A stretch of 64,000 nucleotides of DNA from an uncultured delta proteobacterium. Its GTDB lineage: Bacteria > Desulfobacterota > Desulfomonilia > UBA1062. Position numbers and translations under genes: made by a program. Each line of letters starts with the position of its first letter. Within the stretch, counting starts at the first letter, position 1. The DNA lies in NCBI GenBank assembly GCA_963752595.1, contig CAVVYZ010000009.1, forward strand, positions 64,001-128,000, in the 5' to 3' direction. This document shows positions 1-64,000 of the stretch, one piece after another. A model generated the notes under the pieces. It did not search any database and was not told the DNA's origin. It saw only the letters and a list, made by a program, of their open reading frames with translations.

Positions 1-2
1 AC

Positions 3-2003
3 CTCATCCCCGGCTATGAGCGGGTATTGAAGATCGGATGGAAAGGGATCTACGAGGACATCAGGTCGCATTACGAATCCATGGACACAAAAGGCAAGAA
101 GGGGCCCAAAGGCGGCCAGCTCCGGGCCATGATGACCGCTGCAACCATGGCCAAGGACCTCGCCTGGAGGTATGCAAGGCTCTGCGAGCGGCTCGGCCAG
201 GACGAATGGGACGATGTCCGCAAGGACGAGCTCAGCCGGATGGCGAAAAACCTCAAGAGAGTCCCGTGGGAGCCTGCCCGGACGTTCTGGGAGGCGGTGC
301 AGTCGCTGTGGATCACCCACATGCTCGTCATGAGCGACGAGAATTATCCCGGCCCGGGGGTATCCTTCGGCCGGATCGACCAGTATCTCCTGCCCTACTG
401 GGAACTTTCGATCTCCGAAGGCATGGACAGGGACTTCGGAAAAGAAATCCTGAAATGTTTCTGGCTCCACGCCAACACGGCCTATGACGCCATGATTCGC
501 ATCGGCGGAAACCAGGGCATCACGGCCGGCTACGGCCAGCTGGTTACTTTTTCGGGTATGGGTGCGGGCGGCCGCGACATGACCGGCGATCTCACATACG
601 CCATGCTGGAGGTCGTGGACGAGCTCTCGCCCATCCTGGAGCCCAAACCCAATGTCAGACTCCACAGGGGAAGTCCCGAGAAGCTCATGGACAAGGTAGT
701 GGACATGATCTCGACGAGCCAGGGATCGCCCTTCCTCCTCAACTTCGACGAGCGGTCCATGGCCGGCATGATGGTGGAGGCAAGAAAGGCCAAGGTGGAG
801 CATCTCATCCACGAAGACACCGTATTCGACTACGCACCCGTGGGCTGCCTGGAGAATACCATGGCAGGCAACGACCGCTCCGGCACGGTGGACAACAACC
901 TCAACCTGCTCAAGGCAGTCGAGCTTGCCCTGAATGACGGGAGGGATTTCCACGATTTCCTTGACCCCATCACCGGCAAGCTGGAAAAGGTCAGGCAAGC
1001 CGGGCCTTCTACCGGAAACGCCGCACGGTTCAGGATCTGGGATGATTTCTGGAAAGCCTATGTCCAGCAGACAAGGTTCATCATCAAGCGGTGCGTGGAG
1101 CTCTATGAGAAATCCGAGTCCATCCGGGCGAGATTCTGCCCCACGCCGTACGTCTCCTGCCTTGTCAAGGGATGCGCCGAAAAAGGCATCGATGTAACCC
1201 AGGGTGGCGCAGAGCTCAACTTCACCACGCTCGAGGCCGTGACCTTTGCCACGACCGTGGACAGCCTGCTCGCCATAAAAAGCCTCGTCTACGAAAGGAA
1301 AGAGTGCACGATGAAAAAATTCATCCAGGCACTGAAGGCAAACTGGCAGGGGCATGAGGCATTGCGGGCAAAAGCTACCTTCAGGGCCCCCAAGTACGGC
1401 CGGGACGATGACGAGGCCGACGAGATGGCGCATATGGTCATGAAGCTCTGGTGCGAGGAGACCTGGAAGCACAAGACCTCATCCACGCTCCGGCAGTTCA
1501 GGCCGGGCATGCTCAGCTGGAATTACTGGGTAGGCGACGGGTTTATCCTGCCGGCAAGCCCGGACGGACGGCCCAAGGGAAGGTTCCTGTCAAATGCCAT
1601 CTGCCCGGTGAGCGGTGCGGACATCAACGGCCCCACGGCAAACATGAATTCCGTCGGCAAGGCCCTCGGCGGAAAGGCTGCAAACGGCAAGGGCGACTGG
1701 AAAGAGTTCCTCAACTGCCTCCCGAACGGGGCGAGCCACACCATCTCCATCAACCCGTCCATGCTGAAGAGCAGGGAGCAGAAGGAAAAGTTCAAAGCCT
1801 TCATCAGGGGCTGCATCGAAAACGGCGGAACGTCGCTGCAGATCAACATGGTGGATGCGGCCATGCTCAAAGATGCGCAAGAGAGGCCCGAGGAATACCG
1901 TTCGCTCCTGGTGCGGATCACCGGATACAACGCCTACTTCACGAGCATCGGCCATGAGCTCCAGAACGAGGTTATCGCGAGGATCAGCCATGAATCGTGC
2001 TAA
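3..2003 (+). CDS. Glycyl radical enzyme (PFL-like family), 5' end outside the window
   Basis: Open frame from the window edge (LIPGYERVL...). Cys loop YAPVGCLEN; C-terminal Gly-radical motif LLVRITGYNAYF; SFGRIDQYL segment; activase immediately downstream. Confidence 0.93.
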   Translation, partial: LIPGYERVLKIGWKGIYEDIRSHYESMDTKGKKGPKGGQLRAMMTAATMAKDLAWRYARLCERLGQDEWDDVRKDELSRMAKNLKRVPWEPARTFWEAVQSLWITHMLVMSDENYPGPGVSFGRIDQYLLPYWELSISEGMDRDFGKEILKCFWLHANTAYDAMIRIGGNQGITAGYGQLVTFSGMGAGGRDMTGDLTYAMLEVVDELSPILEPKPNVRLHRGSPEKLMDKVVDMISTSQGSPFLLNFDERSMAGMMVEARKAKVEHLIHEDTVFDYAPVGCLENTMAGNDRSGTVDNNLNLLKAVELALNDGRDFHDFLDPITGKLEKVRQAGPSTGNAARFRIWDDFWKAYVQQTRFIIKRCVELYEKSESIRARFCPTPYVSCLVKGCAEKGIDVTQGGAELNFTTLEAVTFATTVDSLLAIKSLVYERKECTMKKFIQALKANWQGHEALRAKATFRAPKYGRDDDEADEMAHMVMKLWCEETWKHKTSSTLRQFRPGMLSWNYWVGDGFILPASPDGRPKGRFLSNAICPVSGADINGPTANMNSVGKALGGKAANGKGDWKEFLNCLPNGASHTISINPSMLKSREQKEKFKAFIRGCIENGGTSLQINMVDAAMLKDAQERPEEYRSLLVRITGYNAYFTSIGHELQNEVIARISHESC

Positions 2004-3021
2004 AGGCGACCGCACCGTGAAAAGCGAGGGAGGGACTTTCCCGAGAGGGACGATCTTGAGGATTCAGCGGATGTCCATGGAAGACGGCCCCGGCATCAGG
2101 AGCACGGTCTTTTTCAAAGGCTGTCCATTACGGTGCGTGTGGTGCCACAACCCGGAGAGCATCTCTGTCTCCCCGGAGATTCACTGGGAGGGGCAGAAGT
2201 GCACGGGATGCCTGGGATGCCTGCAGGCCTGCCCCGAACACGCCCTTTCCTCCGGTGAAAACGGCATTGCCGTAGAACGGTCGAAATGCACGGGCTGTCT
2301 CGCCTGCACCGAGGCCTGCCCCGCTACGGCCCTGGAGGCTTATGGGAATACCATGACCACGTCCGGGATCATACGGGAGGTCGTGAAGGACAGGGTGTAC
2401 TATGAGAAGTCCGGCGGCGGGGTAACCCTTTCCGGGGGAGAGCCTTCGCTGCAGCCGGCATTTGCCCGGGCTCTCCTGAAGGAGCTCAAGGAGCAGGGCA
2501 TTCACACGGCGCTCGATACCTGCGGCCAGTGCCGGTGGGATACCCTGGAGCATCTCCTGCCGTATACGGATCTCGTGCTTTTTGACGTCAAGATGATCGC
2601 CCCTGAGCCCCATAAGGAATATACCGGCGTCACGAGCACCCTGATCCTGGAAAACCTGCTCAAGCTCTCCGAGTTCATGGAGAACACCGGCATGCCGGCA
2701 AATCTCTGGATCCGCACCCCGGTCATCCCGAACCATACGGCGAATCCGGCAAACATCCGGGCCATCGGAACCTTCATCAGGGAAAAGCTCATCGGTCAGA
2801 TCGCCAGGTGGGACCTCTGTGCATTCAACAGGCTGTGCACCCACAAGTACGAGGGGCTCGGGATCGAATGGGCCTGCAGGGATCTGGAGCTCGTTGCAGA
2901 AGACGAGATGGAGCGACTCGCCGGCGTTGCGCGCAAGGTCCTGGGGAAAGCGGACATCGTCTTTACGAGCGGCCAGTTACAGAAGCCGCGCTTAAGCCTG
3001 ATCACCGGGGGCAAGGGCTGA
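1990..3021 (+). CDS. Glycyl-radical enzyme activating protein (radical SAM with ferredoxin insert)
   Basis: DGPGIRSTVFFKGCPLRCVWCHNPE; two CxxCxxCxxxCP motifs; GGGVTLSGGEP; ATG 1990 overlaps the GRE end. Confidence 0.95.
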   Translation: MNRAKGDRTVKSEGGTFPRGTILRIQRMSMEDGPGIRSTVFFKGCPLRCVWCHNPESISVSPEIHWEGQKCTGCLGCLQACPEHALSSGENGIAVERSKCTGCLACTEACPATALEAYGNTMTTSGIIREVVKDRVYYEKSGGGVTLSGGEPSLQPAFARALLKELKEQGIHTALDTCGQCRWDTLEHLLPYTDLVLFDVKMIAPEPHKEYTGVTSTLILENLLKLSEFMENTGMPANLWIRTPVIPNHTANPANIRAIGTFIREKLIGQIARWDLCAFNRLCTHKYEGLGIEWACRDLELVAEDEMERLAGVARKVLGKADIVFTSGQLQKPRLSLITGGKG

Positions 3022-3041
3022 CAGATAACGGGAGGTATTCT

Positions 3042-3899
3042 TTGGCAAGGATGAAAAAAACAGTGACCAGGTTCGATGAAAAGGACCTGCCGGAATTCGA
3101 GCCCGAGGCCAAGGTGGGCCTCATCGCCACGGTAAGCCCAGACGGCCTTCCTCACATCACACTGATCACGGCGCTGCAGGCAAAGACACCCGAAACGCTC
3201 ATCTGGGGGCAGTTCTCCGAGGGCTTGAGCAAGCAGAACGTGAGAACGAACCCCAAGACGGGCTTCCTCATCATGACGCTGTCCCGGAGCCTCTGGCGCG
3301 GAAAGGCGCTGTGGACCAACTGCGAGACGCACGGTACGGATTACATGATGTTCAATACCAAGCCCATGTTCCGCTACAACGCATATTTCGGGATACACAC
3401 CGTGCACTACATGAACCTTATCGAAACCTATGGAAGGGAAAGCCTGCCCATAGGGAAAATCGTCCTCTCCACACTGCTGACCAGGATGGCGAAATCGCCT
3501 GCACGATCCACGAAAGAAAAGCGTATCCTGAAACCATGGGCTGAAAGATTGTTCAACCGGCTCGACAGCCTGAAATTCCTCTCCATGGTCGATGCCGGCG
3601 GGTTCCCGATCATCATCCCCCTCATCCAGTGCCAGGCCCCGGACAGCACGAGGCTCGCCTTTTCGCCGCGGGCGTACAGGGAGGAGTTCGGGATTCTGAA
3701 ACCCGGTACGAGCGTCGCCGTATTCGGCCTCACCCTGGACATGGAGGATGTACTCGTCCGGGGAATCTTCCGCGGGTTTGAGACATACCGGAATACGAAA
3801 CTGGGCATCATAGACATCGACTGGGTGTACAATTCCATGCCGCCCAAGCACGGCCGGATCTATCCGGAGATTGAGCTTACACCCGTTACCGAGTTCTGA
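3042..3899 (+). CDS. Tandem pyridoxamine 5'-phosphate oxidase-like (flavin split-barrel) domain protein
   Basis: KVGLIATVSPDGLPHITLI...SKQNVRTNPK and a second repeat LKFLSMVDAGGFPIIIP. GGAGG SD before TTG 3042; alternative ATG 3051. Confidence 0.75.
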   Translation: MARMKKTVTRFDEKDLPEFEPEAKVGLIATVSPDGLPHITLITALQAKTPETLIWGQFSEGLSKQNVRTNPKTGFLIMTLSRSLWRGKALWTNCETHGTDYMMFNTKPMFRYNAYFGIHTVHYMNLIETYGRESLPIGKIVLSTLLTRMAKSPARSTKEKRILKPWAERLFNRLDSLKFLSMVDAGGFPIIIPLIQCQAPDSTRLAFSPRAYREEFGILKPGTSVAVFGLTLDMEDVLVRGIFRGFETYRNTKLGIIDIDWVYNSMPPKHGRIYPEIELTPVTEF

Positions 3900-3989
3900 G
3901 GAACGCACGGCCTTGATATCTTCCGAGAGGGCCTTCCCCGGAAGGGGAAGAAAAGGTCCCGTTCGTCCCTCATCCTCTTAAAGCCGTTC

Positions 3990-5001
3990 CTACCGGATGA
4001 CTTCACCATATGCTTTTGAAAAGGGCTTGAGCTCCTGAAAATCCATGACGGTCGACATTGCCAGATTCTCGGCGCCGAACCCCAGCTCACGGGCGGATGC
4101 CACCGGGTTGAGCCCTCCGAACAGGATCATGCCCACCTTGTTGACATCCACCGGCACCTGGCATACGGGTTCGCCTATCCTGCCCACGGACAGCACGCCC
4201 CGGATTCCCACATCCGAGAGCATATCCACGATCTCGATGGCGCTCTCCCGGCAGATGCCCGTCACTTCGCGGAAATTTGCGAGTATTTTCCCTTCACCCC
4301 TTGTGATGACATCGCTCACAGAGGTCATTTTCGCGCTGATAAAGGCCTCGGAAGGGTCAAGGGACGTGCCGGAATAGTGTATGAGCTCCACGAACCGTAC
4401 CGGCTTCTTGTCCTGCATCTGGAGGATGCCGCCGAACTTCGAGTCCATCGGTATTCCCCGTTTCAGCAGCACGCCGTTGAGAACGATGCTGCAGATCGTC
4501 GCAAACCCGACCTGACCTTCGGGCACGTTCATATCCCCCATGAAATTACCTGCACGGGAGATGCACACGAGGTCGCTGATGCAGAGCCCTGCTTCAAATG
4601 CCTGCTTCATGGCATCAAGGGCATCCGGAAATATCGTTTCCGGGAAAAAAAGAAATATTGACCGGGACCAGACCTTTCCGGCTCTCGAGGTCAAACGTGG
4701 TACGGTATGAGAGCACCTCGATGCGGGAGATGGCATAACCGACCTTGTCCTGCACCCGGGCGTTCCGCAGCTCTTCGATGCCTTTATCGGTGATGACCCT
4801 GCCGTCCCGCCTCCCCACGAGCTCGGTAAGGAGGAGCTCATCCATGTACTGCAGGTGGTAGCGTACAGCGCGCTCGCTCAGGCTGATCCCGTAATCCTTC
4901 ATCTTCCGGGCGATTATCCGCGCGCCGAGAGGCTGCCCGGCCTGATTCAGGACCCTTAAGATGACCATGCTCTTTCTCTCGATATCCTCATGGGAGAACA
5001 T
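3990..5001 (-). CDS. nrpR: NrpR-family (wHTH + DUF128) nitrogen regulator, one frameshift near 4645-4651
   Basis: N-terminus ILRVL...GARIIAR...LSERAVRYHL; C-terminus ATICSIVLNGVLLKRGIP...FVELIHYSGTSLDP...GGLNPVA. The two ORFs join at an A7 run. Confidence 0.85.
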
Positions 5002-5329
5002 ACACATTCCTTTAAGCGTTGTTTTTTTATAGTACCGTTTCTTCAAAAAGCCATACGTTTCCTTTGTTCTCTCTGTCAATGGAAAGGAACTGTTGCCTCA
5101 AACGGGCTTGCGAAAGGCTCAACCCTTCGGTTTACAAAAAGTGCCTGATCTTACTCCCATGGCATCTTTCAAGGGCTTCACACAGGTTTTGCACATGATT
5201 TGTGGTTGTTTGACACATGCATGCATACGAATTGTGCTACGTTTTTCCCATTACTGTGCGGGTTTTATTGAAACCGGGTTCTGCTGAAATATTGTTTTAT
5301 ATAGACTGATTTTAAAATAGGGGGACGGC

Positions 5330-6889
5330 ATGAGGCTGTTGTTCGTGTATCCGGAGATCCCGGATACTTTCTGGAGCTTCAAGCACGCATTGCGCTTCGT
5401 ATCGAAAAAGGCGGCTTTCCCACCCTTGGGCCTCCTCACTGTCGCCTCCTCTGCACCACGGGGATGGGAGAAACGCCTTATCGATATGAATGTACGGAAG
5501 CTTCGGGATTCGGACCTCCTGTGGGCGGATTATGTCTGCATCAGCGCCATGCTTGTCCAGAAGGATTCCGTTCTGAAGTTGATCGCCAGGTGCAGGCGCT
5601 TAGGCGTAAAAACGATTGCCGGGGGCCCCTATTTCACCACATCCGAAGACAGCGGTGCGGATGTGGACCATCTGGTCCTGGGGGAATCAGAGGTCATCCT
5701 GCCGGAACTGTTCAGCGATATCGCACACGGATCGCAAAAGCACGTGTATGCAACCCTGGATCATCCCGACCTTTCGCTGACGCCTGTCCCGCAGTGGGAT
5801 CTTATCGATTTCCGCGACTATGACTCCATGCTCGTTCAATTTTCCCGCGGCTGTCCCTTTGATTGCGAATTCTGCGATATCGTCATCCTGAACGGAAGAA
5901 GGCAGCGGACGAAATCCCCGGAGCAGTTCATCGGCGAGATCGACTCCCTGTACCGGAAGGGATGGCGGGGGTCGGTTTTCATCGTGGACGATAATTTCAT
6001 CGGTTCCAAGGTCAGGGTCAAGGAGATGCTCCGCTCGCTGGAAATCTGGATGGAAACACATGGGCGGCCCTTCCACTTCTTTACCGAGGCATCCATCAAC
6101 CTTGCCGAAGACGAGGAGCTCATGTCTCTGATGGCCCGTGCAGGCTTCAACAAGGTATTTGTCGGCATCGAGACACCCAACGTGGAGAGCCTGAAAGAGA
6201 CGAATAAATACCAGAATACCAAGCACGACCTTCTCCAGGCGGTGAAGACCATCCAGCAAAACGGGATGGAGGTCATGGGAGGGTTCATCCTGGGTTTTGA
6301 CAACGATCCCGAGACCATCTTTCAAAGCCAGATCGATTTCATCCAGTCAAGCGGGATAACAATGGCCATGGTGGGCATCCTCAACGCACTGCCCGGCACG
6401 AAGCTGTGGAAGCGCCTGAGTACCGAGGGCAGGCTCATCATGGAGAGTACGGGCAACAACACCGCGTTCTCGATCAACTACATCCCGAAAATGGACATCA
6501 AAAAGCTCGCCGAGGGCTACCGCCAGGTCGTGGATACGATTTACTCCCCAGAAGGATATTACCGGAGGTGCCTGACTTTTCTGAAAGCCTATCACCAGAG
6601 AACGGTCTCAACCATCCATATGTCCGGGATCATGGCCTTTTTCAAGAGCTTCTGGAGCCTGGGCATCAGAAATGAAGAAGGTTTCCGGATATACTTCTGG
6701 AAGCTGCTCATCAAGAGCCTTTTCATCAACCCTAAAACCTTCGGTGAGGCTGTGCGCCTCATGATCGTAGGCATCCACTTCCGCAAATCGCTGTGCATGC
6801 CCCGGGGTGCCGGCCCGGAATGGTTCCTGCCTCTGGATGAATCGGGCATCCGGGATCGTTCCCGCCCGTCCTCTCGTTCTCCCTGCTGA
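5330..6889 (+). CDS. B12-binding radical SAM protein (DUF4070 type)
   Basis: FPPLGLLTVA; SRGCPFDCEFC; FIVDDNFIG; FFTEASINLA; GGFILGFDND. Confidence 0.9.
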   Translation: MRLLFVYPEIPDTFWSFKHALRFVSKKAAFPPLGLLTVASSAPRGWEKRLIDMNVRKLRDSDLLWADYVCISAMLVQKDSVLKLIARCRRLGVKTIAGGPYFTTSEDSGADVDHLVLGESEVILPELFSDIAHGSQKHVYATLDHPDLSLTPVPQWDLIDFRDYDSMLVQFSRGCPFDCEFCDIVILNGRRQRTKSPEQFIGEIDSLYRKGWRGSVFIVDDNFIGSKVRVKEMLRSLEIWMETHGRPFHFFTEASINLAEDEELMSLMARAGFNKVFVGIETPNVESLKETNKYQNTKHDLLQAVKTIQQNGMEVMGGFILGFDNDPETIFQSQIDFIQSSGITMAMVGILNALPGTKLWKRLSTEGRLIMESTGNNTAFSINYIPKMDIKKLAEGYRQVVDTIYSPEGYYRRCLTFLKAYHQRTVSTIHMSGIMAFFKSFWSLGIRNEEGFRIYFWKLLIKSLFINPKTFGEAVRLMIVGIHFRKSLCMPRGAGPEWFLPLDESGIRDRSRPSSRSPC

Positions 6890-7123
6890 TTTTGCAGTAC
6901 TGGCGGTTACCTGCGGGTACTTCCCTTCCTGCCGGACTTGAAAGTGGTACTTTAGGCTTTCCGCCTTATGGCAATTATTATATATTCTTATGATATTCAT
7001 CTTGGCTTGAGAGGATATCCTTTCCTGCCCCTTAAAAAGGCAGCCGGTTTGAAAGGGGAATACGGGAGCGATCTATGGCAGGGATATCCGATTTCTATGA
7101 TGCTTAAGAAAGGGGGGGAGGAT

Positions 7124-7978
7124 ATGATGCAGTATCGTGAACAGGTGACGGATCTCATCAGGCGGAGGAGATCCTGGAGAAGCTATTCCACCGAGGCCGT
7201 TTCCGCCGAGCAGGTAGGTCAGATCAACAGCTTCATCGAATCACTGGGCCCTCCTCCGTTCGGGACGGCCTTGCGCTTTGCTCTCGTGGATGCCCATGTG
7301 CCGGATAAAAAAAGGATGCCCGGCACCTATGGAATCATCAAAGGGGCCGGGAACATCCTCGTAGGTGCATTGAAACATTCACCCATGGATTTTGAAGATT
7401 ATGGATATTCCTTTGAATCCATCATCCTGTTCTGTACCCAGCTGGGTCTCGGAACATGCTGGATGGGCGGGACCTTCAACCGTTCCCTCTTCGGCCTCAA
7501 AATAGGCCTTGCCTCAGACGAGATCATCCCTGCCGTAAGCCCGGTGGGCAAGCCTCTGGCTGCACGGTCCATCCTTGATTCCCTCTTTGCCCTGAGCGCA
7601 GGATCCAAAGACAGGAAAGCCTTTGGCGAGCGTTTCTTCGCAAATAACCTCTTATCCCCTCTGGATGGAGAGCAGGCAGGCAAGTATCGTGAAGCCCTTG
7701 AGATGGTGCGCCTCGCACCGTCAGCCATGAACAAGCAGCCCTGGCGGGTCGTGTTCAAAGACGGATACTTCCACTTTTTTCTGGCCCGCACGTCGGGATA
7801 CAGTAAAATCTTCTCCGAAGTGGATCTCCAGCGCATCGACTTAGGCATCGCCATGTTCCATTTCGAATCCACAGCCCGGCAATTGCACCTTCCCGGGGCC
7901 TGGCAGAAAATGGATGACTCCCACGGGATCTTCTGCCCCCGCGGTGTGGAATACCTGGTAAGCTGGGTTTTACAGTAG
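7124..7978 (+). CDS. Nitroreductase family protein (double domain)
   Basis: IRRRRSWRSY; LGLGTCWMGGTF; RLAPSAMNKQPW; IDLGIAMFHF; GGAGG SD before ATG 7124. Confidence 0.88.
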   Translation: MMQYREQVTDLIRRRRSWRSYSTEAVSAEQVGQINSFIESLGPPPFGTALRFALVDAHVPDKKRMPGTYGIIKGAGNILVGALKHSPMDFEDYGYSFESIILFCTQLGLGTCWMGGTFNRSLFGLKIGLASDEIIPAVSPVGKPLAARSILDSLFALSAGSKDRKAFGERFFANNLLSPLDGEQAGKYREALEMVRLAPSAMNKQPWRVVFKDGYFHFFLARTSGYSKIFSEVDLQRIDLGIAMFHFESTARQLHLPGAWQKMDDSHGIFCPRGVEYLVSWVLQ

Positions 7979-8062
7979 GGGAATCAATAAAATCTTGGGG
8001 CTGGAATACTGATTCTTTAAGTTCTTTAGGAGCTGTATTTCCCGGATGCCAGGAGGAGAAAA

Positions 8063-8116
8063 ATGAGATACAATGCAAAAATATCAAAAGAGATCCTCTT
8101 TGCACAGAGGGGGTAA
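8063..8116 (+). CDS. Putative 17-aa leader peptide MRYNAKISKEILFAQRG
   Basis: Strong SD AGGAGGAG just upstream of ATG 8063; stop at 8114-8116; overlaps alternative hairpins upstream of rlmB. Confidence 0.35.
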   Translation: MRYNAKISKEILFAQRG

Positions 8117-8150
8117 CCTCTTTTCCCAAGCCCTTTAAAGGAGGAAAACG

Positions 8151-8849
8151 TTGGAAATAATCTACGGGAAGAATTCGGTCATGGAAGCCCTCCTTTCGGG
8201 TAGAAGGACTATTTATGAGATCATGACCGCGCGGCAGAATTATGACGACATAGCCGGTGCTGCCGGGAAAGTCCCCGTTCAGACCCTGTCCAGGAAAGAG
8301 CTGGATAAGTTCTCCAAGACGGAGTTTCACCAGGGAATCATTGCAAAGGTATCTCCTTACCAGTATGTCCCGCTTGCCGAGCTCATGGAGAAGCATGTCG
8401 TGGTTCTCCTCGATTCGATCGAGGACCCCCAGAATACAGGCTCCATCATACGAACCGCCTACGGCCTCGCCGATGCAGGAATCGTTATCCCTGAAGACAG
8501 GTCTGCCCAGGTTTCCCCTGCGGTGGTCAAGGCCTCGTCCGGGGCAACCGAGCATGCACTGATCGCACGGGTGAAAAACTTAAGGATGGCGTGCAAGGAA
8601 TTGAAAAAGAATGGATTCTGGATTATCGGCCTGGATGCCCAAGGCCCGATTCCCATAAGCGAAGTGCCGGCATACGACAAAATTGCCCTCATGCTTGGAG
8701 GAGAGAACAGCGGGATCCGGCACGGTCTGGGAAAAGAGGTTGATATCATGGCCCATATCCCCATGAAGGGGTCTTTCAATTCCCTCAATGTTTCGCAGAG
8801 CGCTACCATCGGGCTCTATGAGCTTGCGGTCAGGAGAGCGGCTTCATAA
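8151..8849 (+). CDS. rlmB: 23S rRNA Gm2251 2'-O-methyltransferase (TrmH/SpoU family)
   Basis: YGKNSVMEAL; HQGIIA; LDSIEDPQNTGSIIRTA; GGENSG; IPMKGSFNSLNVS. TTG start with GGAGG SD. Confidence 0.9.
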   Translation: MEIIYGKNSVMEALLSGRRTIYEIMTARQNYDDIAGAAGKVPVQTLSRKELDKFSKTEFHQGIIAKVSPYQYVPLAELMEKHVVVLLDSIEDPQNTGSIIRTAYGLADAGIVIPEDRSAQVSPAVVKASSGATEHALIARVKNLRMACKELKKNGFWIIGLDAQGPIPISEVPAYDKIALMLGGENSGIRHGLGKEVDIMAHIPMKGSFNSLNVSQSATIGLYELAVRRAAS

Positions 8850-8896
8850 ACATGGAGGGTTGAGCAATCGATTTATACAAAAAATGGAGCATTCCC

Positions 8897-9652
8897 ATGA
8901 ACGGAGAAGAATTACCGGACAATTCGCTTGATGCAGTACGCTGCCTGGCTTTCTCAGATGGCCGCTCCGGTGAGGAGAACGAAGAGGTATGCACCGAGGA
9001 GGTCGTGGTGATCTGCCTGAACGACCGGCCGATTATCACCCAGGTGGCTACTCCTATCCAGCTCAAGGAGCTGGGGGCAGGGTTCGTGGTCAGCCAGGGC
9101 CTCGTGCGGACGGTCGAAGGCGTCGAGGTAGAGGGACTGACGATCAAGGTCCGGGCTCCGCAGAGCGTAGAGACTGTCAACTCCGTTATGGAATCCTGCG
9201 GAGGAGCCATGAGCGATACGTTCCTATCGAGGGTGGAAAGCTCGCTCGTAATCGAAAAGGAGTTCATCTTCACGGTGATAGACCATATCGTATCCGGTCT
9301 GTGGGAGAGGACCGGCGGCGCCCATTGCTCTGTCCTGTTTTCCGAAGGCAGGCTTGTCGCGAAGAGCAGCGACATCGGCAGGCACAATACCGTCGATAAG
9401 GTAATCGGATACGCGGTGCTCAATGGGGTGGACCTCTCCCGGTGCGTTCTCGGGTGCACCGGCAGGCAGCCCCTGGGGATGATAACCAAGGCGGCCAATG
9501 CCGGCATCCCCATTGTGATCAGCAAGGCGGCAACCACAACAAAGGGGATCGGCCAGGCCGCGAAGGCAGGGATCACCCTCGTTGGCCGCGTCAAAAAGGG
9601 CAGCTTCCGCTTGTACTCCCATCCACAGCGCATTGCAGGGCTGGCCGAATAG
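8897..9652 (+). CDS. fdhD: Formate dehydrogenase accessory sulfurtransferase
   Basis: TP..LKELGAGF; SCGG; TGGAH; DIGRHNTVDKVIG; KAANAGIPIVIS. Confidence 0.9.
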   Translation: MNGEELPDNSLDAVRCLAFSDGRSGEENEEVCTEEVVVICLNDRPIITQVATPIQLKELGAGFVVSQGLVRTVEGVEVEGLTIKVRAPQSVETVNSVMESCGGAMSDTFLSRVESSLVIEKEFIFTVIDHIVSGLWERTGGAHCSVLFSEGRLVAKSSDIGRHNTVDKVIGYAVLNGVDLSRCVLGCTGRQPLGMITKAANAGIPIVISKAATTTKGIGQAAKAGITLVGRVKKGSFRLYSHPQRIAGLAE

Positions 9653-9673
9653 ACGATAAAGGAAAAGCAACAG

Positions 9674-10090
9674 ATGAAAGAGAAGGGCGTCGGCATAGAA
9701 TTCCTGAAGAGCTACTTCGCAAAGGACGCCTTTGCAGAGCTCTGCGGCATAGAGCTCATCGAGGCATCGGACGGGCATGCCGTTGCCGTTGTCCGGATCG
9801 AGGACAAGCATTTGAACGGGATAGGGCTTGTTCACGGGGGCCTCCTGTGCACGTTGGCCGACCTGGCCTTTGCCGCCGCAGCTCATACCAGGGGCAAGGT
9901 GGCGGTCTCCATCAGCAATACCATCTCCTATATAAAGCCTGCACAAGGAATCTTGCTACGGGCAGAGGCTGTGGAGGTATCCAGAAACCCGCGTCTCGGA
10001 ACCTATGCGGTCAATGTCCTGGATGAAAGCCGGGAGGTCATAGCCGCCTTCCAGGGTCTGGCGTATATAAAGAATCAAAACCTCTTGTGA
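9674..10090 (+). CDS. PaaI-family hotdog thioesterase
   Basis: HLNGIGLVHGGLLCTLADLAFAAA motif. Confidence 0.88.
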   Translation: MKEKGVGIEFLKSYFAKDAFAELCGIELIEASDGHAVAVVRIEDKHLNGIGLVHGGLLCTLADLAFAAAAHTRGKVAVSISNTISYIKPAQGILLRAEAVEVSRNPRLGTYAVNVLDESREVIAAFQGLAYIKNQNLL

Positions 10091-10122
10091 CTTTTTGAAT
10101 CGAATTTTCCTAAGTAAAGAAA

Positions 10123-12535
10123 ATGACGACACGATTCCGTTTATCCGGCAGAGTCTTCATTCTTGCCGTATGCCTGCTCTTCGTAACCTTCTGCAAGGCC
10201 TCCGCACTGGAGCACCTGGAATGCGGCGGTATCTCCATCTACTACTCGGACGGCGAGGAAGAGATCGGCCTCCGGCTTCAGCAGAAGACGCCCGAGATCC
10301 TCTCCTACCTGGAAGAACGGGGGATTGTGCTCTCGTTTCCCCTCCATGTGATCGGGCCTGCCATCGGTTGCCCATCGCTTTTTCGGCGAGGCGGTCTCCC
10401 CGAATATTCTCCTGCCGCCCTGGATAACCGAGGGTGTATGCAGGATCCTCTGGGCCGGATATTCCGGATCGCCGATCGATGACCCGTTCAGCCGGGCACT
10501 GTTTTGCACCTCTATGCCTAAGGATATCTCGGATGTGAGCAATCACCCCGGCAAGTGGCCCGGATACTACAGCTACCGGATATACGGCATCCCTTTTGTC
10601 TCGTGGCTGGATTCCCGCTACGGCTGGGGGAAAATCATGGAATTCTTCACTCTCCATGGAAGAGGCATCCTTCCCATCGAGATCGACACCAAGGCAAAGA
10701 AGGCCTTCGGAAAGACATGGCCCGGCCTCTGGGCTGATTGCATCCAAGGGATGCCTTCCTCCTGGGACAGCAGCCCGGGCAAGGTTGATGAAAATCCCTG
10801 CCGCAAGCAGAAGGAAACCCCACAACAGGCTGCGGAGAATTTTCTGATTGAAGGCTACTGGCCCGATCCTTTTATCTACTGGAATTCATATGGGATATAT
10901 CCCGGCAGGATGAGCTTTCAGGGGCACGGCAGGTATGGGTTCGTGGACCCGGATGGTATCTTGTGGCTTTCCGAATACTTCGGTGAAGAGTCATTACATG
11001 TCACGGGCCATTGGAAAGGAATTGCGATCAACCCAAGCAAAAGCCACGTCTGGGACCCCGCTCCGGGCGGTATTGCCGTGAGCCGCGAGGGGTCAAGGCC
11101 CTGCCTGGTTTTTCTTTGTGCGGAAGAGAAACCCCCTCTTACCAGGATAACAGCCGGTCGCATTATCCCTGCTCCGCCAGAAGCTCTCCAGCTGTCGGGC
11201 CCGGTCGTGGACAGTAAAGGCCGGATAGCAGTATCTGCAAACGTGGGCGGGAACTGGGATATCTGGATGTATGACACCGGGTGGAAGAGGATCACCGCTT
11301 CTCCCAGCATTGAGATGGACCCCTGGTGGATCGGCAGGAGTCTTGTTTTTGCATCCAATATTTCAGGCATATTCCAGATACATAACGCTGACATGTCGCA
11401 AGTGACCAAATCCGAGCTAGGGGCCATGCTGCCCAGGAACGGCACATACCTTAGCCTGAAGAATTCCGGGTGGGCCGTAGAACGCTTTCAGGAGCAGTTG
11501 CCTTATGTGAGTCTTCCCGAGGTCGGAGCAACCGGCAGCGAGGTACTGCACACTCGATCGGATGCGCAGCCGTATTCTCCCTGGCCGAGCATCCTGCCTG
11601 ATTTCATGGCCCCCGACCTCTACTTGGGCCCCTCCGATCTCCAGGCAGGCCTTGTCACCTGGGGCAGGGATGTGAGTGATGATTACTCCATGAGGGCCGG
11701 GTTCCGGTATTCCTTTGCTCTTGATTATCTCTCATTCCAGGCAAGTACCTGCATCAAGGGTATCGGTCCGGCTTATACCCGGTACCCCCTTTCCTATGAT
11801 CCTGAAAACTCACCGGAGACGGAAGAATCGAGAAATGAGGCATCCATCTCTTACAGCCCATCCTGGCTCGGCGGCCTCACCCTAGCTCTCAACAGGCTTT
11901 CTTACGAGCCCCTTGAATCCGGAGGGCCTACCGACAGTGAGTCGTGGGGCGGCATCACCTTCAGCAAGCAGTTCTCCTCCATCAGCCCGAGCCTTACTGC
12001 CGAGGTCTTTTCCGGAGGTCGCACGTCCCTATTCAGCGCTTTCCGCTTCGTCTACGGGTCCGGCGTTATTTTCACCTCCGATATCCAGGCAGGCAAGACC
12101 TGGGGAGACACCGTGCCGGGGCATGGGACATTCCGGGTGGGCGGGGATACCGGTGAAGGATACTTCACCCGGCGGGCCTCACGGCTCTTCCCTTTACGTG
12201 GATTCGCACCGAATATCCTTGAAGCGGATCAGGCTTTCACCACAAGCCTTGAAATGTATTATCCGCTCGCAGATCTCCAGATGGGTCACAAGACATTGCC
12301 GCTTTTCTTCCACACGCTCTCTCTCGGGACTTTTATCGATGCAGGAGTCTGCTCTGAAAAGATAACCGGGGATCAATTCATGGCGGGAGCCGGGTTCGAG
12401 CTCATCACCTCGATGGAAATCGCCTGGGGCACCTTTTCGGCATTCAAGATGGGCATTGCCTGGCCTGTGGCACAGCCGGATTACCTTGATGAAAGAGGCC
12501 CTGTCCTCGTGCTCCAGATCGGAAGGCCTCTGTAA
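10123..12535 (+). pseudogene. Secreted/outer-membrane protein (peptidase-MA-like N-domain, TolB-like propeller, Omp85-like C-terminal barrel), interrupted near 10350
   Basis: Signal peptide in ORF 10123. The frame of ORF 10514 extends upstream to ~10352 (PNILLPPWITEG). GNWDIW and SGIFQI propeller repeats; FPLRGF and beta-strand-rich C-terminus. Confidence 0.6.
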
Positions 12536-12550
12536 TAGAGGATTACGGAT

Positions 12551-12586
12551 AAAAAAAAGCCGGCAGTCCCGACTGCCGGCTTTTTT
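12551..12586. terminator. Bidirectional intrinsic terminator
   Basis: A8-GCCGGCAGTC-CC-GACTGCCGGC-T6 perfect inverted repeat between convergent genes. Confidence 0.9.
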
Positions 12587-12603
12587 ATGCAAAACTAAAT
12601 TGA

Positions 12604-13278
12604 TTAATCTTTTTTCCTGCGGAAACCGGCAAGCCCGAGACCGGCATATGTAAAGGTCTGTGCCCCTACCACGGGAGAGAAATATGGGGTGATGGCTGCC
12701 GAATAATTCAGAGTCCCTGAAGCGAGACCGCTGTTCACGTCATAGCGGACCGGATGGTCGTCCCTGATATCCCATGTACCTGCATATGGAGCAGTCCAGA
12801 CACCCTGGTAGTTCGGCCCGTTCAAAGAATAATTGTCCCGGGCGCCGGAGAGAACATATCCCTGCTTGGTACCGGCATAATTTGAACCTATGGAGTTGGA
12901 ACCGAGGACAAATGTCCCAGGGGCAAAGGAATAAATAGTCCTTGAGCTGGTATCCACAACATAATCCCAAAAACCATCGGCCTTCAGATCGATACATAGG
13001 TCACCCGGGGTAATGGGGCCGTAATCAGCCGAATTAATATAATTGAAGGTAACGCTGTTCAGTACGCCCTCATTAACATTGACCGATCCTCCCAGGAGGT
13101 TCGGGGTACCTATAGTATCTCTTGAATTATCTGTTGTCCCCTGCGCCCAGGTACACACCCCACCGCCCCAGCCGGTCCAGTTTCCGGTGGTATCTCCGAA
13201 CCGGATTTCCAGGGAATGGGCATTGAATGCAAATAAAGCTAGAAAAACGACTGCTTGGGTAAATGTTCTCATCTTCAT
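12604..13278 (-). CDS. PEP-CTERM-like secreted protein lacking the VPEP motif
   Basis: Signal peptide; Gly/Thr/Asn-rich body; ends GLGLAGFRRKKD like a PEP-CTERM tail; divergent from prsK/prsR. Confidence 0.7.
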   Translation of the reverse strand: MKMRTFTQAVVFLALFAFNAHSLEIRFGDTTGNWTGWGGGVCTWAQGTTDNSRDTIGTPNLLGGSVNVNEGVLNSVTFNYINSADYGPITPGDLCIDLKADGFWDYVVDTSSRTIYSFAPGTFVLGSNSIGSNYAGTKQGYVLSGARDNYSLNGPNYQGVWTAPYAGTWDIRDDHPVRYDVNSGLASGTLNYSAAITPYFSPVVGAQTFTYAGLGLAGFRRKKD

Positions 13279-13312
13279 GTTGCGCTACTATGTAAAAGTA
13301 TTATCAATATAA

Positions 13313-13327
13313 GCAACAGATATACTA
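13313..13327 (-). promoter_or_regulatory. Degenerate sigma-54 -24/-12 promoter
   Basis: Minus strand reads TAGTAT-ATCTG-TTGC against consensus TGGCAC-N5-TTGC, with AG in place of the invariant GG. IHF-like TTTCAATTAGTTA at 13346-13358. Confidence 0.4.
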
Positions 13328-13378
13328 TCTTACTTTCCATTTTGATTTCAATTAGTTATGAGTATCAATGACCGGAAA

Positions 13379-13395
13379 CGTCGGTATTATTAACA
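13379..13395 (-). promoter_or_regulatory. Putative PrsR enhancer (PEP-CTERM box) 1
   Basis: Minus strand TGTTAATAATACCGACG, similar to the site at 13534. Confidence 0.45.
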
Positions 13396-13533
13396 AAATC
13401 GATCCAATATCTCTGGGGAGTGGATATTATTGTGGGTTTTCTCCCTTACGGGAATATTTTGTAAATGTAATTATCTTTATGATTTTCCTTTCTTTTTCCG
13501 ATACAACATGTGATTCATGCGAATCGGAGGCCC

Positions 13534-13550
13534 TGTAAAGTATCTCGACA
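13534..13550 (+). promoter_or_regulatory. Putative PrsR enhancer (PEP-CTERM box) 2
   Basis: TGTAAAGTATCTCGACA fits the recalled TGTAAA-N6-CGACA element found upstream of PEP-CTERM genes. Confidence 0.55.
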
Positions 13551-13596
13551 GCACGCCTCATAAATGATATAAAAATTAAAATAAAACGGCTTCTTT

Positions 13597-15672
13597 ATGG
13601 AATTATTGATATTCTCGGTGCCTGCACTGATAAGCCTTTTGGGGGGCGTGATCATTCTTGCCAGGAGTGGGGCAAGGTATGGGCGCACTATTGCGATCGG
13701 CCTCCTGTTCCTTTCTTTTACTGAAACCGCCTATGCCCTCTTTTCTCTCACAGACAGTCTGGCATTTCTGCGGATTGCATCGTTCTTCGAGGCTTCCAGC
13801 ACCGCTGCATTCCTCCTTTCAGTGACACTCATGGAAAAAGGGCTTTCCAAAAACAGAGCCCTCATAAAATGGGAGCAGTATCTGCTTTCCATTTTCTGCA
13901 TCCTGTATGGGGCTCTGGTTCTTTATCTGCCTGAACATGCGCTTTCATGGGGAATCGAGGGCGCTATCCACCTTGGGTGGATCACGAAGGTACAGTCAGT
14001 GTTTATCCTCATCAATGCGGTAATCTTCATATGGATCATGGAAAACATCCTGCGCTCCAGTACGGATGAGCAGAGACGCATCCTCAAGTATCCTGCTTTG
14101 GGCATCATTGCATTGGGGATAGCTTTTATGCTCATGGCTGTTCGCCGTCTCAGCACAATGATAGCAAGTGAAGAGATGCTCATCCTCTATTCCCTGATTT
14201 TTCTGGTGGGCATGGTCTTTGTCATCTTCTTTTCCATCCGATTCAAGCTCTTTGAGATGGATATCTTCGTGTCACGGTACATTGTCTATCACTCGCATCA
14301 CATTCCTCAGCATCGGCTCATACCTCTTGCATGGGCCTCATTATCCTCTGGATACAAAGCCTCGGCATGAGGCTTTCTTTCGTAGTGACGGGTTCTTGGT
14401 ATTCATTGCGCTTATTCTCTATCCATCCTTGTTCTTTCACCCGAGAGATGCAAAGGCGCGGCTGAAGTTCTTCATCAACACCCATTTCTTCTCCAACAAA
14501 TATGATTATCGCAAGGAATGGGGCGAGCTGAGCGGCTACCTCTCTATCGCATTCAATGAGAACCAGATCATCCATCTCACGTCTCAGGTGATCCTGGACA
14601 GCATGTACATCAACGAGCTCTCCATATGGCTGCATGGATGGCGCCTGTTTCAGCGAGCTGTTATGCATTTCCCGCATAACTCCGGCGATAAACAGATGAT
14701 CTCATGAAGAACCACTTCAGAATATTAGCTGAAGAACAATCCTTATTTCCTGCAGCAAAACTCCCAGGGCTCCCGGAGACCACCTTTGGGAAACGGTTAC
14801 AAACGGTCAGAGCCATTTTTAGATAAAAACAAGATCGAGCTCGCCGTATCCATGATGGCGGAGAATAAATGATAGGTTTTATTGCAGTGGGAAAGGAAAA
14901 TCCTGGAACACCGTATGGCCGCGACGACATCGACCTTCTCACGGCAATTGCCTCTCAGTCCAGTGCAGCCCTGATGAGCGCCCGCTATGCCCAGGAGCTG
15001 GCAGCGAACAAGGAGCTCGATGCCTATACCCGCATGTCCTCGTACGTACTCCATGACCTGAAAAATGCTGCAGGAAACCTCTCCCTGATACTTCAGAATG
15101 CGCCGAACCATATGGACAATAAGGATTTCCGCGAAGACATGCTGGATACCATTTCGCAGACTTTGAAGCGCATCGACAAGGTCATGTTCAGACTCGGCGC
15201 TATCCGCACAGAAAGCGAGCTTCCAAGAGGGTATCCACTGGAAGCATTCATTGACGGATTGCTTGCCAAGCTTTCATCCCGCCTTCAGGGTGTCTCTGTA
15301 GAAAAGTCGATCGAGACGGGGCTGGAAATAAAGACAGACATGGAAATGTTGGAGCGGGTATTGGAAAACATCATCATCAATGCCACGGAGTCGGTTTCCC
15401 ATAACGGGAAGATTCATATTCGTGCAGGCAGGAACGGACAGAAATCCTATATATCCATCATGGATGACGGAACAGGAATGACTGAGGAATTCTTGCGGGA
15501 AAAAATGTTCAAACCCTTCCAGACAACCAAGAAGAACGGTACGGGCCTTGGTCTCTGGCAGGTAAAAAACATCGTGGATCAGCTGGGCGGAACGATCAAT
15601 GTCGAGAGCAACATCGGCCAAGGCTCCCTTTTCACTATTCTTTTTCCTGATGAGTCATATTTTTTCCGATAA
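13597..15672 (+). CDS. prsK: PEP-CTERM system histidine kinase PrsK (several frameshifts at 14.3-14.85 kb)
   Basis: Multi-TM N-terminus; ARLKFFINTHFFSNKYDYRKEW; GAF-like region; YVLHDLKN H-box; FKPFQTTKKNGTGLGLWQ. Confidence 0.82.
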
Positions 15673-15725
15673 AGACGGGTGTCTCGGACGATAAACAAGA
15701 TTGCAAAACCATTGAGGAACTTAAG

Positions 15726-17080
15726 ATGAGCAAGAAGCGATATACTGATCGTGGAAGATGAATCGAGCATGGCAAAACAGCTGAAATGGGGACTTGCCGA
15801 TGCCTATGACATATCCTTGCAGCAACCGCCCCCGATGCGCTTGGACTTATCCCGAAAATCCCCCCTTGTCGTCCTGCTGGACCTGGGCCTCCCCCCGACC
15901 CGGACAGGGCAACGGAAGGGACTCAATCTCCTCAAAGAGATCGTTCATATGCCTGAAAATATTAAAGTGATCGTCATTACCGGAAACACGCGAGAAGGAT
16001 GTCGCTGCCAAGGCAGTGTGGCTCGGGCGCATATGATTATCATCAGAAGCCCGTAAATATTGAAGAGCTCAAGATCGTCCTGAAACGGGCCTGCTACCTG
16101 TCCGACCTCGAACAGCACATTACCGAACTCAGGGAGGTTATATCGGAAAAAACCCAGTTCGAGGGAATGGTCGCCATTTCCCGCTCGATGATGGACCTCT
16201 TTGAAAGGGCCAAGAGTGTTGCACGCACCGATTATCCGATCCTTATCCAGGGCCAGAGCGGAACAGGAAAGGAGCGACTTGCGCAGGCTATCCACGCCCT
16301 AAGCGACCGGGCGGAAAAGCCCTTTATCATCGTCGATTGCGGGGCAATCCCTGAAAACCTGCTGGAGAGCGAGCTCTTCGGACATGAAAAAGGCTCGTTC
16401 ACAGGCGCACACGCCCGGCAGATCGGCAAGCTGGAAAGGGCGCAACAGGGAACCGTCGTCCTGGATGAGATCGGAGAGCTGCCCGCTCCTTCTCCAGGTA
16501 AAACTCCTGAGATTCCTCCAGGAGGGGACCATCGAACGGATCGGCGGCAAGGAGCCTATCAGCGTGGATGCTCGGGTCATCGCGATCACCAATGTCGACT
16601 CTCGCGGGCGGTCAAAGAGAATCTTTTCCGGGAAGATCTTTACTACCGGCTCAACGTTGTCCCGCTGATGGTACCGACACTGAAAGAACGTCCGGAAGAT
16701 ATTCCGGTCCTGGCGAAGTATTTCCTCGAGACCTATTCGCAGGAGATCGGTCCGAAATTCAAAGGCTTCAGCCCAGAGGCCATGGATGCGATGACAAGCT
16801 ATGACTGGCCGGGAAATGTCCGCGAGATGCAGAACAGGATACGCCGCGGCGTGGTCATGGCGGAAGGGGATTTTATCGAGCCGAGCGATATCGACCTGCA
16901 GGCATCCGGCCAGGAGATCAAGACTCTCAAACAGTTACGGGATGAAGCGGAGATAAAAGCGATCAGCAGGCCCTTGCCCGGAACAATTACAACATCACGC
17001 GTGCTGCGCACGAGCTGGATATCAGCAGGCCGACCCTGCACGATCTCCTGAAAAAACACGACATCCAGATTCAGAAATGA
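15726..17080 (+). CDS. prsR: Sigma-54-dependent response regulator PrsR (several frameshifts)
   Basis: ILIVEDE; LLDLGLPP; GAYDY.QKP; GQSGTGKE; [15 protein letters not shown]; WPGNVRE; C-terminal HTH ([13 protein letters not shown]). Confidence 0.85.
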
Positions 17081-17111
17081 CGTTCCGCCGGGGATAAAGC
17101 CTGTCGCCGCT

Positions 17112-17351
17112 TTATGGCCGGTCAGACATAAGGGTGAGCAGATCCTCCTTCAGCGACTTGATCTGCCGGTGCTTCTCCAGATATATCTGCTCAAACCGGT
17201 CAAACCTCCTAGTGAGCTCTATAATCTCATTCTCCAGAGTCTTGATCCTCTCGGACAACGACGCGAGCCCTGACTTGGCATCGACGTCGGATGAGATATC
17301 CTCCATAAGATCGAGGAGGTCGCTCACCTTTTTCGAGGTATCAGGATCCAT
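17112..17351 (-). CDS. Small coiled-coil protein, overlapping the end of the PomX-like gene
   Basis: 79 aa intact ORF with GAGAGG SD and heptad pattern (LSERIKTLENEIIELTRRFDRFEQ). Confidence 0.65.
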   Translation of the reverse strand: MDPDTSKKVSDLLDLMEDISSDVDAKSGLASLSERIKTLENEIIELTRRFDRFEQIYLEKHRQIKSLKEDLLTLMSDRP

Positions 17352-18291
17352 ACACCTCTCGTTTGGCTTTCAGTCGGATATGGGCAAGAGAGGAATATAC
17401 CCGGTCGAGGGCATTCTTGAGCTCCATCGATTTCCTGCTCGAGGGGCTCACGCTTCTGATATTCCTCATCCAGCTTTGACTCCAGCTCAAAAACCCTGCT
17501 GTTGCTGATGGAGAGATCCCGCTCGAGGATGGATACCTTGACATCCATCTTCGCCTTTTCATGGATTTCTTTATTGAGCTTGCTGAACCGGCATTCCACG
17601 TCTGTGCGCCGGGCAGTTTCCTGCTCTATGGTAATTGTCTTTTCTTCGAGAAGGCCGACCATGTTCTGGATGTAGAGGTCGGCGTCTTCGAGCTGCTCAT
17701 TCAGAAAATCGATCTCCCTCTCGATCAAGGTGTTGTCGAGGGTGCCCTTTTCGATCTCGGCCTGATGCTTGCTTTGAGCCGTGCGTTTTCCCGCGCAACC
17801 TCTTCGACGGCGGATGAGCTCTTCTCCAGCTGCTGCTGGATCGCCTTTTTTTCAAAGATCATCTGGGTGAAATCAGAGTTGATATCCTTGATGGTCTCCA
17901 CAGCCTTTACGATGCTCTCGTTCTTCTGAAGAACAGCGCTCTGCAAAACAGGCTCGGCTTTGACCTCTCTCCGGAGTTCAATCCTGGCCGCAGGTGTGAT
18001 CTTCTGCTTATTATCAGGCCGGTCTCGATAGTGATCTCCTGCTTCTCTTCAGCAAGGGCTTCAGCCACGATTTTCGGTTTTTCTTTCCCTTTGGATTCCA
18101 CAACGATTTCCCGGGCCTCTTCGGCAGCAGGAGCTGCCGCCTCTCTCCCGGTGTTTAAGGTCTCCCGGGTTCGGCTTTTCCTCTTCCTGGGCCTTCAGCA
18201 GGACGGGATCAACATTCCATGGCCTGTTAGGCCTTTTCTTCTGTATTTTGGGCATCTTTTCAGCAACACTTCTATCGAAACCGTCTTTCAT
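17341..18291 (-). CDS. pomX: PomX-like protein (N-terminal basic peptide, low-complexity linker, long coiled coil), frameshifted
   Basis: Starts MKDGFDRSVAEKMPKI after a GAGGAG SD; fragments 17907, 17725, 17324 and 17341 form a continuous coiled coil; downstream of a PomZ-like ATPase. Confidence 0.6.
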
Positions 18292-18387
18292 ACACATTTT
18301 CTCCTCAGGTCATTATAGCCGCATCTTTAACGGTCATTTCCATTATGGTCATTACGTGGTGGAATGATAAATAAATCATAAATCTCC

Positions 18388-19346
18388 TTAAAAGGCAATC
18401 GGCAGGTTGGGATAAATTTCTTTGATGAACGAATTGATGTCCACGGCACCGCGGTTGTTCGGCGCATACTGGTGGATGGGCATTCCCATGCTCGCCGCCT
18501 CGGCAATCTTTGTATCCTGCCTGATGATGGTCTTCATGAGATATCCACTGTAGTGCTTCTCCAGAGCATCCTTTGACCTCAGGCAGATATTGTGGGATGC
18601 ATTGAAATGGTTCAGGAAGATATAGATGTTATCCAGCAGAAAGTCGAAGTCCTCTTCTATGGTGGTGAGGGTCTCGAAGAGGATCTTGAGCCCATGGTAG
18701 GAGAGAAAGTCCGCCAGGACAGGGACGAAGAGTTCATTGCTCGCCAGGATGCCGTTCAGGTTCAGGAGCCCTATGGAGGGAGAAGCATCCATGATGATGA
18801 TGTCATAATCGTCCTGGATGAGCGCCAGACCTTTCTTCAGCCGCAGCTCGCGGGCATTCATGGAGGTCAGGGACAGCTCGACGGGAGAGAGATCAAGGTT
18901 CGCGGGGATGAGCTTGAGGTTCTTCATCTTGGTATTGAGATCACATCATGGATATCCATCCGCTCGATGAGGACATTGTAGAGCGTGGCATCAAACGAGC
19001 TGTGGTCGATCCCGAGGCACTGGGTGAGATGTCCCTGGGGGTCGAGGTCGATCATGAGTACATTCATGCCGAGCTGGGCGAGCCGGAAGGCGTAAAATGC
19101 CGAAACACTCGTCTTCCCTGTTCCCCCTTTGAAATTCAGGAAGATCTGCCTGCGCTTGGTGGAAACAAGCGGCGGCTTCCCGAGGGCATGCAGGTACGCA
19201 GGATTTCATGGGGTGCATACACCCGTATTCCGTCAGCCATCTGGGGTTGCGGCAGCGTTCCTTCTGTCTCCATCTTGAGCAGCGCAGCCTTTGAGATCCC
19301 GAGCAGAGAGGCAAATTCTTTGGCTGTATACAGCTGGCTGCTCCAT
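18388..19346 (-). CDS. pomZ: PomZ-like ParA/MinD ATPase with N-terminal HTH-like extension, frameshifted
   Basis: Reconstructed frames: LYTAKEFASLLGIS...RRQIFLNFKGGTGKTS...IDLDPQGHLTQCLG...GLLNLNGILASNELFVPVLADFLSYHGLKILFET...TIIRQDTKIAEA. Confidence 0.8.
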
Positions 19347-19361
19347 CTTATATCCTTTCTC

Positions 19362-20021
19362 TCATGAGTTCCCACCAGCCTTGCCACTTTGCAATGATCC
19401 ATTCGAATTCGTCATCCGAAGCGCCGCATCGGCTCGCCGAAATCCTCTCCGGTGAGCCTCTTCAATGTCCTGATTGCCTGCATCCTGACATCGAACGTGC
19501 TGTCCTCCAGCGCCTTGATCACATGCTGGATCTTCTTCCTTACTACCCCATATCCCCACCAGCCGCAGACGCATCCTTTCTCACCATGGGATCAGGATCC
19601 TCAAGGGCGAGTACGGACTACGGCCTCCAGAGCTGATTTGTCATTGATCCAGAAGAGATAGCTGATGACCCTCCTGCGGACATACGGATCGCTGTCGCCA
19701 AGCCATCGTGATGCCGTCTTCAATGGTAAATGCCCCTCCTGAACAGATAGCGGATGGCCGAGCCGCCTCACCTTGGGGTCGGGAGCTTTCGGATGCGGCA
19801 CGGAAAACGGATGAGAAATCGTTTTCGTCATCGAACAGGATGTCATAGAGACCGTAGCCGTCGGCCTTGTCGGCATCTTTCAGAATGGATGCAATGAGCT
19901 CACCGGAACAGGAAGCGTCCTTGAGGAGCGCCTTGGCTGCCAATTTCTTGATTTCAGGGTCGCTGTCTTTCAGATCAACTGAGATCTGGTCCAAACCTAC
20001 CCGTTTCAAGAACCCCTCCAT
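19362..20021 (-). CDS. HEAT-repeat protein (PomY-like, short), frameshifted
   Basis: Repeats LKDSDPEIKKLAAKAL, PDPKVRR, LGDSDPYVRRRVISYL; first gene of the operon before pomZ. Confidence 0.6.
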
Positions 20022-20036
20022 TTTCTTTGAGTGGCA

Positions 20037-20066
20037 AGTATAAAGGGTAATGGAAGCGGGAGTCAA
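20037..20066 (-). promoter_or_regulatory. Sigma-70 promoter of the pom-like operon
   Basis: TTGACT-N18-TATACT on the minus strand. Confidence 0.6.
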
Positions 20067-20119
20067 GAGTATCTAAAAAACTGTTTAACCTTTGTTCCAA
20101 TAATGCTAGCTTCACCCCC

Positions 20120-22272
20120 ATGAACAAGATTCGAACAGCTGAAATTGCAGTCATGGCGGGCATTCCCATGGTGCTCACCTATTCGGTACCCGACGGGATG
20201 TCCGTCGTAAACGGCTCACGGGTCGTCGTCCCCTTACGGCAGGCCGAGAAAGTCGGGGTGATTATATCATCAAAAGAAAGGCGGAAGAAATCCCCGGTCT
20301 CAAACCTATTATAAGCATTCTTGACGAAAAGCCTCTGATCCTTCAGGAGCTCCTGGATCTGCTCCTGTGGACATCCCGCTACTACCATTCACGCCCCGGC
20401 GCGACCATATCGCTTGCGTTTCCGCCATATCTCCGCCAGGCACGGGCAGGGATTTTTCCCGACGAATTCAGGATATTCAGGACAGGTACCGGCAAAGGTG
20501 TTGTGGGGAAGAAGCAGCACGAGATACTGGAATCCGTTCCCGAACAGGGTATTTCTACCGAAAGGTTCAGGGAGATGTTTCCCGGCAACACGTCATCGCT
20601 CAATGCACTCATCAAGAGGGGATTTCTGGAGCGGAAGCCGTTCATCCCCGCTCAGTCCGCACCAATCATAAGAAATGCCGCCGCCGTTCAATATACGGCC
20701 GAGCAGAAAGCTGCCATCAGAGAGATCACGGGCACCCTTGAGGAGAAGAAGTTCAAGACCTTCCTTCTCCACGGCATCACGGGCTCCGGAAAGACCGAGG
20801 TATATCTCGCCTGCGCCATGAAGACCCTCGAAATGGGCCGCTCCGTACTTTATCTGGTCCCCGAGATCGCACTTACTCCCCAGACCATATCCATGATCCA
20901 GAAGCGAATCCCCTGCGACATGGCAGTATTCCATTCCGGGCTCCCGTCTGCTGCCAGGGCACGGGAATTCTTAAAAGCCTCCCGCTCGCAGGCAAGCTTT
21001 GTCCTCGGCACGAGGTCGGCGATATTTTCGCCCTTGAAAAACCTCGGCCTGATCATCGTCGATGAAGAGCACGACCACAGCTATAAACAGGAGGAGGGAA
21101 TCCCGTATAATGCAAGGGATTTGAGCATCCTCAGGGCAAAGAATAACCAGGCTGTGGTTATTCTGGGCTCTGCAACCCCGAGCATGGATGCATATATCAA
21201 ATCAGCACACGGAGGCGTGAATCTTATCACGATGTCTTCACGGATCGGCAACGCGAGCCTCCCGGATATCGATGTCGTTGACATGAGAGGAGTCGACAGC
21301 CCAGTGTCCGACCAGCTCTTTGACGCCATACGCGCTACACTAGCCAGGAATGAGCAGGCGCTTCTTTTCATCAACAGGCGAGGGTTCTCTTCGGCACTGG
21401 TCTGCCCCGGGTGCGGGACAACGTTGAAGTGCATCCGGTGCGACAGGAGCCTTACCTATCACCGGGCCAAAGGTATCGGCCTGTGCCATTACTGCGGATA
21501 CTCCCTGGCACTGCCCGAGATCTGTCCGAAATGCGGCTGTCTCGATATGAGGCGGATGGGCATGGGCACGGAGAAGATCATGCATACGGTAAGCGAGCTC
21601 TTCCCAGAAGCCAGGATCTTGAGGATGGATTCCGACGAGATCACCACCACGAAAAAATTGACCAATGCCCTTGACGCCATCAGAAGCAGAGATGTGGATA
21701 TCATCGTCGGAACCCAGATGATCTCGAAAGGCCATGACTTTCCCCACCTCACCCTTGTGGGGGTCATGCACGCGGAACAGCTTCTCTACATGCCCGATTT
21801 CAGAGCTGGAGAGCGCACGTTCCAGCACGTGGTGCAGGTGGCCGGCCGGGCAGGCCGACGCGCAGCCGATACCAAGGTCATCATCCAGACCCTTATCCCC
21901 GATCACCCGCTGATACAGTCGATTTCCGAGTATGACTACAAGGGCATGATCACTTCCGAACAGGAGGTCAGGAAGGCCTCCGGGTTCCCGCCTTTCAGCC
22001 ACATGGCGCGGTGCATCTTCTCTTCGACGAGCAACGAGCTTGCCATGAAGACGATCAACGAGGTGGCGGCCAGACTGAACCCCCGGGAAATCACGCTCAT
22101 GGGCCCGGCCCCTGCGCCCATTTCGCTGCTGCGGAATACTTACCGGTGGCATGTGATCCTCACATCCAAAGACCGGGGCAAGCTCCACGCAGCGCTTGAC
22201 CGCCTCGAGCGCATGCAAACCCCGTCCGGTGTTCGGGTGAAGATCGATGTAGATCCGTATACGATGCTCTAA
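20120..22272 (+). CDS. priA: Primosomal protein N' (frameshift near 20280-20310)
   Basis: LTYSVP...GSRVVVP; LHGITGSGKTEVY; VPEIALTPQ; IIVDEEHD; Cys-rich Zn motifs; QVAGRAGR; DVDP at the C-terminus. Confidence 0.95.
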
Positions 22273-22351
22273 TACTCCTTATTGATGCAGGAGTATGAGC
22301 CTCTGGACGAGCCGCGCCCGTTCTTTGAGCTTCAGGCTCATGAAGTAAACA

Positions 22352-22444
22352 TGGCGGAGAGAGAGGGATTCGAACCCTCGGTAGAGCTTATGACCCTACA
22401 TTCGCTTAGCAGGCGAACGCCTTCGTCCACTCGGCCATCTCTCC
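22352..22444 (-). tRNA. tRNA-Ser(GCT)
   Basis: GGAGAGATGGCCGAGTGG...TTCGC-CTGCTAA-GCGAA...long variable arm...GGTTCGAATCC...CCGCCA. Confidence 0.96.
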
Positions 22445-22450
22445 AGCCCT

Positions 22451-22538
22451 TGGCGGAGGGAGCAGGATTCGAACCCGCGGTACCTTACGGTACAACGGTT
22501 TTCAAGACCGCCGCCTTCAACCACTCGGCCATCCCTCC
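22451..22538 (-). tRNA. tRNA-Ser(TGA)
   Basis: GGAGGGATGGCCGAGTGG...GCGGT-CTTGAAA-ACCGT...long variable arm...GGTTCGAATCC...CCGCCA. Confidence 0.96.
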
Positions 22539-22553
22539 GGTGCGACTATCTCA

Positions 22554-23828
22554 TTAACTGATTGGTGTAATGAGGTCAAGCCTCATGTAAGGCTTCAAAA
22601 CCTCCGGCACCATAACGGTCCCGTCCTCTTTCTGATAGTTCTCGAGGATTGCAGCCAGGGTCCTGCCCACGGCGAGGCCGCTACCGTTTAAGGTATGGCA
22701 GAGCTCTGTCTTCTTTGCCTGTTTCGATTTGTAGCGGATCTGGCCCCTGCGTGCCTGGAAGTCTTCGAAATTGCTGCAGGAAGAGATCTCCCGGTAGACC
22801 CCCTGGGCGGGCATCCAGACCTCCAGGTCATAGGTCTTAGAGGAAGAGAATCCGAGATCGCCCGTGCACAGGCACACGACCCGGTAATGGAGCCCAAGCT
22901 TCTTGAGAATGTCCTCGGCTTCGTTCGTGAGCTCTTCCAGGTCCGTGTACGACCTGTCGGGATGCGCAAACCTCACGAGTTCCACCTTGTTGAACTGGTG
23001 AAGCCTGATGAGACCCCTTGTGTCCTTGCCGTAGGAGCCGGCCTCCCTCCTGAAGCAGGGGGTATAGGATACGAGCTTTACGGGCAGATCTTCTTCATTG
23101 AGGGTTTCGGACCGGTAGAGATTGGTTACCGGTACCTCGGCAGTGGGCACCAGGAAATAGTCGTTGTTGGTCGCGAAGAGTTCCTCTTCGAACTTCGGGA
23201 GCTGTCCCGTTGCGGTCATACTCTCCCGGTTCACCATGAAAGGAGTCAGAACCTCTTTGCAGCCGTGCTCTCTGGTGTGGACATCGAGCATCAGATTAAT
23301 GATAGCCCTTTCCATAAGAGCCCCCGTGCCCCAGTTGATAGCAAAGCGTGCCCCGGTGATCTTTGCTGCGCGTTTGAAATCGAGAATACCGAGCCCTTCT
23401 CCGATATCCCAGTGATCCTTGGGGGTAAAGGAAAACTCCGGCTTCACGCCCCACGATCGAACTATCGCATTATCACTCGAATCCCTGCCCACCGGGACGC
23501 TTTCATGGGGAATGTTGGGAATCTCCATGATGAACCGGTTCATGGCCTCTTCCACTCCCCTGATCTCGCCGTCAATGGATTTGATCCTTTCGGACATCGA
23601 GCGCATCTCGTTCTTTTCCGCTTCGAGACCCGTGCCGGAAGATTTCTCCTTGGCGATGCGGGAAGAGAACTGGTTCCGTTTTGCCTTGAGGTCGTCGGCC
23701 TCCTGGATGAGAGCCCTCCTTTTTGTGTCCTGATCGAGGAGAAAATCAAGCCCCAGACTCGAACCGCGATTCTCAAGCGCCCTTTTTACCAAGTTGATGT
23801 TTTGCCTGATGGTTTTTATGTCTAGCAT
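22554..23828 (-). CDS. serS: Seryl-tRNA synthetase
   Basis: MLDIK; [12 protein letters not shown]; TGQLPKF; PTAEVP; [21 protein letters not shown]; EISSCSN; [11 protein letters not shown]. Confidence 0.98.
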
Positions 23829-24075
23829 AAAAAAGATACTATCATCTTAACTGCTGTCCGGTCAAGCTGTCACTCTGCGTGAAATTGCAGTGGCGTACGA
23901 TTTCCGGAATAAGCAAAAGACCTATCAGGTGATGAAAATCTCTCATACCCGAGCATCCAATGGTCACGCCGGCCCCACCAACGCTTATTCAAGTGCCCTA
24001 TTTCTCCATTACAAAACACTGTGCTTTGTGTTAATAGGCTTCGGTAATGCTCGCTTCCTTTTCCCGGATGAGATA

Positions 24076-27000
24076 ATGAAGGCCTCGAAAAAAATAGCCA
24101 TAGCAATTGTGCTGAGCGTGCTTATCGTTCTCGGCAGCCTTTCCGTGTACCTTGCGGTCAGAAACATACTCCCCACGATGCTCTCTGCAAATCTGGAAGA
24201 GATCCTTGCGGAAGCCTTGCGCCAACCTGTATCGATCGGCAAAAGCGCTGTGCGGATCTTCCCAGGCGCTGCGATCAACCTTTCGAATATCTCAATCGGC
24301 CGGCCTTCAAAACCGCTCATCACGGCAGAAAAGATCACGGTCCGGCTGTCTCTCTGGGAGGCCCTGTTCGGCCGCATTCATCTTTCACAGGTTGAATTTG
24401 AGAAGCCCATCATCTCAATGGATTATGAAGCGTTCAAAAAGCTTGATCTGAAAGCGGGAGAAGGCGGTTCGCCGTCTATCAAGATACATGACGGGAAACT
24501 GAAGCTCTCCGGCCGGGACTCACGGACCGTCATCGACAATATAAACGGAACCATAGAACCGGACAATGTGGATCTCGATGCCCTGGTTCTCGGGGGCAAG
24601 GCCAGACTGAAGGCCCATGACACCAGTGGTTGGGAGGGCAAGCTCACGTCCGATGCCATGGATCTCTCCCATATCTCAAAAGATATGAGTGGAACCCTTG
24701 GAGTAAATGCGGATTTCAACTTCTCGGACAAGAAGGCCTCATCGAAAGTGAAAGCAACCGGAGAACGGCTGCGCTTCCCCTGGTCTGAAAAAGAAATCCC
24801 TACATTCAGCATCGATCTTGAGGCCCTGGGCGATGAGAATACCCTGACACTCGGCAAGATCGCGATAACAACTCCTCTGGTCCAGGTGAACGGCTCCGGA
24901 CGGATCAAGGACCTTTCCAAGGGCACCGGGGCAACAGTGAATCTTGATATGAATTCAGGCACATTCGTATATGAGCAGATAGTAGACATGCTTCCTGCAC
25001 ATGATTTCGAACCGTGGCTTTCCGACCTTCTCCTTTCCCAGATTCGAGGAGGATTATCCAGCTTCTCCGTCGCACGCTATGAAGGTTCCGCCAATGACCT
25101 CATCACCTTCAATAATTTCATCGACCACATCTACGTCGTGGAAGAGATCATGGGTCAGAGCTTCGGGGCCGGTTTCGGGCCGGAGAGGGTAACCGGTATC
25201 ACAGGCCAGGTGATATACGACCACGGGGACATCTTCATCAGGAACCTGCACGGCAGGATGCATAATTCCACAATCGAGAAAGTCAATCTTTCCTTTCCCG
25301 GGATCATCCGTCCGTATTGGAGGATCGGAGCAGATGTCAAAGTTGACATGGCTGCCCACGACTTCCTCGATACCTGGAATGCCGCAGGTGCCCCCCAGTA
25401 TGTGTTTGACCTGTTCTCCGGCATCTCCGATGTGAAAGGGGGAAGGATTGCAGGAGATACGCGTTTCTGGTGGGACGAGGCCTCGGGCAAACCTCTGCAG
25501 GCTCAAGGAGGGGTAGGCATGAAGGACTGCACCTACACGTGGGGATCGCAGAGCATCGAGAAGTTAAGCGGGTCGGCCGTTGCAGAAAAATTCGGCTCGC
25601 CACTGAGAATATCCTCACAGCTGACGGTCGGCGACCGACATATACGATCCTTGGATCTCCTACTCACCGATCCGTTCGGAGACAATATGCGCTCTTCCTT
25701 TGAAGCATCAATGGATGGGCTGGTATCAACCGAGAGCTTCCGCCTGGGAAAAGGGACGACAGTTCTGGTCAAGGGAACAGGATCGGGTCCGGATATCTCT
25801 GCATCGGCAGAAATGAGCTCGGATAATTTCACCCTGTTCGATACCGCGTATAAAGTCAAAGGCAAGCCTGTCCGGGCAAGGACGAATATGAAAGGCAAGC
25901 TCTGGCCAAGATTGTCCCTGGCCCTTCAGGGAGAAGCCTATCCACCTTCTACAGGGAAGCTTTCCATCTCGGGAAATATCGACGGGCGGGCGGGAAAAAT
26001 CCGGATAAAAGGGCCCATTGACCTGGGCCGGTTCGAGACCATGCAGACGACAGGAGGAGGCAAAGAGCTTTCAGGGAATCTGCGGGGCGACATGAGCATA
26101 AGCTGGGGCAAAGACGTTTACGTCAGCGGCCTCCTTAAGTGCAAGCAAGCTGCCCTTCCCATAAAAGGCGCTTTCCTTGTCCTGGACGGCCCCATCAATA
26201 TTGCCGGCACAACGCTTTCGGGCAAGAACCTCAAGGTGACTCACGAGGATCTGAAGATGAATCTCTCGGACTGGTCTCTTGCCGTAACGGATAAACCGGC
26301 ATTCAAGGGGGATGTCACTATGAGCGGCCTGACGCTTCCACTCCCGGGCAAGGCAAGCAGCACCCCCCGGGATATAAAATCTTATACGGCCCAGGGACAC
26401 CTCAAAATTTCGGATCTTGATTTCTACGGCATCCCGGTGGAAGAAGCAAATGCCGAAGTGTTTTTGAAGGACGGGGTGCTCAATCTCACGGAGATGCGCA
26501 TGCGGGGGGCATCCGTTTCCGCCCAGGGTGCGGCGTCAGCCGATGCATCAGGGCTCCGCTCTTTCGACACCACGTTTACGATCAAGAATGTCAGCATACT
26601 CAGGTTCACCAATACGTTTTCAGCCGAACAGGACTGGATCCGGGGGGATATGAACCTTGACGGACATCTCTCGGGAAGGCCGGATTCCGTCAACGGCACC
26701 ATCAACCTTGTCGCGAAAGAGGGAAGGCTGAAGAAATATGCTTTGTTTTCAAGAATATTTGCCCTGCTCAATTTTTACAAGATCGTCCAGAGCCGCGATC
26801 TGGAACTTACCAGCAAGAACTTCCCCTATAATGTAATCACCTCTACCTTTACCATCAGGGACAGCCTTATGCATTTCGATGATTTCCACCTCGACAGCAA
26901 CTCGCTTCAGTTCTCCGCCGTAGGAAACTATTCCCTCAAGAGCAGGGAGATCGATGCGGTCCTCGGTGTCCAGCCCTTCGAAACCATCGACAAGGCAATC

Positions 27001-27219
27001 CATGCGATTCCATTGGTCGGATGGGTCCTTACCGGGGATAGAGGCAGGCTCCTTGTAGTCAGTATGAAGATTACAGGGAATATTGATGACCCGTCAGTAA
27101 AGTTCGCGCCGATAACGACTGTATCAGACCCGGTAATGAAATCCCTTATAAGAGCTCTGAGGTTACCGTCCGAGCTCCTGGAAAAATCACGCAGGCTTCT
27201 GCCGAGTAAAAAGAAATGA
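24076..27219 (+). CDS. AsmA-like / YhdP-type lipid-transport protein
   Basis: N-terminal TM anchor, long beta-rich body, AsmA-2-like C-terminus (QPFETIDKAIHAIPLVGWVLTG...ITGNIDDPSV). Confidence 0.8.
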   Translation: MKASKKIAIAIVLSVLIVLGSLSVYLAVRNILPTMLSANLEEILAEALRQPVSIGKSAVRIFPGAAINLSNISIGRPSKPLITAEKITVRLSLWEALFGRIHLSQVEFEKPIISMDYEAFKKLDLKAGEGGSPSIKIHDGKLKLSGRDSRTVIDNINGTIEPDNVDLDALVLGGKARLKAHDTSGWEGKLTSDAMDLSHISKDMSGTLGVNADFNFSDKKASSKVKATGERLRFPWSEKEIPTFSIDLEALGDENTLTLGKIAITTPLVQVNGSGRIKDLSKGTGATVNLDMNSGTFVYEQIVDMLPAHDFEPWLSDLLLSQIRGGLSSFSVARYEGSANDLITFNNFIDHIYVVEEIMGQSFGAGFGPERVTGITGQVIYDHGDIFIRNLHGRMHNSTIEKVNLSFPGIIRPYWRIGADVKVDMAAHDFLDTWNAAGAPQYVFDLFSGISDVKGGRIAGDTRFWWDEASGKPLQAQGGVGMKDCTYTWGSQSIEKLSGSAVAEKFGSPLRISSQLTVGDRHIRSLDLLLTDPFGDNMRSSFEASMDGLVSTESFRLGKGTTVLVKGTGSGPDISASAEMSSDNFTLFDTAYKVKGKPVRARTNMKGKLWPRLSLALQGEAYPPSTGKLSISGNIDGRAGKIRIKGPIDLGRFETMQTTGGGKELSGNLRGDMSISWGKDVYVSGLLKCKQAALPIKGAFLVLDGPINIAGTTLSGKNLKVTHEDLKMNLSDWSLAVTDKPAFKGDVTMSGLTLPLPGKASSTPRDIKSYTAQGHLKISDLDFYGIPVEEANAEVFLKDGVLNLTEMRMRGASVSAQGAASADASGLRSFDTTFTIKNVSILRFTNTFSAEQDWIRGDMNLDGHLSGRPDSVNGTINLVAKEGRLKKYALFSRIFALLNFYKIVQSRDLELTSKNFPYNVITSTFTIRDSLMHFDDFHLDSNSLQFSAVGNYSLKSREIDAVLGVQPFETIDKAIHAIPLVGWVLTGDRGRLLVVSMKITGNIDDPSVKFAPITTVSDPVMKSLIRALRLPSELLEKSRRLLPSKKK

Positions 27220-28857
27220 TTATGCCTTAGAAGGAATACGGAGAAAGAACGCTTCCATCTTTTCAATCAAAGGGGACAAGGTGGAGCGGTCAAGAGCGGA
27301 AATTGCCACGCCCCCGTAGCGGTGCGCAACGGCCTCTGCAAAATCGGGATCGCACTTGTCCGCCTTGTTGAACACATTCAGCCTCGGCTTGCTTTCGACG
27401 TTCAGGGCTTTCAGGATATCATCTACCGCCTTCATCCTGTACTCCATATCGGGATCGGCGAGGTCGATCACCTCCAGGAGGAGGTTTGCATCCTCAAGTT
27501 CTTCGAGGGTCGCCATGAAGGCAGCCCGTAAATCATCGGGCAGGTCCCTGATGAATCCGACTGTATCCGTTATGATCACCTCGATGTCCTTAGGAAACCT
27601 GAGGCGCTTGCTTGAAGGGTCGAGGGTGGCAAAAGGCATATCTGCAGTCAGCACCTTGCTTTTCGTCAGAGTATTCAGCAACGTCGACTTGCCGGTATTG
27701 GTGTACCCGATAATGGAGATCACCGGCACCTCTGACCTGCTTCTCCGCAACCGGGTAAGCTTCCGTTTCCTGCCGATCGCGTCCGCCTCCTTCTCGAGCC
27801 GGGTCATCCGGGTCTTTGCCTTTCTCCTGTCGATCTCCAGCTTGCTCTCTCCCGGTCCCCTGGTACCGATACCTCCTGCGAGACGGCTGAGCGATGGATT
27901 CCGGCCTACGAGCCGCGGCATATAATAGCGAAGCTGTGCCAGCTCTACCTGGATCTTCCCTTCCCTGGTCCTTGCCCGCTGTGCAAAGATATCCAGGATG
28001 AGCTGAGTCCGGTCGATGACCCGCATATCGACGACATCCGAAATGGAACGGGCCTGAGAAGGTGAGAGTTCATGATCGAAGATGAGCAGGTTCGCATCAA
28101 CGGCCAGTGCCTTGACATAGATATCCATTACCTTGCCCTTGCCCACAACGTACTTGGGATCGGGCTTCGGGCGCCTTTGGATCACTGTGTCCAGGACGGT
28201 GATTCCGGCTGCACTTGCCAGAGACCGGAATTCTGATATGGCGATCTTCGCATCCTCCGATAAAGACGGCACGACCGCCACGAGAATGGCGCGGTCTGCA
28301 TTCGCACCGGCGCTTAGGGCTGTCTGGCTCCCGGTTATGTCTCCTTCGAGATCTGCTATGAATTTATCAAAAGGAATATCGATGCGATAGGTCGGGGTCG
28401 GCTTTAAAGTTGTCCAGACGGCTCTGTCACCATTTGCAGGCACGAGATGAGCGCCGTAGGCAAGCCCCGGATCTCCATTTTCTTTGACCCCAATGGCATA
28501 GATCATGTCGAGCCGCAGCTTGGCAAGATCGGTAAAGTCTTCGAATGTCAGCCCTTCTCCCGAGAGGTGCGTATGGATCAGCCTCAGTCCCTGCAGACGC
28601 CCGGGATGCGTCCGCCTCCTCTGGAGTTCCGGGATCGAGATGCCCCCGGCTGTCCCTGCGATAACGTATTCTACGGATCCCCGGCGGCTTATGAGCAGCC
28701 CTACCTGGATACCGATCTCGCGGGATAGTCTGGCTAATTCCAGGCTTAAGTCTTGCGAAATGACGGCATCAGTCGGGACCTTTCTCCGGTACAGACGTTC
28801 CAGGGATTTGAGCTCCGATGATTTAAGGGACTTTGCATTGCCGTAGATACTTTGTAT
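27220..28857 (-). CDS. hflX: GTPase HflX, long form, probable ATA start
   Basis: G-domain GYTNTGKST, FATLDP, DTVGFI, NKAD. The frame continues without stops 117 codons upstream of ATG 28506 (IYGN...LERLYRR...RLIHTH) to ATA at 28857, 5 nt after AGGAGG. Confidence 0.92.
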   Translation of the reverse strand: MQSIYGNAKSLKSSELKSLERLYRRKVPTDAVISQDLSLELARLSREIGIQVGLLISRRGSVEYVIAGTAGGISIPELQRRRTHPGRLQGLRLIHTHLSGEGLTFEDFTDLAKLRLDMIYAIGVKENGDPGLAYGAHLVPANGDRAVWTTLKPTPTYRIDIPFDKFIADLEGDITGSQTALSAGANADRAILVAVVPSLSEDAKIAISEFRSLASAAGITVLDTVIQRRPKPDPKYVVGKGKVMDIYVKALAVDANLLIFDHELSPSQARSISDVVDMRVIDRTQLILDIFAQRARTREGKIQVELAQLRYYMPRLVGRNPSLSRLAGGIGTRGPGESKLEIDRRKAKTRMTRLEKEADAIGRKRKLTRLRRSRSEVPVISIIGYTNTGKSTLLNTLTKSKVLTADMPFATLDPSSKRLRFPKDIEVIITDTVGFIRDLPDDLRAAFMATLEELEDANLLLEVIDLADPDMEYRMKAVDDILKALNVESKPRLNVFNKADKCDPDFAEAVAHRYGGVAISALDRSTLSPLIEKMEAFFLRIPSKA

Positions 28858-28876
28858 GAGACCCTCCTTGGGCGCC

Positions 28877-29377
28877 TCATGCCTTTTCGATAAGGGAAGA
28901 GTGCATGACCACCTTGGCCCTGTTGTTCACCATCTCGATGAGGATTCGAACCCTGCCTTCATCGGAGCCCCAGGCCTCGAAAACACCGTAGAGATCCTTC
29001 ATGGGACCGGACTTGACCCTCACTACGTCTCCGGGTTCGAAGGTTACCGGCTTCTTGATGGTGCCTGACGTTTTGTCTTCCAGGGTGCACAGGCCTGCTA
29101 TGAAGTCATCGTCAATGGGTATGGGCTGGTAATTATCCAGGAGTATCCTTCTTACACCTCTGCACCATCGGATCTTGTGCAGCTCCTCCTCAACAGCTGA
29201 GATGTTGGCGAACAGGTAATTGGGGAACAGCGGATATTTTTTCAGGATCTTCTTCCTGGCATGGAAAATGTACTTTTCCATAAAGGGCTGATAAATCAAT
29301 ATCCCCTGCTGCCGGAGGACGAGGCAGGCTACATCTTCCTCTTTCGGGTTTGTCTGGATTACATACCACTGCTTCAT
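28877..29377 (-). CDS. NusG-family antiterminator paralog (RfaH-like)
   Basis: WYVIQTNPKEE; PLFPNYLF; KOW motif FEPGDVVRVKSGPMKDLYGVF. Confidence 0.88.
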   Translation of the reverse strand: MKQWYVIQTNPKEEDVACLVLRQQGILIYQPFMEKYIFHARKKILKKYPLFPNYLFANISAVEEELHKIRWCRGVRRILLDNYQPIPIDDDFIAGLCTLEDKTSGTIKKPVTFEPGDVVRVKSGPMKDLYGVFEAWGSDEGRVRILIEMVNNRAKVVMHSSLIEKA

Positions 29378-29452
29378 ACAAGACGCTCCATGATTAGTGT
29401 ATAGTCGAAAGAACTTACTGAGTCAATCCGTGCAAAGGCTACTTTCGTTTAC

Positions 29453-30526
29453 TCATTGGCTTCTTCCCGATGTATCCATCAAGGCGGATATTCTCACGAC
29501 CTCCACCCCGAGGCTCTTGAGCCTGGGGATTTCCTTCTTGAGAACAGCAATGGTCTCAGGGTGGGGATGGCATATGGCTACTACATTCGAGTGCTTTAAC
29601 GCTAACTTGGCTAACTGATCGATCTGAGAGCTGATATAGGCAGGACGCAGCTCGTTATCAAGGAAGACATCCCTGGCTATAATCGGGACGCCGAGATCAT
29701 GCGCAACAGTGCCGCAAACGGACTTGTTTGTCGTCAGGCTGTCCACGAAAAAGAGCTTCCGCTCCTTCACTTCACTCAGGATGAGGCGCATGATGGCTTC
29801 ATCCGTGGTTATGAGCGAGCCCATATGGTTGTTCACCCCTGATATGGAGGGGATGGTTTCCAGGTCCCGCTTCACGATCGCTCGGATCCGGGACGGCGGC
29901 ATATCCTGATAGATAGCCCCGGGGCCGGGATCCTTTCCATTGCCCTGCATGGGCAGATGGAGCAGGATCTCCCTGCCTTTGGCGTGAAGGTACCGGGCAA
30001 CGGATTGTGAATCGGGATTGTCGGGAAGAATGGCAAAGGTGATATCCGCTTTTATGCTGCCAAGCTCTTCGGCAGGCTTCATGTCCAGACCCATGTCATC
30101 GACGATGATCGCACACCTGGCCACTTTACCCGGTACCACTGCCTTAAAAAAGATATCCCAGATCTCCTTATTGATCACCACCCGGAGATGACTTGCATTC
30201 TCGATATGAACCTCGCCCACTTTTCTCATGGGCTTGAAAGCCTTGAAAATCTGATCTTTCGTCAGTGACCTCCGCAGGGAAATATTGACCGTCTTCCCCG
30301 CGAAATGCACATATTCTTTGGAGATCCCGAGATCAAAGAGGCACCCTCTGATCAGGAGCTCGGGAAATGCATACAGAACGACCTGAGGATGCACATCGGG
30401 CTTTGTCGGGGGTGTTTCCGGCCGCTCCTTTTCCTTCTCCTGGATTACGACTGCTATCCCCACCAGAACAGCCAGAACGATAATTATGACCAGTACGATG
30501 TTCTGCCTTGGATCTGTTTTTCTCAT
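29453..30526 (-). CDS. Divergent polysaccharide deacetylase (YibQ family)
   Basis: AIIVDDMG; EILLHLPMQ; GVNNHMGS; FVDSLT; RDVFLDN; AICHP. Confidence 0.9.
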   Translation of the reverse strand: MRKTDPRQNIVLVIIIVLAVLVGIAVVIQEKEKERPETPPTKPDVHPQVVLYAFPELLIRGCLFDLGISKEYVHFAGKTVNISLRRSLTKDQIFKAFKPMRKVGEVHIENASHLRVVINKEIWDIFFKAVVPGKVARCAIIVDDMGLDMKPAEELGSIKADITFAILPDNPDSQSVARYLHAKGREILLHLPMQGNGKDPGPGAIYQDMPPSRIRAIVKRDLETIPSISGVNNHMGSLITTDEAIMRLILSEVKERKLFFVDSLTTNKSVCGTVAHDLGVPIIARDVFLDNELRPAYISSQIDQLAKLALKHSNVVAICHPHPETIAVLKKEIPRLKSLGVEVVRISALMDTSGRSQ

Positions 30527-31830
30527 GCTGCCTTTCTGACCCAGTGAAATACCTGCCACGACTTGAGGAGATCGAGCCCGTATTTCAGCTGGAAATCATC
30601 CTGGAGAAGCTTGTTCGAAGGCGATTCGTCTATCTTTTTCGTTGGATTTACGGTCTTCGTTTTGACCTTGCCCTGTGGTTCAAGGTGGTCCTTGAGATCC
30701 TTTTCCCGGATAAAGGTCTGGGCCTTCGCATCTTCGGCCTCCGGAACTTTTTGATCCACCCAGATATCGGGCTCGATGCCTGTTGCCTGAATGGATCTCC
30801 CCGAAGGTGTATAGTAGCGGGCAACCGTAAGCTTGAGGGCCGATCCGTCGTTCAGAGGCCGGATGGTCTGGACCGATGCCTTGCCGAAGCTCTTTACCCC
30901 GACCACGACAGCACGCTTGTTGTCCTGCAGTGCGCCTGCCACGATCTCCGCGGCGCTCGCGCTGCCGCCGTTAATGAGAACGACCATGGGAAAATCATCG
31001 AAAGAGCCGTCCTTCCGGGCGCGGTATTCCGTTTTCTCTTCCGGTTTTCTCCCGTCGGTATAGACGATCATCCCGTCGCTCAGGAAGATATCGCTCACTG
31101 CCACGGCCTGATCGAGGAGTCCGCCCGGATTGTACCTCAAGTCGAGAACCAGACCTTTGATCTGACCTATCTTCTCGATCCCCTTCCGGATGTCGTCGGC
31201 AGTATCTACCTGGAAATTCCTTACCTTGATGTATCCATAGCCGGGTTCCAGAATCTCTCCCTTGACGCTTTCAATATGGATCAATGCCCGTGTCAGGGTC
31301 AGATCCAGGGGGCTTTCCAGCTTTTCTCTGAGGATAGTTATCGTCACGTTCGTGCCTTTGGGCCCCCGCAGGAGGTTGACTGCCTCTTCAAGGCCCATAT
31401 CCACTGTTGATTTCCCGTCTATCTTGACGATTTTGTCGCCCGGGATGATTCCTGCATTGAATGCCGGTGTTCCCTCAATGGGTGAGATCACCATCAGGAG
31501 ATTCTCGCGCACTCCGATCTCTATGCCCAGCCCCCCGAACGATCCTGTGGTGCTGATTTGCATCTCTTTGTATCCTTCCTTGGTAAGATAGGAAGAATGT
31601 GGATCGAGGACCGATACCATCCCCTTGATAGCCCCTTCGATGAGCTTCTCCGGAGGAACTTCTTCGACGTAATTTTTTTCAATAATGTTGAGGCAATCGG
31701 TAAATTTCTCGAGCTCGGGGTATATGCCCGAGGCATTCGCGCTCAAGCCCATTGTATAGTTTACTCCCACAATGGCGAGGAAAACCAGTACAACAACCCC
31801 GCCAAGCAAGATGACCTTCTGGATTCTCAT
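30523..31830 (-). CDS. ctpA: S41 carboxy-terminal processing protease
   Basis: LDPHSSY; PDZ FGGLGI; LDLRYNPGGLL; SASAAEIVAGALQD; GKASVQ; YYTPSGRSIQ. Confidence 0.95.
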   Translation of the reverse strand: MRIQKVILLGGVVVLVFLAIVGVNYTMGLSANASGIYPELEKFTDCLNIIEKNYVEEVPPEKLIEGAIKGMVSVLDPHSSYLTKEGYKEMQISTTGSFGGLGIEIGVRENLLMVISPIEGTPAFNAGIIPGDKIVKIDGKSTVDMGLEEAVNLLRGPKGTNVTITILREKLESPLDLTLTRALIHIESVKGEILEPGYGYIKVRNFQVDTADDIRKGIEKIGQIKGLVLDLRYNPGGLLDQAVAVSDIFLSDGMIVYTDGRKPEEKTEYRARKDGSFDDFPMVVLINGGSASAAEIVAGALQDNKRAVVVGVKSFGKASVQTIRPLNDGSALKLTVARYYTPSGRSIQATGIEPDIWVDQKVPEAEDAKAQTFIREKDLKDHLEPQGKVKTKTVNPTKKIDESPSNKLLQDDFQLKYGLDLLKSWQVFHWVRKAA

Positions 31831-31905
31831 ACATTCTCCTGTAGAATTATTCGATACACCCTATGTATCGCCTATATCATAGATAAACTTATGATAAAAT
31901 ATCTA

Positions 31906-33053
31906 CTATTCCTGAATCAGCCAAAGCATGGGGTCCAGAGCCTTCTGGTGAAACCGTACTTCGAAATGGAGTGTGGGTTTGAGAACGCTCCCGCTCTGCC
32001 CTACCCGTGCAATAACCTCCAAAGGAGCCATCTTCTGACCGACTGATTTGGCAGTGTTCTGGAGATGCCCGTATACCGAGTAATACCCGTCTCCGTGATC
32101 TATGATGACGGTGTTCCCATATTTCTCGATCCAGTTGATATATACCACTGTCCCGGCAAAAATGCACCTGACCGGCGCTCCCTCCTGGGTCTCGATATCT
32201 ATCCCTTGAGATTTCTGGAGCACCCCGCCAAGCGTGAACGGTCCGAAACCGCGCATGATCCTGCCTTTCAAAGGCCAGGATAGTTTCCCCTTGTGGATGA
32301 AAAAATCGCCGCTGGAGAGTACAGGCTCCTGAACTTTCTCCTTCTTACCCTTCTTTTCTTTCTTCTTTTTGTCTTTCAGGGACTTTTCCCTCTCCCGCTT
32401 TTCCCTTTCTTTTTTCTCTCTTCCTTCCTCTGGATCTCCTTGAGAAGGTCTTCCACCTGATCCTGATACATCTTCGATTCACTTTTCAGGGAGGAAATGA
32501 GATTCTCTTTTTTCCTTCTCTCCCTTTCAAGATCTTTGGCACTGCCCTGAAGCTCGCTCAGATCCTCATTGAGAAGTACGGCAAGTTCATTGGCCTTCCT
32601 TCTTGTCTCCCCGATGCCTTGCTTAAGCTTCTGATATTCCTGGAGTAGTCCCATATGATGCCTCATCACTGCATTGAGGTATCCGGAATATTTTTCATGA
32701 CCATAATAGATGCTCACCATATCGAGAGAAGCGCTCTTGTAGAGGGTGACCCACTCCTGGCGAATCCTTGCCTGCGCTTTCTCCAGATCGTTCTCATAGA
32801 CACTCATCTTCTTATCGAATGAGGCAATCTGCATCTGTTTTTTTTCGATACTCCCCTTCACCCTCACTGTCCTGTCCTGGATCCTCGATATCTCCTCGTC
32901 CATATATCTGAGCTTCTTCTCTTCGGAAAGATATACTCCCTCGACTTCCTTGGCCTTCCTGGTCAACTCCTTGAGCTTTACGAACGGATCGTCGACTGCC
33001 CTCGTAACGAGGGGGCTCAAGAGGAAGAGGATTGAGAACAGGATTCTACCCAT
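31906..33053 (-). CDS. envC: Murein hydrolase activator EnvC / M23 family (frameshift in Lys-rich linker near 32376)
   Basis: Signal peptide plus coiled coil (32376..33053); M23 domain GIDI...YGNTVIIDHG...LHFEVR (31906..32271). Confidence 0.85.
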
Positions 33054-33924
33054 CGATGCTTTGCTTGATTGCGAGATGTGCTCCGAGAAGGCTCAAAAGG
33101 CACGAGAAAGCAACAATGGAGACACTCTCCCTGAAAGGCAGCACGGTAAGGATTCCCTGAAGGACCGGTGCACGTGAAGTAATCGAGATTACGGCCCATT
33201 CGGTGAAGGCAAGCGCTGCCAGCGCTCCTCCCACCCCATAGGCGAGGGCTTCCATGAGATAGGGTGCGTAGAGGAATGAGGTTTGCGCCCCGAGGAGGTT
33301 GAGGACCTCTATTTCCTCCCGTCTCGAAACGATGCTGACACGGATGGAAAGGAATACGACAAGCGAGAGCGATACGATGACGATCAGCGCGATTACCCCT
33401 CCTGAAATGAGAATAGACTGGTATGCATCGGCAATATACCCCAGAATGCCTTTGTCATACCGGACATCTTCTACACCCGAAATCCCGTGTACCCTTTGTG
33501 CTATTCCTTCTATCTTTCCTGCATAGAAGGGCTTTACCGTGATCTCAAACGCATCGGGAAGGACATTTGGATCGAGGCCTTCTATCAGGGGGTTATCCGA
33601 TCCCATCCACTGCTTCAGACGGTCAAGGCCTCCCTGCCTGGGAATGAAGACAACGCCCTGGACCTCATCCATGACCGAGATCTTTGCCTTGATCCCATCG
33701 ATAACTCGGTCCTGCCGGGCTCCTGCCACGTACGCAATCATGGTACTCGTAGTACCACGGAGCGTCTTCACCTGCTTTGCGATCACGACCGTATGAAGGA
33801 CAAGGATGAGCTGGCACAGCGCAAACCACCACGCTATGAAGGTGAAGAGGCTGCCCAATGGCCTCCTGCGTATCCCCCTGAACAGCAGTTTAAGGATATA
33901 AAGGCTTCTGATCATGGAGCTCAC
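33046..33924 (-). CDS. ftsX: Cell division permease FtsX
   Basis: 4-TM topology; NVLPDAFEI; RREEIEVLNLLGA; lies between ftsE and envC. Confidence 0.88.
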   Translation of the reverse strand: MSSMIRSLYILKLLFRGIRRRPLGSLFTFIAWWFALCQLILVLHTVVIAKQVKTLRGTTSTMIAYVAGARQDRVIDGIKAKISVMDEVQGVVFIPRQGGLDRLKQWMGSDNPLIEGLDPNVLPDAFEITVKPFYAGKIEGIAQRVHGISGVEDVRYDKGILGYIADAYQSILISGGVIALIVIVSLSLVVFLSIRVSIVSRREEIEVLNLLGAQTSFLYAPYLMEALAYGVGGALAALAFTEWAVISITSRAPVLQGILTVLPFRESVSIVAFSCLLSLLGAHLAIKQSIDG

Positions 33925-34574
33925 CTTTTTGCGATCATGCCTTTTTCAAGGGTGATGATCCGGGCGAAATCTATGAGGGGGTCCTCTCGGTGGCTTGCTA
34001 TGAGCATGGTTATTCCCTTCTTGTGGAGCTTGTAGAACATGTTCATGACGTGCCGTGCAGTTGTTTCGTCAAGGCTGCCGACCGGCTCGTCTGCCAGTAG
34101 AACGTCCGGGTCGTGGATGATTGCCCTGATTATTGACAGGAGCTGTTTTTCTCCCCCCGAAAGGTCTCCGGCCCGTTCATAAATCTTGTGCTGAAGCCCG
34201 ACCCATTTGAGCATCTGCCAGACACGGTTTCTGATGTACCCGGCAGATTTTCCCAGGATCTCCAGGATGACTGCGGCGTTATCATAAACGGTCCAGTCTT
34301 CTATGAGGCGGTAGTCCTGGAATACAAAGCCCATATGCCTCCTGAGAGCCTGGATTCCGGATCTGCTCATTCCGGCGATGTACCTGTCGTGGAGAGATAC
34401 TTTCCCGTTCGTAGGCTCGTCAAGGGCATAGATCATCTTCAGGAGGGTCGTCTTGCCTGCCCCTGAAGGGCCGAGGATAAAACAGCACTCGCCCTTCGGG
34501 ATCTGAAAAGAAACGTCCCGGAGTGCGGTTACATTATCGTGGTAGGTTTTCGTTACCCCTTCAAGAACTATCAT
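33921..34574 (-). CDS. ftsE: Cell division ATP-binding protein FtsE
   Basis: GPSGAGKTT; VFQDYRL; LSGGEKQ; LLADEP. Confidence 0.9.
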   Translation of the reverse strand: MIVLEGVTKTYHDNVTALRDVSFQIPKGECCFILGPSGAGKTTLLKMIYALDEPTNGKVSLHDRYIAGMSRSGIQALRRHMGFVFQDYRLIEDWTVYDNAAVILEILGKSAGYIRNRVWQMLKWVGLQHKIYERAGDLSGGEKQLLSIIRAIIHDPDVLLADEPVGSLDETTARHVMNMFYKLHKKGITMLIASHREDPLIDFARIITLEKGMIAKR

Positions 34575-34633
34575 CTCGTATCCGAATTCTTTCTTGCCTG
34601 ATTCTTGTCTTTGCGCGCCGGGACAGCCCCAGG

Positions 34634-35062
34634 TTACGAGAATCTCTGCTTGATCTCGATGAGGAGATCGATGTCGGCGGAAAGATAGTCGATGCTCTTG
34701 GCAAGGGATGGATGCTCTCCTGCAAGAGAGGCTGCTTCGATCATCAGGTACCGCAGTTCCATGATCTCCTTGTCTAGCAGTCCCAGCACCCTTGCTACCT
34801 GGGCGTCTGCCAGTTCGACCGTCTCCTCGGGGAGATGATGCTCGTCGCACTTGGATGCTTTCTCTTTCGGCCCGATCATCCCGAGCAGGACATCCGGAGA
34901 TATCTCAAGGGCGCCGGAGATCTTGTCTATGACCTTTCTGCTCGGTCTCTTCGGCGGGGTACACTCGTAGAGTGAAATAGTCTTAGATGAAACACCGCTT
35001 TTATCGGCAAGCTGTTCCATGGTCAATCCCTTCGATTTTCGAATACTTCGCAAATCGCTCAC
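34634..35062 (-). CDS. XRE-family HTH transcriptional regulator
   Basis: LRSIRKSKGLTMEQLADKSGVSSKTISLYE; helical C-terminus; GGAGG SD. Confidence 0.85.
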   Translation of the reverse strand: MSDLRSIRKSKGLTMEQLADKSGVSSKTISLYECTPPKRPSRKVIDKISGALEISPDVLLGMIGPKEKASKCDEHHLPEETVELADAQVARVLGLLDKEIMELRYLMIEAASLAGEHPSLAKSIDYLSADIDLLIEIKQRFS

Positions 35063-35172
35063 TTCATACCCCTCCTGTGAATGGTATCATCGATTACCCG
35101 TGTCGCATTATTATCCCATTTTGCCTGTTACACAATACCCTTTTCTCACCACTCTCCCAACCTCCAGACTAT

Positions 35173-35187
35173 TGGTATGGTTTTCGC
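35173..35187 (+). promoter_or_regulatory. Sigma-54 promoter of the flhB operon
   Basis: TGGTATGGTTTTCGC with GG and GC at correct -24/-12 spacing, 12 nt before the flhB ATG. Confidence 0.6.
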
Positions 35188-35199
35188 AAGCTATCCCCC

Positions 35200-36276
35200 A
35201 TGGCCAAGGAGAATGACAGCGGTCAAGAGCGAAGCGAACAACCGAGCGGCAAGCGATTACAAGAATCCAGAGATAAAGGACAAGTCAGCAAAAGCGTTGA
35301 AGTTTCAACGTGTTTTCTCTTCATAGCAACAGTGATCTCCTTTTATTTCTATATCCCTTCGGTGGCATCGCGGCTCAGCCGCGTCATGAGCTACTATCTT
35401 GGTAATACAGAAATGTGGGACGGCACCCGCGACTCGCTGGTTACGCTCTTCAGCCAGGCGGTATTCCAGCTCGGCATTATGCTGCTGCCCATCCTGGCAG
35501 TTTTCCTTGCAGTCGGGATAGCGTCAAATATCCTGCAGATCGGTTTTGTCTTCAGCGGCGAAACCCTGATCCCCAAGTTCTCCAAACTCAACCCGATCAC
35601 CGGGTTCAAAAACAAGTTTTTTTCTGTGAGAAGCTTGGAAATGCTTATTAAAAACGTTGTTATTATATCCGTCATCGGATGGGTCGGCTACCGGGCGATC
35701 AAACGGGAAATCGCAATTTTTCCCCCGCTCATGAGCAGCGAGGTATCCGTCATAGTATTGACATTATTCCAGTCGTCAATGCGCCTCCTCTGGGATTTCC
35801 TCTGGATTTTCGTCATTATCGCGCTCGCAGACTATGTCTATCAGAAATGGCAGCACACCCAGGACCTGATGATGTCCAAACAGGAAGTAAAGGAAGAACA
35901 CAAGCAAACCGAGGGCAACCCAATCATCAAGAGCAGGATACGATCCATCCAGATCCATATGGCCAGGAGGAGGATGATGAAGGAAGTGCCGAAAGCAGAC
36001 GTCATCATCACCAACCCGACCCATCTGGCAATCGCCCTGAAATACGAGAGGGGCAAGATGATAGCGCCAGTGGTCCTTGCAAAAGGCGCAGGAATCCTTG
36101 CGGAGAAGATCAAGGAAATAGCCCGGTCATCCCGCATATCTATAGTCGAAGACAAACCATTGGCACAGGCCTTGTATAAAACCGTAGAGATCGGGGATGC
36201 TATCCCCGAGGAGTGGTACAGAGCAGTGGCGGAAATTTTGGCATATGTCTACAGGTTGAAAGCAGGTGTGAGATAA
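35200..36276 (+). CDS. flhB: Flagellar export protein FlhB
   Basis: ERSEQPSGKRL...GQVSKS; EGNPIIKSRIR; NPTH autocleavage motif. Confidence 0.97.
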   Translation: MAKENDSGQERSEQPSGKRLQESRDKGQVSKSVEVSTCFLFIATVISFYFYIPSVASRLSRVMSYYLGNTEMWDGTRDSLVTLFSQAVFQLGIMLLPILAVFLAVGIASNILQIGFVFSGETLIPKFSKLNPITGFKNKFFSVRSLEMLIKNVVIISVIGWVGYRAIKREIAIFPPLMSSEVSVIVLTLFQSSMRLLWDFLWIFVIIALADYVYQKWQHTQDLMMSKQEVKEEHKQTEGNPIIKSRIRSIQIHMARRRMMKEVPKADVIITNPTHLAIALKYERGKMIAPVVLAKGAGILAEKIKEIARSSRISIVEDKPLAQALYKTVEIGDAIPEEWYRAVAEILAYVYRLKAGVR

Positions 36277-38346
36277 ATGGCAGCAAGAGAAACCCTCCCC
36301 TTCGACATGGATCATAATGTCTTGAGCGACATTGTGATGGCTGTCGGCGTCCTCCTCGTTCTGGTAATCGTCCTCATCCCCCTCCCCACCTTTATCCTCG
36401 ACGTGCTGCTCACCTTCAGCATCACCCTGGGGATAATCATCCTCATGGTGAGCATGTATACAACCAATCCCTTGAATTTTTCCGTTTTCCCGTCTCTGCT
36501 CCTGGTCGTTACACTCTTCCGGCTAGCGCTCAATATCGCATCAACGAGGCTGATACTCTTAAACGGCTCCGAAGGCGAACTTGCTGCAGGAAAGGTGATC
36601 CATGCCTTCGGCCAATTCGTGGTCGGCGGAAGTTATGTCGTAGGCTTCGTGGTTTTCTCCATCTTCGTCATCATCAATTTTGTCGTTATCACCAAGGGTG
36701 CAACCCGCATCGGCGAGGTTACCGCACGGTTCACCCTGGATGCCATGCCGGGCAAGCAGATGGCTATCGATGCAGACCTCAACGCAGGAATGATCACGGA
36801 AATCCAAGCACGCGACCGGAGAGATCTTATCCAGAGAGAGGCCGAGTTTTACGGGGCAATGGACGGTGCCACCAAGTTCGTGCGGGGAGATGCCATTGCA
36901 GGGATCATCATCGTTTTCGTCAACATCATGGGCGGGATCATCATAGGCGTCCTCCAGCACAAGATGGCCTTTGCCGAAGCCTTGACCACATACACCACAC
37001 TGACCATCGGCGACGGTCTCATCTCCCAGATACCGGCCCTTGTCATCTCTTCTGCAGCCGGCATCATCGTGACCCAGTCCGCAGCGGATAAATCCATCGG
37101 CAAGCTGCTCTCAGAGCAACTCGCATTCCAGCCCCTGGCGTTATTCTCCGCATCAGGAATCATCTTCTTACTCGGACTCGTTCCCGGAATGCCGCATATC
37201 CCGTTCCTGTCCATGGCAGCTATCATGGGCGGCATTGCATGGATAAGCCTCCGGTTTAAAAAGGATGAGGAGGTTAAGGAAGAGGCCCCGCAGGAAGAAG
37301 AGGCCTCTGCAGAGGTACTCCTCACAACAGATGTCCTGGAATTCGAAATCGGATACGGGCTCATCCCCATGGTGGATACGTCCTCGGGCGGTGAACTTTT
37401 GACGCGTATCAAGGGAATGCGACGAACGATTGCCGCTGAGCTCGGGGTCATTGTTCCCCCTATCCATGTCAGGGACAACCTGGACCTCAAGCCCAACGAA
37501 TACAAGCTCATGCTCAAGGGTTCCGATATCGCACGATCTGAAGCCATGGTTGACAGGCTGATGCTGCTGAATCCCGAAGAGGTCAAGATCGATATCCCCG
37601 GCATTCCGGTCAAAGAGCCTGCCTTCGGGCTGCCGGGCCTGTGGATCAAAAAGGCCGACAGCGAGAGAGCTCAGCTTGCCGGTCTTACCGTAGTCGATCC
37701 GTCAACGGTTATCGCGACCCACCTTACCGAGGCTATCAAGAGCAATTCCCATGAACTCCTCGGCAGGCAGGAACTCCAGGCAATCCTGGATACGGTATCG
37801 CGGTCCCACCCGAAGGTTGTAGATGACCTCATCCCTGCTACGCTCCCCGCGGGTACGGTATTACGGGTGCTCAAGAACCTCCTGAAAGAGAAGGTCTCCA
37901 TCAAGAATATCCTCACCATATTCGAGACACTGGCAGATTTCGGTCCTGTAACGAAAGATCCCGACATTTTGACGGAGTACGTCAGACAAGCCCTCATGAG
38001 GATCATCTCGAAACCATATATTCAGAACAACACGATCAAGGTGCTGGCTCTGGATCCCGCTATAGACGGAATGATATCGCACTCGATCCAGCATACGGAA
38101 CATGGCTCGTATCTTGCACTAGAACCAGAGAAATCTAACAAGATTCTCATGACTTTGAACAAGGAGGTCAACAGCGTGGGCAAGCAGGGACTGGTTCCGA
38201 TCTTACTGACATCACCGGTAAGCAGGGCATATATGAAGCGACTCACCGAGCGCTATATGCCCGACCTCGTGGTCCTGTCCCATAATGAGATCCCCCCTGA
38301 CATAACCATAAAAAACCTCGGAATGGTAAGGGTCGATGCAAATTAA
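36277..38346 (+). CDS. flhA: Flagellar export protein FlhA
   Basis: ARFTLDAMPGKQMAIDADL; FYGAMDGA.KFVRGDAIAG. Confidence 0.98.
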   Translation: MAARETLPFDMDHNVLSDIVMAVGVLLVLVIVLIPLPTFILDVLLTFSITLGIIILMVSMYTTNPLNFSVFPSLLLVVTLFRLALNIASTRLILLNGSEGELAAGKVIHAFGQFVVGGSYVVGFVVFSIFVIINFVVITKGATRIGEVTARFTLDAMPGKQMAIDADLNAGMITEIQARDRRDLIQREAEFYGAMDGATKFVRGDAIAGIIIVFVNIMGGIIIGVLQHKMAFAEALTTYTTLTIGDGLISQIPALVISSAAGIIVTQSAADKSIGKLLSEQLAFQPLALFSASGIIFLLGLVPGMPHIPFLSMAAIMGGIAWISLRFKKDEEVKEEAPQEEEASAEVLLTTDVLEFEIGYGLIPMVDTSSGGELLTRIKGMRRTIAAELGVIVPPIHVRDNLDLKPNEYKLMLKGSDIARSEAMVDRLMLLNPEEVKIDIPGIPVKEPAFGLPGLWIKKADSERAQLAGLTVVDPSTVIATHLTEAIKSNSHELLGRQELQAILDTVSRSHPKVVDDLIPATLPAGTVLRVLKNLLKEKVSIKNILTIFETLADFGPVTKDPDILTEYVRQALMRIISKPYIQNNTIKVLALDPAIDGMISHSIQHTEHGSYLALEPEKSNKILMTLNKEVNSVGKQGLVPILLTSPVSRAYMKRLTERYMPDLVVLSHNEIPPDITIKNLGMVRVDAN

Positions 38347-39403
38347 AACATACACTGCAAGCTCCATGAAGGACATCCTCTCCCGGATCAAGAGTGAGCT
38401 GGGTTCTGATGCAGTGATCCTCTCCAAGCGCGAGATCGCTGACACGAATTTCGGTCTGGCGGCAAAAACCATGATCGAGGTCACTGCCGCTGTGGACTAT
38501 GACGCCGGCGCCCACGAGAAAATGGCGAAAACGGAAGATATTTCCGCTTTAAGGAAGTTTCCCATAAACAGTTCGTCCCAGCCCGATGCCCTTTCAAACG
38601 AGATCATCGAGCTAAAAGAAATGATGAAGGAGCTGATAGCCCATACAGGGGTTTCGCTCCACAACGGCAACCCCGTGAGGAAGAAGCTCGTATCCCAGGG
38701 AATCAGGCCCAATCTTGCAGATCTCTTGCTCTCCAAGATAGGCCAGGGGGCGAATGAGCACTCGGTCAAGGATCTCCTGGGCAAGATCATCCAAACGGAT
38801 AGACCTGTCGGGAACAAGGTATGGGCCTTCGTGGGAACAACCGGAGTAGGTAAGACCACGACAATCGCCAAGATCGCTGCCCGATGCGTGCTCAACGAGA
38901 ATAAGAAGGCCGGGCTTATCACTCTGGATACCTACCGGATCGGCGCCATTGACCAGGGAAGGATCTACGCCAAGATACTGAATATTCCCTTCCTGTCCGT
39001 CACAACGGCATCGGAGTTCAGGACGGCGCTCGCGAAGCTCGAGTCCATGTCCATGGATCTGATCCTTGTGGATACGGTAGGAAGATCGCCCTTGTGCAGA
39101 GACTACATCCCTCAGCTCAAGCAGTATTTCGGCGGGATCAACCCATGCACCTTCCTGCTCATGCCGGTAGCTACAAGGGATACCGAGATGGATACCATAA
39201 CCAAATCTTTCTCGGAACTGAATATCGACCGTATGATATTCACCAAGGTCGATGAGGCAATACATTCAGGATCAATCATTACCCATAATCTTCTCTACAG
39301 GATCCCCATCTCGTTCCTCACCACTGGCCAGAGGGTTCCGGAAGATATCGAGGAAGCGTCTGCGTCAACGATCACAGAAAGATGTCTCGGAGATATATCA
39401 TGA
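38336..39403 (+). CDS. flhF: Flagellar GTPase FlhF
   Basis: ELGSDAVIL; GTTGVGKTTTIAK; DTYRIGA; TKVDE; GQRVPEDI. Confidence 0.95.
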   Translation: MQIKTYTASSMKDILSRIKSELGSDAVILSKREIADTNFGLAAKTMIEVTAAVDYDAGAHEKMAKTEDISALRKFPINSSSQPDALSNEIIELKEMMKELIAHTGVSLHNGNPVRKKLVSQGIRPNLADLLLSKIGQGANEHSVKDLLGKIIQTDRPVGNKVWAFVGTTGVGKTTTIAKIAARCVLNENKKAGLITLDTYRIGAIDQGRIYAKILNIPFLSVTTASEFRTALAKLESMSMDLILVDTVGRSPLCRDYIPQLKQYFGGINPCTFLLMPVATRDTEMDTITKSFSELNIDRMIFTKVDEAIHSGSIITHNLLYRIPISFLTTGQRVPEDIEEASASTITERCLGDIS

Positions 39404-40302
39404 AAGATCAAGCACATACATTAAGGAGGATCTTCGAGGGAGGCGGCAGCCAGAACTACCCGCAAGTGCTGTCGGTCACTTCGGGAAAAGGGGGCGTCGG
39501 GAAAACGAGCATCGTCGTCAATATGGCCATCATTCTCGCCTCAAAGGGGAAAAAGGTCCTCGTCCTCGATGCAGATTTAGGGCTTGCCAATATCGATGTC
39601 ATGCTCGGCCTCGCACCGAAGTACAATATACAGCATGTCCTGGAGGGGCAGTGCCTCCTGGAAGACATCATCCTGGAAGGACCCAAGGGGATCAAGATCA
39701 TCCCGGCTTCATCGGGCATCCAGGAGCTTGTGGATCTCACCCCCGAACAGCAGATCTGCCTGATGAACTCTCTGGATTATTTCGACCAGGATATCGACTA
39801 CATGATCATCGATACAGGCGCAGGGATCTCGAAGAACGTCATGTACTTCAATACCGCGGCGCAGCGGATTCTCGTCGTGTGCACCGGGGAGCCGACCTCC
39901 ATTACCGATGCATACGCGCTCATCAAGGTTTTGAGAAAGCAATACGGGGTCAAGCACTTTGACCTCATCGTGAATAACATTTCTTCCAAAGTGGAAGGAG
40001 ACCAAGTGGCAAGGCAGTTAACTTTGGTATGTGAGAGGTTTTTAGGGGATGTTGCCCTTGAAGTACTCGGATCCATTCCAACGGACAAAAGCATTCCCGA
40101 GTGCATCAAAGGGCAAAAGGCATTTGTCGGAGTCCATCCGAACGGGGAGGCAGCGGTCCGTCTGGAGAGAATCGTGAGCCGCCTTGAACACACATCGCGA
40201 GACTCGAACAGCGGGAATCTTCAATTTTTCCTCCGCAGGATGTTACTCAACCAAGTGAAGGGGTCGAACCATGCAGGACATAGCATTTCCGGATCTTACT
40301 GA
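39400..40302 (+). CDS. flhG: Flagellar number regulator FlhG/FleN
   Basis: DQA N-terminal motif; SGKGGVGKT; DADLGLAN; EPTSITDAYALIK. Confidence 0.95.
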   Translation: MKDQAHTLRRIFEGGGSQNYPQVLSVTSGKGGVGKTSIVVNMAIILASKGKKVLVLDADLGLANIDVMLGLAPKYNIQHVLEGQCLLEDIILEGPKGIKIIPASSGIQELVDLTPEQQICLMNSLDYFDQDIDYMIIDTGAGISKNVMYFNTAAQRILVVCTGEPTSITDAYALIKVLRKQYGVKHFDLIVNNISSKVEGDQVARQLTLVCERFLGDVALEVLGSIPTDKSIPECIKGQKAFVGVHPNGEAAVRLERIVSRLEHTSRDSNSGNLQFFLRRMLLNQVKGSNHAGHSISGSY

Positions 40303-41041
40303 AGAACAGAAACTCAACCCGAAGGTCAGGGCAAAGGTGATCAACGAGTTCTCACCGTTGATCAAGTACATAGCCAGCCGCATAGCGATCCGGCTTCCCC
40401 CTCACATCGACCTGAACGATCTCATCAACGCAGGGGTGATAGGGCTCATCGACGCCATCGAGAAATTCGATGCCTCAAAGCAGATCAAGTTCAAGACCTA
40501 TGCGGAGTTCAGGATCCGCGGCGCAATACTCGATGAATTGCGCTCCATGGATTGGGTGCCAAGGTCGGTGAGGCAGAAGGCCCGCAAGGTGGAAGACGCC
40601 TATGCAAGGCTCGAATATGCCCTTGGCCGGCCTGCAAAAGACGAAGAGGTGGCCAACGAGATGAAGATCGATATCGACAGTTTCCACAAGCTCCTTTCGG
40701 AAACGGCATCGGTATCGCTCCTGAGCCTGGACGACCTTGGCGAAGATGATTCCGACGTCTCAAAGAGAAACCTCCTGGAGTTCATCCTTCAGGATGAAAA
40801 GGAATGGCCCTCGCATAAGCTCAGATATGCGGAAGTCCGGGAAATAGTTGCCAAGGGGATCCTCTCGCTGCCGGAAAAGGAGCGGATGGTTATCTCATTG
40901 TATTATTACGACGAGCTGACCATGAAGGAGATTGGCCATGTGCTTAAATTTACTGAATCAAGGGTCTCCCAGATTCATACCAAGGCAGTCTTGAGGCTCA
41001 GATCAAAGATGCAGAAGCTTTTTAAAGAGATCAAGGCGTAA
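40271..41041 (+). CDS. fliA: Flagellar sigma factor sigma-28
   Basis: [21 protein letters not shown]; [13 protein letters not shown]; ESRVSQIH. Confidence 0.97.
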
Positions 41042-41091
41042 AGATTTACGCGCGATTGTTCGATTATGTGAAAAAGACCCTGGAGGCAACT

Positions 41092-41475
41092 ATGGCGGTT
41101 GATAAAAATATGAAAATCCTTGTTGTTGATGATTTCTCAACGATGCGCCGGATTGTGAAAAACATCTTGAGACAGCTGAACTTCAATAACATCATTGAAG
41201 CCGACGACGGGTCCACTGCCCTCGATACTCTCCAGAGGGAGAAGATCGACATGGTAGTCTCCGACTGGAACATGCCGAAAATGACGGGATTGGAACTCCT
41301 CAAGGCCATCCGGTCGGACGATGCCCTGAAAGACATCCCCTTTCTTATGGTAACGGCAGAGGCCCAACAGGAGAATATCATCGAGGCGGTGAAGTCAGGG
41401 GTGAGCAATTATATCGTGAAACCTTTTACCGCCGAGACGCTCGGCCAGAAAATAAACCAGATCTTCAGCAAGTAG
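41092..41475 (+). CDS. cheY: Chemotaxis response regulator CheY
   Basis: [16 protein letters not shown]; SDWNMPKM; VTAEA; YIVKPF. Confidence 0.96.
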
Positions 41476-41484
41476 GGGGGAAAC

Positions 41485-42093
41485 GTGTCGGATCATCCCG
41501 GGAAAAAAGCCGAGCTCGACAAAGATGGTATTGCCTATGATTTCGGCAAGGCGGAGCTCGACAGAGACGGCGTGTCTCTTTCCGATGAACCCGGGGCCGA
41601 AGAACCCATACAGGAGGAAACGAAGCAGATCTCTTCAACGGAAACATCCAAACCCGCCTCCAAGCGTCGCCCGATACTCATCGCATCAATCGCATCAGGG
41701 CTCGTGATCGTGCTCGTCTCCATGGGCGTTCTCACCTATCATCTGACAAAAAAACCGCATGTGGATATTCCCATAAGCTATAAAAAACCCGCTCCTTCCC
41801 CCGCATTGGATTCACGAGAGGGAGATATTCTTCTTGATCCTTTCATGGTGCTCTATAATTCCCGCAAGCCCAAGGAGTCCGGCGTACTGCTCGCCCAGCT
41901 CAGCCTGCAGGCAAACCCGGAAACCGCATATAATATCGGCAGTAGGATGTATGAGATCAGGAACCTCATTTTTCAGAGACTCTCATCGAACGCCGACGTT
42001 TATTCAAAAGAAGAAATTGCTGCAATCATCCGTGATGATCTGAAATCACTCAATGTCAACAATGTCGTTTTTGTGGAATTCGATAAGAGGTGA
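41485..42093 (+). CDS. FliL-like membrane protein
   Basis: Acidic N-terminus, single TM, LDPFMV...EIRNLIF C-domain; flagellar context. Confidence 0.6.
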   Translation: MSDHPGKKAELDKDGIAYDFGKAELDRDGVSLSDEPGAEEPIQEETKQISSTETSKPASKRRPILIASIASGLVIVLVSMGVLTYHLTKKPHVDIPISYKKPAPSPALDSREGDILLDPFMVLYNSRKPKESGVLLAQLSLQANPETAYNIGSRMYEIRNLIFQRLSSNADVYSKEEIAAIIRDDLKSLNVNNVVFVEFDKR

Positions 42094-42141
42094 TTTTTTC
42101 ATTGGGAAGTGTAAGGTTAAAGAAATTAACTACGGAGGCGA

Positions 42142-44073
42142 GTGAAAAACTGCTCGCAAAGGTACCATATGGAACTGGCGAAAATCGATGAAATGATATT
42201 TTCGGAGGATTCTTCCCTGAGGAGGGAGGCGGCGGCCCTGCTTGCCGAAATCGGAGGAGATCGTGCATTCGACAAGCTCGAAATCCTGCTCAAGGATCGC
42301 AACAATGGAGTCCGGGATGCTGCCCAGAATTCTATCGTCATGCTCGGCGGAAGGACTGCCATCAAGAAAATGATCCCTCTCTTGACCTATGAGGATCCTT
42401 CGATCAGGAACATGGCCATCGATATCCTGAGAAAGATCGGCATCGACGGAGTAGATATCCTTCACGGGATTGCCAAGGACTCCAATGACAATATCCGTCT
42501 TTTTGTCCTCGATATCCTCGGCTCCATCGGGAATCAGGAGAGCCTTGATATCCTCATCGAAGGCCTTTACGATACGAATCCCAACGTGAGAAACGCAGCA
42601 GTTATTTCACTTGGAGAGATCGGCGGAGCCGCCGCATTCGAGCACCTGAAAAAGCTTATCAACGATGAAGAATGGATTCGCTTTTCCGTAATCGAATCCT
42701 TTGCCCGCATCCCCCATGAAGATGTAGTGGAATTTCTCCTGGATGAAATCAAGCGGTGGTCGAACGATGAGATCACCATTTGTGCCATCCTTGAATCTTT
42801 AGGCAAAATCGGATCGCGGGAAACGGTGCGGCCGCTCATGGATATGTTGAGGGGATCGGATGAGTATGTGGAAGTATCCATTGCCCAGACACTGCTCAAA
42901 ATAATGTCGCTCGACGATATTTTGGCGCTCGACCCTGAAGACGGACATTTCCTGAAGAATATCCTCGAGACACATCTTCTGGATGCAGATGACGAATTCC
43001 AGCACGACATGCTCGTCGCAATGGGAAGCATCGGTGACGGCGAAAGTGCACTGCGCATCATAGAACTGGCCAAGAAGGTAGACCCGGATCTCAATCCGGA
43101 TAAATGGGAAGATATCAAATCCGCACTCATCGCCCTTCACGATATCCCTCTCATGATCGGCCTGCTCGATGCAGATGAGAAGACCAGGATGCTTTCTTCA
43201 CAGGTACTCTCCGAGATCGGCGGCGAGAATGAAGGCCGGGAAATCAGTGTAAGGATACTCACAGCTCAAGGGTATGTGAAAAGGGCTATGACCGATACAC
43301 TGGCCCGTATCGGAGGCCCCTGCTCCAGGGATACTCTGCGCACGCTCATCCACGATCAGGACGGCCATGTCATCACTTCATCCTTGAAGGCCCTGGGCGA
43401 GATAGGCAATCCTGAGGATATCGATGAGATCATGAAGTTCCTCCAGCATCCGTACCCGGATGTAAAGAATGTCGCCCTGGGAGCCATCGCTTTGATTGGG
43501 ACCGACAAGGCGGAAAGCTGCTTTATGACGCTGATCAAGAATGCCGACCCCAAGATCCGCATTATGGCTCTCGCCGGCCTTGAGCGAACCAAGAGCGAGA
43601 AACTCAAAGAAGCGGTTGTCTATATGCTCAGGGATCAGGACTGGGAAGCTCGGATGTCCGCAGTCAAAGTCACCAAGGATATGATGCTCCCCATTGAAAA
43701 CGATCTGCTCAAGGCGCTCCTGAACGATGAACATGACGAGATCCGCCATCTTGCCATCGATATCGTGGGACAGAGGAAAATCCATGGATTACGATCATTC
43801 CTCGAAGATGCTATCTCAAATGACGAGATGTGGACCTCGTATCACGCCATCGAGGCCCTGGGCCGGTTCAAGGATGATGATGCAAAAATGAGGCTTTTGT
43901 CTATTCTGAAAAGCGGGCCCGATTTCCTGCGCATTTCTGCCGTGAAAGCCCTCGGCGAATGGGAAGACGAGTCCCTGGCCTTAGAGCTGGAAGTTTATAT
44001 GGATGACGATAATCTCGACGTTGCCAGGGCTGTTGCAGAGGCAGTGGACAAATTGCAGGGAGTTGCCTTCTGA
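42142..44073 (+). CDS. HEAT/PBS-lyase repeat protein
   Basis: Many repeats such as LYDTNPNVRNAAVISLGEIG and LQHPYPDVKNVALGAIALIG. Confidence 0.88.
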   Translation: MKNCSQRYHMELAKIDEMIFSEDSSLRREAAALLAEIGGDRAFDKLEILLKDRNNGVRDAAQNSIVMLGGRTAIKKMIPLLTYEDPSIRNMAIDILRKIGIDGVDILHGIAKDSNDNIRLFVLDILGSIGNQESLDILIEGLYDTNPNVRNAAVISLGEIGGAAAFEHLKKLINDEEWIRFSVIESFARIPHEDVVEFLLDEIKRWSNDEITICAILESLGKIGSRETVRPLMDMLRGSDEYVEVSIAQTLLKIMSLDDILALDPEDGHFLKNILETHLLDADDEFQHDMLVAMGSIGDGESALRIIELAKKVDPDLNPDKWEDIKSALIALHDIPLMIGLLDADEKTRMLSSQVLSEIGGENEGREISVRILTAQGYVKRAMTDTLARIGGPCSRDTLRTLIHDQDGHVITSSLKALGEIGNPEDIDEIMKFLQHPYPDVKNVALGAIALIGTDKAESCFMTLIKNADPKIRIMALAGLERTKSEKLKEAVVYMLRDQDWEARMSAVKVTKDMMLPIENDLLKALLNDEHDEIRHLAIDIVGQRKIHGLRSFLEDAISNDEMWTSYHAIEALGRFKDDDAKMRLLSILKSGPDFLRISAVKALGEWEDESLALELEVYMDDDNLDVARAVAEAVDKLQGVAF

Positions 44074-44975
44074 TGGAGCGACCGGTCATCGAGATCATAG
44101 AGAATATTGAAGAAATCCCAACGCTCCCCATGGTCGCCATGGAGGTAATGACTCTTTCCAAGACTCCCGGTGTCTCCATAAAGGCTATATCCGAATGCAT
44201 CCATAAGGATCCGCCGCTCGCGGCAAAGGTGTTGAAGCTGGCAAATTCGGCCTTTTACCGCAGGGGCGCCCAGGAGATCGATACCCTCCACCGGGCGATT
44301 CTCCTGATGGGACTCAATGAGATCATCAATATCACTACAACCGTATCAGTCCTCTCCATCCTGGGCATGAAAGACAAGAAGGGAGAATCCTTACGGATCA
44401 AGTTCTGGGATCACTGCGTTGCAACAGGCCTCATTGCACGGCATGTGGATAAAAAAATCCGTATGAAGTCACAAGGAAGGGAATTTGTCGGAGGCCTGCT
44501 CCATGATATCGGGAAGATCATTTTCGACGAGTTCTTCCACGATAAATTCATGGAAGCCCATGCGCTGTCGATCCGGAAGAACTGCTCCATGTTCGAGGCC
44601 GAAAAAGAAGTTCTCGGAACAACCCACATGGAGGTAGGACATTTCATAGCCCAGAAGTGGGGGCTGCCTCCATACCTTGCAGATATCAACCTGTACCATC
44701 ATCACCCGGGGAAAGCCCAGTTTAAGGACATCACCGCACTGGTCTCGATAGCAAACCTCCTTGCAAAGGCAAAAGAATTGTCCTGCGGCGGCGATTCGGT
44801 ATCGTTTGTATTGAAAGACCAGGAAGCCTGGCAAATCCTCAGGAAGATGGGGTATCCCATGGATGTCCTCGATATCGAGCGCATCACCTTTGAGATCGAA
44901 GATATCGGGGAAGAGGTAAAGGCATACCTTTCCACGGTGTCCGAGGAGCCTGTCAAGGAGGATAACCGTGGCTGA
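44073..44975 (+). CDS. HDOD domain protein
   Basis: PTLP; DPPLAAKVLKLANSAFY; GLLHDIGK; HMEVG; W.LP; YHHHP. Confidence 0.92.
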   Translation: MERPVIEIIENIEEIPTLPMVAMEVMTLSKTPGVSIKAISECIHKDPPLAAKVLKLANSAFYRRGAQEIDTLHRAILLMGLNEIINITTTVSVLSILGMKDKKGESLRIKFWDHCVATGLIARHVDKKIRMKSQGREFVGGLLHDIGKIIFDEFFHDKFMEAHALSIRKNCSMFEAEKEVLGTTHMEVGHFIAQKWGLPPYLADINLYHHHPGKAQFKDITALVSIANLLAKAKELSCGGDSVSFVLKDQEAWQILRKMGYPMDVLDIERITFEIEDIGEEVKAYLSTVSEEPVKEDNRG

Positions 44976-45828
44976 TTATCTTGCCTCGGCACCGGCCCAG
45001 ATGACCGACGAAACCTTCCGGCTGCTTCGGGACTTCATCTATGAACACTCGGGAATATACTTCTCCGACAACAAGAAGGCCCAGCTTGAAAACAGGCTGT
45101 CCTTACGGCTGCGGGCAAATAATCTTCCGGACTTCGATAAATACTATTACATGCTCAAGTATGATCCCCAGGCATCAAAAGAGCTTCGGGCCCTGTTCGA
45201 TTCGGTAACCACCAATGAAACGAGCTTCTTCAGGAGCCCTCCCCAGATCCAGGCATTCCAGGAGAAGGCTTTGCCCGAAATCATGCAGCGAAGGATCGAA
45301 AAGGGAGAAAAGGTTTTGCGACTCTGGTCGGCAGGTTGTTCGACCGGCGATGAGCCCTATACGATGGGCATCGTGATGAAAGAGGTTCTGGCGGATACGC
45401 TCAAAGAATGGGATATCAAGATATTTGCCAGTGATATCAGCGAGAAGGCATTGAAATCCGCACGTGCTTCGGCATACAATGAATACACATTGAGATCCGT
45501 ACCTCCGGAGATCAAGAGAAAGTATTTTTTACAGAGTGGATCACAATTTACGGTCTGCGATGAGATACGGATGCTTGTCGAGCTGCAGTATCTGAATTTC
45601 AATGATACGAATCGTGTCAAGCTTATGCGGGGATTCGACATCATCTTTTGCAGAAATGTCCTCATCTACTTTGACGACGATGCAAAAAAAAGATTTGTCG
45701 CACAACTTTATGACAACCTAAATCCAGGAGGATACCTATTCATCGGCCATTCGGAGTCGCTCCACAATATCTCGCGCGCTTTCAAACTGGTTCATTTCCC
45801 CGGCGCCCTGGGCTATAAGAAGGAGTAG
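44968..45828 (+). CDS. cheR: Protein-glutamate O-methyltransferase CheR
   Basis: TTNETSFFR; WSAGCSTGDEPY; FDIIFCRNVLIYF; GGYLFIGHSESL. Confidence 0.95.
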   Translation: MADYLASAPAQMTDETFRLLRDFIYEHSGIYFSDNKKAQLENRLSLRLRANNLPDFDKYYYMLKYDPQASKELRALFDSVTTNETSFFRSPPQIQAFQEKALPEIMQRRIEKGEKVLRLWSAGCSTGDEPYTMGIVMKEVLADTLKEWDIKIFASDISEKALKSARASAYNEYTLRSVPPEIKRKYFLQSGSQFTVCDEIRMLVELQYLNFNDTNRVKLMRGFDIIFCRNVLIYFDDDAKKRFVAQLYDNLNPGGYLFIGHSESLHNISRAFKLVHFPGALGYKKE

Positions 45829-45840
45829 GTGGAGAAGGAT

Positions 45841-46216
45841 ATGGATAAGATACTCATCGTAGACGATTCAGCGACCGTCAGAAAACTCCTGGTCCATACC
45901 TTGAAACCGAAAAATATCCTTTGCGTAGAGGCATGCGACGGGTTTGACGCCCTTGAGAAGCTGGCGCTGCATCCCGGAAATCAGGCTCGTGATATCCGAC
46001 TTGAACATGCCCAACATGGACGGCATCGAGCTCATACCGAACATCAGGCAGGATCCTCAATACAAGGACCTGCCCATCATCATGCTCACCACCGAGGCAT
46101 CACCGGACAACCGGAAGCTCGCCTTCGACGCCGGGGCGAACCTCTACCTGGTGAAGCCCTCCCCTGCCCACATCATCCTTTTCAAGGTGCAGAGCCTGCT
46201 GGAGGCGGATAAGTGA
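45841..46216 (+). CDS. Single-domain CheY-like response regulator (frameshift near 45975)
   Basis: ILIVDDSATVRK in one frame joins SDLNMPNMDG...MLTTE...YLVKP in the next. Confidence 0.85.
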
Positions 46217-46541
46217 TCCTACGAATTTAGTGGCTTAAAAATATAGAATCCTGAGGCTCCTCCACTGATTCATTGATCACAACGTGGCACTTCCTCGAAA
46301 AGACAATTTGTAAGTAACACTCATGAGGTTTTGGGTATGAGGGTAACACGTTTGAGCATCAAAAAGCGCCGTCGTGTCACTGCAGACCCCCTAGCTCCCC
46401 TTCTCCTCCGTACCATGTATTTAATGACAACTCACATGAAGCGGTCGTTAGAATGATTCATTATTCGGGTAAAAACATTTTGGCAATCTTCTGCTTTGGA
46501 CGAAAACCATATCCTGTATGAATTCACATTCCGGGTTGTTC

Positions 46542-47228
46542 TCATCCGATCTTACGGCCCAGCTTGATGCTGTAGGCCTGATCCCGGGTTACGATGATAT
46601 GGTCGTGCACAGGGATGCCGAGCTGATCGCCGAGTTCGGTGAGCGAGCGGGTGAGCCGTTCGTCGTGGGATGACGGGGTAAGGGTTCCCGATGGGTGGTT
46701 GTGAATTAAAATCAGCGAGGTGGCGCCTTTCATCAGGGCTGTCTTGAATACCTCCCGCGGATACACGTGGGCCATGTTCACCGTGCCTTTGGAGAGATGC
46801 TCGGTATAGATGAGATTCCCTGCCGAGTTCAGGCACAGGAGCAAGAAATGCTCGTTTTTCTCGCCGCCGATCTCGGATTGGATGTATCTGAGCACCGCCT
46901 CCGGGCTGTCCAGAGTAATGTCGGCATCTTCACAGGGTGCAAGGCACCTGCTCATGCATGCCTTTACGAGCTTGATGAGCGTCCCCGCATACTCGCCGAT
47001 GCCTTTCCTTGATTCGAGCTCTTCCGGTGATTCGTCAAAGATCCTGCGCAGATTTCCAAAGTGGTCGATGAGGTCTTTGGCAATGGGCTTCGTATCCTTT
47101 TGAACCACGGCATACCCCAGGAGAAGTTCCAGGATCTCATAATCCTGCAGAGCATCCTTGCCTGCCTTCCGGAAACGCTCTCTCAGGCGTTTCCGGTGAC
47201 CTCGATAATGGGGCTTCTCATCAGTCAT
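46542..47228 (-). CDS. radC: RadC family JAB-domain protein
   Basis: GHRKRLRERF; DYEILELLL; VYPREV; HNHPSG; VHDHIIV. Confidence 0.92.
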   Translation of the reverse strand: MTDEKPHYRGHRKRLRERFRKAGKDALQDYEILELLLGYAVVQKDTKPIAKDLIDHFGNLRRIFDESPEELESRKGIGEYAGTLIKLVKACMSRCLAPCEDADITLDSPEAVLRYIQSEIGGEKNEHFLLLCLNSAGNLIYTEHLSKGTVNMAHVYPREVFKTALMKGATSLILIHNHPSGTLTPSSHDERLTRSLTELGDQLGIPVHDHIIVTRDQAYSIKLGRKIG

Positions 47229-48793
47229 CACATTTCCCGATATCCCGGCAAGGGCTTCGGCTGTAGAGGGAATAGAAAGACCAGGGGAGCAGTTCATCCC
47301 CGTCGCGCTCTCTGATGGCATAGTAATCGGGGTTGCGGGGCCACTGTTTCAGGACCTCCTGCCACTGCGACGGCTCTCGTCCCGCCATCTCGATAAGCAC
47401 ATCCAGGATATGCCGGTCGCCCCGGGCGATCATGGCCTGCAGATAGGCCCATTTGGGGCCTTCGAAGCTTACCGAGACGTTGCTCTGAGCGCTCAAGCCC
47501 TTGGATATCTTCCTGATCCTCTTTTTTGCTTCGCCGGGCTCGATCATGCCTACCCTCTCGTACCTCGAGTGGGGTTTCGGGACCATAGTATTGACGCTCA
47601 AAGCTATCTTCCCGATCCGTTTGTTTCCTTTGGAAACATGGACAAAGACCTGCCGTATGCGCCTGGTCAGATCAATGACGGCGTCGATATCATCGTGTTC
47701 CTCACCGGGCAGTCCCACCATGAAATAAAGCTTGATGTCCCGGATGCCGCTGCTGATCAGCGCGGTGACATCTTCCAGGATAGTCTCGTTGCTCACGACC
47801 TTCCCGAGCGAGGAGCGTAAATTATCGGAACCGACCTCTGGCGCAAGCGTCACGCCGTTCACCTTCGACTCCTTAAGGTAATCGAGGAGCTCTTTAGAGA
47901 TCATGCCCAGGCGTAGCGACGGGGGGGCGATCCTGATCCCTCTCGAAGAGATTTCAGACAGGATCTCGGAGAGCTGGGGGTGGTTGTTCAGCGAGGTACT
48001 CACCAGGCCGAGCTTCCTCCCGGAAGAGAGTGCTTTCTCGAAAACATCCTGCAAGTCCTTCACACCCACGGGCCGAAACGGTGAATAGATTTCCCGGGCA
48101 GTGCAGAATTTGCAGTGGTAGGGGCATCCACGTGCGATCTCGGCCAGGAACATATCCTGGAATACGGTTTTATCCGTGAGAATGACCGAGTAGCCCGGGT
48201 TTGTCGAATGGATCTACAATGGAGACGCCGGGCCTGTACCCCGGCGAATTCCCGGTATCCTCTCCTCCTCATAGACCGGATACGTCCGCTCAGGAATGTA
48301 GATGCCCTGAACACCCTGCAGCCTGTCCAGAAAGCCTCTCGGTCGGTGCTCTGAAAAAAGGCATCGGAGAGGGCGGACGCAAGGGGCTCCCCTTCTCCAA
48401 GGAAGCACAGGTCGAGGCATCGGCCACGGGCTCCGGGTTGATGGTCGCAGCGGACCCTCCTGCCAGGACGATGGGCCCGTGCCGGGCGGTCCCTCGCCCG
48501 GAGCGGGATATTGTTCTTTGAGCATGATGCGGAGCATGTTGATCCAGTCGAGCTCATAGGAGACGGAAAATGCAATGACGTGGAAATCCTGGAGGGACCG
48601 CGATGATTCCACGGAACGTTCGAAATCCGGTGAAAAAGCGTTCGCACACGATGGAGGGATGGCGTTCAACACCCGGTACATGGTGTGCAGGCCGAGGTTG
48701 GACATCCCCACAAAGTAGGTGTTGGGGTACACGAGGGCAATGTTCAGCTTGCCCCCCGGGATCCTTGCGGACCGCGCCCTTTTCATCCGACAT
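47221..48793 (-). CDS. Radical SAM protein with B12-binding-like N-domain (several frameshifts)
   Basis: EKGAVRKDPGG/IALVYPNTYFVGMSNLG; EIARGCPYHCKFC; TLAPEVGS; KLYFMVGLP. Confidence 0.82.
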
Positions 48794-50138
48794 CTATTCC
48801 AGTCCCTTGATCTTCCTGTGCAGGTTGCTCCGCTCTACGCCGATGAGGTCCGCTGTCTTGGAGATGTTGTTCCCGCACTCCTTGAGCTTGTTTTCGATGA
48901 AAATCCTTTCAAACTCCGCCCTGGCATCCTTGAGCAGGGTAATGCCGATGAGCTTGTCCGTGATCCGAGACGGACCTCGACCCAGAGGCAGGATATCGTC
49001 CGCCAGTGATGGTATCGCCCGGGCGTCATGATCACGAGCCGCTCGATGATGTTTTTCAGCTCTCTCACGTTGCCGGGCCAGTCGTGCTGCATGAGCTTCT
49101 TGACCGCGCCTTCGGTGATGGTCTTCTTCTTCCCGCCCTTCAGTGAGGAGAAGAGCTTGAGGAAGTGCTCCACGAGCTCCGGGATATCTTCTTTGCGGTC
49201 GATGAGCCGCGGCACATAGATGGGAATGACGTTGAGCCTGTAGTAGAGGTCCTGCCTGAATCTGCCCGGCCGCAATCTCATTTTCGAGGTCCTTGTTCGT
49301 GGCCGTAAACACCCGGACGTCCACCTGGATGGTCTGGCCGCCGCCTACCCTCTCGAACCTCTGCTCCTGGAGGATTCTCAGGATCTTGGCCTGGGTGGGC
49401 AGGCTCATGTCCGCGATCTCATCCAGAAAGAGCGTGCCGTTATGGGCCAGATCGAACTTGCCCCGCCTTCTCTCCGTGGCGCCGGTAAAGGCCCCCTTCT
49501 CATGCCCGAACAGCTCGCTTTCTATGAGCTCTTCCGGGGATGGCGGCACAGTTCACCTCGATGAACGGCTGTTTCGCCCGTATGCTCTTTTTATGGAGCC
49601 TCCTTGCAACCAGCTCCTTTCCGGTCCCGTTCTCCCCCAGGATGAGGACCCATGCGTCCGACGGTGCAGCACGGTCGATCTGATCCTTCAGCCTCCTGAT
49701 GGCCTGGGAATTCCCGATGATCTCGTCATCCTTCTCGGTCTTTTTCCGGAGGAGCGCGTTCTCCTCTTCCAGGGCCTTCAGGTGCAGCGTATTATGGAGG
49801 GTGATGATGATCTTGTTCAGGTCCAGGGGTTTTTCAACGAAGTCAAGCGCCCCCAGCCTGGTCGCCCGTACTGCCGTATCGATGGACCCGTGACCGGTCA
49901 TGATGATCACCGGGATCGGGCATCCGTTATTTTTCAGCTCCTCCAGGATCTGCAGCCCATCTTTGCCGGGCATCCATATATCCAGAAGTATAAGATCCAC
50001 TTCATTGTTTTCAATGATCTGGAGCGCCTCTTCACCTGTTCCGGCCAGCAGTGTGTTGTACCCCTCGTCCTCAAGACCCCCCTTGAGGGAAAACCGTATA
50101 CTCTCCTCGTCATCCACTATCAATATCGTACGTTTCAT
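48794..50138 (-). CDS. ntrX: NtrX-like sigma-54-dependent response regulator (frameshifts)
   Basis: LLDIWMPG; GENGTGKE; [15 protein letters not shown]; WPGNVREL; [22 protein letters not shown]. Confidence 0.85.
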
Positions 50139-50141
50139 GAA

Positions 50142-52324
50142 CTACTCCTTTACCGGCAATTCTATGCTGAAAACAGTTCCCATGGGCGTATTGTCCCTGA
50201 CCCGGATGAATCCGTTGTGATCCGATACGATCCTGTTGACGATAACCAGCCCGAGCCCGGTCCCGCCCCTTTTCGTGGAAAAGTACGGCTCGAACAGGCG
50301 CTCCTTCACCTTCAGGCTGATACCCGTGCCCGTATCGGAAATATCAAGGGTGGCGATGTGCACATCGGAATCATAGCTCGTATGTATGCTCACCATCTTC
50401 CGGGAGTTCGCACACTCAAGGACTGCGGTGGTTGCATTCTCCAGCAGATTGCCGATGGCCCTGCTCATCTGGGAGCCGTCGATCTCCACCATGGGCAGCG
50501 TTTCATCGAGCCTGATCTCGTAGGTGACCGCGGGATGGGCCTGTTTATAGAGCGCAACCGCATCCTGCACCACCTTGTTGAGGTTTCCCGGGAGGGCATG
50601 CACGAAGGCATTTTGGCGAATGCTGAGAACTCATTCACCAGCCGCTTCATTTCATCCACTTCATTGATAATGACCCGGGTGCACTCATCAAAGACCGCTC
50701 CATCGTCTCCGAGCTTCTCAATGTATCTGCGCCTGAGCCTCTGGGCCGACAACTGGATGGGGGTGAGCGGGTTCTTCACCTCGTGCGCTATCCTCCGTGC
50801 CACCTCCCTCCATGCAGCCATACGCTCCATCTTCTGCAGCTGGGTCAGGTCGTCGAATACCACAACGGTACCGAGGTGCTCGTCGTTATCATCATAGAGG
50901 AACGATGCGTGACCCAGCAGCGTGAGCCGTTTGCCGTCCACGATGACGGATATCTGTTTCTGGGTCGTGATCCCTTTGGACTTCTTGAAATTTTCAATCA
51001 GCTCCGTGGAAATCGGGCCCAAATCACCTGCGAAAACTTCTTCATACCTCTTTCCCACCGGCGATTCCTGGGATATGCCGAGCATTGCCCTGGCTGCGGG
51101 ATTGAGGAAAATGACGGTGTCATCCTGCTGGAGCGTGATCACTCCTGTGGAGATGTTGTTCAGCACGGTGCCGATGTAGCGGTTTCTGTTCTGGATATCG
51201 TTATATGCTTTCTCGAGCTGTCTCCTCGATTCCTTCAGGTCGTTGACCATGGTGTTGAAGTCCTGCACGAGGAGGCCGAGCTCATCATTGGACCGGACAT
51301 CGATGGAAAAACTCAAATCTCCACGGGATATCCGCTGGGTGCCTTCCACGAGCTTTTCTATAGGGTTGATGAGCCCCTTGGAGACATTCATTCCGAACCA
51401 TACCGCGGAGAAAATCACCAAGAGCGTTATGGAGGTGAGGATGATGATGTAGTTGGTCTTTATCGGGCCTTTTATCTTGAGGCTCTGGATATAGTCGGTA
51501 AAGGTGCTGCGGATGATTCCCATCCGGCCTGAAAGGCTCTCCGGGATGTAATAATCAACCACCAGCACCCCCACCACGTCCCGCAAGTTGAAGGATGACC
51601 TGATGGGCACGATCCCTTCGATGATATCCGCATTGCCCGTCCTCAAGACAAAGGACATGGTCTTCCCCTCCATGGCTCCATGGACAAGGTTCGACTGCGT
51701 CGACGGCATGCTGGCGACGCCGACCTCGGGGGATATGATCTTCACGAGCTCTTCACCCTGGGATGAGAAGACCTCGACGGAGGAAAGCCGGAACAGGGCC
51801 ATCTTCTCCTGGAGCATGGCCTTCATAATATCGAGGTTCTCCTCCTTCAGGAGCCTTCTCTCGGTTATTTCGGCCGATATGGAGCTCGCATAGTGGATGG
51901 CTTCTGCAGACGACTCTTTGTAGTAGATGTTCGCGACGTTCATGGATTCTTCGATGGCGGTCTCCACCTCTGATGAGAGCCAGCCTTCCATGCTGCTGTT
52001 CAGGAAGAGAATGCTTGTGAAGAACAGCACCATAGTGGGGATGATCGTGAGCGTTACAAAGGCAATGACGAGCTTTGCCCTGAGCCGTGTTCCCAGGACG
52101 CCCTGCTGTCGCTCCATGAAGAGCTTGGCAAGGTTGCGGGTTACGAGGAAGATCACGAGCACGAGCAGCACAATGTTCAGGCTGATCACCGCGAAGATGA
52201 GGATATTACTCGAAAGAGACAGGGCCTGGAGATTGCGGATATTCGTCCGTGCAATACTCAGGAGTGCAATCATCCCGATGATGATAAAAATATAGATAAT
52301 CTCTCTCGTTCTCTTGGATATCAC
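50142..52324 (-). CDS. ntrY: NtrY-like HAMP/PAS sensor histidine kinase (frameshift near 50600)
   Basis: GTRLRAKLV; HAMP DELG; AAWREVARRIAHEVKNPLTPIQLSAQRL; FEPYFSTK.GGTGLGL. Confidence 0.88.
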
Positions 52325-53142
52325 GGCAGACTGCCCTCCTGGAGATAGGCCTCACGGATCTTCCTTGCAAGGGCGATGTGCAGCCGGTGGCTGGCCTTAT
52401 ATGCCCTGATACCGGCTTCCAGGGGAGCTCCCAATGTCCAGAGATCACCCAGGATGTCCAGAATCTTATGCCGGACGAATTCATCAGGGAATCGAAGCCC
52501 CTCGGGGTTGAGAACCTTGGCCTCATCGACAACCACGGCATTCTCGAGGCTTCCGCCTAAAGCAAGCCCTGCAGAGCGCATCTTTTCGACATCGGAGAGC
52601 AGGCCAAAGGTCCTGGCAGGGGCTATTTCCGTGCCGTAATTCAACCCGTCATAAGAAAACTGCTGCCTGCCGATGGCGAAGCTTGGAAACTCTATCTCAT
52701 AAGTAACGGAAAAAAGGCCGGGTGCTGCCTCGACAAAGCTTTCTCCCTCCTCAACCCTGATAAGATCACGGATTCTCACCGGCAGCGCTTCTTCCGGGAG
52801 ACCTTCCAGGCCGGCACCGAGAATCCGGGTATAAAAGGGAAGCGCGGAACCGTCCACAGCAGGGATCTCTTCCCCGAGGATCTCGATCTCGCAGTCCGTG
52901 ACGGACAACCCCCAAAGGCAGGACATGAGGTGCTCGATGGTGGAAATCGTAATGCCTTTGTTGCCCAGGGTGGTATTGAGCCTGGTATCCACGACATTTT
53001 CCGGTGAGGCCGGTATCCTTTCCCCTTGCTTCGCAAACACGATCCCGGCACTCCCCGGCCGTATTGAAATTGCGGCCGGGCCGCCTTTATGAAGGCCGAC
53101 CCCTTGAATACGGATTTCACGCTTTAGTGTCCTACGCCTCAT
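52321..53142 (-). CDS. lpxC: UDP-3-O-acyl-GlcNAc deacetylase
   Basis: GVGLH; TIEHLMS; DGSA; ARTFG; GGSLENA; EFVRHKILD. Confidence 0.95.
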   Translation of the reverse strand: MRRRTLKREIRIQGVGLHKGGPAAISIRPGSAGIVFAKQGERIPASPENVVDTRLNTTLGNKGITISTIEHLMSCLWGLSVTDCEIEILGEEIPAVDGSALPFYTRILGAGLEGLPEEALPVRIRDLIRVEEGESFVEAAPGLFSVTYEIEFPSFAIGRQQFSYDGLNYGTEIAPARTFGLLSDVEKMRSAGLALGGSLENAVVVDEAKVLNPEGLRFPDEFVRHKILDILGDLWTLGAPLEAGIRAYKASHRLHIALARKIREAYLQEGSLP

Positions 53143-53245
53143 ATTGACCCCTAGACTATGGAACATAAGCCCATTAGTCAAATAGTAAAAGCCTGATCGC
53201 TCTTTGGTTTGACACAGGGGGGAAAAACCCTTATATGATCATTCC

Positions 53246-53569
53246 ATGTTCGGAATCGGCGGTCAGGAATTATTTTTTATCCTCTTACTTGCATTGATTC
53301 TGCTTGGGCCCAGCAAACTCCCTGAGATAGCAAAAACCCTGGGCAAGGTCATGGGGGAGTTCCAGCGTGCATCAAACGATCTGAAAAAAGAGATCGATCT
53401 GGCTGCAGAAGAGAAACCCCAGCAGCAAGACAAGCCTGCACCCGAGCCTGTCGAGACTGTGAATACCGAAGAAAAACAAACGAGCCCCGCAAAGGAAAAC
53501 GACAATCCTGAGGATAAAACAGACCTTGATGCCCAGCCGGTTTATCATCCTGAAGATATAGAAAGGTAG
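53246..53569 (+). CDS. tatB: Twin-arginine translocase TatA/TatB subunit
   Basis: MFGIGGQEL...LGPSKLPEIAKTLGK. Confidence 0.85.
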   Translation: MFGIGGQELFFILLLALILLGPSKLPEIAKTLGKVMGEFQRASNDLKKEIDLAAEEKPQQQDKPAPEPVETVNTEEKQTSPAKENDNPEDKTDLDAQPVYHPEDIER

Positions 53570-53570
53570 C

Positions 53571-54329
53571 TTGTTTGTGGAAGAGGATAAGCTCCCCATA
53601 ACCGATCATCTCGAAGAGCTCCGCTGGAGGATCTTCAAATGCCTCCTTGCCGTAAGCGTAGGCTTCGTTGCATCGTACGCCTTCTCGGAGGAGATCTTCA
53701 ATTTCCTGGCATCACCCCTGATAGAGGTAATGCCCAAGGGAAGCCACCTTATCTACACCTCCCTGCCCGAGGCTTTCTTCACCTACATGAAGGTCTCCTT
53801 TTTCGTCGGCCTCCTTATGGCCGCTCCGGTCATCTTCTACCAACTCTGGAAATTCATCATGCCGGGGCTGTATCAGAAGGAGAGGCGGTATGTCGTACCC
53901 TTCGTGATCGCGGCCACACTCTTCTTTGCCCTGGGCGTGTCTTTCGGCTTCTTTGTCGTTTTCCCGGTCGGGTTCAAGTTCTTCCTCGGGTATTCGAATG
54001 AGAACATCCTGGCCCTTCCTTCGATGAAGGAATACTTGGGCTTTGCCATGAAATTCCTTTTCGCCTTCGGCATCACCTTCGAACTGCCGGTGGTCATGTT
54101 CTTCCTTGCCAAGATGGGAATCGTGAATGCGAAGGGATTGAGAAAAAACCGGAAATATGCCGTGCTCATCGTGGCTATCGTAGCGGCGATACTGACGCCC
54201 GGGCCGGATGTCCTCAGCCAGATACTGCTGGGGCTGCCCCTTCTCGTGCTCTACGAGATCAGCATATGGGCAACGTATCTCGTCAGAAAGAAAAAAGATA
54301 TTACGGAAACTGAGCCGGCTGCCCAGTAA
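53571..54329 (+). CDS. tatC: Twin-arginine translocase TatC
   Basis: HLEELRWR; WKFIMPGLY; FELP; ILTPGPD; LYEISI. Confidence 0.96.
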   Translation: MFVEEDKLPITDHLEELRWRIFKCLLAVSVGFVASYAFSEEIFNFLASPLIEVMPKGSHLIYTSLPEAFFTYMKVSFFVGLLMAAPVIFYQLWKFIMPGLYQKERRYVVPFVIAATLFFALGVSFGFFVVFPVGFKFFLGYSNENILALPSMKEYLGFAMKFLFAFGITFELPVVMFFLAKMGIVNAKGLRKNRKYAVLIVAIVAAILTPGPDVLSQILLGLPLLVLYEISIWATYLVRKKKDITETEPAAQ

Positions 54330-54460
54330 TTATTCACAAACCGGAAGCTACGTAAAAGGCATGGCAATTCATGGGTGCACCTTCGTAAACCGGGCAGTCC
54401 TGGATCACTTAAGGTGGGTTGCTGCAAGAATCGGATTTTCCAGTGAATCCGGATTATATG

Positions 54461-55168
54461 CTAAAGGTAGCCCTCTTCCTGGGCAGCGGCGTCGAGGGTC
54501 AGGCTGAGGATATCTTCGGTTTCGGCGTCGTGGGCGAGACGTGTCTTCGTCTCGACGACTTTGATATAGTGCTTGCACTCCGAGCAGAAATATATGCGAA
54601 TACCCTTGATGCCTTCAACTTCGAAATATCCCAGGGTGGTATGGTCGGAATTGCCGCAGAATGGACATTTGACCCGCTGAAACCTCCACTCCTGCCCGCA
54701 CATGAGACAGTGGAGATCCCTGGATGATTCAGAATCAAAACACATTCTCGGGTACATCCCGCAGAACGGACACTTCCCATTACCCTGGTGGGAGTTGATC
54801 AGGTCCTTATTCCTCTCACGCACACGCCTGAGGTATGTACTCACGACAGGCCGGAGGAACATGGGCAGGAGATCTTCGGCACCCTGCTCCGGCTCGGGGA
54901 TCGAGTCTCCGGAGACGAACGCTCTCAGTGCCTGCTCGATATCGACGTCTGGCTCCTTACCCAGCACATCCTTCCATACGCCTTTGCAGACGTCTGCCAG
55001 CTTTGCAGGGGCAACCAGGGTGGCTATGTTTTCCAGAGGCAGGGTACAGTCGAGGCTTGGAACATCGAGCTTTTCCACTGCCTCCACGACTGCGGAATAT
55101 ATCCGCCTCGCCTTTTCGATACCTGCTGCATCCTCAGGATACGCATTGATGATTACTTCCCAGTCCAT
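54461..55168 (-). CDS. fdhE: FdhE-family formate dehydrogenase accessory protein
   Basis: CPFCG, CLMC.QEW, RVKCPFCG, CSECKHYIK; LD..AQEEGY. Confidence 0.85.
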   Translation of the reverse strand: MDWEVIINAYPEDAAGIEKARRIYSAVVEAVEKLDVPSLDCTLPLENIATLVAPAKLADVCKGVWKDVLGKEPDVDIEQALRAFVSGDSIPEPEQGAEDLLPMFLRPVVSTYLRRVRERNKDLINSHQGNGKCPFCGMYPRMCFDSESSRDLHCLMCGQEWRFQRVKCPFCGNSDHTTLGYFEVEGIKGIRIYFCSECKHYIKVVETKTRLAHDAETEDILSLTLDAAAQEEGYL

Positions 55169-55174
55169 GGAGAA

Positions 55175-55203
55175 ACCTTAGGTAATAATCGAAGGGTTGT
55201 CAA
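55175..55203 (-). promoter_or_regulatory. Sigma-70 promoter directly before the fdhE start (leaderless)
   Basis: TTGACA-N17-TAAGGT-N6-ATG with no SD. Confidence 0.65.
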
Positions 55204-55356
55204 GCTGCGTTCTGGATCCCGCAAGGGAGAATGAATCTCTGTGGAATAAATCCCTTTTATATGCAAGAATATGTCGGATTGCACGTAAGAGAGGAGAGGA
55301 CACAGACTGCCTGCAATCGGAAATGAAGACCTGTAGTGATGTGGAGGGGTGAGAGA

Positions 55357-57231
55357 ATGAACATAGCTTCGGTTATCATTCATAACGGATCCGATCCTCT
55401 GATCAGCGGCCGCTCGTTTATCAAATTCCGGGATGAGGATGAAGTACTCCATTCGGTCTCGTATGCCGAGTTCCTTCAAAAGTCTCTTGCCTACGGCAAT
55501 ATGCTCCAAAACCAAAAAAAACGGCTCGGCATAGGAAGCGGCCGGCGCTTCCATGTCGGGGTATTCATGCAGAATATCCCGGAATTCTTTTTCCTGCTGG
55601 GCGGCTGCGCCTTCACGAATGCCACGCTCGTGGGCGTGAACAATGCTCAGGTGGGCGAAAAGCTTGCCTTTGACATCAATAACATAGACATGCATGTACT
55701 TTTCGTGGATCTTGCCTCTCAGCCCGGAACCAAAGGCACCTTCCTCGATACGGTCATGAACGCCAAGGAGATGCACGGCTTCAGCTCATTGAACGAGGGG
55801 TCCGTTTTCTTGGCCGGTTCGACCGACGATTCGAGGCGGGGCCCGATCAAGACCATTCCTCACATATTGGAGGAATCCGAATCCACGCGCTCTTCGTTCA
55901 CCCCGGAGCCCCTGGACCCTACCCAGCCGGGAGTAATCATTTTCACCTCGGGTACGACCGGCGCGCCCAAAGGCATCGAAGTCACCTGGCAGAAGCTCTA
56001 TGATGTAGGCTTAAACGGCATAAGAATCCTGAACTACACCAAAGACGACGTGGGATATGTCTGCATGCCCATCAATCACTCCAATTCGCTGTACCTCAAT
56101 ATCATGCCTGCCATGCTGTGCGGTGCGAGCTTTCTTATCCGCCGCAGGTTCAGTGTCCGCAACTTCGTCCATGACATCGAAACCGTTCAGGCCACTATCT
56201 GGAATTGCGTGGGGGATCCCGTGCAGTATGTCATCAACCATATCAGCAGCGAAATCGGCCCTCATGCCGACTTCTCCTGCCTGCCGTTAAGGACCGTGAT
56301 CAGCACGGGCACGAATGCGCCGAACCGCGCTGTTTTCACCAGGATGTTCGGCCTGGACATTTTCACCGAGGTTTACGGTTCGACGGAAGCAGGCGCCATA
56401 ACTGCTGTTGATGCGGGCACTCCGGAATACAGTGTGGGCAGGCTGCTTAAGGATATCCGCATCATCAGCGAGGCATCCGGCCGGGAGTGTGCCCTTGCGC
56501 AGGCGGATGAGACGGGCAGGATCCTCAACCTCGATGAGGCCGCAGGCGAGATCGTAGTGAGCCAGCTGTCACTTGGCGCCTCGGCCTTTACCGGCTATTA
56601 CCGGCTGCCCGGAGAGAGCGCAAAGAAGATCGTTACTATAGGCGGCGAAGACTTCTACCGCATGGGCGACCTGGGAGCGATCGTGGAAAAGGACGGCGGC
56701 GGATATCTCGTGTTCCTGGGGCGTACCGGAGACTGGATCCGCTTCAAGGGGGAAAACTGGGCACCGGTGGACGCCGAGAAGATTATCGGCAAGTACGAAG
56801 GCATCACCAATGCAGGCGTCATCGGTGTGCCCCAGCCTGTGGGAAGGGAAGACGACCCTATGTACATCATCGAGACATCACGCCCGGACGCCTTCGATGC
56901 GGCAGCCTTTTATGCTTACTGCAGAGAAACCCTACCGCACTACATGCACCCACGGTTCATCCGGATCGTGAAGTCCGTGCCCATGACCGAGACCATGAAA
57001 CTCAAGAAATCGATCCTGAAACGGGAATTCTACTTTCGCAGTCCTGAGACGGATGGATCGACGGATGACATTGTCTATATACTCGAAAACGGCAGCCCGA
57101 GGAAGTTTTCCTCAGCCGATTACCGCGACTGGATGACGGGTTTTACGGAGGCAACCAACCGGGATACGCTTCATGCGTACACGAAGCGCAACGATCTCTT
57201 CTGTGATGAACAGGAGAGCCGCAATGGCTGA
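55357..57231 (+). CDS. AMP-dependent acyl-CoA ligase (CaiC/FadD-like)
   Basis: IIFTSGTTGAPKG; YGSTE; YRMGDLG; GRTGDWIRFKGEN; PMTETMK. Confidence 0.9.
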   Translation: MNIASVIIHNGSDPLISGRSFIKFRDEDEVLHSVSYAEFLQKSLAYGNMLQNQKKRLGIGSGRRFHVGVFMQNIPEFFFLLGGCAFTNATLVGVNNAQVGEKLAFDINNIDMHVLFVDLASQPGTKGTFLDTVMNAKEMHGFSSLNEGSVFLAGSTDDSRRGPIKTIPHILEESESTRSSFTPEPLDPTQPGVIIFTSGTTGAPKGIEVTWQKLYDVGLNGIRILNYTKDDVGYVCMPINHSNSLYLNIMPAMLCGASFLIRRRFSVRNFVHDIETVQATIWNCVGDPVQYVINHISSEIGPHADFSCLPLRTVISTGTNAPNRAVFTRMFGLDIFTEVYGSTEAGAITAVDAGTPEYSVGRLLKDIRIISEASGRECALAQADETGRILNLDEAAGEIVVSQLSLGASAFTGYYRLPGESAKKIVTIGGEDFYRMGDLGAIVEKDGGGYLVFLGRTGDWIRFKGENWAPVDAEKIIGKYEGITNAGVIGVPQPVGREDDPMYIIETSRPDAFDAAAFYAYCRETLPHYMHPRFIRIVKSVPMTETMKLKKSILKREFYFRSPETDGSTDDIVYILENGSPRKFSSADYRDWMTGFTEATNRDTLHAYTKRNDLFCDEQESRNG

Positions 57232-58462
57232 CGCCAGATCGGTGAGCTCCCTCCAGAAACTTTACATGGCCGAACATTACCGGAAGGCCTCCCTTGCCAA
57301 GAAGGAAGGCCGGCCGGTTGTGTACGTGACCGCCATGTTCCCGGTGGAAATCGCCAAGGCCTTCGAGCCCGATGTAGCGGTGGTGTATCCTGAAAACCAC
57401 GCGGTGAACATCATTGTGAGCGGCCTCGCCGAGCAGTTCTCCGAAATTGCCGTGAGCAGGGCTTCGCTTGATCCCATGGGATGCTCCTACGAGCTTGCCA
57501 ATACAGGCTACCTTCTGGAGATGAAGAATCCCGGGCAATCGGCATTGCAGGAATCGCTGAAGTCCCTGCCGGTATTGCCTGCGCCGGATATCCTGCTTGC
57601 CTGCAACAATCAATGCGATATCGTTGCCGAGTGGTTCCAGCACTTAAGCTCCTTATGCGGCAATAACCCTTTTCGCGTGATCAATGTGGGTAACCGCTAC
57701 GACGGCACGATAGACTTAGTCAGGATCGAATACGTGAGGCGTCAACTCATTGATGTTATCGGCCTGCTCGAGGAACAGACAGCAAAGAGGCTCGATCGCG
57801 ACAAGCTCATGGAAACTGCCAAGAGATCCAATCAGGCTGTGAGGCTGTGGAAGAGGTACCTTGATCTGGGCAGGCTCAAGCCCTCCCCTATGACCGTTTT
57901 CGACGGGTTCTTCCACATGGCGCTCATCGTATCCGAGCGAGGCACGGAGCAGGCAATAGACTACTATGATAAGCTGGTAAAGGAAACGTCCACCCTTGTC
58001 GATGCCGTCGCGCACGCAGGCCGGGAGCAGCACCGTGTGCTCTGGGACAACCTGGCCACATGGTTCAACTTCGGCAAGCTCAAGCGTGCCTTATACGAAC
58101 GGGGTGTGGCGGTGGTGGGCTCCACATATCTCGATGTGTGGAAAAAAGAGCTCGATACCTCGAGTTTCGAGAATCTGCTTACCAGCATGGCCGAGGCTTA
58201 CTGCACCATGTATACGAACCTGACCATCCCCGAGCGCATCGAGGTATGGAAGCAGATGGTGCGCGATTACCAGGCCGAAGGAGTCCTCTTCCACAACAAC
58301 AAGAGCTGCCATACATTTTCACGGCTCCAGGGCCAAGTTGCGAAGGCATTGAGGGAAGAGTTCGGCGAAAAATTCAAGGCCATCGTATTCGACGGCGACA
58401 TGGGCCTTGCCGAGCGATTCCAGACACACCGGTTCATGACTGCTATAGAGACCTTCTTCTGA
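57224..58462 (+). CDS. 2-hydroxyacyl-CoA dehydratase alpha-type subunit (HgdA/FldB/HadB family)
   Basis: VYPENHA; Cys ligands in GCSY, CNNQCD and NKSC; overlaps the ligase stop. Confidence 0.85.
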   Translation: MADARSVSSLQKLYMAEHYRKASLAKKEGRPVVYVTAMFPVEIAKAFEPDVAVVYPENHAVNIIVSGLAEQFSEIAVSRASLDPMGCSYELANTGYLLEMKNPGQSALQESLKSLPVLPAPDILLACNNQCDIVAEWFQHLSSLCGNNPFRVINVGNRYDGTIDLVRIEYVRRQLIDVIGLLEEQTAKRLDRDKLMETAKRSNQAVRLWKRYLDLGRLKPSPMTVFDGFFHMALIVSERGTEQAIDYYDKLVKETSTLVDAVAHAGREQHRVLWDNLATWFNFGKLKRALYERGVAVVGSTYLDVWKKELDTSSFENLLTSMAEAYCTMYTNLTIPERIEVWKQMVRDYQAEGVLFHNNKSCHTFSRLQGQVAKALREEFGEKFKAIVFDGDMGLAERFQTHRFMTAIETFF

Positions 58463-58688
58463 TCCTTTTGTACGTATCCTATCTCCCCCGGTTTCACTGC
58501 CAAGCATCGAGATAGACGTACTTACTCATCCGGCTAGACATTGTCTCCTATTATCACTTGTTACTATAACCATTCATCATCACCGGCCGCAAGACCGATA
58601 AAATACACAATTACTCAATGAGACACCCTACATGATAGGGGGTTTCCCTTCTTGTACGGGTAAAAAGACTATAAGGGGGGAGTGATTC

Positions 58689-59714
58689 ATGAAAAAGGTT
58701 CCGGCATCAATGATTGTCCTGATTGCATTGTTTGTCTTTGCCATACCATGCTCAGCCGAGGAAAAAGTCTTTAGAATCGAGGTCCTCCAGGTGGCAAAGA
58801 TCGACGCATTTCAGCGTACGTACGATTCACTCATCAGCGAACTGGCAAAGAACGGACTTGTGACGGGAAAGAACCTCAAGGTCAACCGGGTGATCCTGGA
58901 TTACAACCTCGAAAAGGCAGGATTCTTCGATAAGGTAGGCCTCCTCTTCAAGATAAAGAGCGAGGGCTCCCGCATTGCCCAAGCAAAACCCGACCTCGCC
59001 GTGACCATCGGGACACCGGCCACCAAGTATACCCGTGACAAGATCACGGCCGCAGGCATCCCGCTCGTCTTTACCGCGGTCGCCATCCCGCAGGCAGCCG
59101 GCTGCAAGTCGCTCACGCAAGCGGGCCCCGGGGTTACCGGCGCCACGCTCTATATGGACATGAAGAATGCCATGAAGATTCTGCGGGCTGCATTCCCCAA
59201 CATCAAGACCATCGGCATGATTCACAGCGATGACGAAAACGGCATTGCCCACGTCCAGGAAGCTACCAAGAGTGCACCGGCCTTCGGGTTTACCATCATC
59301 TCAAAGCAGGTGAACAAAAAGGACAAGATTACCCCTTCCCTCAAAGAGCTGAGAGCCCAGAGCGCTGAGGCATTCGCGGTTCCGCTCGACACCTACTTCG
59401 GTATCCGTGACTTCGAGACCGTCAATGATATGGATGCCTACTGCCGGGAGAATAAGATCCCCATTGTCAGCTTTGCCGTCATGAGCACAAAAGGCGCGGT
59501 CCTTGCCGTCGGCACGGAATTCGATACCGTAGGAATCTTCGCTGCACAGAATGCGGTAAAGATCCTCAAGGACGGAAAGAGACCCGAATCCATGCCCATA
59601 CGCCAGCAGGAAGACCTCAAGATCATCGTGGACATCGAAAGGATGCAGGCCATGGGTATCCAGATACCCATGGGGATCCTCCAGATAGCGAAACCCGTAA
59701 AAGACAGCCGCTAA
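58689..59714 (+). CDS. ABC substrate-binding protein (Trp/Tyr-type ABC_sub_bind family)
   Basis: Signal peptide; PDLAVTIGTPA; IPLVFTAV; VTG; IKTIGMIHS; KILKDGKRPESMP. Confidence 0.85.
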   Translation: MKKVPASMIVLIALFVFAIPCSAEEKVFRIEVLQVAKIDAFQRTYDSLISELAKNGLVTGKNLKVNRVILDYNLEKAGFFDKVGLLFKIKSEGSRIAQAKPDLAVTIGTPATKYTRDKITAAGIPLVFTAVAIPQAAGCKSLTQAGPGVTGATLYMDMKNAMKILRAAFPNIKTIGMIHSDDENGIAHVQEATKSAPAFGFTIISKQVNKKDKITPSLKELRAQSAEAFAVPLDTYFGIRDFETVNDMDAYCRENKIPIVSFAVMSTKGAVLAVGTEFDTVGIFAAQNAVKILKDGKRPESMPIRQQEDLKIIVDIERMQAMGIQIPMGILQIAKPVKDSR

Positions 59715-59743
59715 ACCAAAAGCCTTAAGCAGACGGCACAGGG

Positions 59744-59777
59744 AAGCAGGGGCAAGAACCGTTGCTCCTGCTTTTTT
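59744..59777 (+). terminator. Intrinsic terminator
   Basis: AAGCAGGGGCAA-loop-TTGCTCCTGCTT followed by a T-run. Confidence 0.8.
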
Positions 59778-59795
59778 ATCCAAAGAAAAGGCCGG

Positions 59796-61553
59796 CTACC
59801 AAATAACGATCTTCAGTTGCGATGCATGGAGATAGCTCGTAATATCCTTATCCAGGGGATGCTCAAGGATGATTGTACCATTCACCTCAATCGCAGGCAG
59901 GTCTATCTCCGTGCGATTCTTCGCTACGATTACCCTGATCGGCGGTCCCTGCTTCTTTTTTCCCAGGGCGTCGAGGATTTTCCCCAGAGATTCGTTCTTC
60001 AGATTGATCACCTTGTAGCCCCTCTTCTGCAGGAGATCGAGCATGGTTTTATCCGGCTGCTCCGAAGTCAGAATAGCCCTGTCTATCAAAAGCGGGGCCA
60101 TGAAGGAAATGCTCAGCGCATCGACGGAAACAATGTCCAGTACCTTTTGCTTTTCATATGCCACGCCCAGCTCCGATAGGAGCTTCTCATACGAATGGTC
60201 GAGCGCCGGCAGGATGCCTTCTTTGCGGGGCAAACCCTGCTTCCCGCCCATTTCGATGAGATTGATGCCGAAACGCGCCGCGTATCGTCGGATCGATTCG
60301 GGAGTCTTATACTCCCCATCCGACAGAAGGTTGACCACAATGATATTGCGGCGGGAAGAATCCTTGTAGACCACCCACTTCCCGGAAAACCGGACCTTCT
60401 CATCCTCTCCCACAAGGATCGGGCCTGCATCCTTATTGACGGAGAAGTACCCGCATGCATCCAATATGCGCTCCATGAGGGGCTCCAGTCCTTCGGAAGG
60501 ACCGGATATGACCTTGGTGGAAGGATATGTCTCTTCAATGAGGCGCTTCGTTTCCTTAAGAATCTTACCGTTTACGTCGAGAATGATGCGCGATCCGTTA
60601 TCGAGATCGATAACCGGAATTACGCTTGTATCGAGGGATAAGCTCTTATCGCCTGTCAGGGGTAAAAAATAGGTGCCGTGGTCCCTCTGCCTGACCCCCA
60701 TTTCCTTCAGGCTCGGAAGTATGGAATTCCTCACAAGCTGCGTGGCTGCTCTTTCTTCATCATTTTCGGGTTCTAGCCCACCCCCGATAATCGTCGTGAC
60801 AATCTCACCCTGCCCTTTCCCATTTCCATCAGGCATCTCTTGTTGTCCCTGCAGCGCTTGAGGTGAGGGCTCCCCTTGTCCCTTCCTGCCCGGAGAATCC
60901 TCTGCTGACCGGTTTTGCGCGGTCTCCTGTTCGCCATTCGCATCGTCTATTTCCTGCACTATAAATTTTCTCACTTTTTTCAGCCCCGGCCCTTTCCCCA
61001 GAGCTTGAATAGCGGGAGTCTTGGCAGGTATTTTTCTGTTTTCCTGCTTGATTTCCGGCAAGCGGATTTTCTGGCCTGCCACTACAAGATCGAGGTTTTG
61101 GATCTCGGGGTTCAGCTGTCTGATCTCGTCCAGATACTTATGGAATATGAGATCGTCAGGCAGGCCGTACATCTCCCTGAGAATCATTGCGAGGTGCTGT
61201 CCCTTTTTCATTACATAGACGTTCGCTTTATCGGCACTTGCTGGAGCCGGTTTCTTTCGACTGGGGATCCCAGGAATCGTGACCTTCTTACCGGGAAGGA
61301 TTCGATCGAGATTTCTCACCCCAGGATTGTATTGCCTGAATTCCCTGTAGAGTCCCGGCAGGTCTTGAGGTCTTGCCTGAAAATCCTTCAGAAAGATCTT
61401 CTTGAGGGTGTCACCCTGCTTAATCTTATATTGGGTAATTTCTCGAACAGGGTCAGGCTTTCGGGCATGCTTAACCAGGATTATATCTTCCGAATACAGC
61501 AGGGAAGAAATGAGCATGATGAGCAGTGCTGCGGTGATGCCCGCTTTTTTCAT
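59796..61553 (-). CDS. Secreted LysM-domain protein
   Basis: Signal peptide; two LysM domains (YKIKQGDTL...NPGVRNLDRILPGKKVTIP and YVMKKGQHL...NPEIQNLDLVVAGQKIRLP). Confidence 0.82.
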   Translation of the reverse strand: MKKAGITAALLIMLISSLLYSEDIILVKHARKPDPVREITQYKIKQGDTLKKIFLKDFQARPQDLPGLYREFRQYNPGVRNLDRILPGKKVTIPGIPSRKKPAPASADKANVYVMKKGQHLAMILREMYGLPDDLIFHKYLDEIRQLNPEIQNLDLVVAGQKIRLPEIKQENRKIPAKTPAIQALGKGPGLKKVRKFIVQEIDDANGEQETAQNRSAEDSPGRKGQGEPSPQALQGQQEMPDGNGKGQGEIVTTIIGGGLEPENDEERAATQLVRNSILPSLKEMGVRQRDHGTYFLPLTGDKSLSLDTSVIPVIDLDNGSRIILDVNGKILKETKRLIEETYPSTKVISGPSEGLEPLMERILDACGYFSVNKDAGPILVGEDEKVRFSGKWVVYKDSSRRNIIVVNLLSDGEYKTPESIRRYAARFGINLIEMGGKQGLPRKEGILPALDHSYEKLLSELGVAYEKQKVLDIVSVDALSISFMAPLLIDRAILTSEQPDKTMLDLLQKRGYKVINLKNESLGKILDALGKKKQGPPIRVIVAKNRTEIDLPAIEVNGTIILEHPLDKDITSYLHASQLKIVIW

Positions 61554-63988
61554 CAATAGATCTCCTTGAGAAGGAGCTGATCCTTGGCGGATTGCTCCTC
61601 CTGCTGAGTAGGCACTGCACCGGCCTTGTAGCACTCGAACCGGACATCGGTGGCGGCCTCTGAAGCAAGCTTCCCTGTCTTTGCATCGATCTTGACGAAC
61701 ACGATTCCATCGGGAACCCGGAAATCCTTGACTGGTCTGTTGCTGAGTGCGGACCGCATGAAGTCCGTAAAGATGGGGCAGGCAGATGAACCGCCGGTAT
61801 CTGTCTTCCCGAGGGATATCATATTGTCATCATATCCCAGCCATACCCCGCAGAGGACGTCCGGGGTATAGCCTACAAACCATGCATCCCGGTTCTCATC
61901 GCTCGTACCGGTTTTGCCTGCAACAGGACGGCCGAGTTCCTTGGCCCGCCACCCGGTCCCATGCTGCACTGCATCGCTGAGTATATTGGTAACGAGATAC
62001 GCTGTCTGCTCTGAAATGACACGCTTTTCTGTGCCCAAGGTTTCCTCGGGTGCGATCTCACCAGTAGTATCCTGAACAGCCGGGGCCGTAAGGGCATCCG
62101 GTATCGCCGGAATATCCTGGTCAACCGCAGGATCCAGGGTAGCCGCTGCATCCGGATCAGGTTCGTCCGGGGGTTTGCTCACAATACGTACAGGAGGGCT
62201 TGCCGTGAAGATGGCTCCTTCTCCTGCCTGTGAGATGCTCTGGATTATATAAGGCTCGAATATCAGACCGTATGTTGCAAATGTCGCATATCCCTTGAAA
62301 AGATTGTACGGGACAACTACGCCGGAGCCCAGGGCAAGCGAGAGGTTCCTCGGGAATGCCGTTCCCATGTCGAACTGCTTGAGGTACGAGAGGGCATAGC
62401 CGATGCCGATATCCTTGAGGATCTTGACGGTAACGACGTTCCTCGATTGGACAAGGCCGGTGCGGAGCGTCGTGGCCCCGTAAAAATCGCCCTCATAGTT
62501 CTTCGGCTTCCACGCTTCCTCATCATCCTGCGTCTGGAAGCTGATGGGGGTATCGAAGATGATGCTCGAAGGGGTAAACCCCTTGTCCATAGCTGCTGCG
62601 TAAATAAAAGGCTTTATCGCCGATCCGCTCTGCCTCCTTGCGTAAACAGCCCGGTTGAACTGGCTCAGGGAATAATCGGTTCCTCCCACAAGGGCTGTTA
62701 CGCCTCCTGTCTCGAGGTCAAAGGCCACAAGAGCTCCCTGGACTTTGGTCTGATGGAAGAGCACGAACCCGTCGGTAGTGGAACACAGACGGACCATATC
62801 ACCTTGCTTGAGCGCACCTCTCGGTTTCCAGCTCCCCTTTGGATTGATCCACGCATAACTCTCCGGACCGAGCTCCACATTCCTTCCGCCGATGTCCACG
62901 ACAAGGGGGGAAACAGCCTGGACCACCGCCCAGTAAAGCTGGTAGAGCTTGGGTCCCTGCCAGGCCAGCTGATTCGCCTGGAAAGCCAGCAGCTTCGCCT
63001 TCTCCGCATCGCTGATCCCTTCTTCAGGCCCCTGGTATTTCCCAATCCGCATTTCAAGCTCGATGACGCCTTTGTGCATGGATTGTTCCGCCGCATCCTG
63101 AAGGTGGGGTGAAATGGTTGTCTGGATCGTGATGCCTTTTGAAAAGATTTCTTCTCCGAATCTCTGGGTGACCAGTGCCTTTACATAGTCGGTCACATAA
63201 GGATAGTCGGAAAAAAGCGCTACAGCCTCCCCTTTGATCATAAGGGGCTCCCTATAGGATTCTGCAGCTTCTGCCTCGCTGATATACCCTTCCTCGATCA
63301 TGCGGGTAAGCACATAGTTCTGCCGTCTCTTGGCAGCGGGGAAATCGTTCAAAGGAGAGTACCGCGCCGGGGCGGGGGCGAGGCCTGCGATCATGGCCAT
63401 CTCGGCCAATGAGAGTGATTTGCAGTCCTTGTCGAAATATCTTAAGGATGCAGCCCCTACCCCGTACGCACCGCTTCCCAGATACAGACGGTTGAGGTAG
63501 AGGTCGAGAATCTGTTCCTTGGAAAGGGCACGTTCTATGCGAAATGCCAGGACTATCTCCTTGAGTTTTCTCGTGATGGTCTTTTCCCGACTGAGGAGGT
63601 ACGAGCGGACTACCTGCTGGGTGATAGTGGATGCACCCTGGACATATGAATTGGCCCGGATGTCGGCAATCAGCGCACTGATGATCCTTTTGAGATCGAG
63701 CCCCGCGTGCTTGTAGAACGCCGAATCTTCAGCAGAGATAAAGGCCTGTTTGAGACGTTCGGGGATCTCTTTGCCTTTCAGGACGACCATGCCCTCCTCT
63801 GGGAAATAGCCTATGGGCTTGCCGTCCGAAGCGAGAACAATGCTTAAGCGTGTAGGCTCGAGGTTTTTCAACTCTCGGATCGAGGGGAGGTCCCTATAGA
63901 TAAACCAGTACATCCATGCCCCGATCAAGAGGGAGATACAAACCATTAGCCCGACACAAAACCCGATGAAGATCTTAAGCCATCTCAT
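61553..63988 (-). CDS. mrcA: Penicillin-binding protein 1A
   Basis: AEDSAFYKH; GASTITQQ; RKLKE; SAIK (SxxK); SRN; KTG. Confidence 0.95.
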   Translation of the reverse strand: MRWLKIFIGFCVGLMVCISLLIGAWMYWFIYRDLPSIRELKNLEPTRLSIVLASDGKPIGYFPEEGMVVLKGKEIPERLKQAFISAEDSAFYKHAGLDLKRIISALIADIRANSYVQGASTITQQVVRSYLLSREKTITRKLKEIVLAFRIERALSKEQILDLYLNRLYLGSGAYGVGAASLRYFDKDCKSLSLAEMAMIAGLAPAPARYSPLNDFPAAKRRQNYVLTRMIEEGYISEAEAAESYREPLMIKGEAVALFSDYPYVTDYVKALVTQRFGEEIFSKGITIQTTISPHLQDAAEQSMHKGVIELEMRIGKYQGPEEGISDAEKAKLLAFQANQLAWQGPKLYQLYWAVVQAVSPLVVDIGGRNVELGPESYAWINPKGSWKPRGALKQGDMVRLCSTTDGFVLFHQTKVQGALVAFDLETGGVTALVGGTDYSLSQFNRAVYARRQSGSAIKPFIYAAAMDKGFTPSSIIFDTPISFQTQDDEEAWKPKNYEGDFYGATTLRTGLVQSRNVVTVKILKDIGIGYALSYLKQFDMGTAFPRNLSLALGSGVVVPYNLFKGYATFATYGLIFEPYIIQSISQAGEGAIFTASPPVRIVSKPPDEPDPDAAATLDPAVDQDIPAIPDALTAPAVQDTTGEIAPEETLGTEKRVISEQTAYLVTNILSDAVQHGTGWRAKELGRPVAGKTGTSDENRDAWFVGYTPDVLCGVWLGYDDNMISLGKTDTGGSSACPIFTDFMRSALSNRPVKDFRVPDGIVFVKIDAKTGKLASEAATDVRFECYKAGAVPTQQEEQSAKDQLLLKEIY

Positions 63989-64000
63989 AGCTCACCCATA

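Follow-up and report, generated by a model that had tools for sequence, protein, structure and literature searches.

A candidate pared-down version of Myxococcus PomXYZ in an operon of a probable Desulfomonilia bacterium

Organization, integrity and distribution of the operon

The DNA analysed here, referred to as the window, is a 64,000-nucleotide stretch of contig CAVVYZ010000009.1 from an uncultured delta proteobacterium. An operon of four genes on the minus strand, from 20009 to 17112, encodes a HEAT-repeat protein, a ParA-family ATPase, a coiled-coil protein and a 79-aa helix (Table 1). The gene order proposed in a first-pass annotation of the same sequence, namely HEAT, ATPase, coiled coil and small coiled coil, was confirmed by six-frame translation, in which the pieces of the genes appear in changing frames. 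The minus-strand translation contains both ATPase motifs reported in that annotation; RRQIFLNFKGGTGKTS lies near 19150 and LFVPVLADFLSYHGLKILFET near 18730. Gene coordinates were transferred from an intact relative, locus L001, which is 84% identical to the window at the DNA level, has the same flanking genes, and contains intact frames of 218, 319, 316 and 79 aa. The HEAT gene starts with a TTG codon preceded by GGAGG. The flanking genes, judging by their sequence motifs, are presumably priA, serS and PrsK/PrsR.

Table 1. Features of the operon and its upstream region in the window
Feature	Position	Strand	Remarks
Predicted sigma-70-type promoter-like site, TTGACT-N18-TATACT	20037..20066	-	Divergent from priA-like gene; pattern-based
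HEAT-repeat protein, about 218 aa, matching the PomY HEAT block only	19348..20009	-	About 10 single-base indels in assembly
PomZ orthologue by sequence, 319 aa, with N-terminal HTH-like extension and deviant Walker A	18388..19346	-	3 indels in assembly
PomX-like protein (about 316 aa) made up of an N-terminal peptide of activator type, a variable, Glu/Ala-rich linker and a ~190-aa coiled coil	17341..18291	-	4 frame-changing indels
PomX-NPEP-like peptide, residues 1-17 of PomX-like protein	18241..18291	-	Register with M. xanthus PomX; profile rank
79-aa single-helix protein, no known family	17112..17351	-	Frame intact; 11-nt overlap with stop of PomX-like gene

The sigma-70 promoter claimed earlier for the operon was recovered as a sequence-based pattern, and position 20066 is the first base of its -35 box, not a gene start. 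A promoter scan returned three matches, TTGACT-18-TATACT being one of these, and is uninformative alone because 2.3 matches are expected by chance. The pattern is found at the corresponding position in 41 of the 46 loci of the window's group (group A, see below) that have upstream DNA.

When the window was aligned to L001, 10, 3, 4 and 0 frame-changing indels were found in the HEAT, ATPase, coiled-coil and small genes, respectively, 17 in three genes. The adjoining sigma-54 regulator gene carried 12 similar indels and the priA-like gene carried one. No stop codon by substitution was present in the operon, its proteins were 80-92% identical to those of L001 at the amino-acid level, and the substitutions were concentrated at third codon positions (in the ATPase gene, 113 of 139). 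In addition, a short-read contig about 97% alike to the window covered three of the HEAT frameshifts and lacked the additional base at each of them (one contig, depth 4.8). The operon had been described as obscured by frameshifts; the indels are real in the assembly, and they are most likely assembly errors, the genes being intact in L001 and other relatives.

The host genome (4.1 Mb, about 53% GC, 84% complete) contains flagellar export genes and four glycyl-radical domains, in agreement with the earlier description of a flagellated host bearing glycyl-radical enzymes. The host family probably belongs within the Desulfomonilia, and its lifestyle is probably anaerobic. The host also appears to be non-myxobacterial, as had been supposed, with no myxobacterium named among the 47 closest loci. 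The ATPase was single-copy in all 43 genomes of the host family and was present in 19 of 401 genomes of the phylum, and the sister family (55 genomes) gave one weak match, at 37%.

Relatives of the operon were taken as the best 80 of 101 matches to the longest ATPase piece in species genomes, and comprised 47 group-A and 33 group-B loci. Among the group-A loci, the HEAT gene was found in 46, the coiled-coil gene in 43 and the small gene in 41, the misses lying largely at contig ends. Synteny in relatives, a check proposed in the first-pass annotation, was conserved wherever a related locus was long enough to show it, the one exception being a locus without the small gene. The group-B layout consists of an RHH gene, the HEAT gene, the ATPase gene, and genes for two proteins, of 110 aa and about 270 aa, both of which begin with activator-like peptides, the 110-aa protein weakly so. 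The gene order was Y-Z-X in 80 metagenome loci that carry a myxobacterial-type PomZ, and this matches the order in the window, as had been claimed for myxobacterial pomY-pomZ-pomX; the activator peptide was detected in 52 of these 80 loci.

Relationship of the ATPase to PomZ

The Pfam search with the intact L001 ATPase identified AAA_31 (160 bits) and, at the N-terminus, a weak HTH_17 match, consistent with the HTH-like N-terminal extension noted in the first-pass annotation; a RepA-like match of the N-terminus was also weak. In the comparisons that follow, PomZ of Archangium violaceum was utilized as a stand-in for M. xanthus PomZ, for which 24 residues are named by number (bioRxiv 10.1101/2025.12.01.691545). 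The A. violaceum protein P0394 carries 23 of these 24 residues at offset 0; its alignment with the L001 ATPase shows 48% identity and is gap-free over the ATPase core. The L001 ATPase itself is identical at 14 of the 24 residues at a single ungapped offset, with no more than four identities at 14 other offsets tried, and most of the remaining named residues are conservative substitutions. The host genome's own ParA has six of the 24, and a further 128 representatives of lower rank gave a mean of 6.6, the highest scorers among them being PomZ fragments. Identity to 11 myxobacterial-type PomZ proteins was 45-49%, in colinear alignments. Among the best 80 of the 101 relatives, the equivalents of K61, G62, K66 and D90 were conserved in all 80 loci and the DNA-binding K268 in 78, and most residues of both predicted PomZ activator pockets were conserved, including the alpha5 pocket.

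A phylogenetic tree was constructed from 40 rows chosen from 109, with long branches and redundant rows dropped and with no plasmid ParA rows. The PomZ-type proteins were separated from Soj/ParA at 100/100 and formed three branches of unresolved order, namely the window's group A (100/100), its sister group B and a myxobacterial group (95/99). Because these groups form separate branches, the window's ATPase is not nested among the myxobacterial PomZ proteins. The grouping of the window's ATPase group with the host genome's own ParA was rejected by the AU test (p-AU 3e-5), and the best plasmid match to the ATPase was 35% identical. The top ESM Atlas clusters for the ATPase bear automatic PomZ names, although the first is possibly the ATPase's own cluster.

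As judged from its sequence, the ATPase is a PomZ orthologue, neither Soj nor a plasmid ParA. The PomZ likeness proposed in the first-pass annotation thus holds on residue identities, overall identity, tree split and AU test alike. Of the three contrary outcomes named there (grouping with Soj or plasmid ParA, loss of synteny in relatives, a myxobacterial genome), none was observed. The absence of an adjacent parB or parS, also noted earlier, was borne out, in that the parB and parS of a ParABS system are absent at the operon, no parS-like site was found in the window, and the sole ParB_N match lies on another contig. The host genome has a separate parA-parB pair on another contig, with a parS-like site.

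The HEAT, PomX-like and 79-aa proteins

The intact L001 HEAT protein matched Pfam HEAT_2 at 119 bits. A HEAT profile of the window's family aligned end-to-end with the HEAT block of PomY over 187 columns (E 6e-12; reversed control 0.5), and in all upstream ORFs of both groups (46 of 46 in group A and 33 of 33 in group B) a HEAT ORF was located directly upstream of the ATPase. With a PomY-HEAT profile, the pomZ-adjacent gene was the best segment in 8 of 10 genomes (3 of 5 in the family and 5 of 5 in group B). The scores of group-A HEAT proteins against PomY had a median of 39 bits, equal to that of an unrelated HEAT protein (41 bits), and the group-A protein is therefore not separable from other HEAT proteins by score; the group-B median was 60 bits. 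Orthology of the HEAT gene to PomY is thus partly supported, by position, size and a bridge through group B. A 643-aa HEAT gene (42142-44073) tops the operon's gene on total score, but it lies in a chemotaxis cluster beside cheR, gave no match to the PomY coiled-coil and gD profiles, and was rejected as PomY.

The N-terminal coiled-coil domain and the C-terminal gD domain of PomY are absent from the HEAT gene, as are the C-terminal disordered region and alpha5, and profiles of the first two matched in none of 19 PomZ-bearing genomes, a set without a positive-control genome. In M. xanthus, condensates depend on the PomY coiled coil, which is also enough to form them, and PomY lacking this coiled coil failed to colocalise with constrictions (PMC10307791); it is probably needed there for FtsZ recruitment. 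For this reason, its absence here weighs against a division role. The absence of alpha5 weighs less, because alpha5 is patchy even in myxobacteria, with one pattern match and one found by eye among 41 PomY proteins. Of the pomY-like gene claimed in the first-pass annotation, the HEAT block upstream of pomZ stands, and the coiled coil, gD domain, disordered region and alpha5 are lacking.

PomX has a conserved, positively charged N-terminal activator peptide (PMC7993993). The N-terminus encoded by the third gene of the operon aligned without offset to M. xanthus PomX, with M1, K2, F5, V9, P14, a basic residue at 15 and a hydrophobic residue at 16 in common. Scored with a profile derived solely from 25 distinct N-termini of myxobacterial-type PomX, the peptide ranked third among the 111,780 Met-started 17-mers of the host genome, and hhalign against the PomX-type peptide gave an E value of 4e-5 in register 1-16. 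K13, which is required for activation in M. xanthus, is M in all 42 PomX-like proteins, all of which have K/R at position 12 and K/R at the position of R15. The peptide is followed by a conserved RPWNVDP motif and by a linker of 36-139 residues (36 of 42 proteins measured). The end anchors of the coiled coil are 163 residues apart, compared with 167 in PomX, and the end motifs are similar.

The coiled coil itself scored no better against PomX-C than reversed-sequence controls, and these scores give no support to homology with PomX-C. A PomX-C profile found the third gene as its sole match in the host genome, weakly (E 0.044), a match on which no weight is placed here, and the same profile missed the PomX-like coiled coil across the 19 PomZ-bearing genomes, and an ESM Atlas search with the coiled coil returned generic coiled coils only. 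The link of the third gene to PomX is partly supported, by the N-terminal peptide and the architecture and not by coiled-coil homology, and the earlier claim of a pomX-like gene holds to the same extent.

The 79-aa protein is predicted to form one long helix (pLDDT 91), and its N-terminal 24 residues are conserved. It matched no specific known family, and a search for longer or fused forms among 7,993 candidates yielded none, although this counts for little as evidence. Identification with the PomY coiled coil or gD domain (no match to either) and with the group-B 110-aa protein (no support) was rejected. ZapB is of similar size and all-helical, and 6 of the 26 proteins in the 79-aa family gave weak ZapB matches, but these matches sit among many generic coiled-coil matches; the best ZapB match of the host genome is another gene, on contig C1, and this identification was rejected as well. 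The conserved helix of the 79-aa protein shares its hydrophobic spacing with alpha5, for which the pocket is kept in PomZ; this spacing is only a lead, because any amphipathic helix fits.

Proposed function and comparison with known systems

The operon is best explained as a reduced relative of Myxococcus PomXYZ that likely carries a single protein cluster to midcell, where the cluster would mark the site of division, and a probability of about 0.6 is assigned to this reading. Nucleoid-guided positioning as such is very probably the function of the operon, and the division site is the favoured cargo, with distinctly less confidence. The minimal Pom system proposed in the first-pass annotation accordingly stands as to PomZ orthology, the PomX-type peptide and gene order, and finds no support as to a full PomY or coiled-coil homology to PomX; its division role is one that we infer.

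By analogy with M. xanthus, ATP-bound PomZ-like dimers would coat the nucleoid, and the PomX-like protein would self-assemble via its coiled coil and display its peptides on a flexible linker. The PomX-type peptide would then switch on the ATPase, and stimulated hydrolysis would lead to biased movement to midcell. Less firmly, the HEAT protein may be an adaptor bound to the scaffold. The least certain step is the last, in which FtsZ would be recruited without a PomY condensate; alternatively, the co-translated 79-aa helix might supply in trans the role of the PomY coiled coil. A tentative and somewhat doubtful extension is that the operon represents an ancestral condensate-free Pom machine, in which the jobs of PomY would be split between the HEAT adaptor and the 79-aa helix, the latter acting as FtsZ recruiter or second PomZ activator via its invariant N-terminal helix, with group B using two PomX-type peptides, and to which myxobacteria would later have added phase separation while fusing the parts.

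The division apparatus of the genomes bears on this reading to a limited extent. FtsZ was present in the host genome and in five of five genomes tested, and no fts genes are located within the operon. MinC was not found in the 43 family genomes, nor MinE in the host genome; because 356 of the 401 phylum genomes have neither MinC nor the window-type ATPase, little weight attaches to the missing MinC. Mutual exclusion between MinC and PomZ (0 of 19 overlapping) was set aside as support, since most genomes have neither.

ParA/MinD ATPases position many cargos, and those portions of PomY to which FtsZ recruitment has been linked are lacking, which would also suit a PomZ/PomX-type motor that carries a flagellar pole, a secretion machine or another complex, with the HEAT and 79-aa proteins as cargo adaptors and with FtsZ recruitment arriving later, together with the PomY coiled coil. 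This is judged unlikely. A flagellar cargo is conceivable in the host family because FliG is present in 41 of 43 genomes, but the flagellar cluster of the host genome itself encodes FlhF and an FlhG-type ATPase, and FliG was found in only two of five group-B genomes with the operon and not in the other three. Bacterial microcompartment (BMC) shells were detected in none of the 43 family genomes, and chemoreceptors were detected in 39, the other four keeping PomZ with no chemoreceptor found. On these distributions, BMC, chemoreceptor and flagellar cargos appear to fit a Pom-like operon less well than the division site.

A role on the chromosome, such as nucleoid organisation, segregation support or cell-cycle gene control, exerted via the HTH of the ATPase and the group-B RHH gene, is considered quite improbable. 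The weak HTH_17 and RepA-like matches point in this direction, but the N-terminal extension is also present in myxobacterial PomZ. Similarly, an RHH_3 gene lies directly upstream of the operon in most group-B loci, but no RHH gene lies beside the group-A operon, weak RHH_3 matches being found elsewhere in 6 of 30 genomes; and a divergently oriented priA-like gene adjoins the operon in 40 of 47 group-A loci but in none of the 33 group-B loci. Furthermore, the separate parA-parB pair with its parS-like site argues against such a role. Far less probable still is the view that the locus in this genome consists of pseudogenes in decay, or that it resembles Pom because an orphan ParA has come by chance to lie among generic HEAT and coiled-coil genes. 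The 17 frame-changing indels would fit decay, but the lack of substitution stops, the protein identity to L001, the dominance of third-position changes, the similar indels in the regulator gene next door and the nearly identical short-read contig speak against it. The HEAT and coiled-coil matches are generic when taken alone, but the tree, the residue fingerprint and the rank of the peptide are specific to Pom, and chance pairing was rejected by the 100/100 split and the AU test.

PomXYZ is described as conserved in myxobacteria (PMC7993993; bioRxiv 10.1101/2025.12.01.691545), and FtsZ recruitment has been tied to the PomY condensate (PMC10307791). No published report of Pom outside the myxobacteria was found, including in passages from PMC4672049, PMC11271474 and PMC11407121, and early pom papers and supplements may list homologues. 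Throughout this family of uncultured, probably anaerobic bacteria, the operon is a core, single-copy version of Pom without the condensate-forming and second-activator parts, which makes it a natural deletion experiment. Such a reduced operon makes testable the need for phase separation in positive Z-ring placement, as well as the idea of a minimal nucleoid-guided positioning module, and its proteins are all small and expressible from the intact relative. It is also a candidate division-site system for lineages where MinC was not found.

Compared with chromosomal ParA/Soj and plasmid type Ia ParA/RepA proteins, the ATPase has the deviant Walker A fold in common with both, and its N-terminal HTH-like extension is reminiscent of RepA/SopA. 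It differs from ParA/RepA in its identity of at most 35% to plasmid proteins, its separate clade, the lack of parB/parS nearby and scores that are all far under the NCBIfam cut-offs.

In comparison with M. xanthus PomXYZ, the operon would work in a similar manner and its ATPase falls in the PomZ family by sequence, yet its first gene fails two defining PomY features. The PomY counterpart is a HEAT-only protein of 218 aa compared with 682 aa; the PomX-like protein has a Glu/Ala-rich instead of a Pro/Ala-rich linker, Met in place of K13, the RPWNVDP motif and a coiled coil without detectable homology; an extra 79-aa gene is present; and the host is a flagellated, probably anaerobic bacterium of Desulfomonilia type. 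On the other hand, the gene order Y-Z-X is shared, the ATPase is colinear with and 45-49% identical to myxobacterial-type PomZ proteins and keeps the catalytic, dimerisation and DNA-binding residues, the HEAT block is of equal size, and the PomX-like protein has the PomX architecture of a peptide, a variable linker and a coiled coil of the same length (163 vs 167).

Operon organization in the sister lineage

The operon of group B, the sister lineage of loci L048–L080, consisted of five genes, encoding an RHH_3 protein, a HEAT protein, the PomZ orthologue, a 110-aa protein and a coiled-coil protein of approximately 270 aa. N-terminal peptides resembling the PomX activator peptide were present in both the 110-aa protein and the coiled-coil protein, and the motifs of these two proteins were found united in the N-terminus of the PomX-like protein of the window. 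In locus L048 a domain scan identified the gene after the operon as encoding a B12-binding radical SAM protein that carries a C-terminal STAS domain; to judge by gene size and position, the same gene often follows the operon in several other group-B loci.

Other genes of the window

The histidine kinase and the sigma-54 regulator that adjoin the secreted protein, both of whose genes contain frameshifts in the present assembly, presumably resemble PrsK/PrsR. Four Gly_radical matches occur in this genome, and the glycyl-radical enzyme gene of the window is one of them.

Coordinates of features in the window and in related loci
Location	Feature
window 27-2003	glycyl-radical enzyme gene
window 12604-17080	secreted protein with PEP-CTERM-like tail at its end; adjoining membrane histidine kinase and sigma-54 regulator
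window 22352-23828	two tRNA-Ser genes directly 3' of a gene taken, from motifs, to be serS-like
window 33046-45828	ftsX/ftsE-like pair adjoining flhB, flhA, flhF, FlhG-type ATPase, FliA-type sigma factor, 643-aa HEAT protein, HDOD protein and cheR
L057:4441-7758	five-gene group-B operon (example)
L048:7768-9528	B12-binding radical SAM protein, C-terminal STAS domain; after group-B operon
G457:C3:2383822-2384775	sister-family ATPase

Additional PomZ-clade ATPases and a sister-family match

Seven PomZ-clade ATPases lay beyond the studied groups (P0122, P0124, P0125, P0127, P0128, P0131 and P0132). One of these bears a name from Candidatus Riflebacteria, and three have long extensions at the N-terminus (414-584 aa). 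Among the 55 genomes of the sister family searched, the sole match was a full-length ATPase with 37% identity, encoded in a 10-Mb genome (G457), which is possibly a deeper-branching PomZ-like protein.
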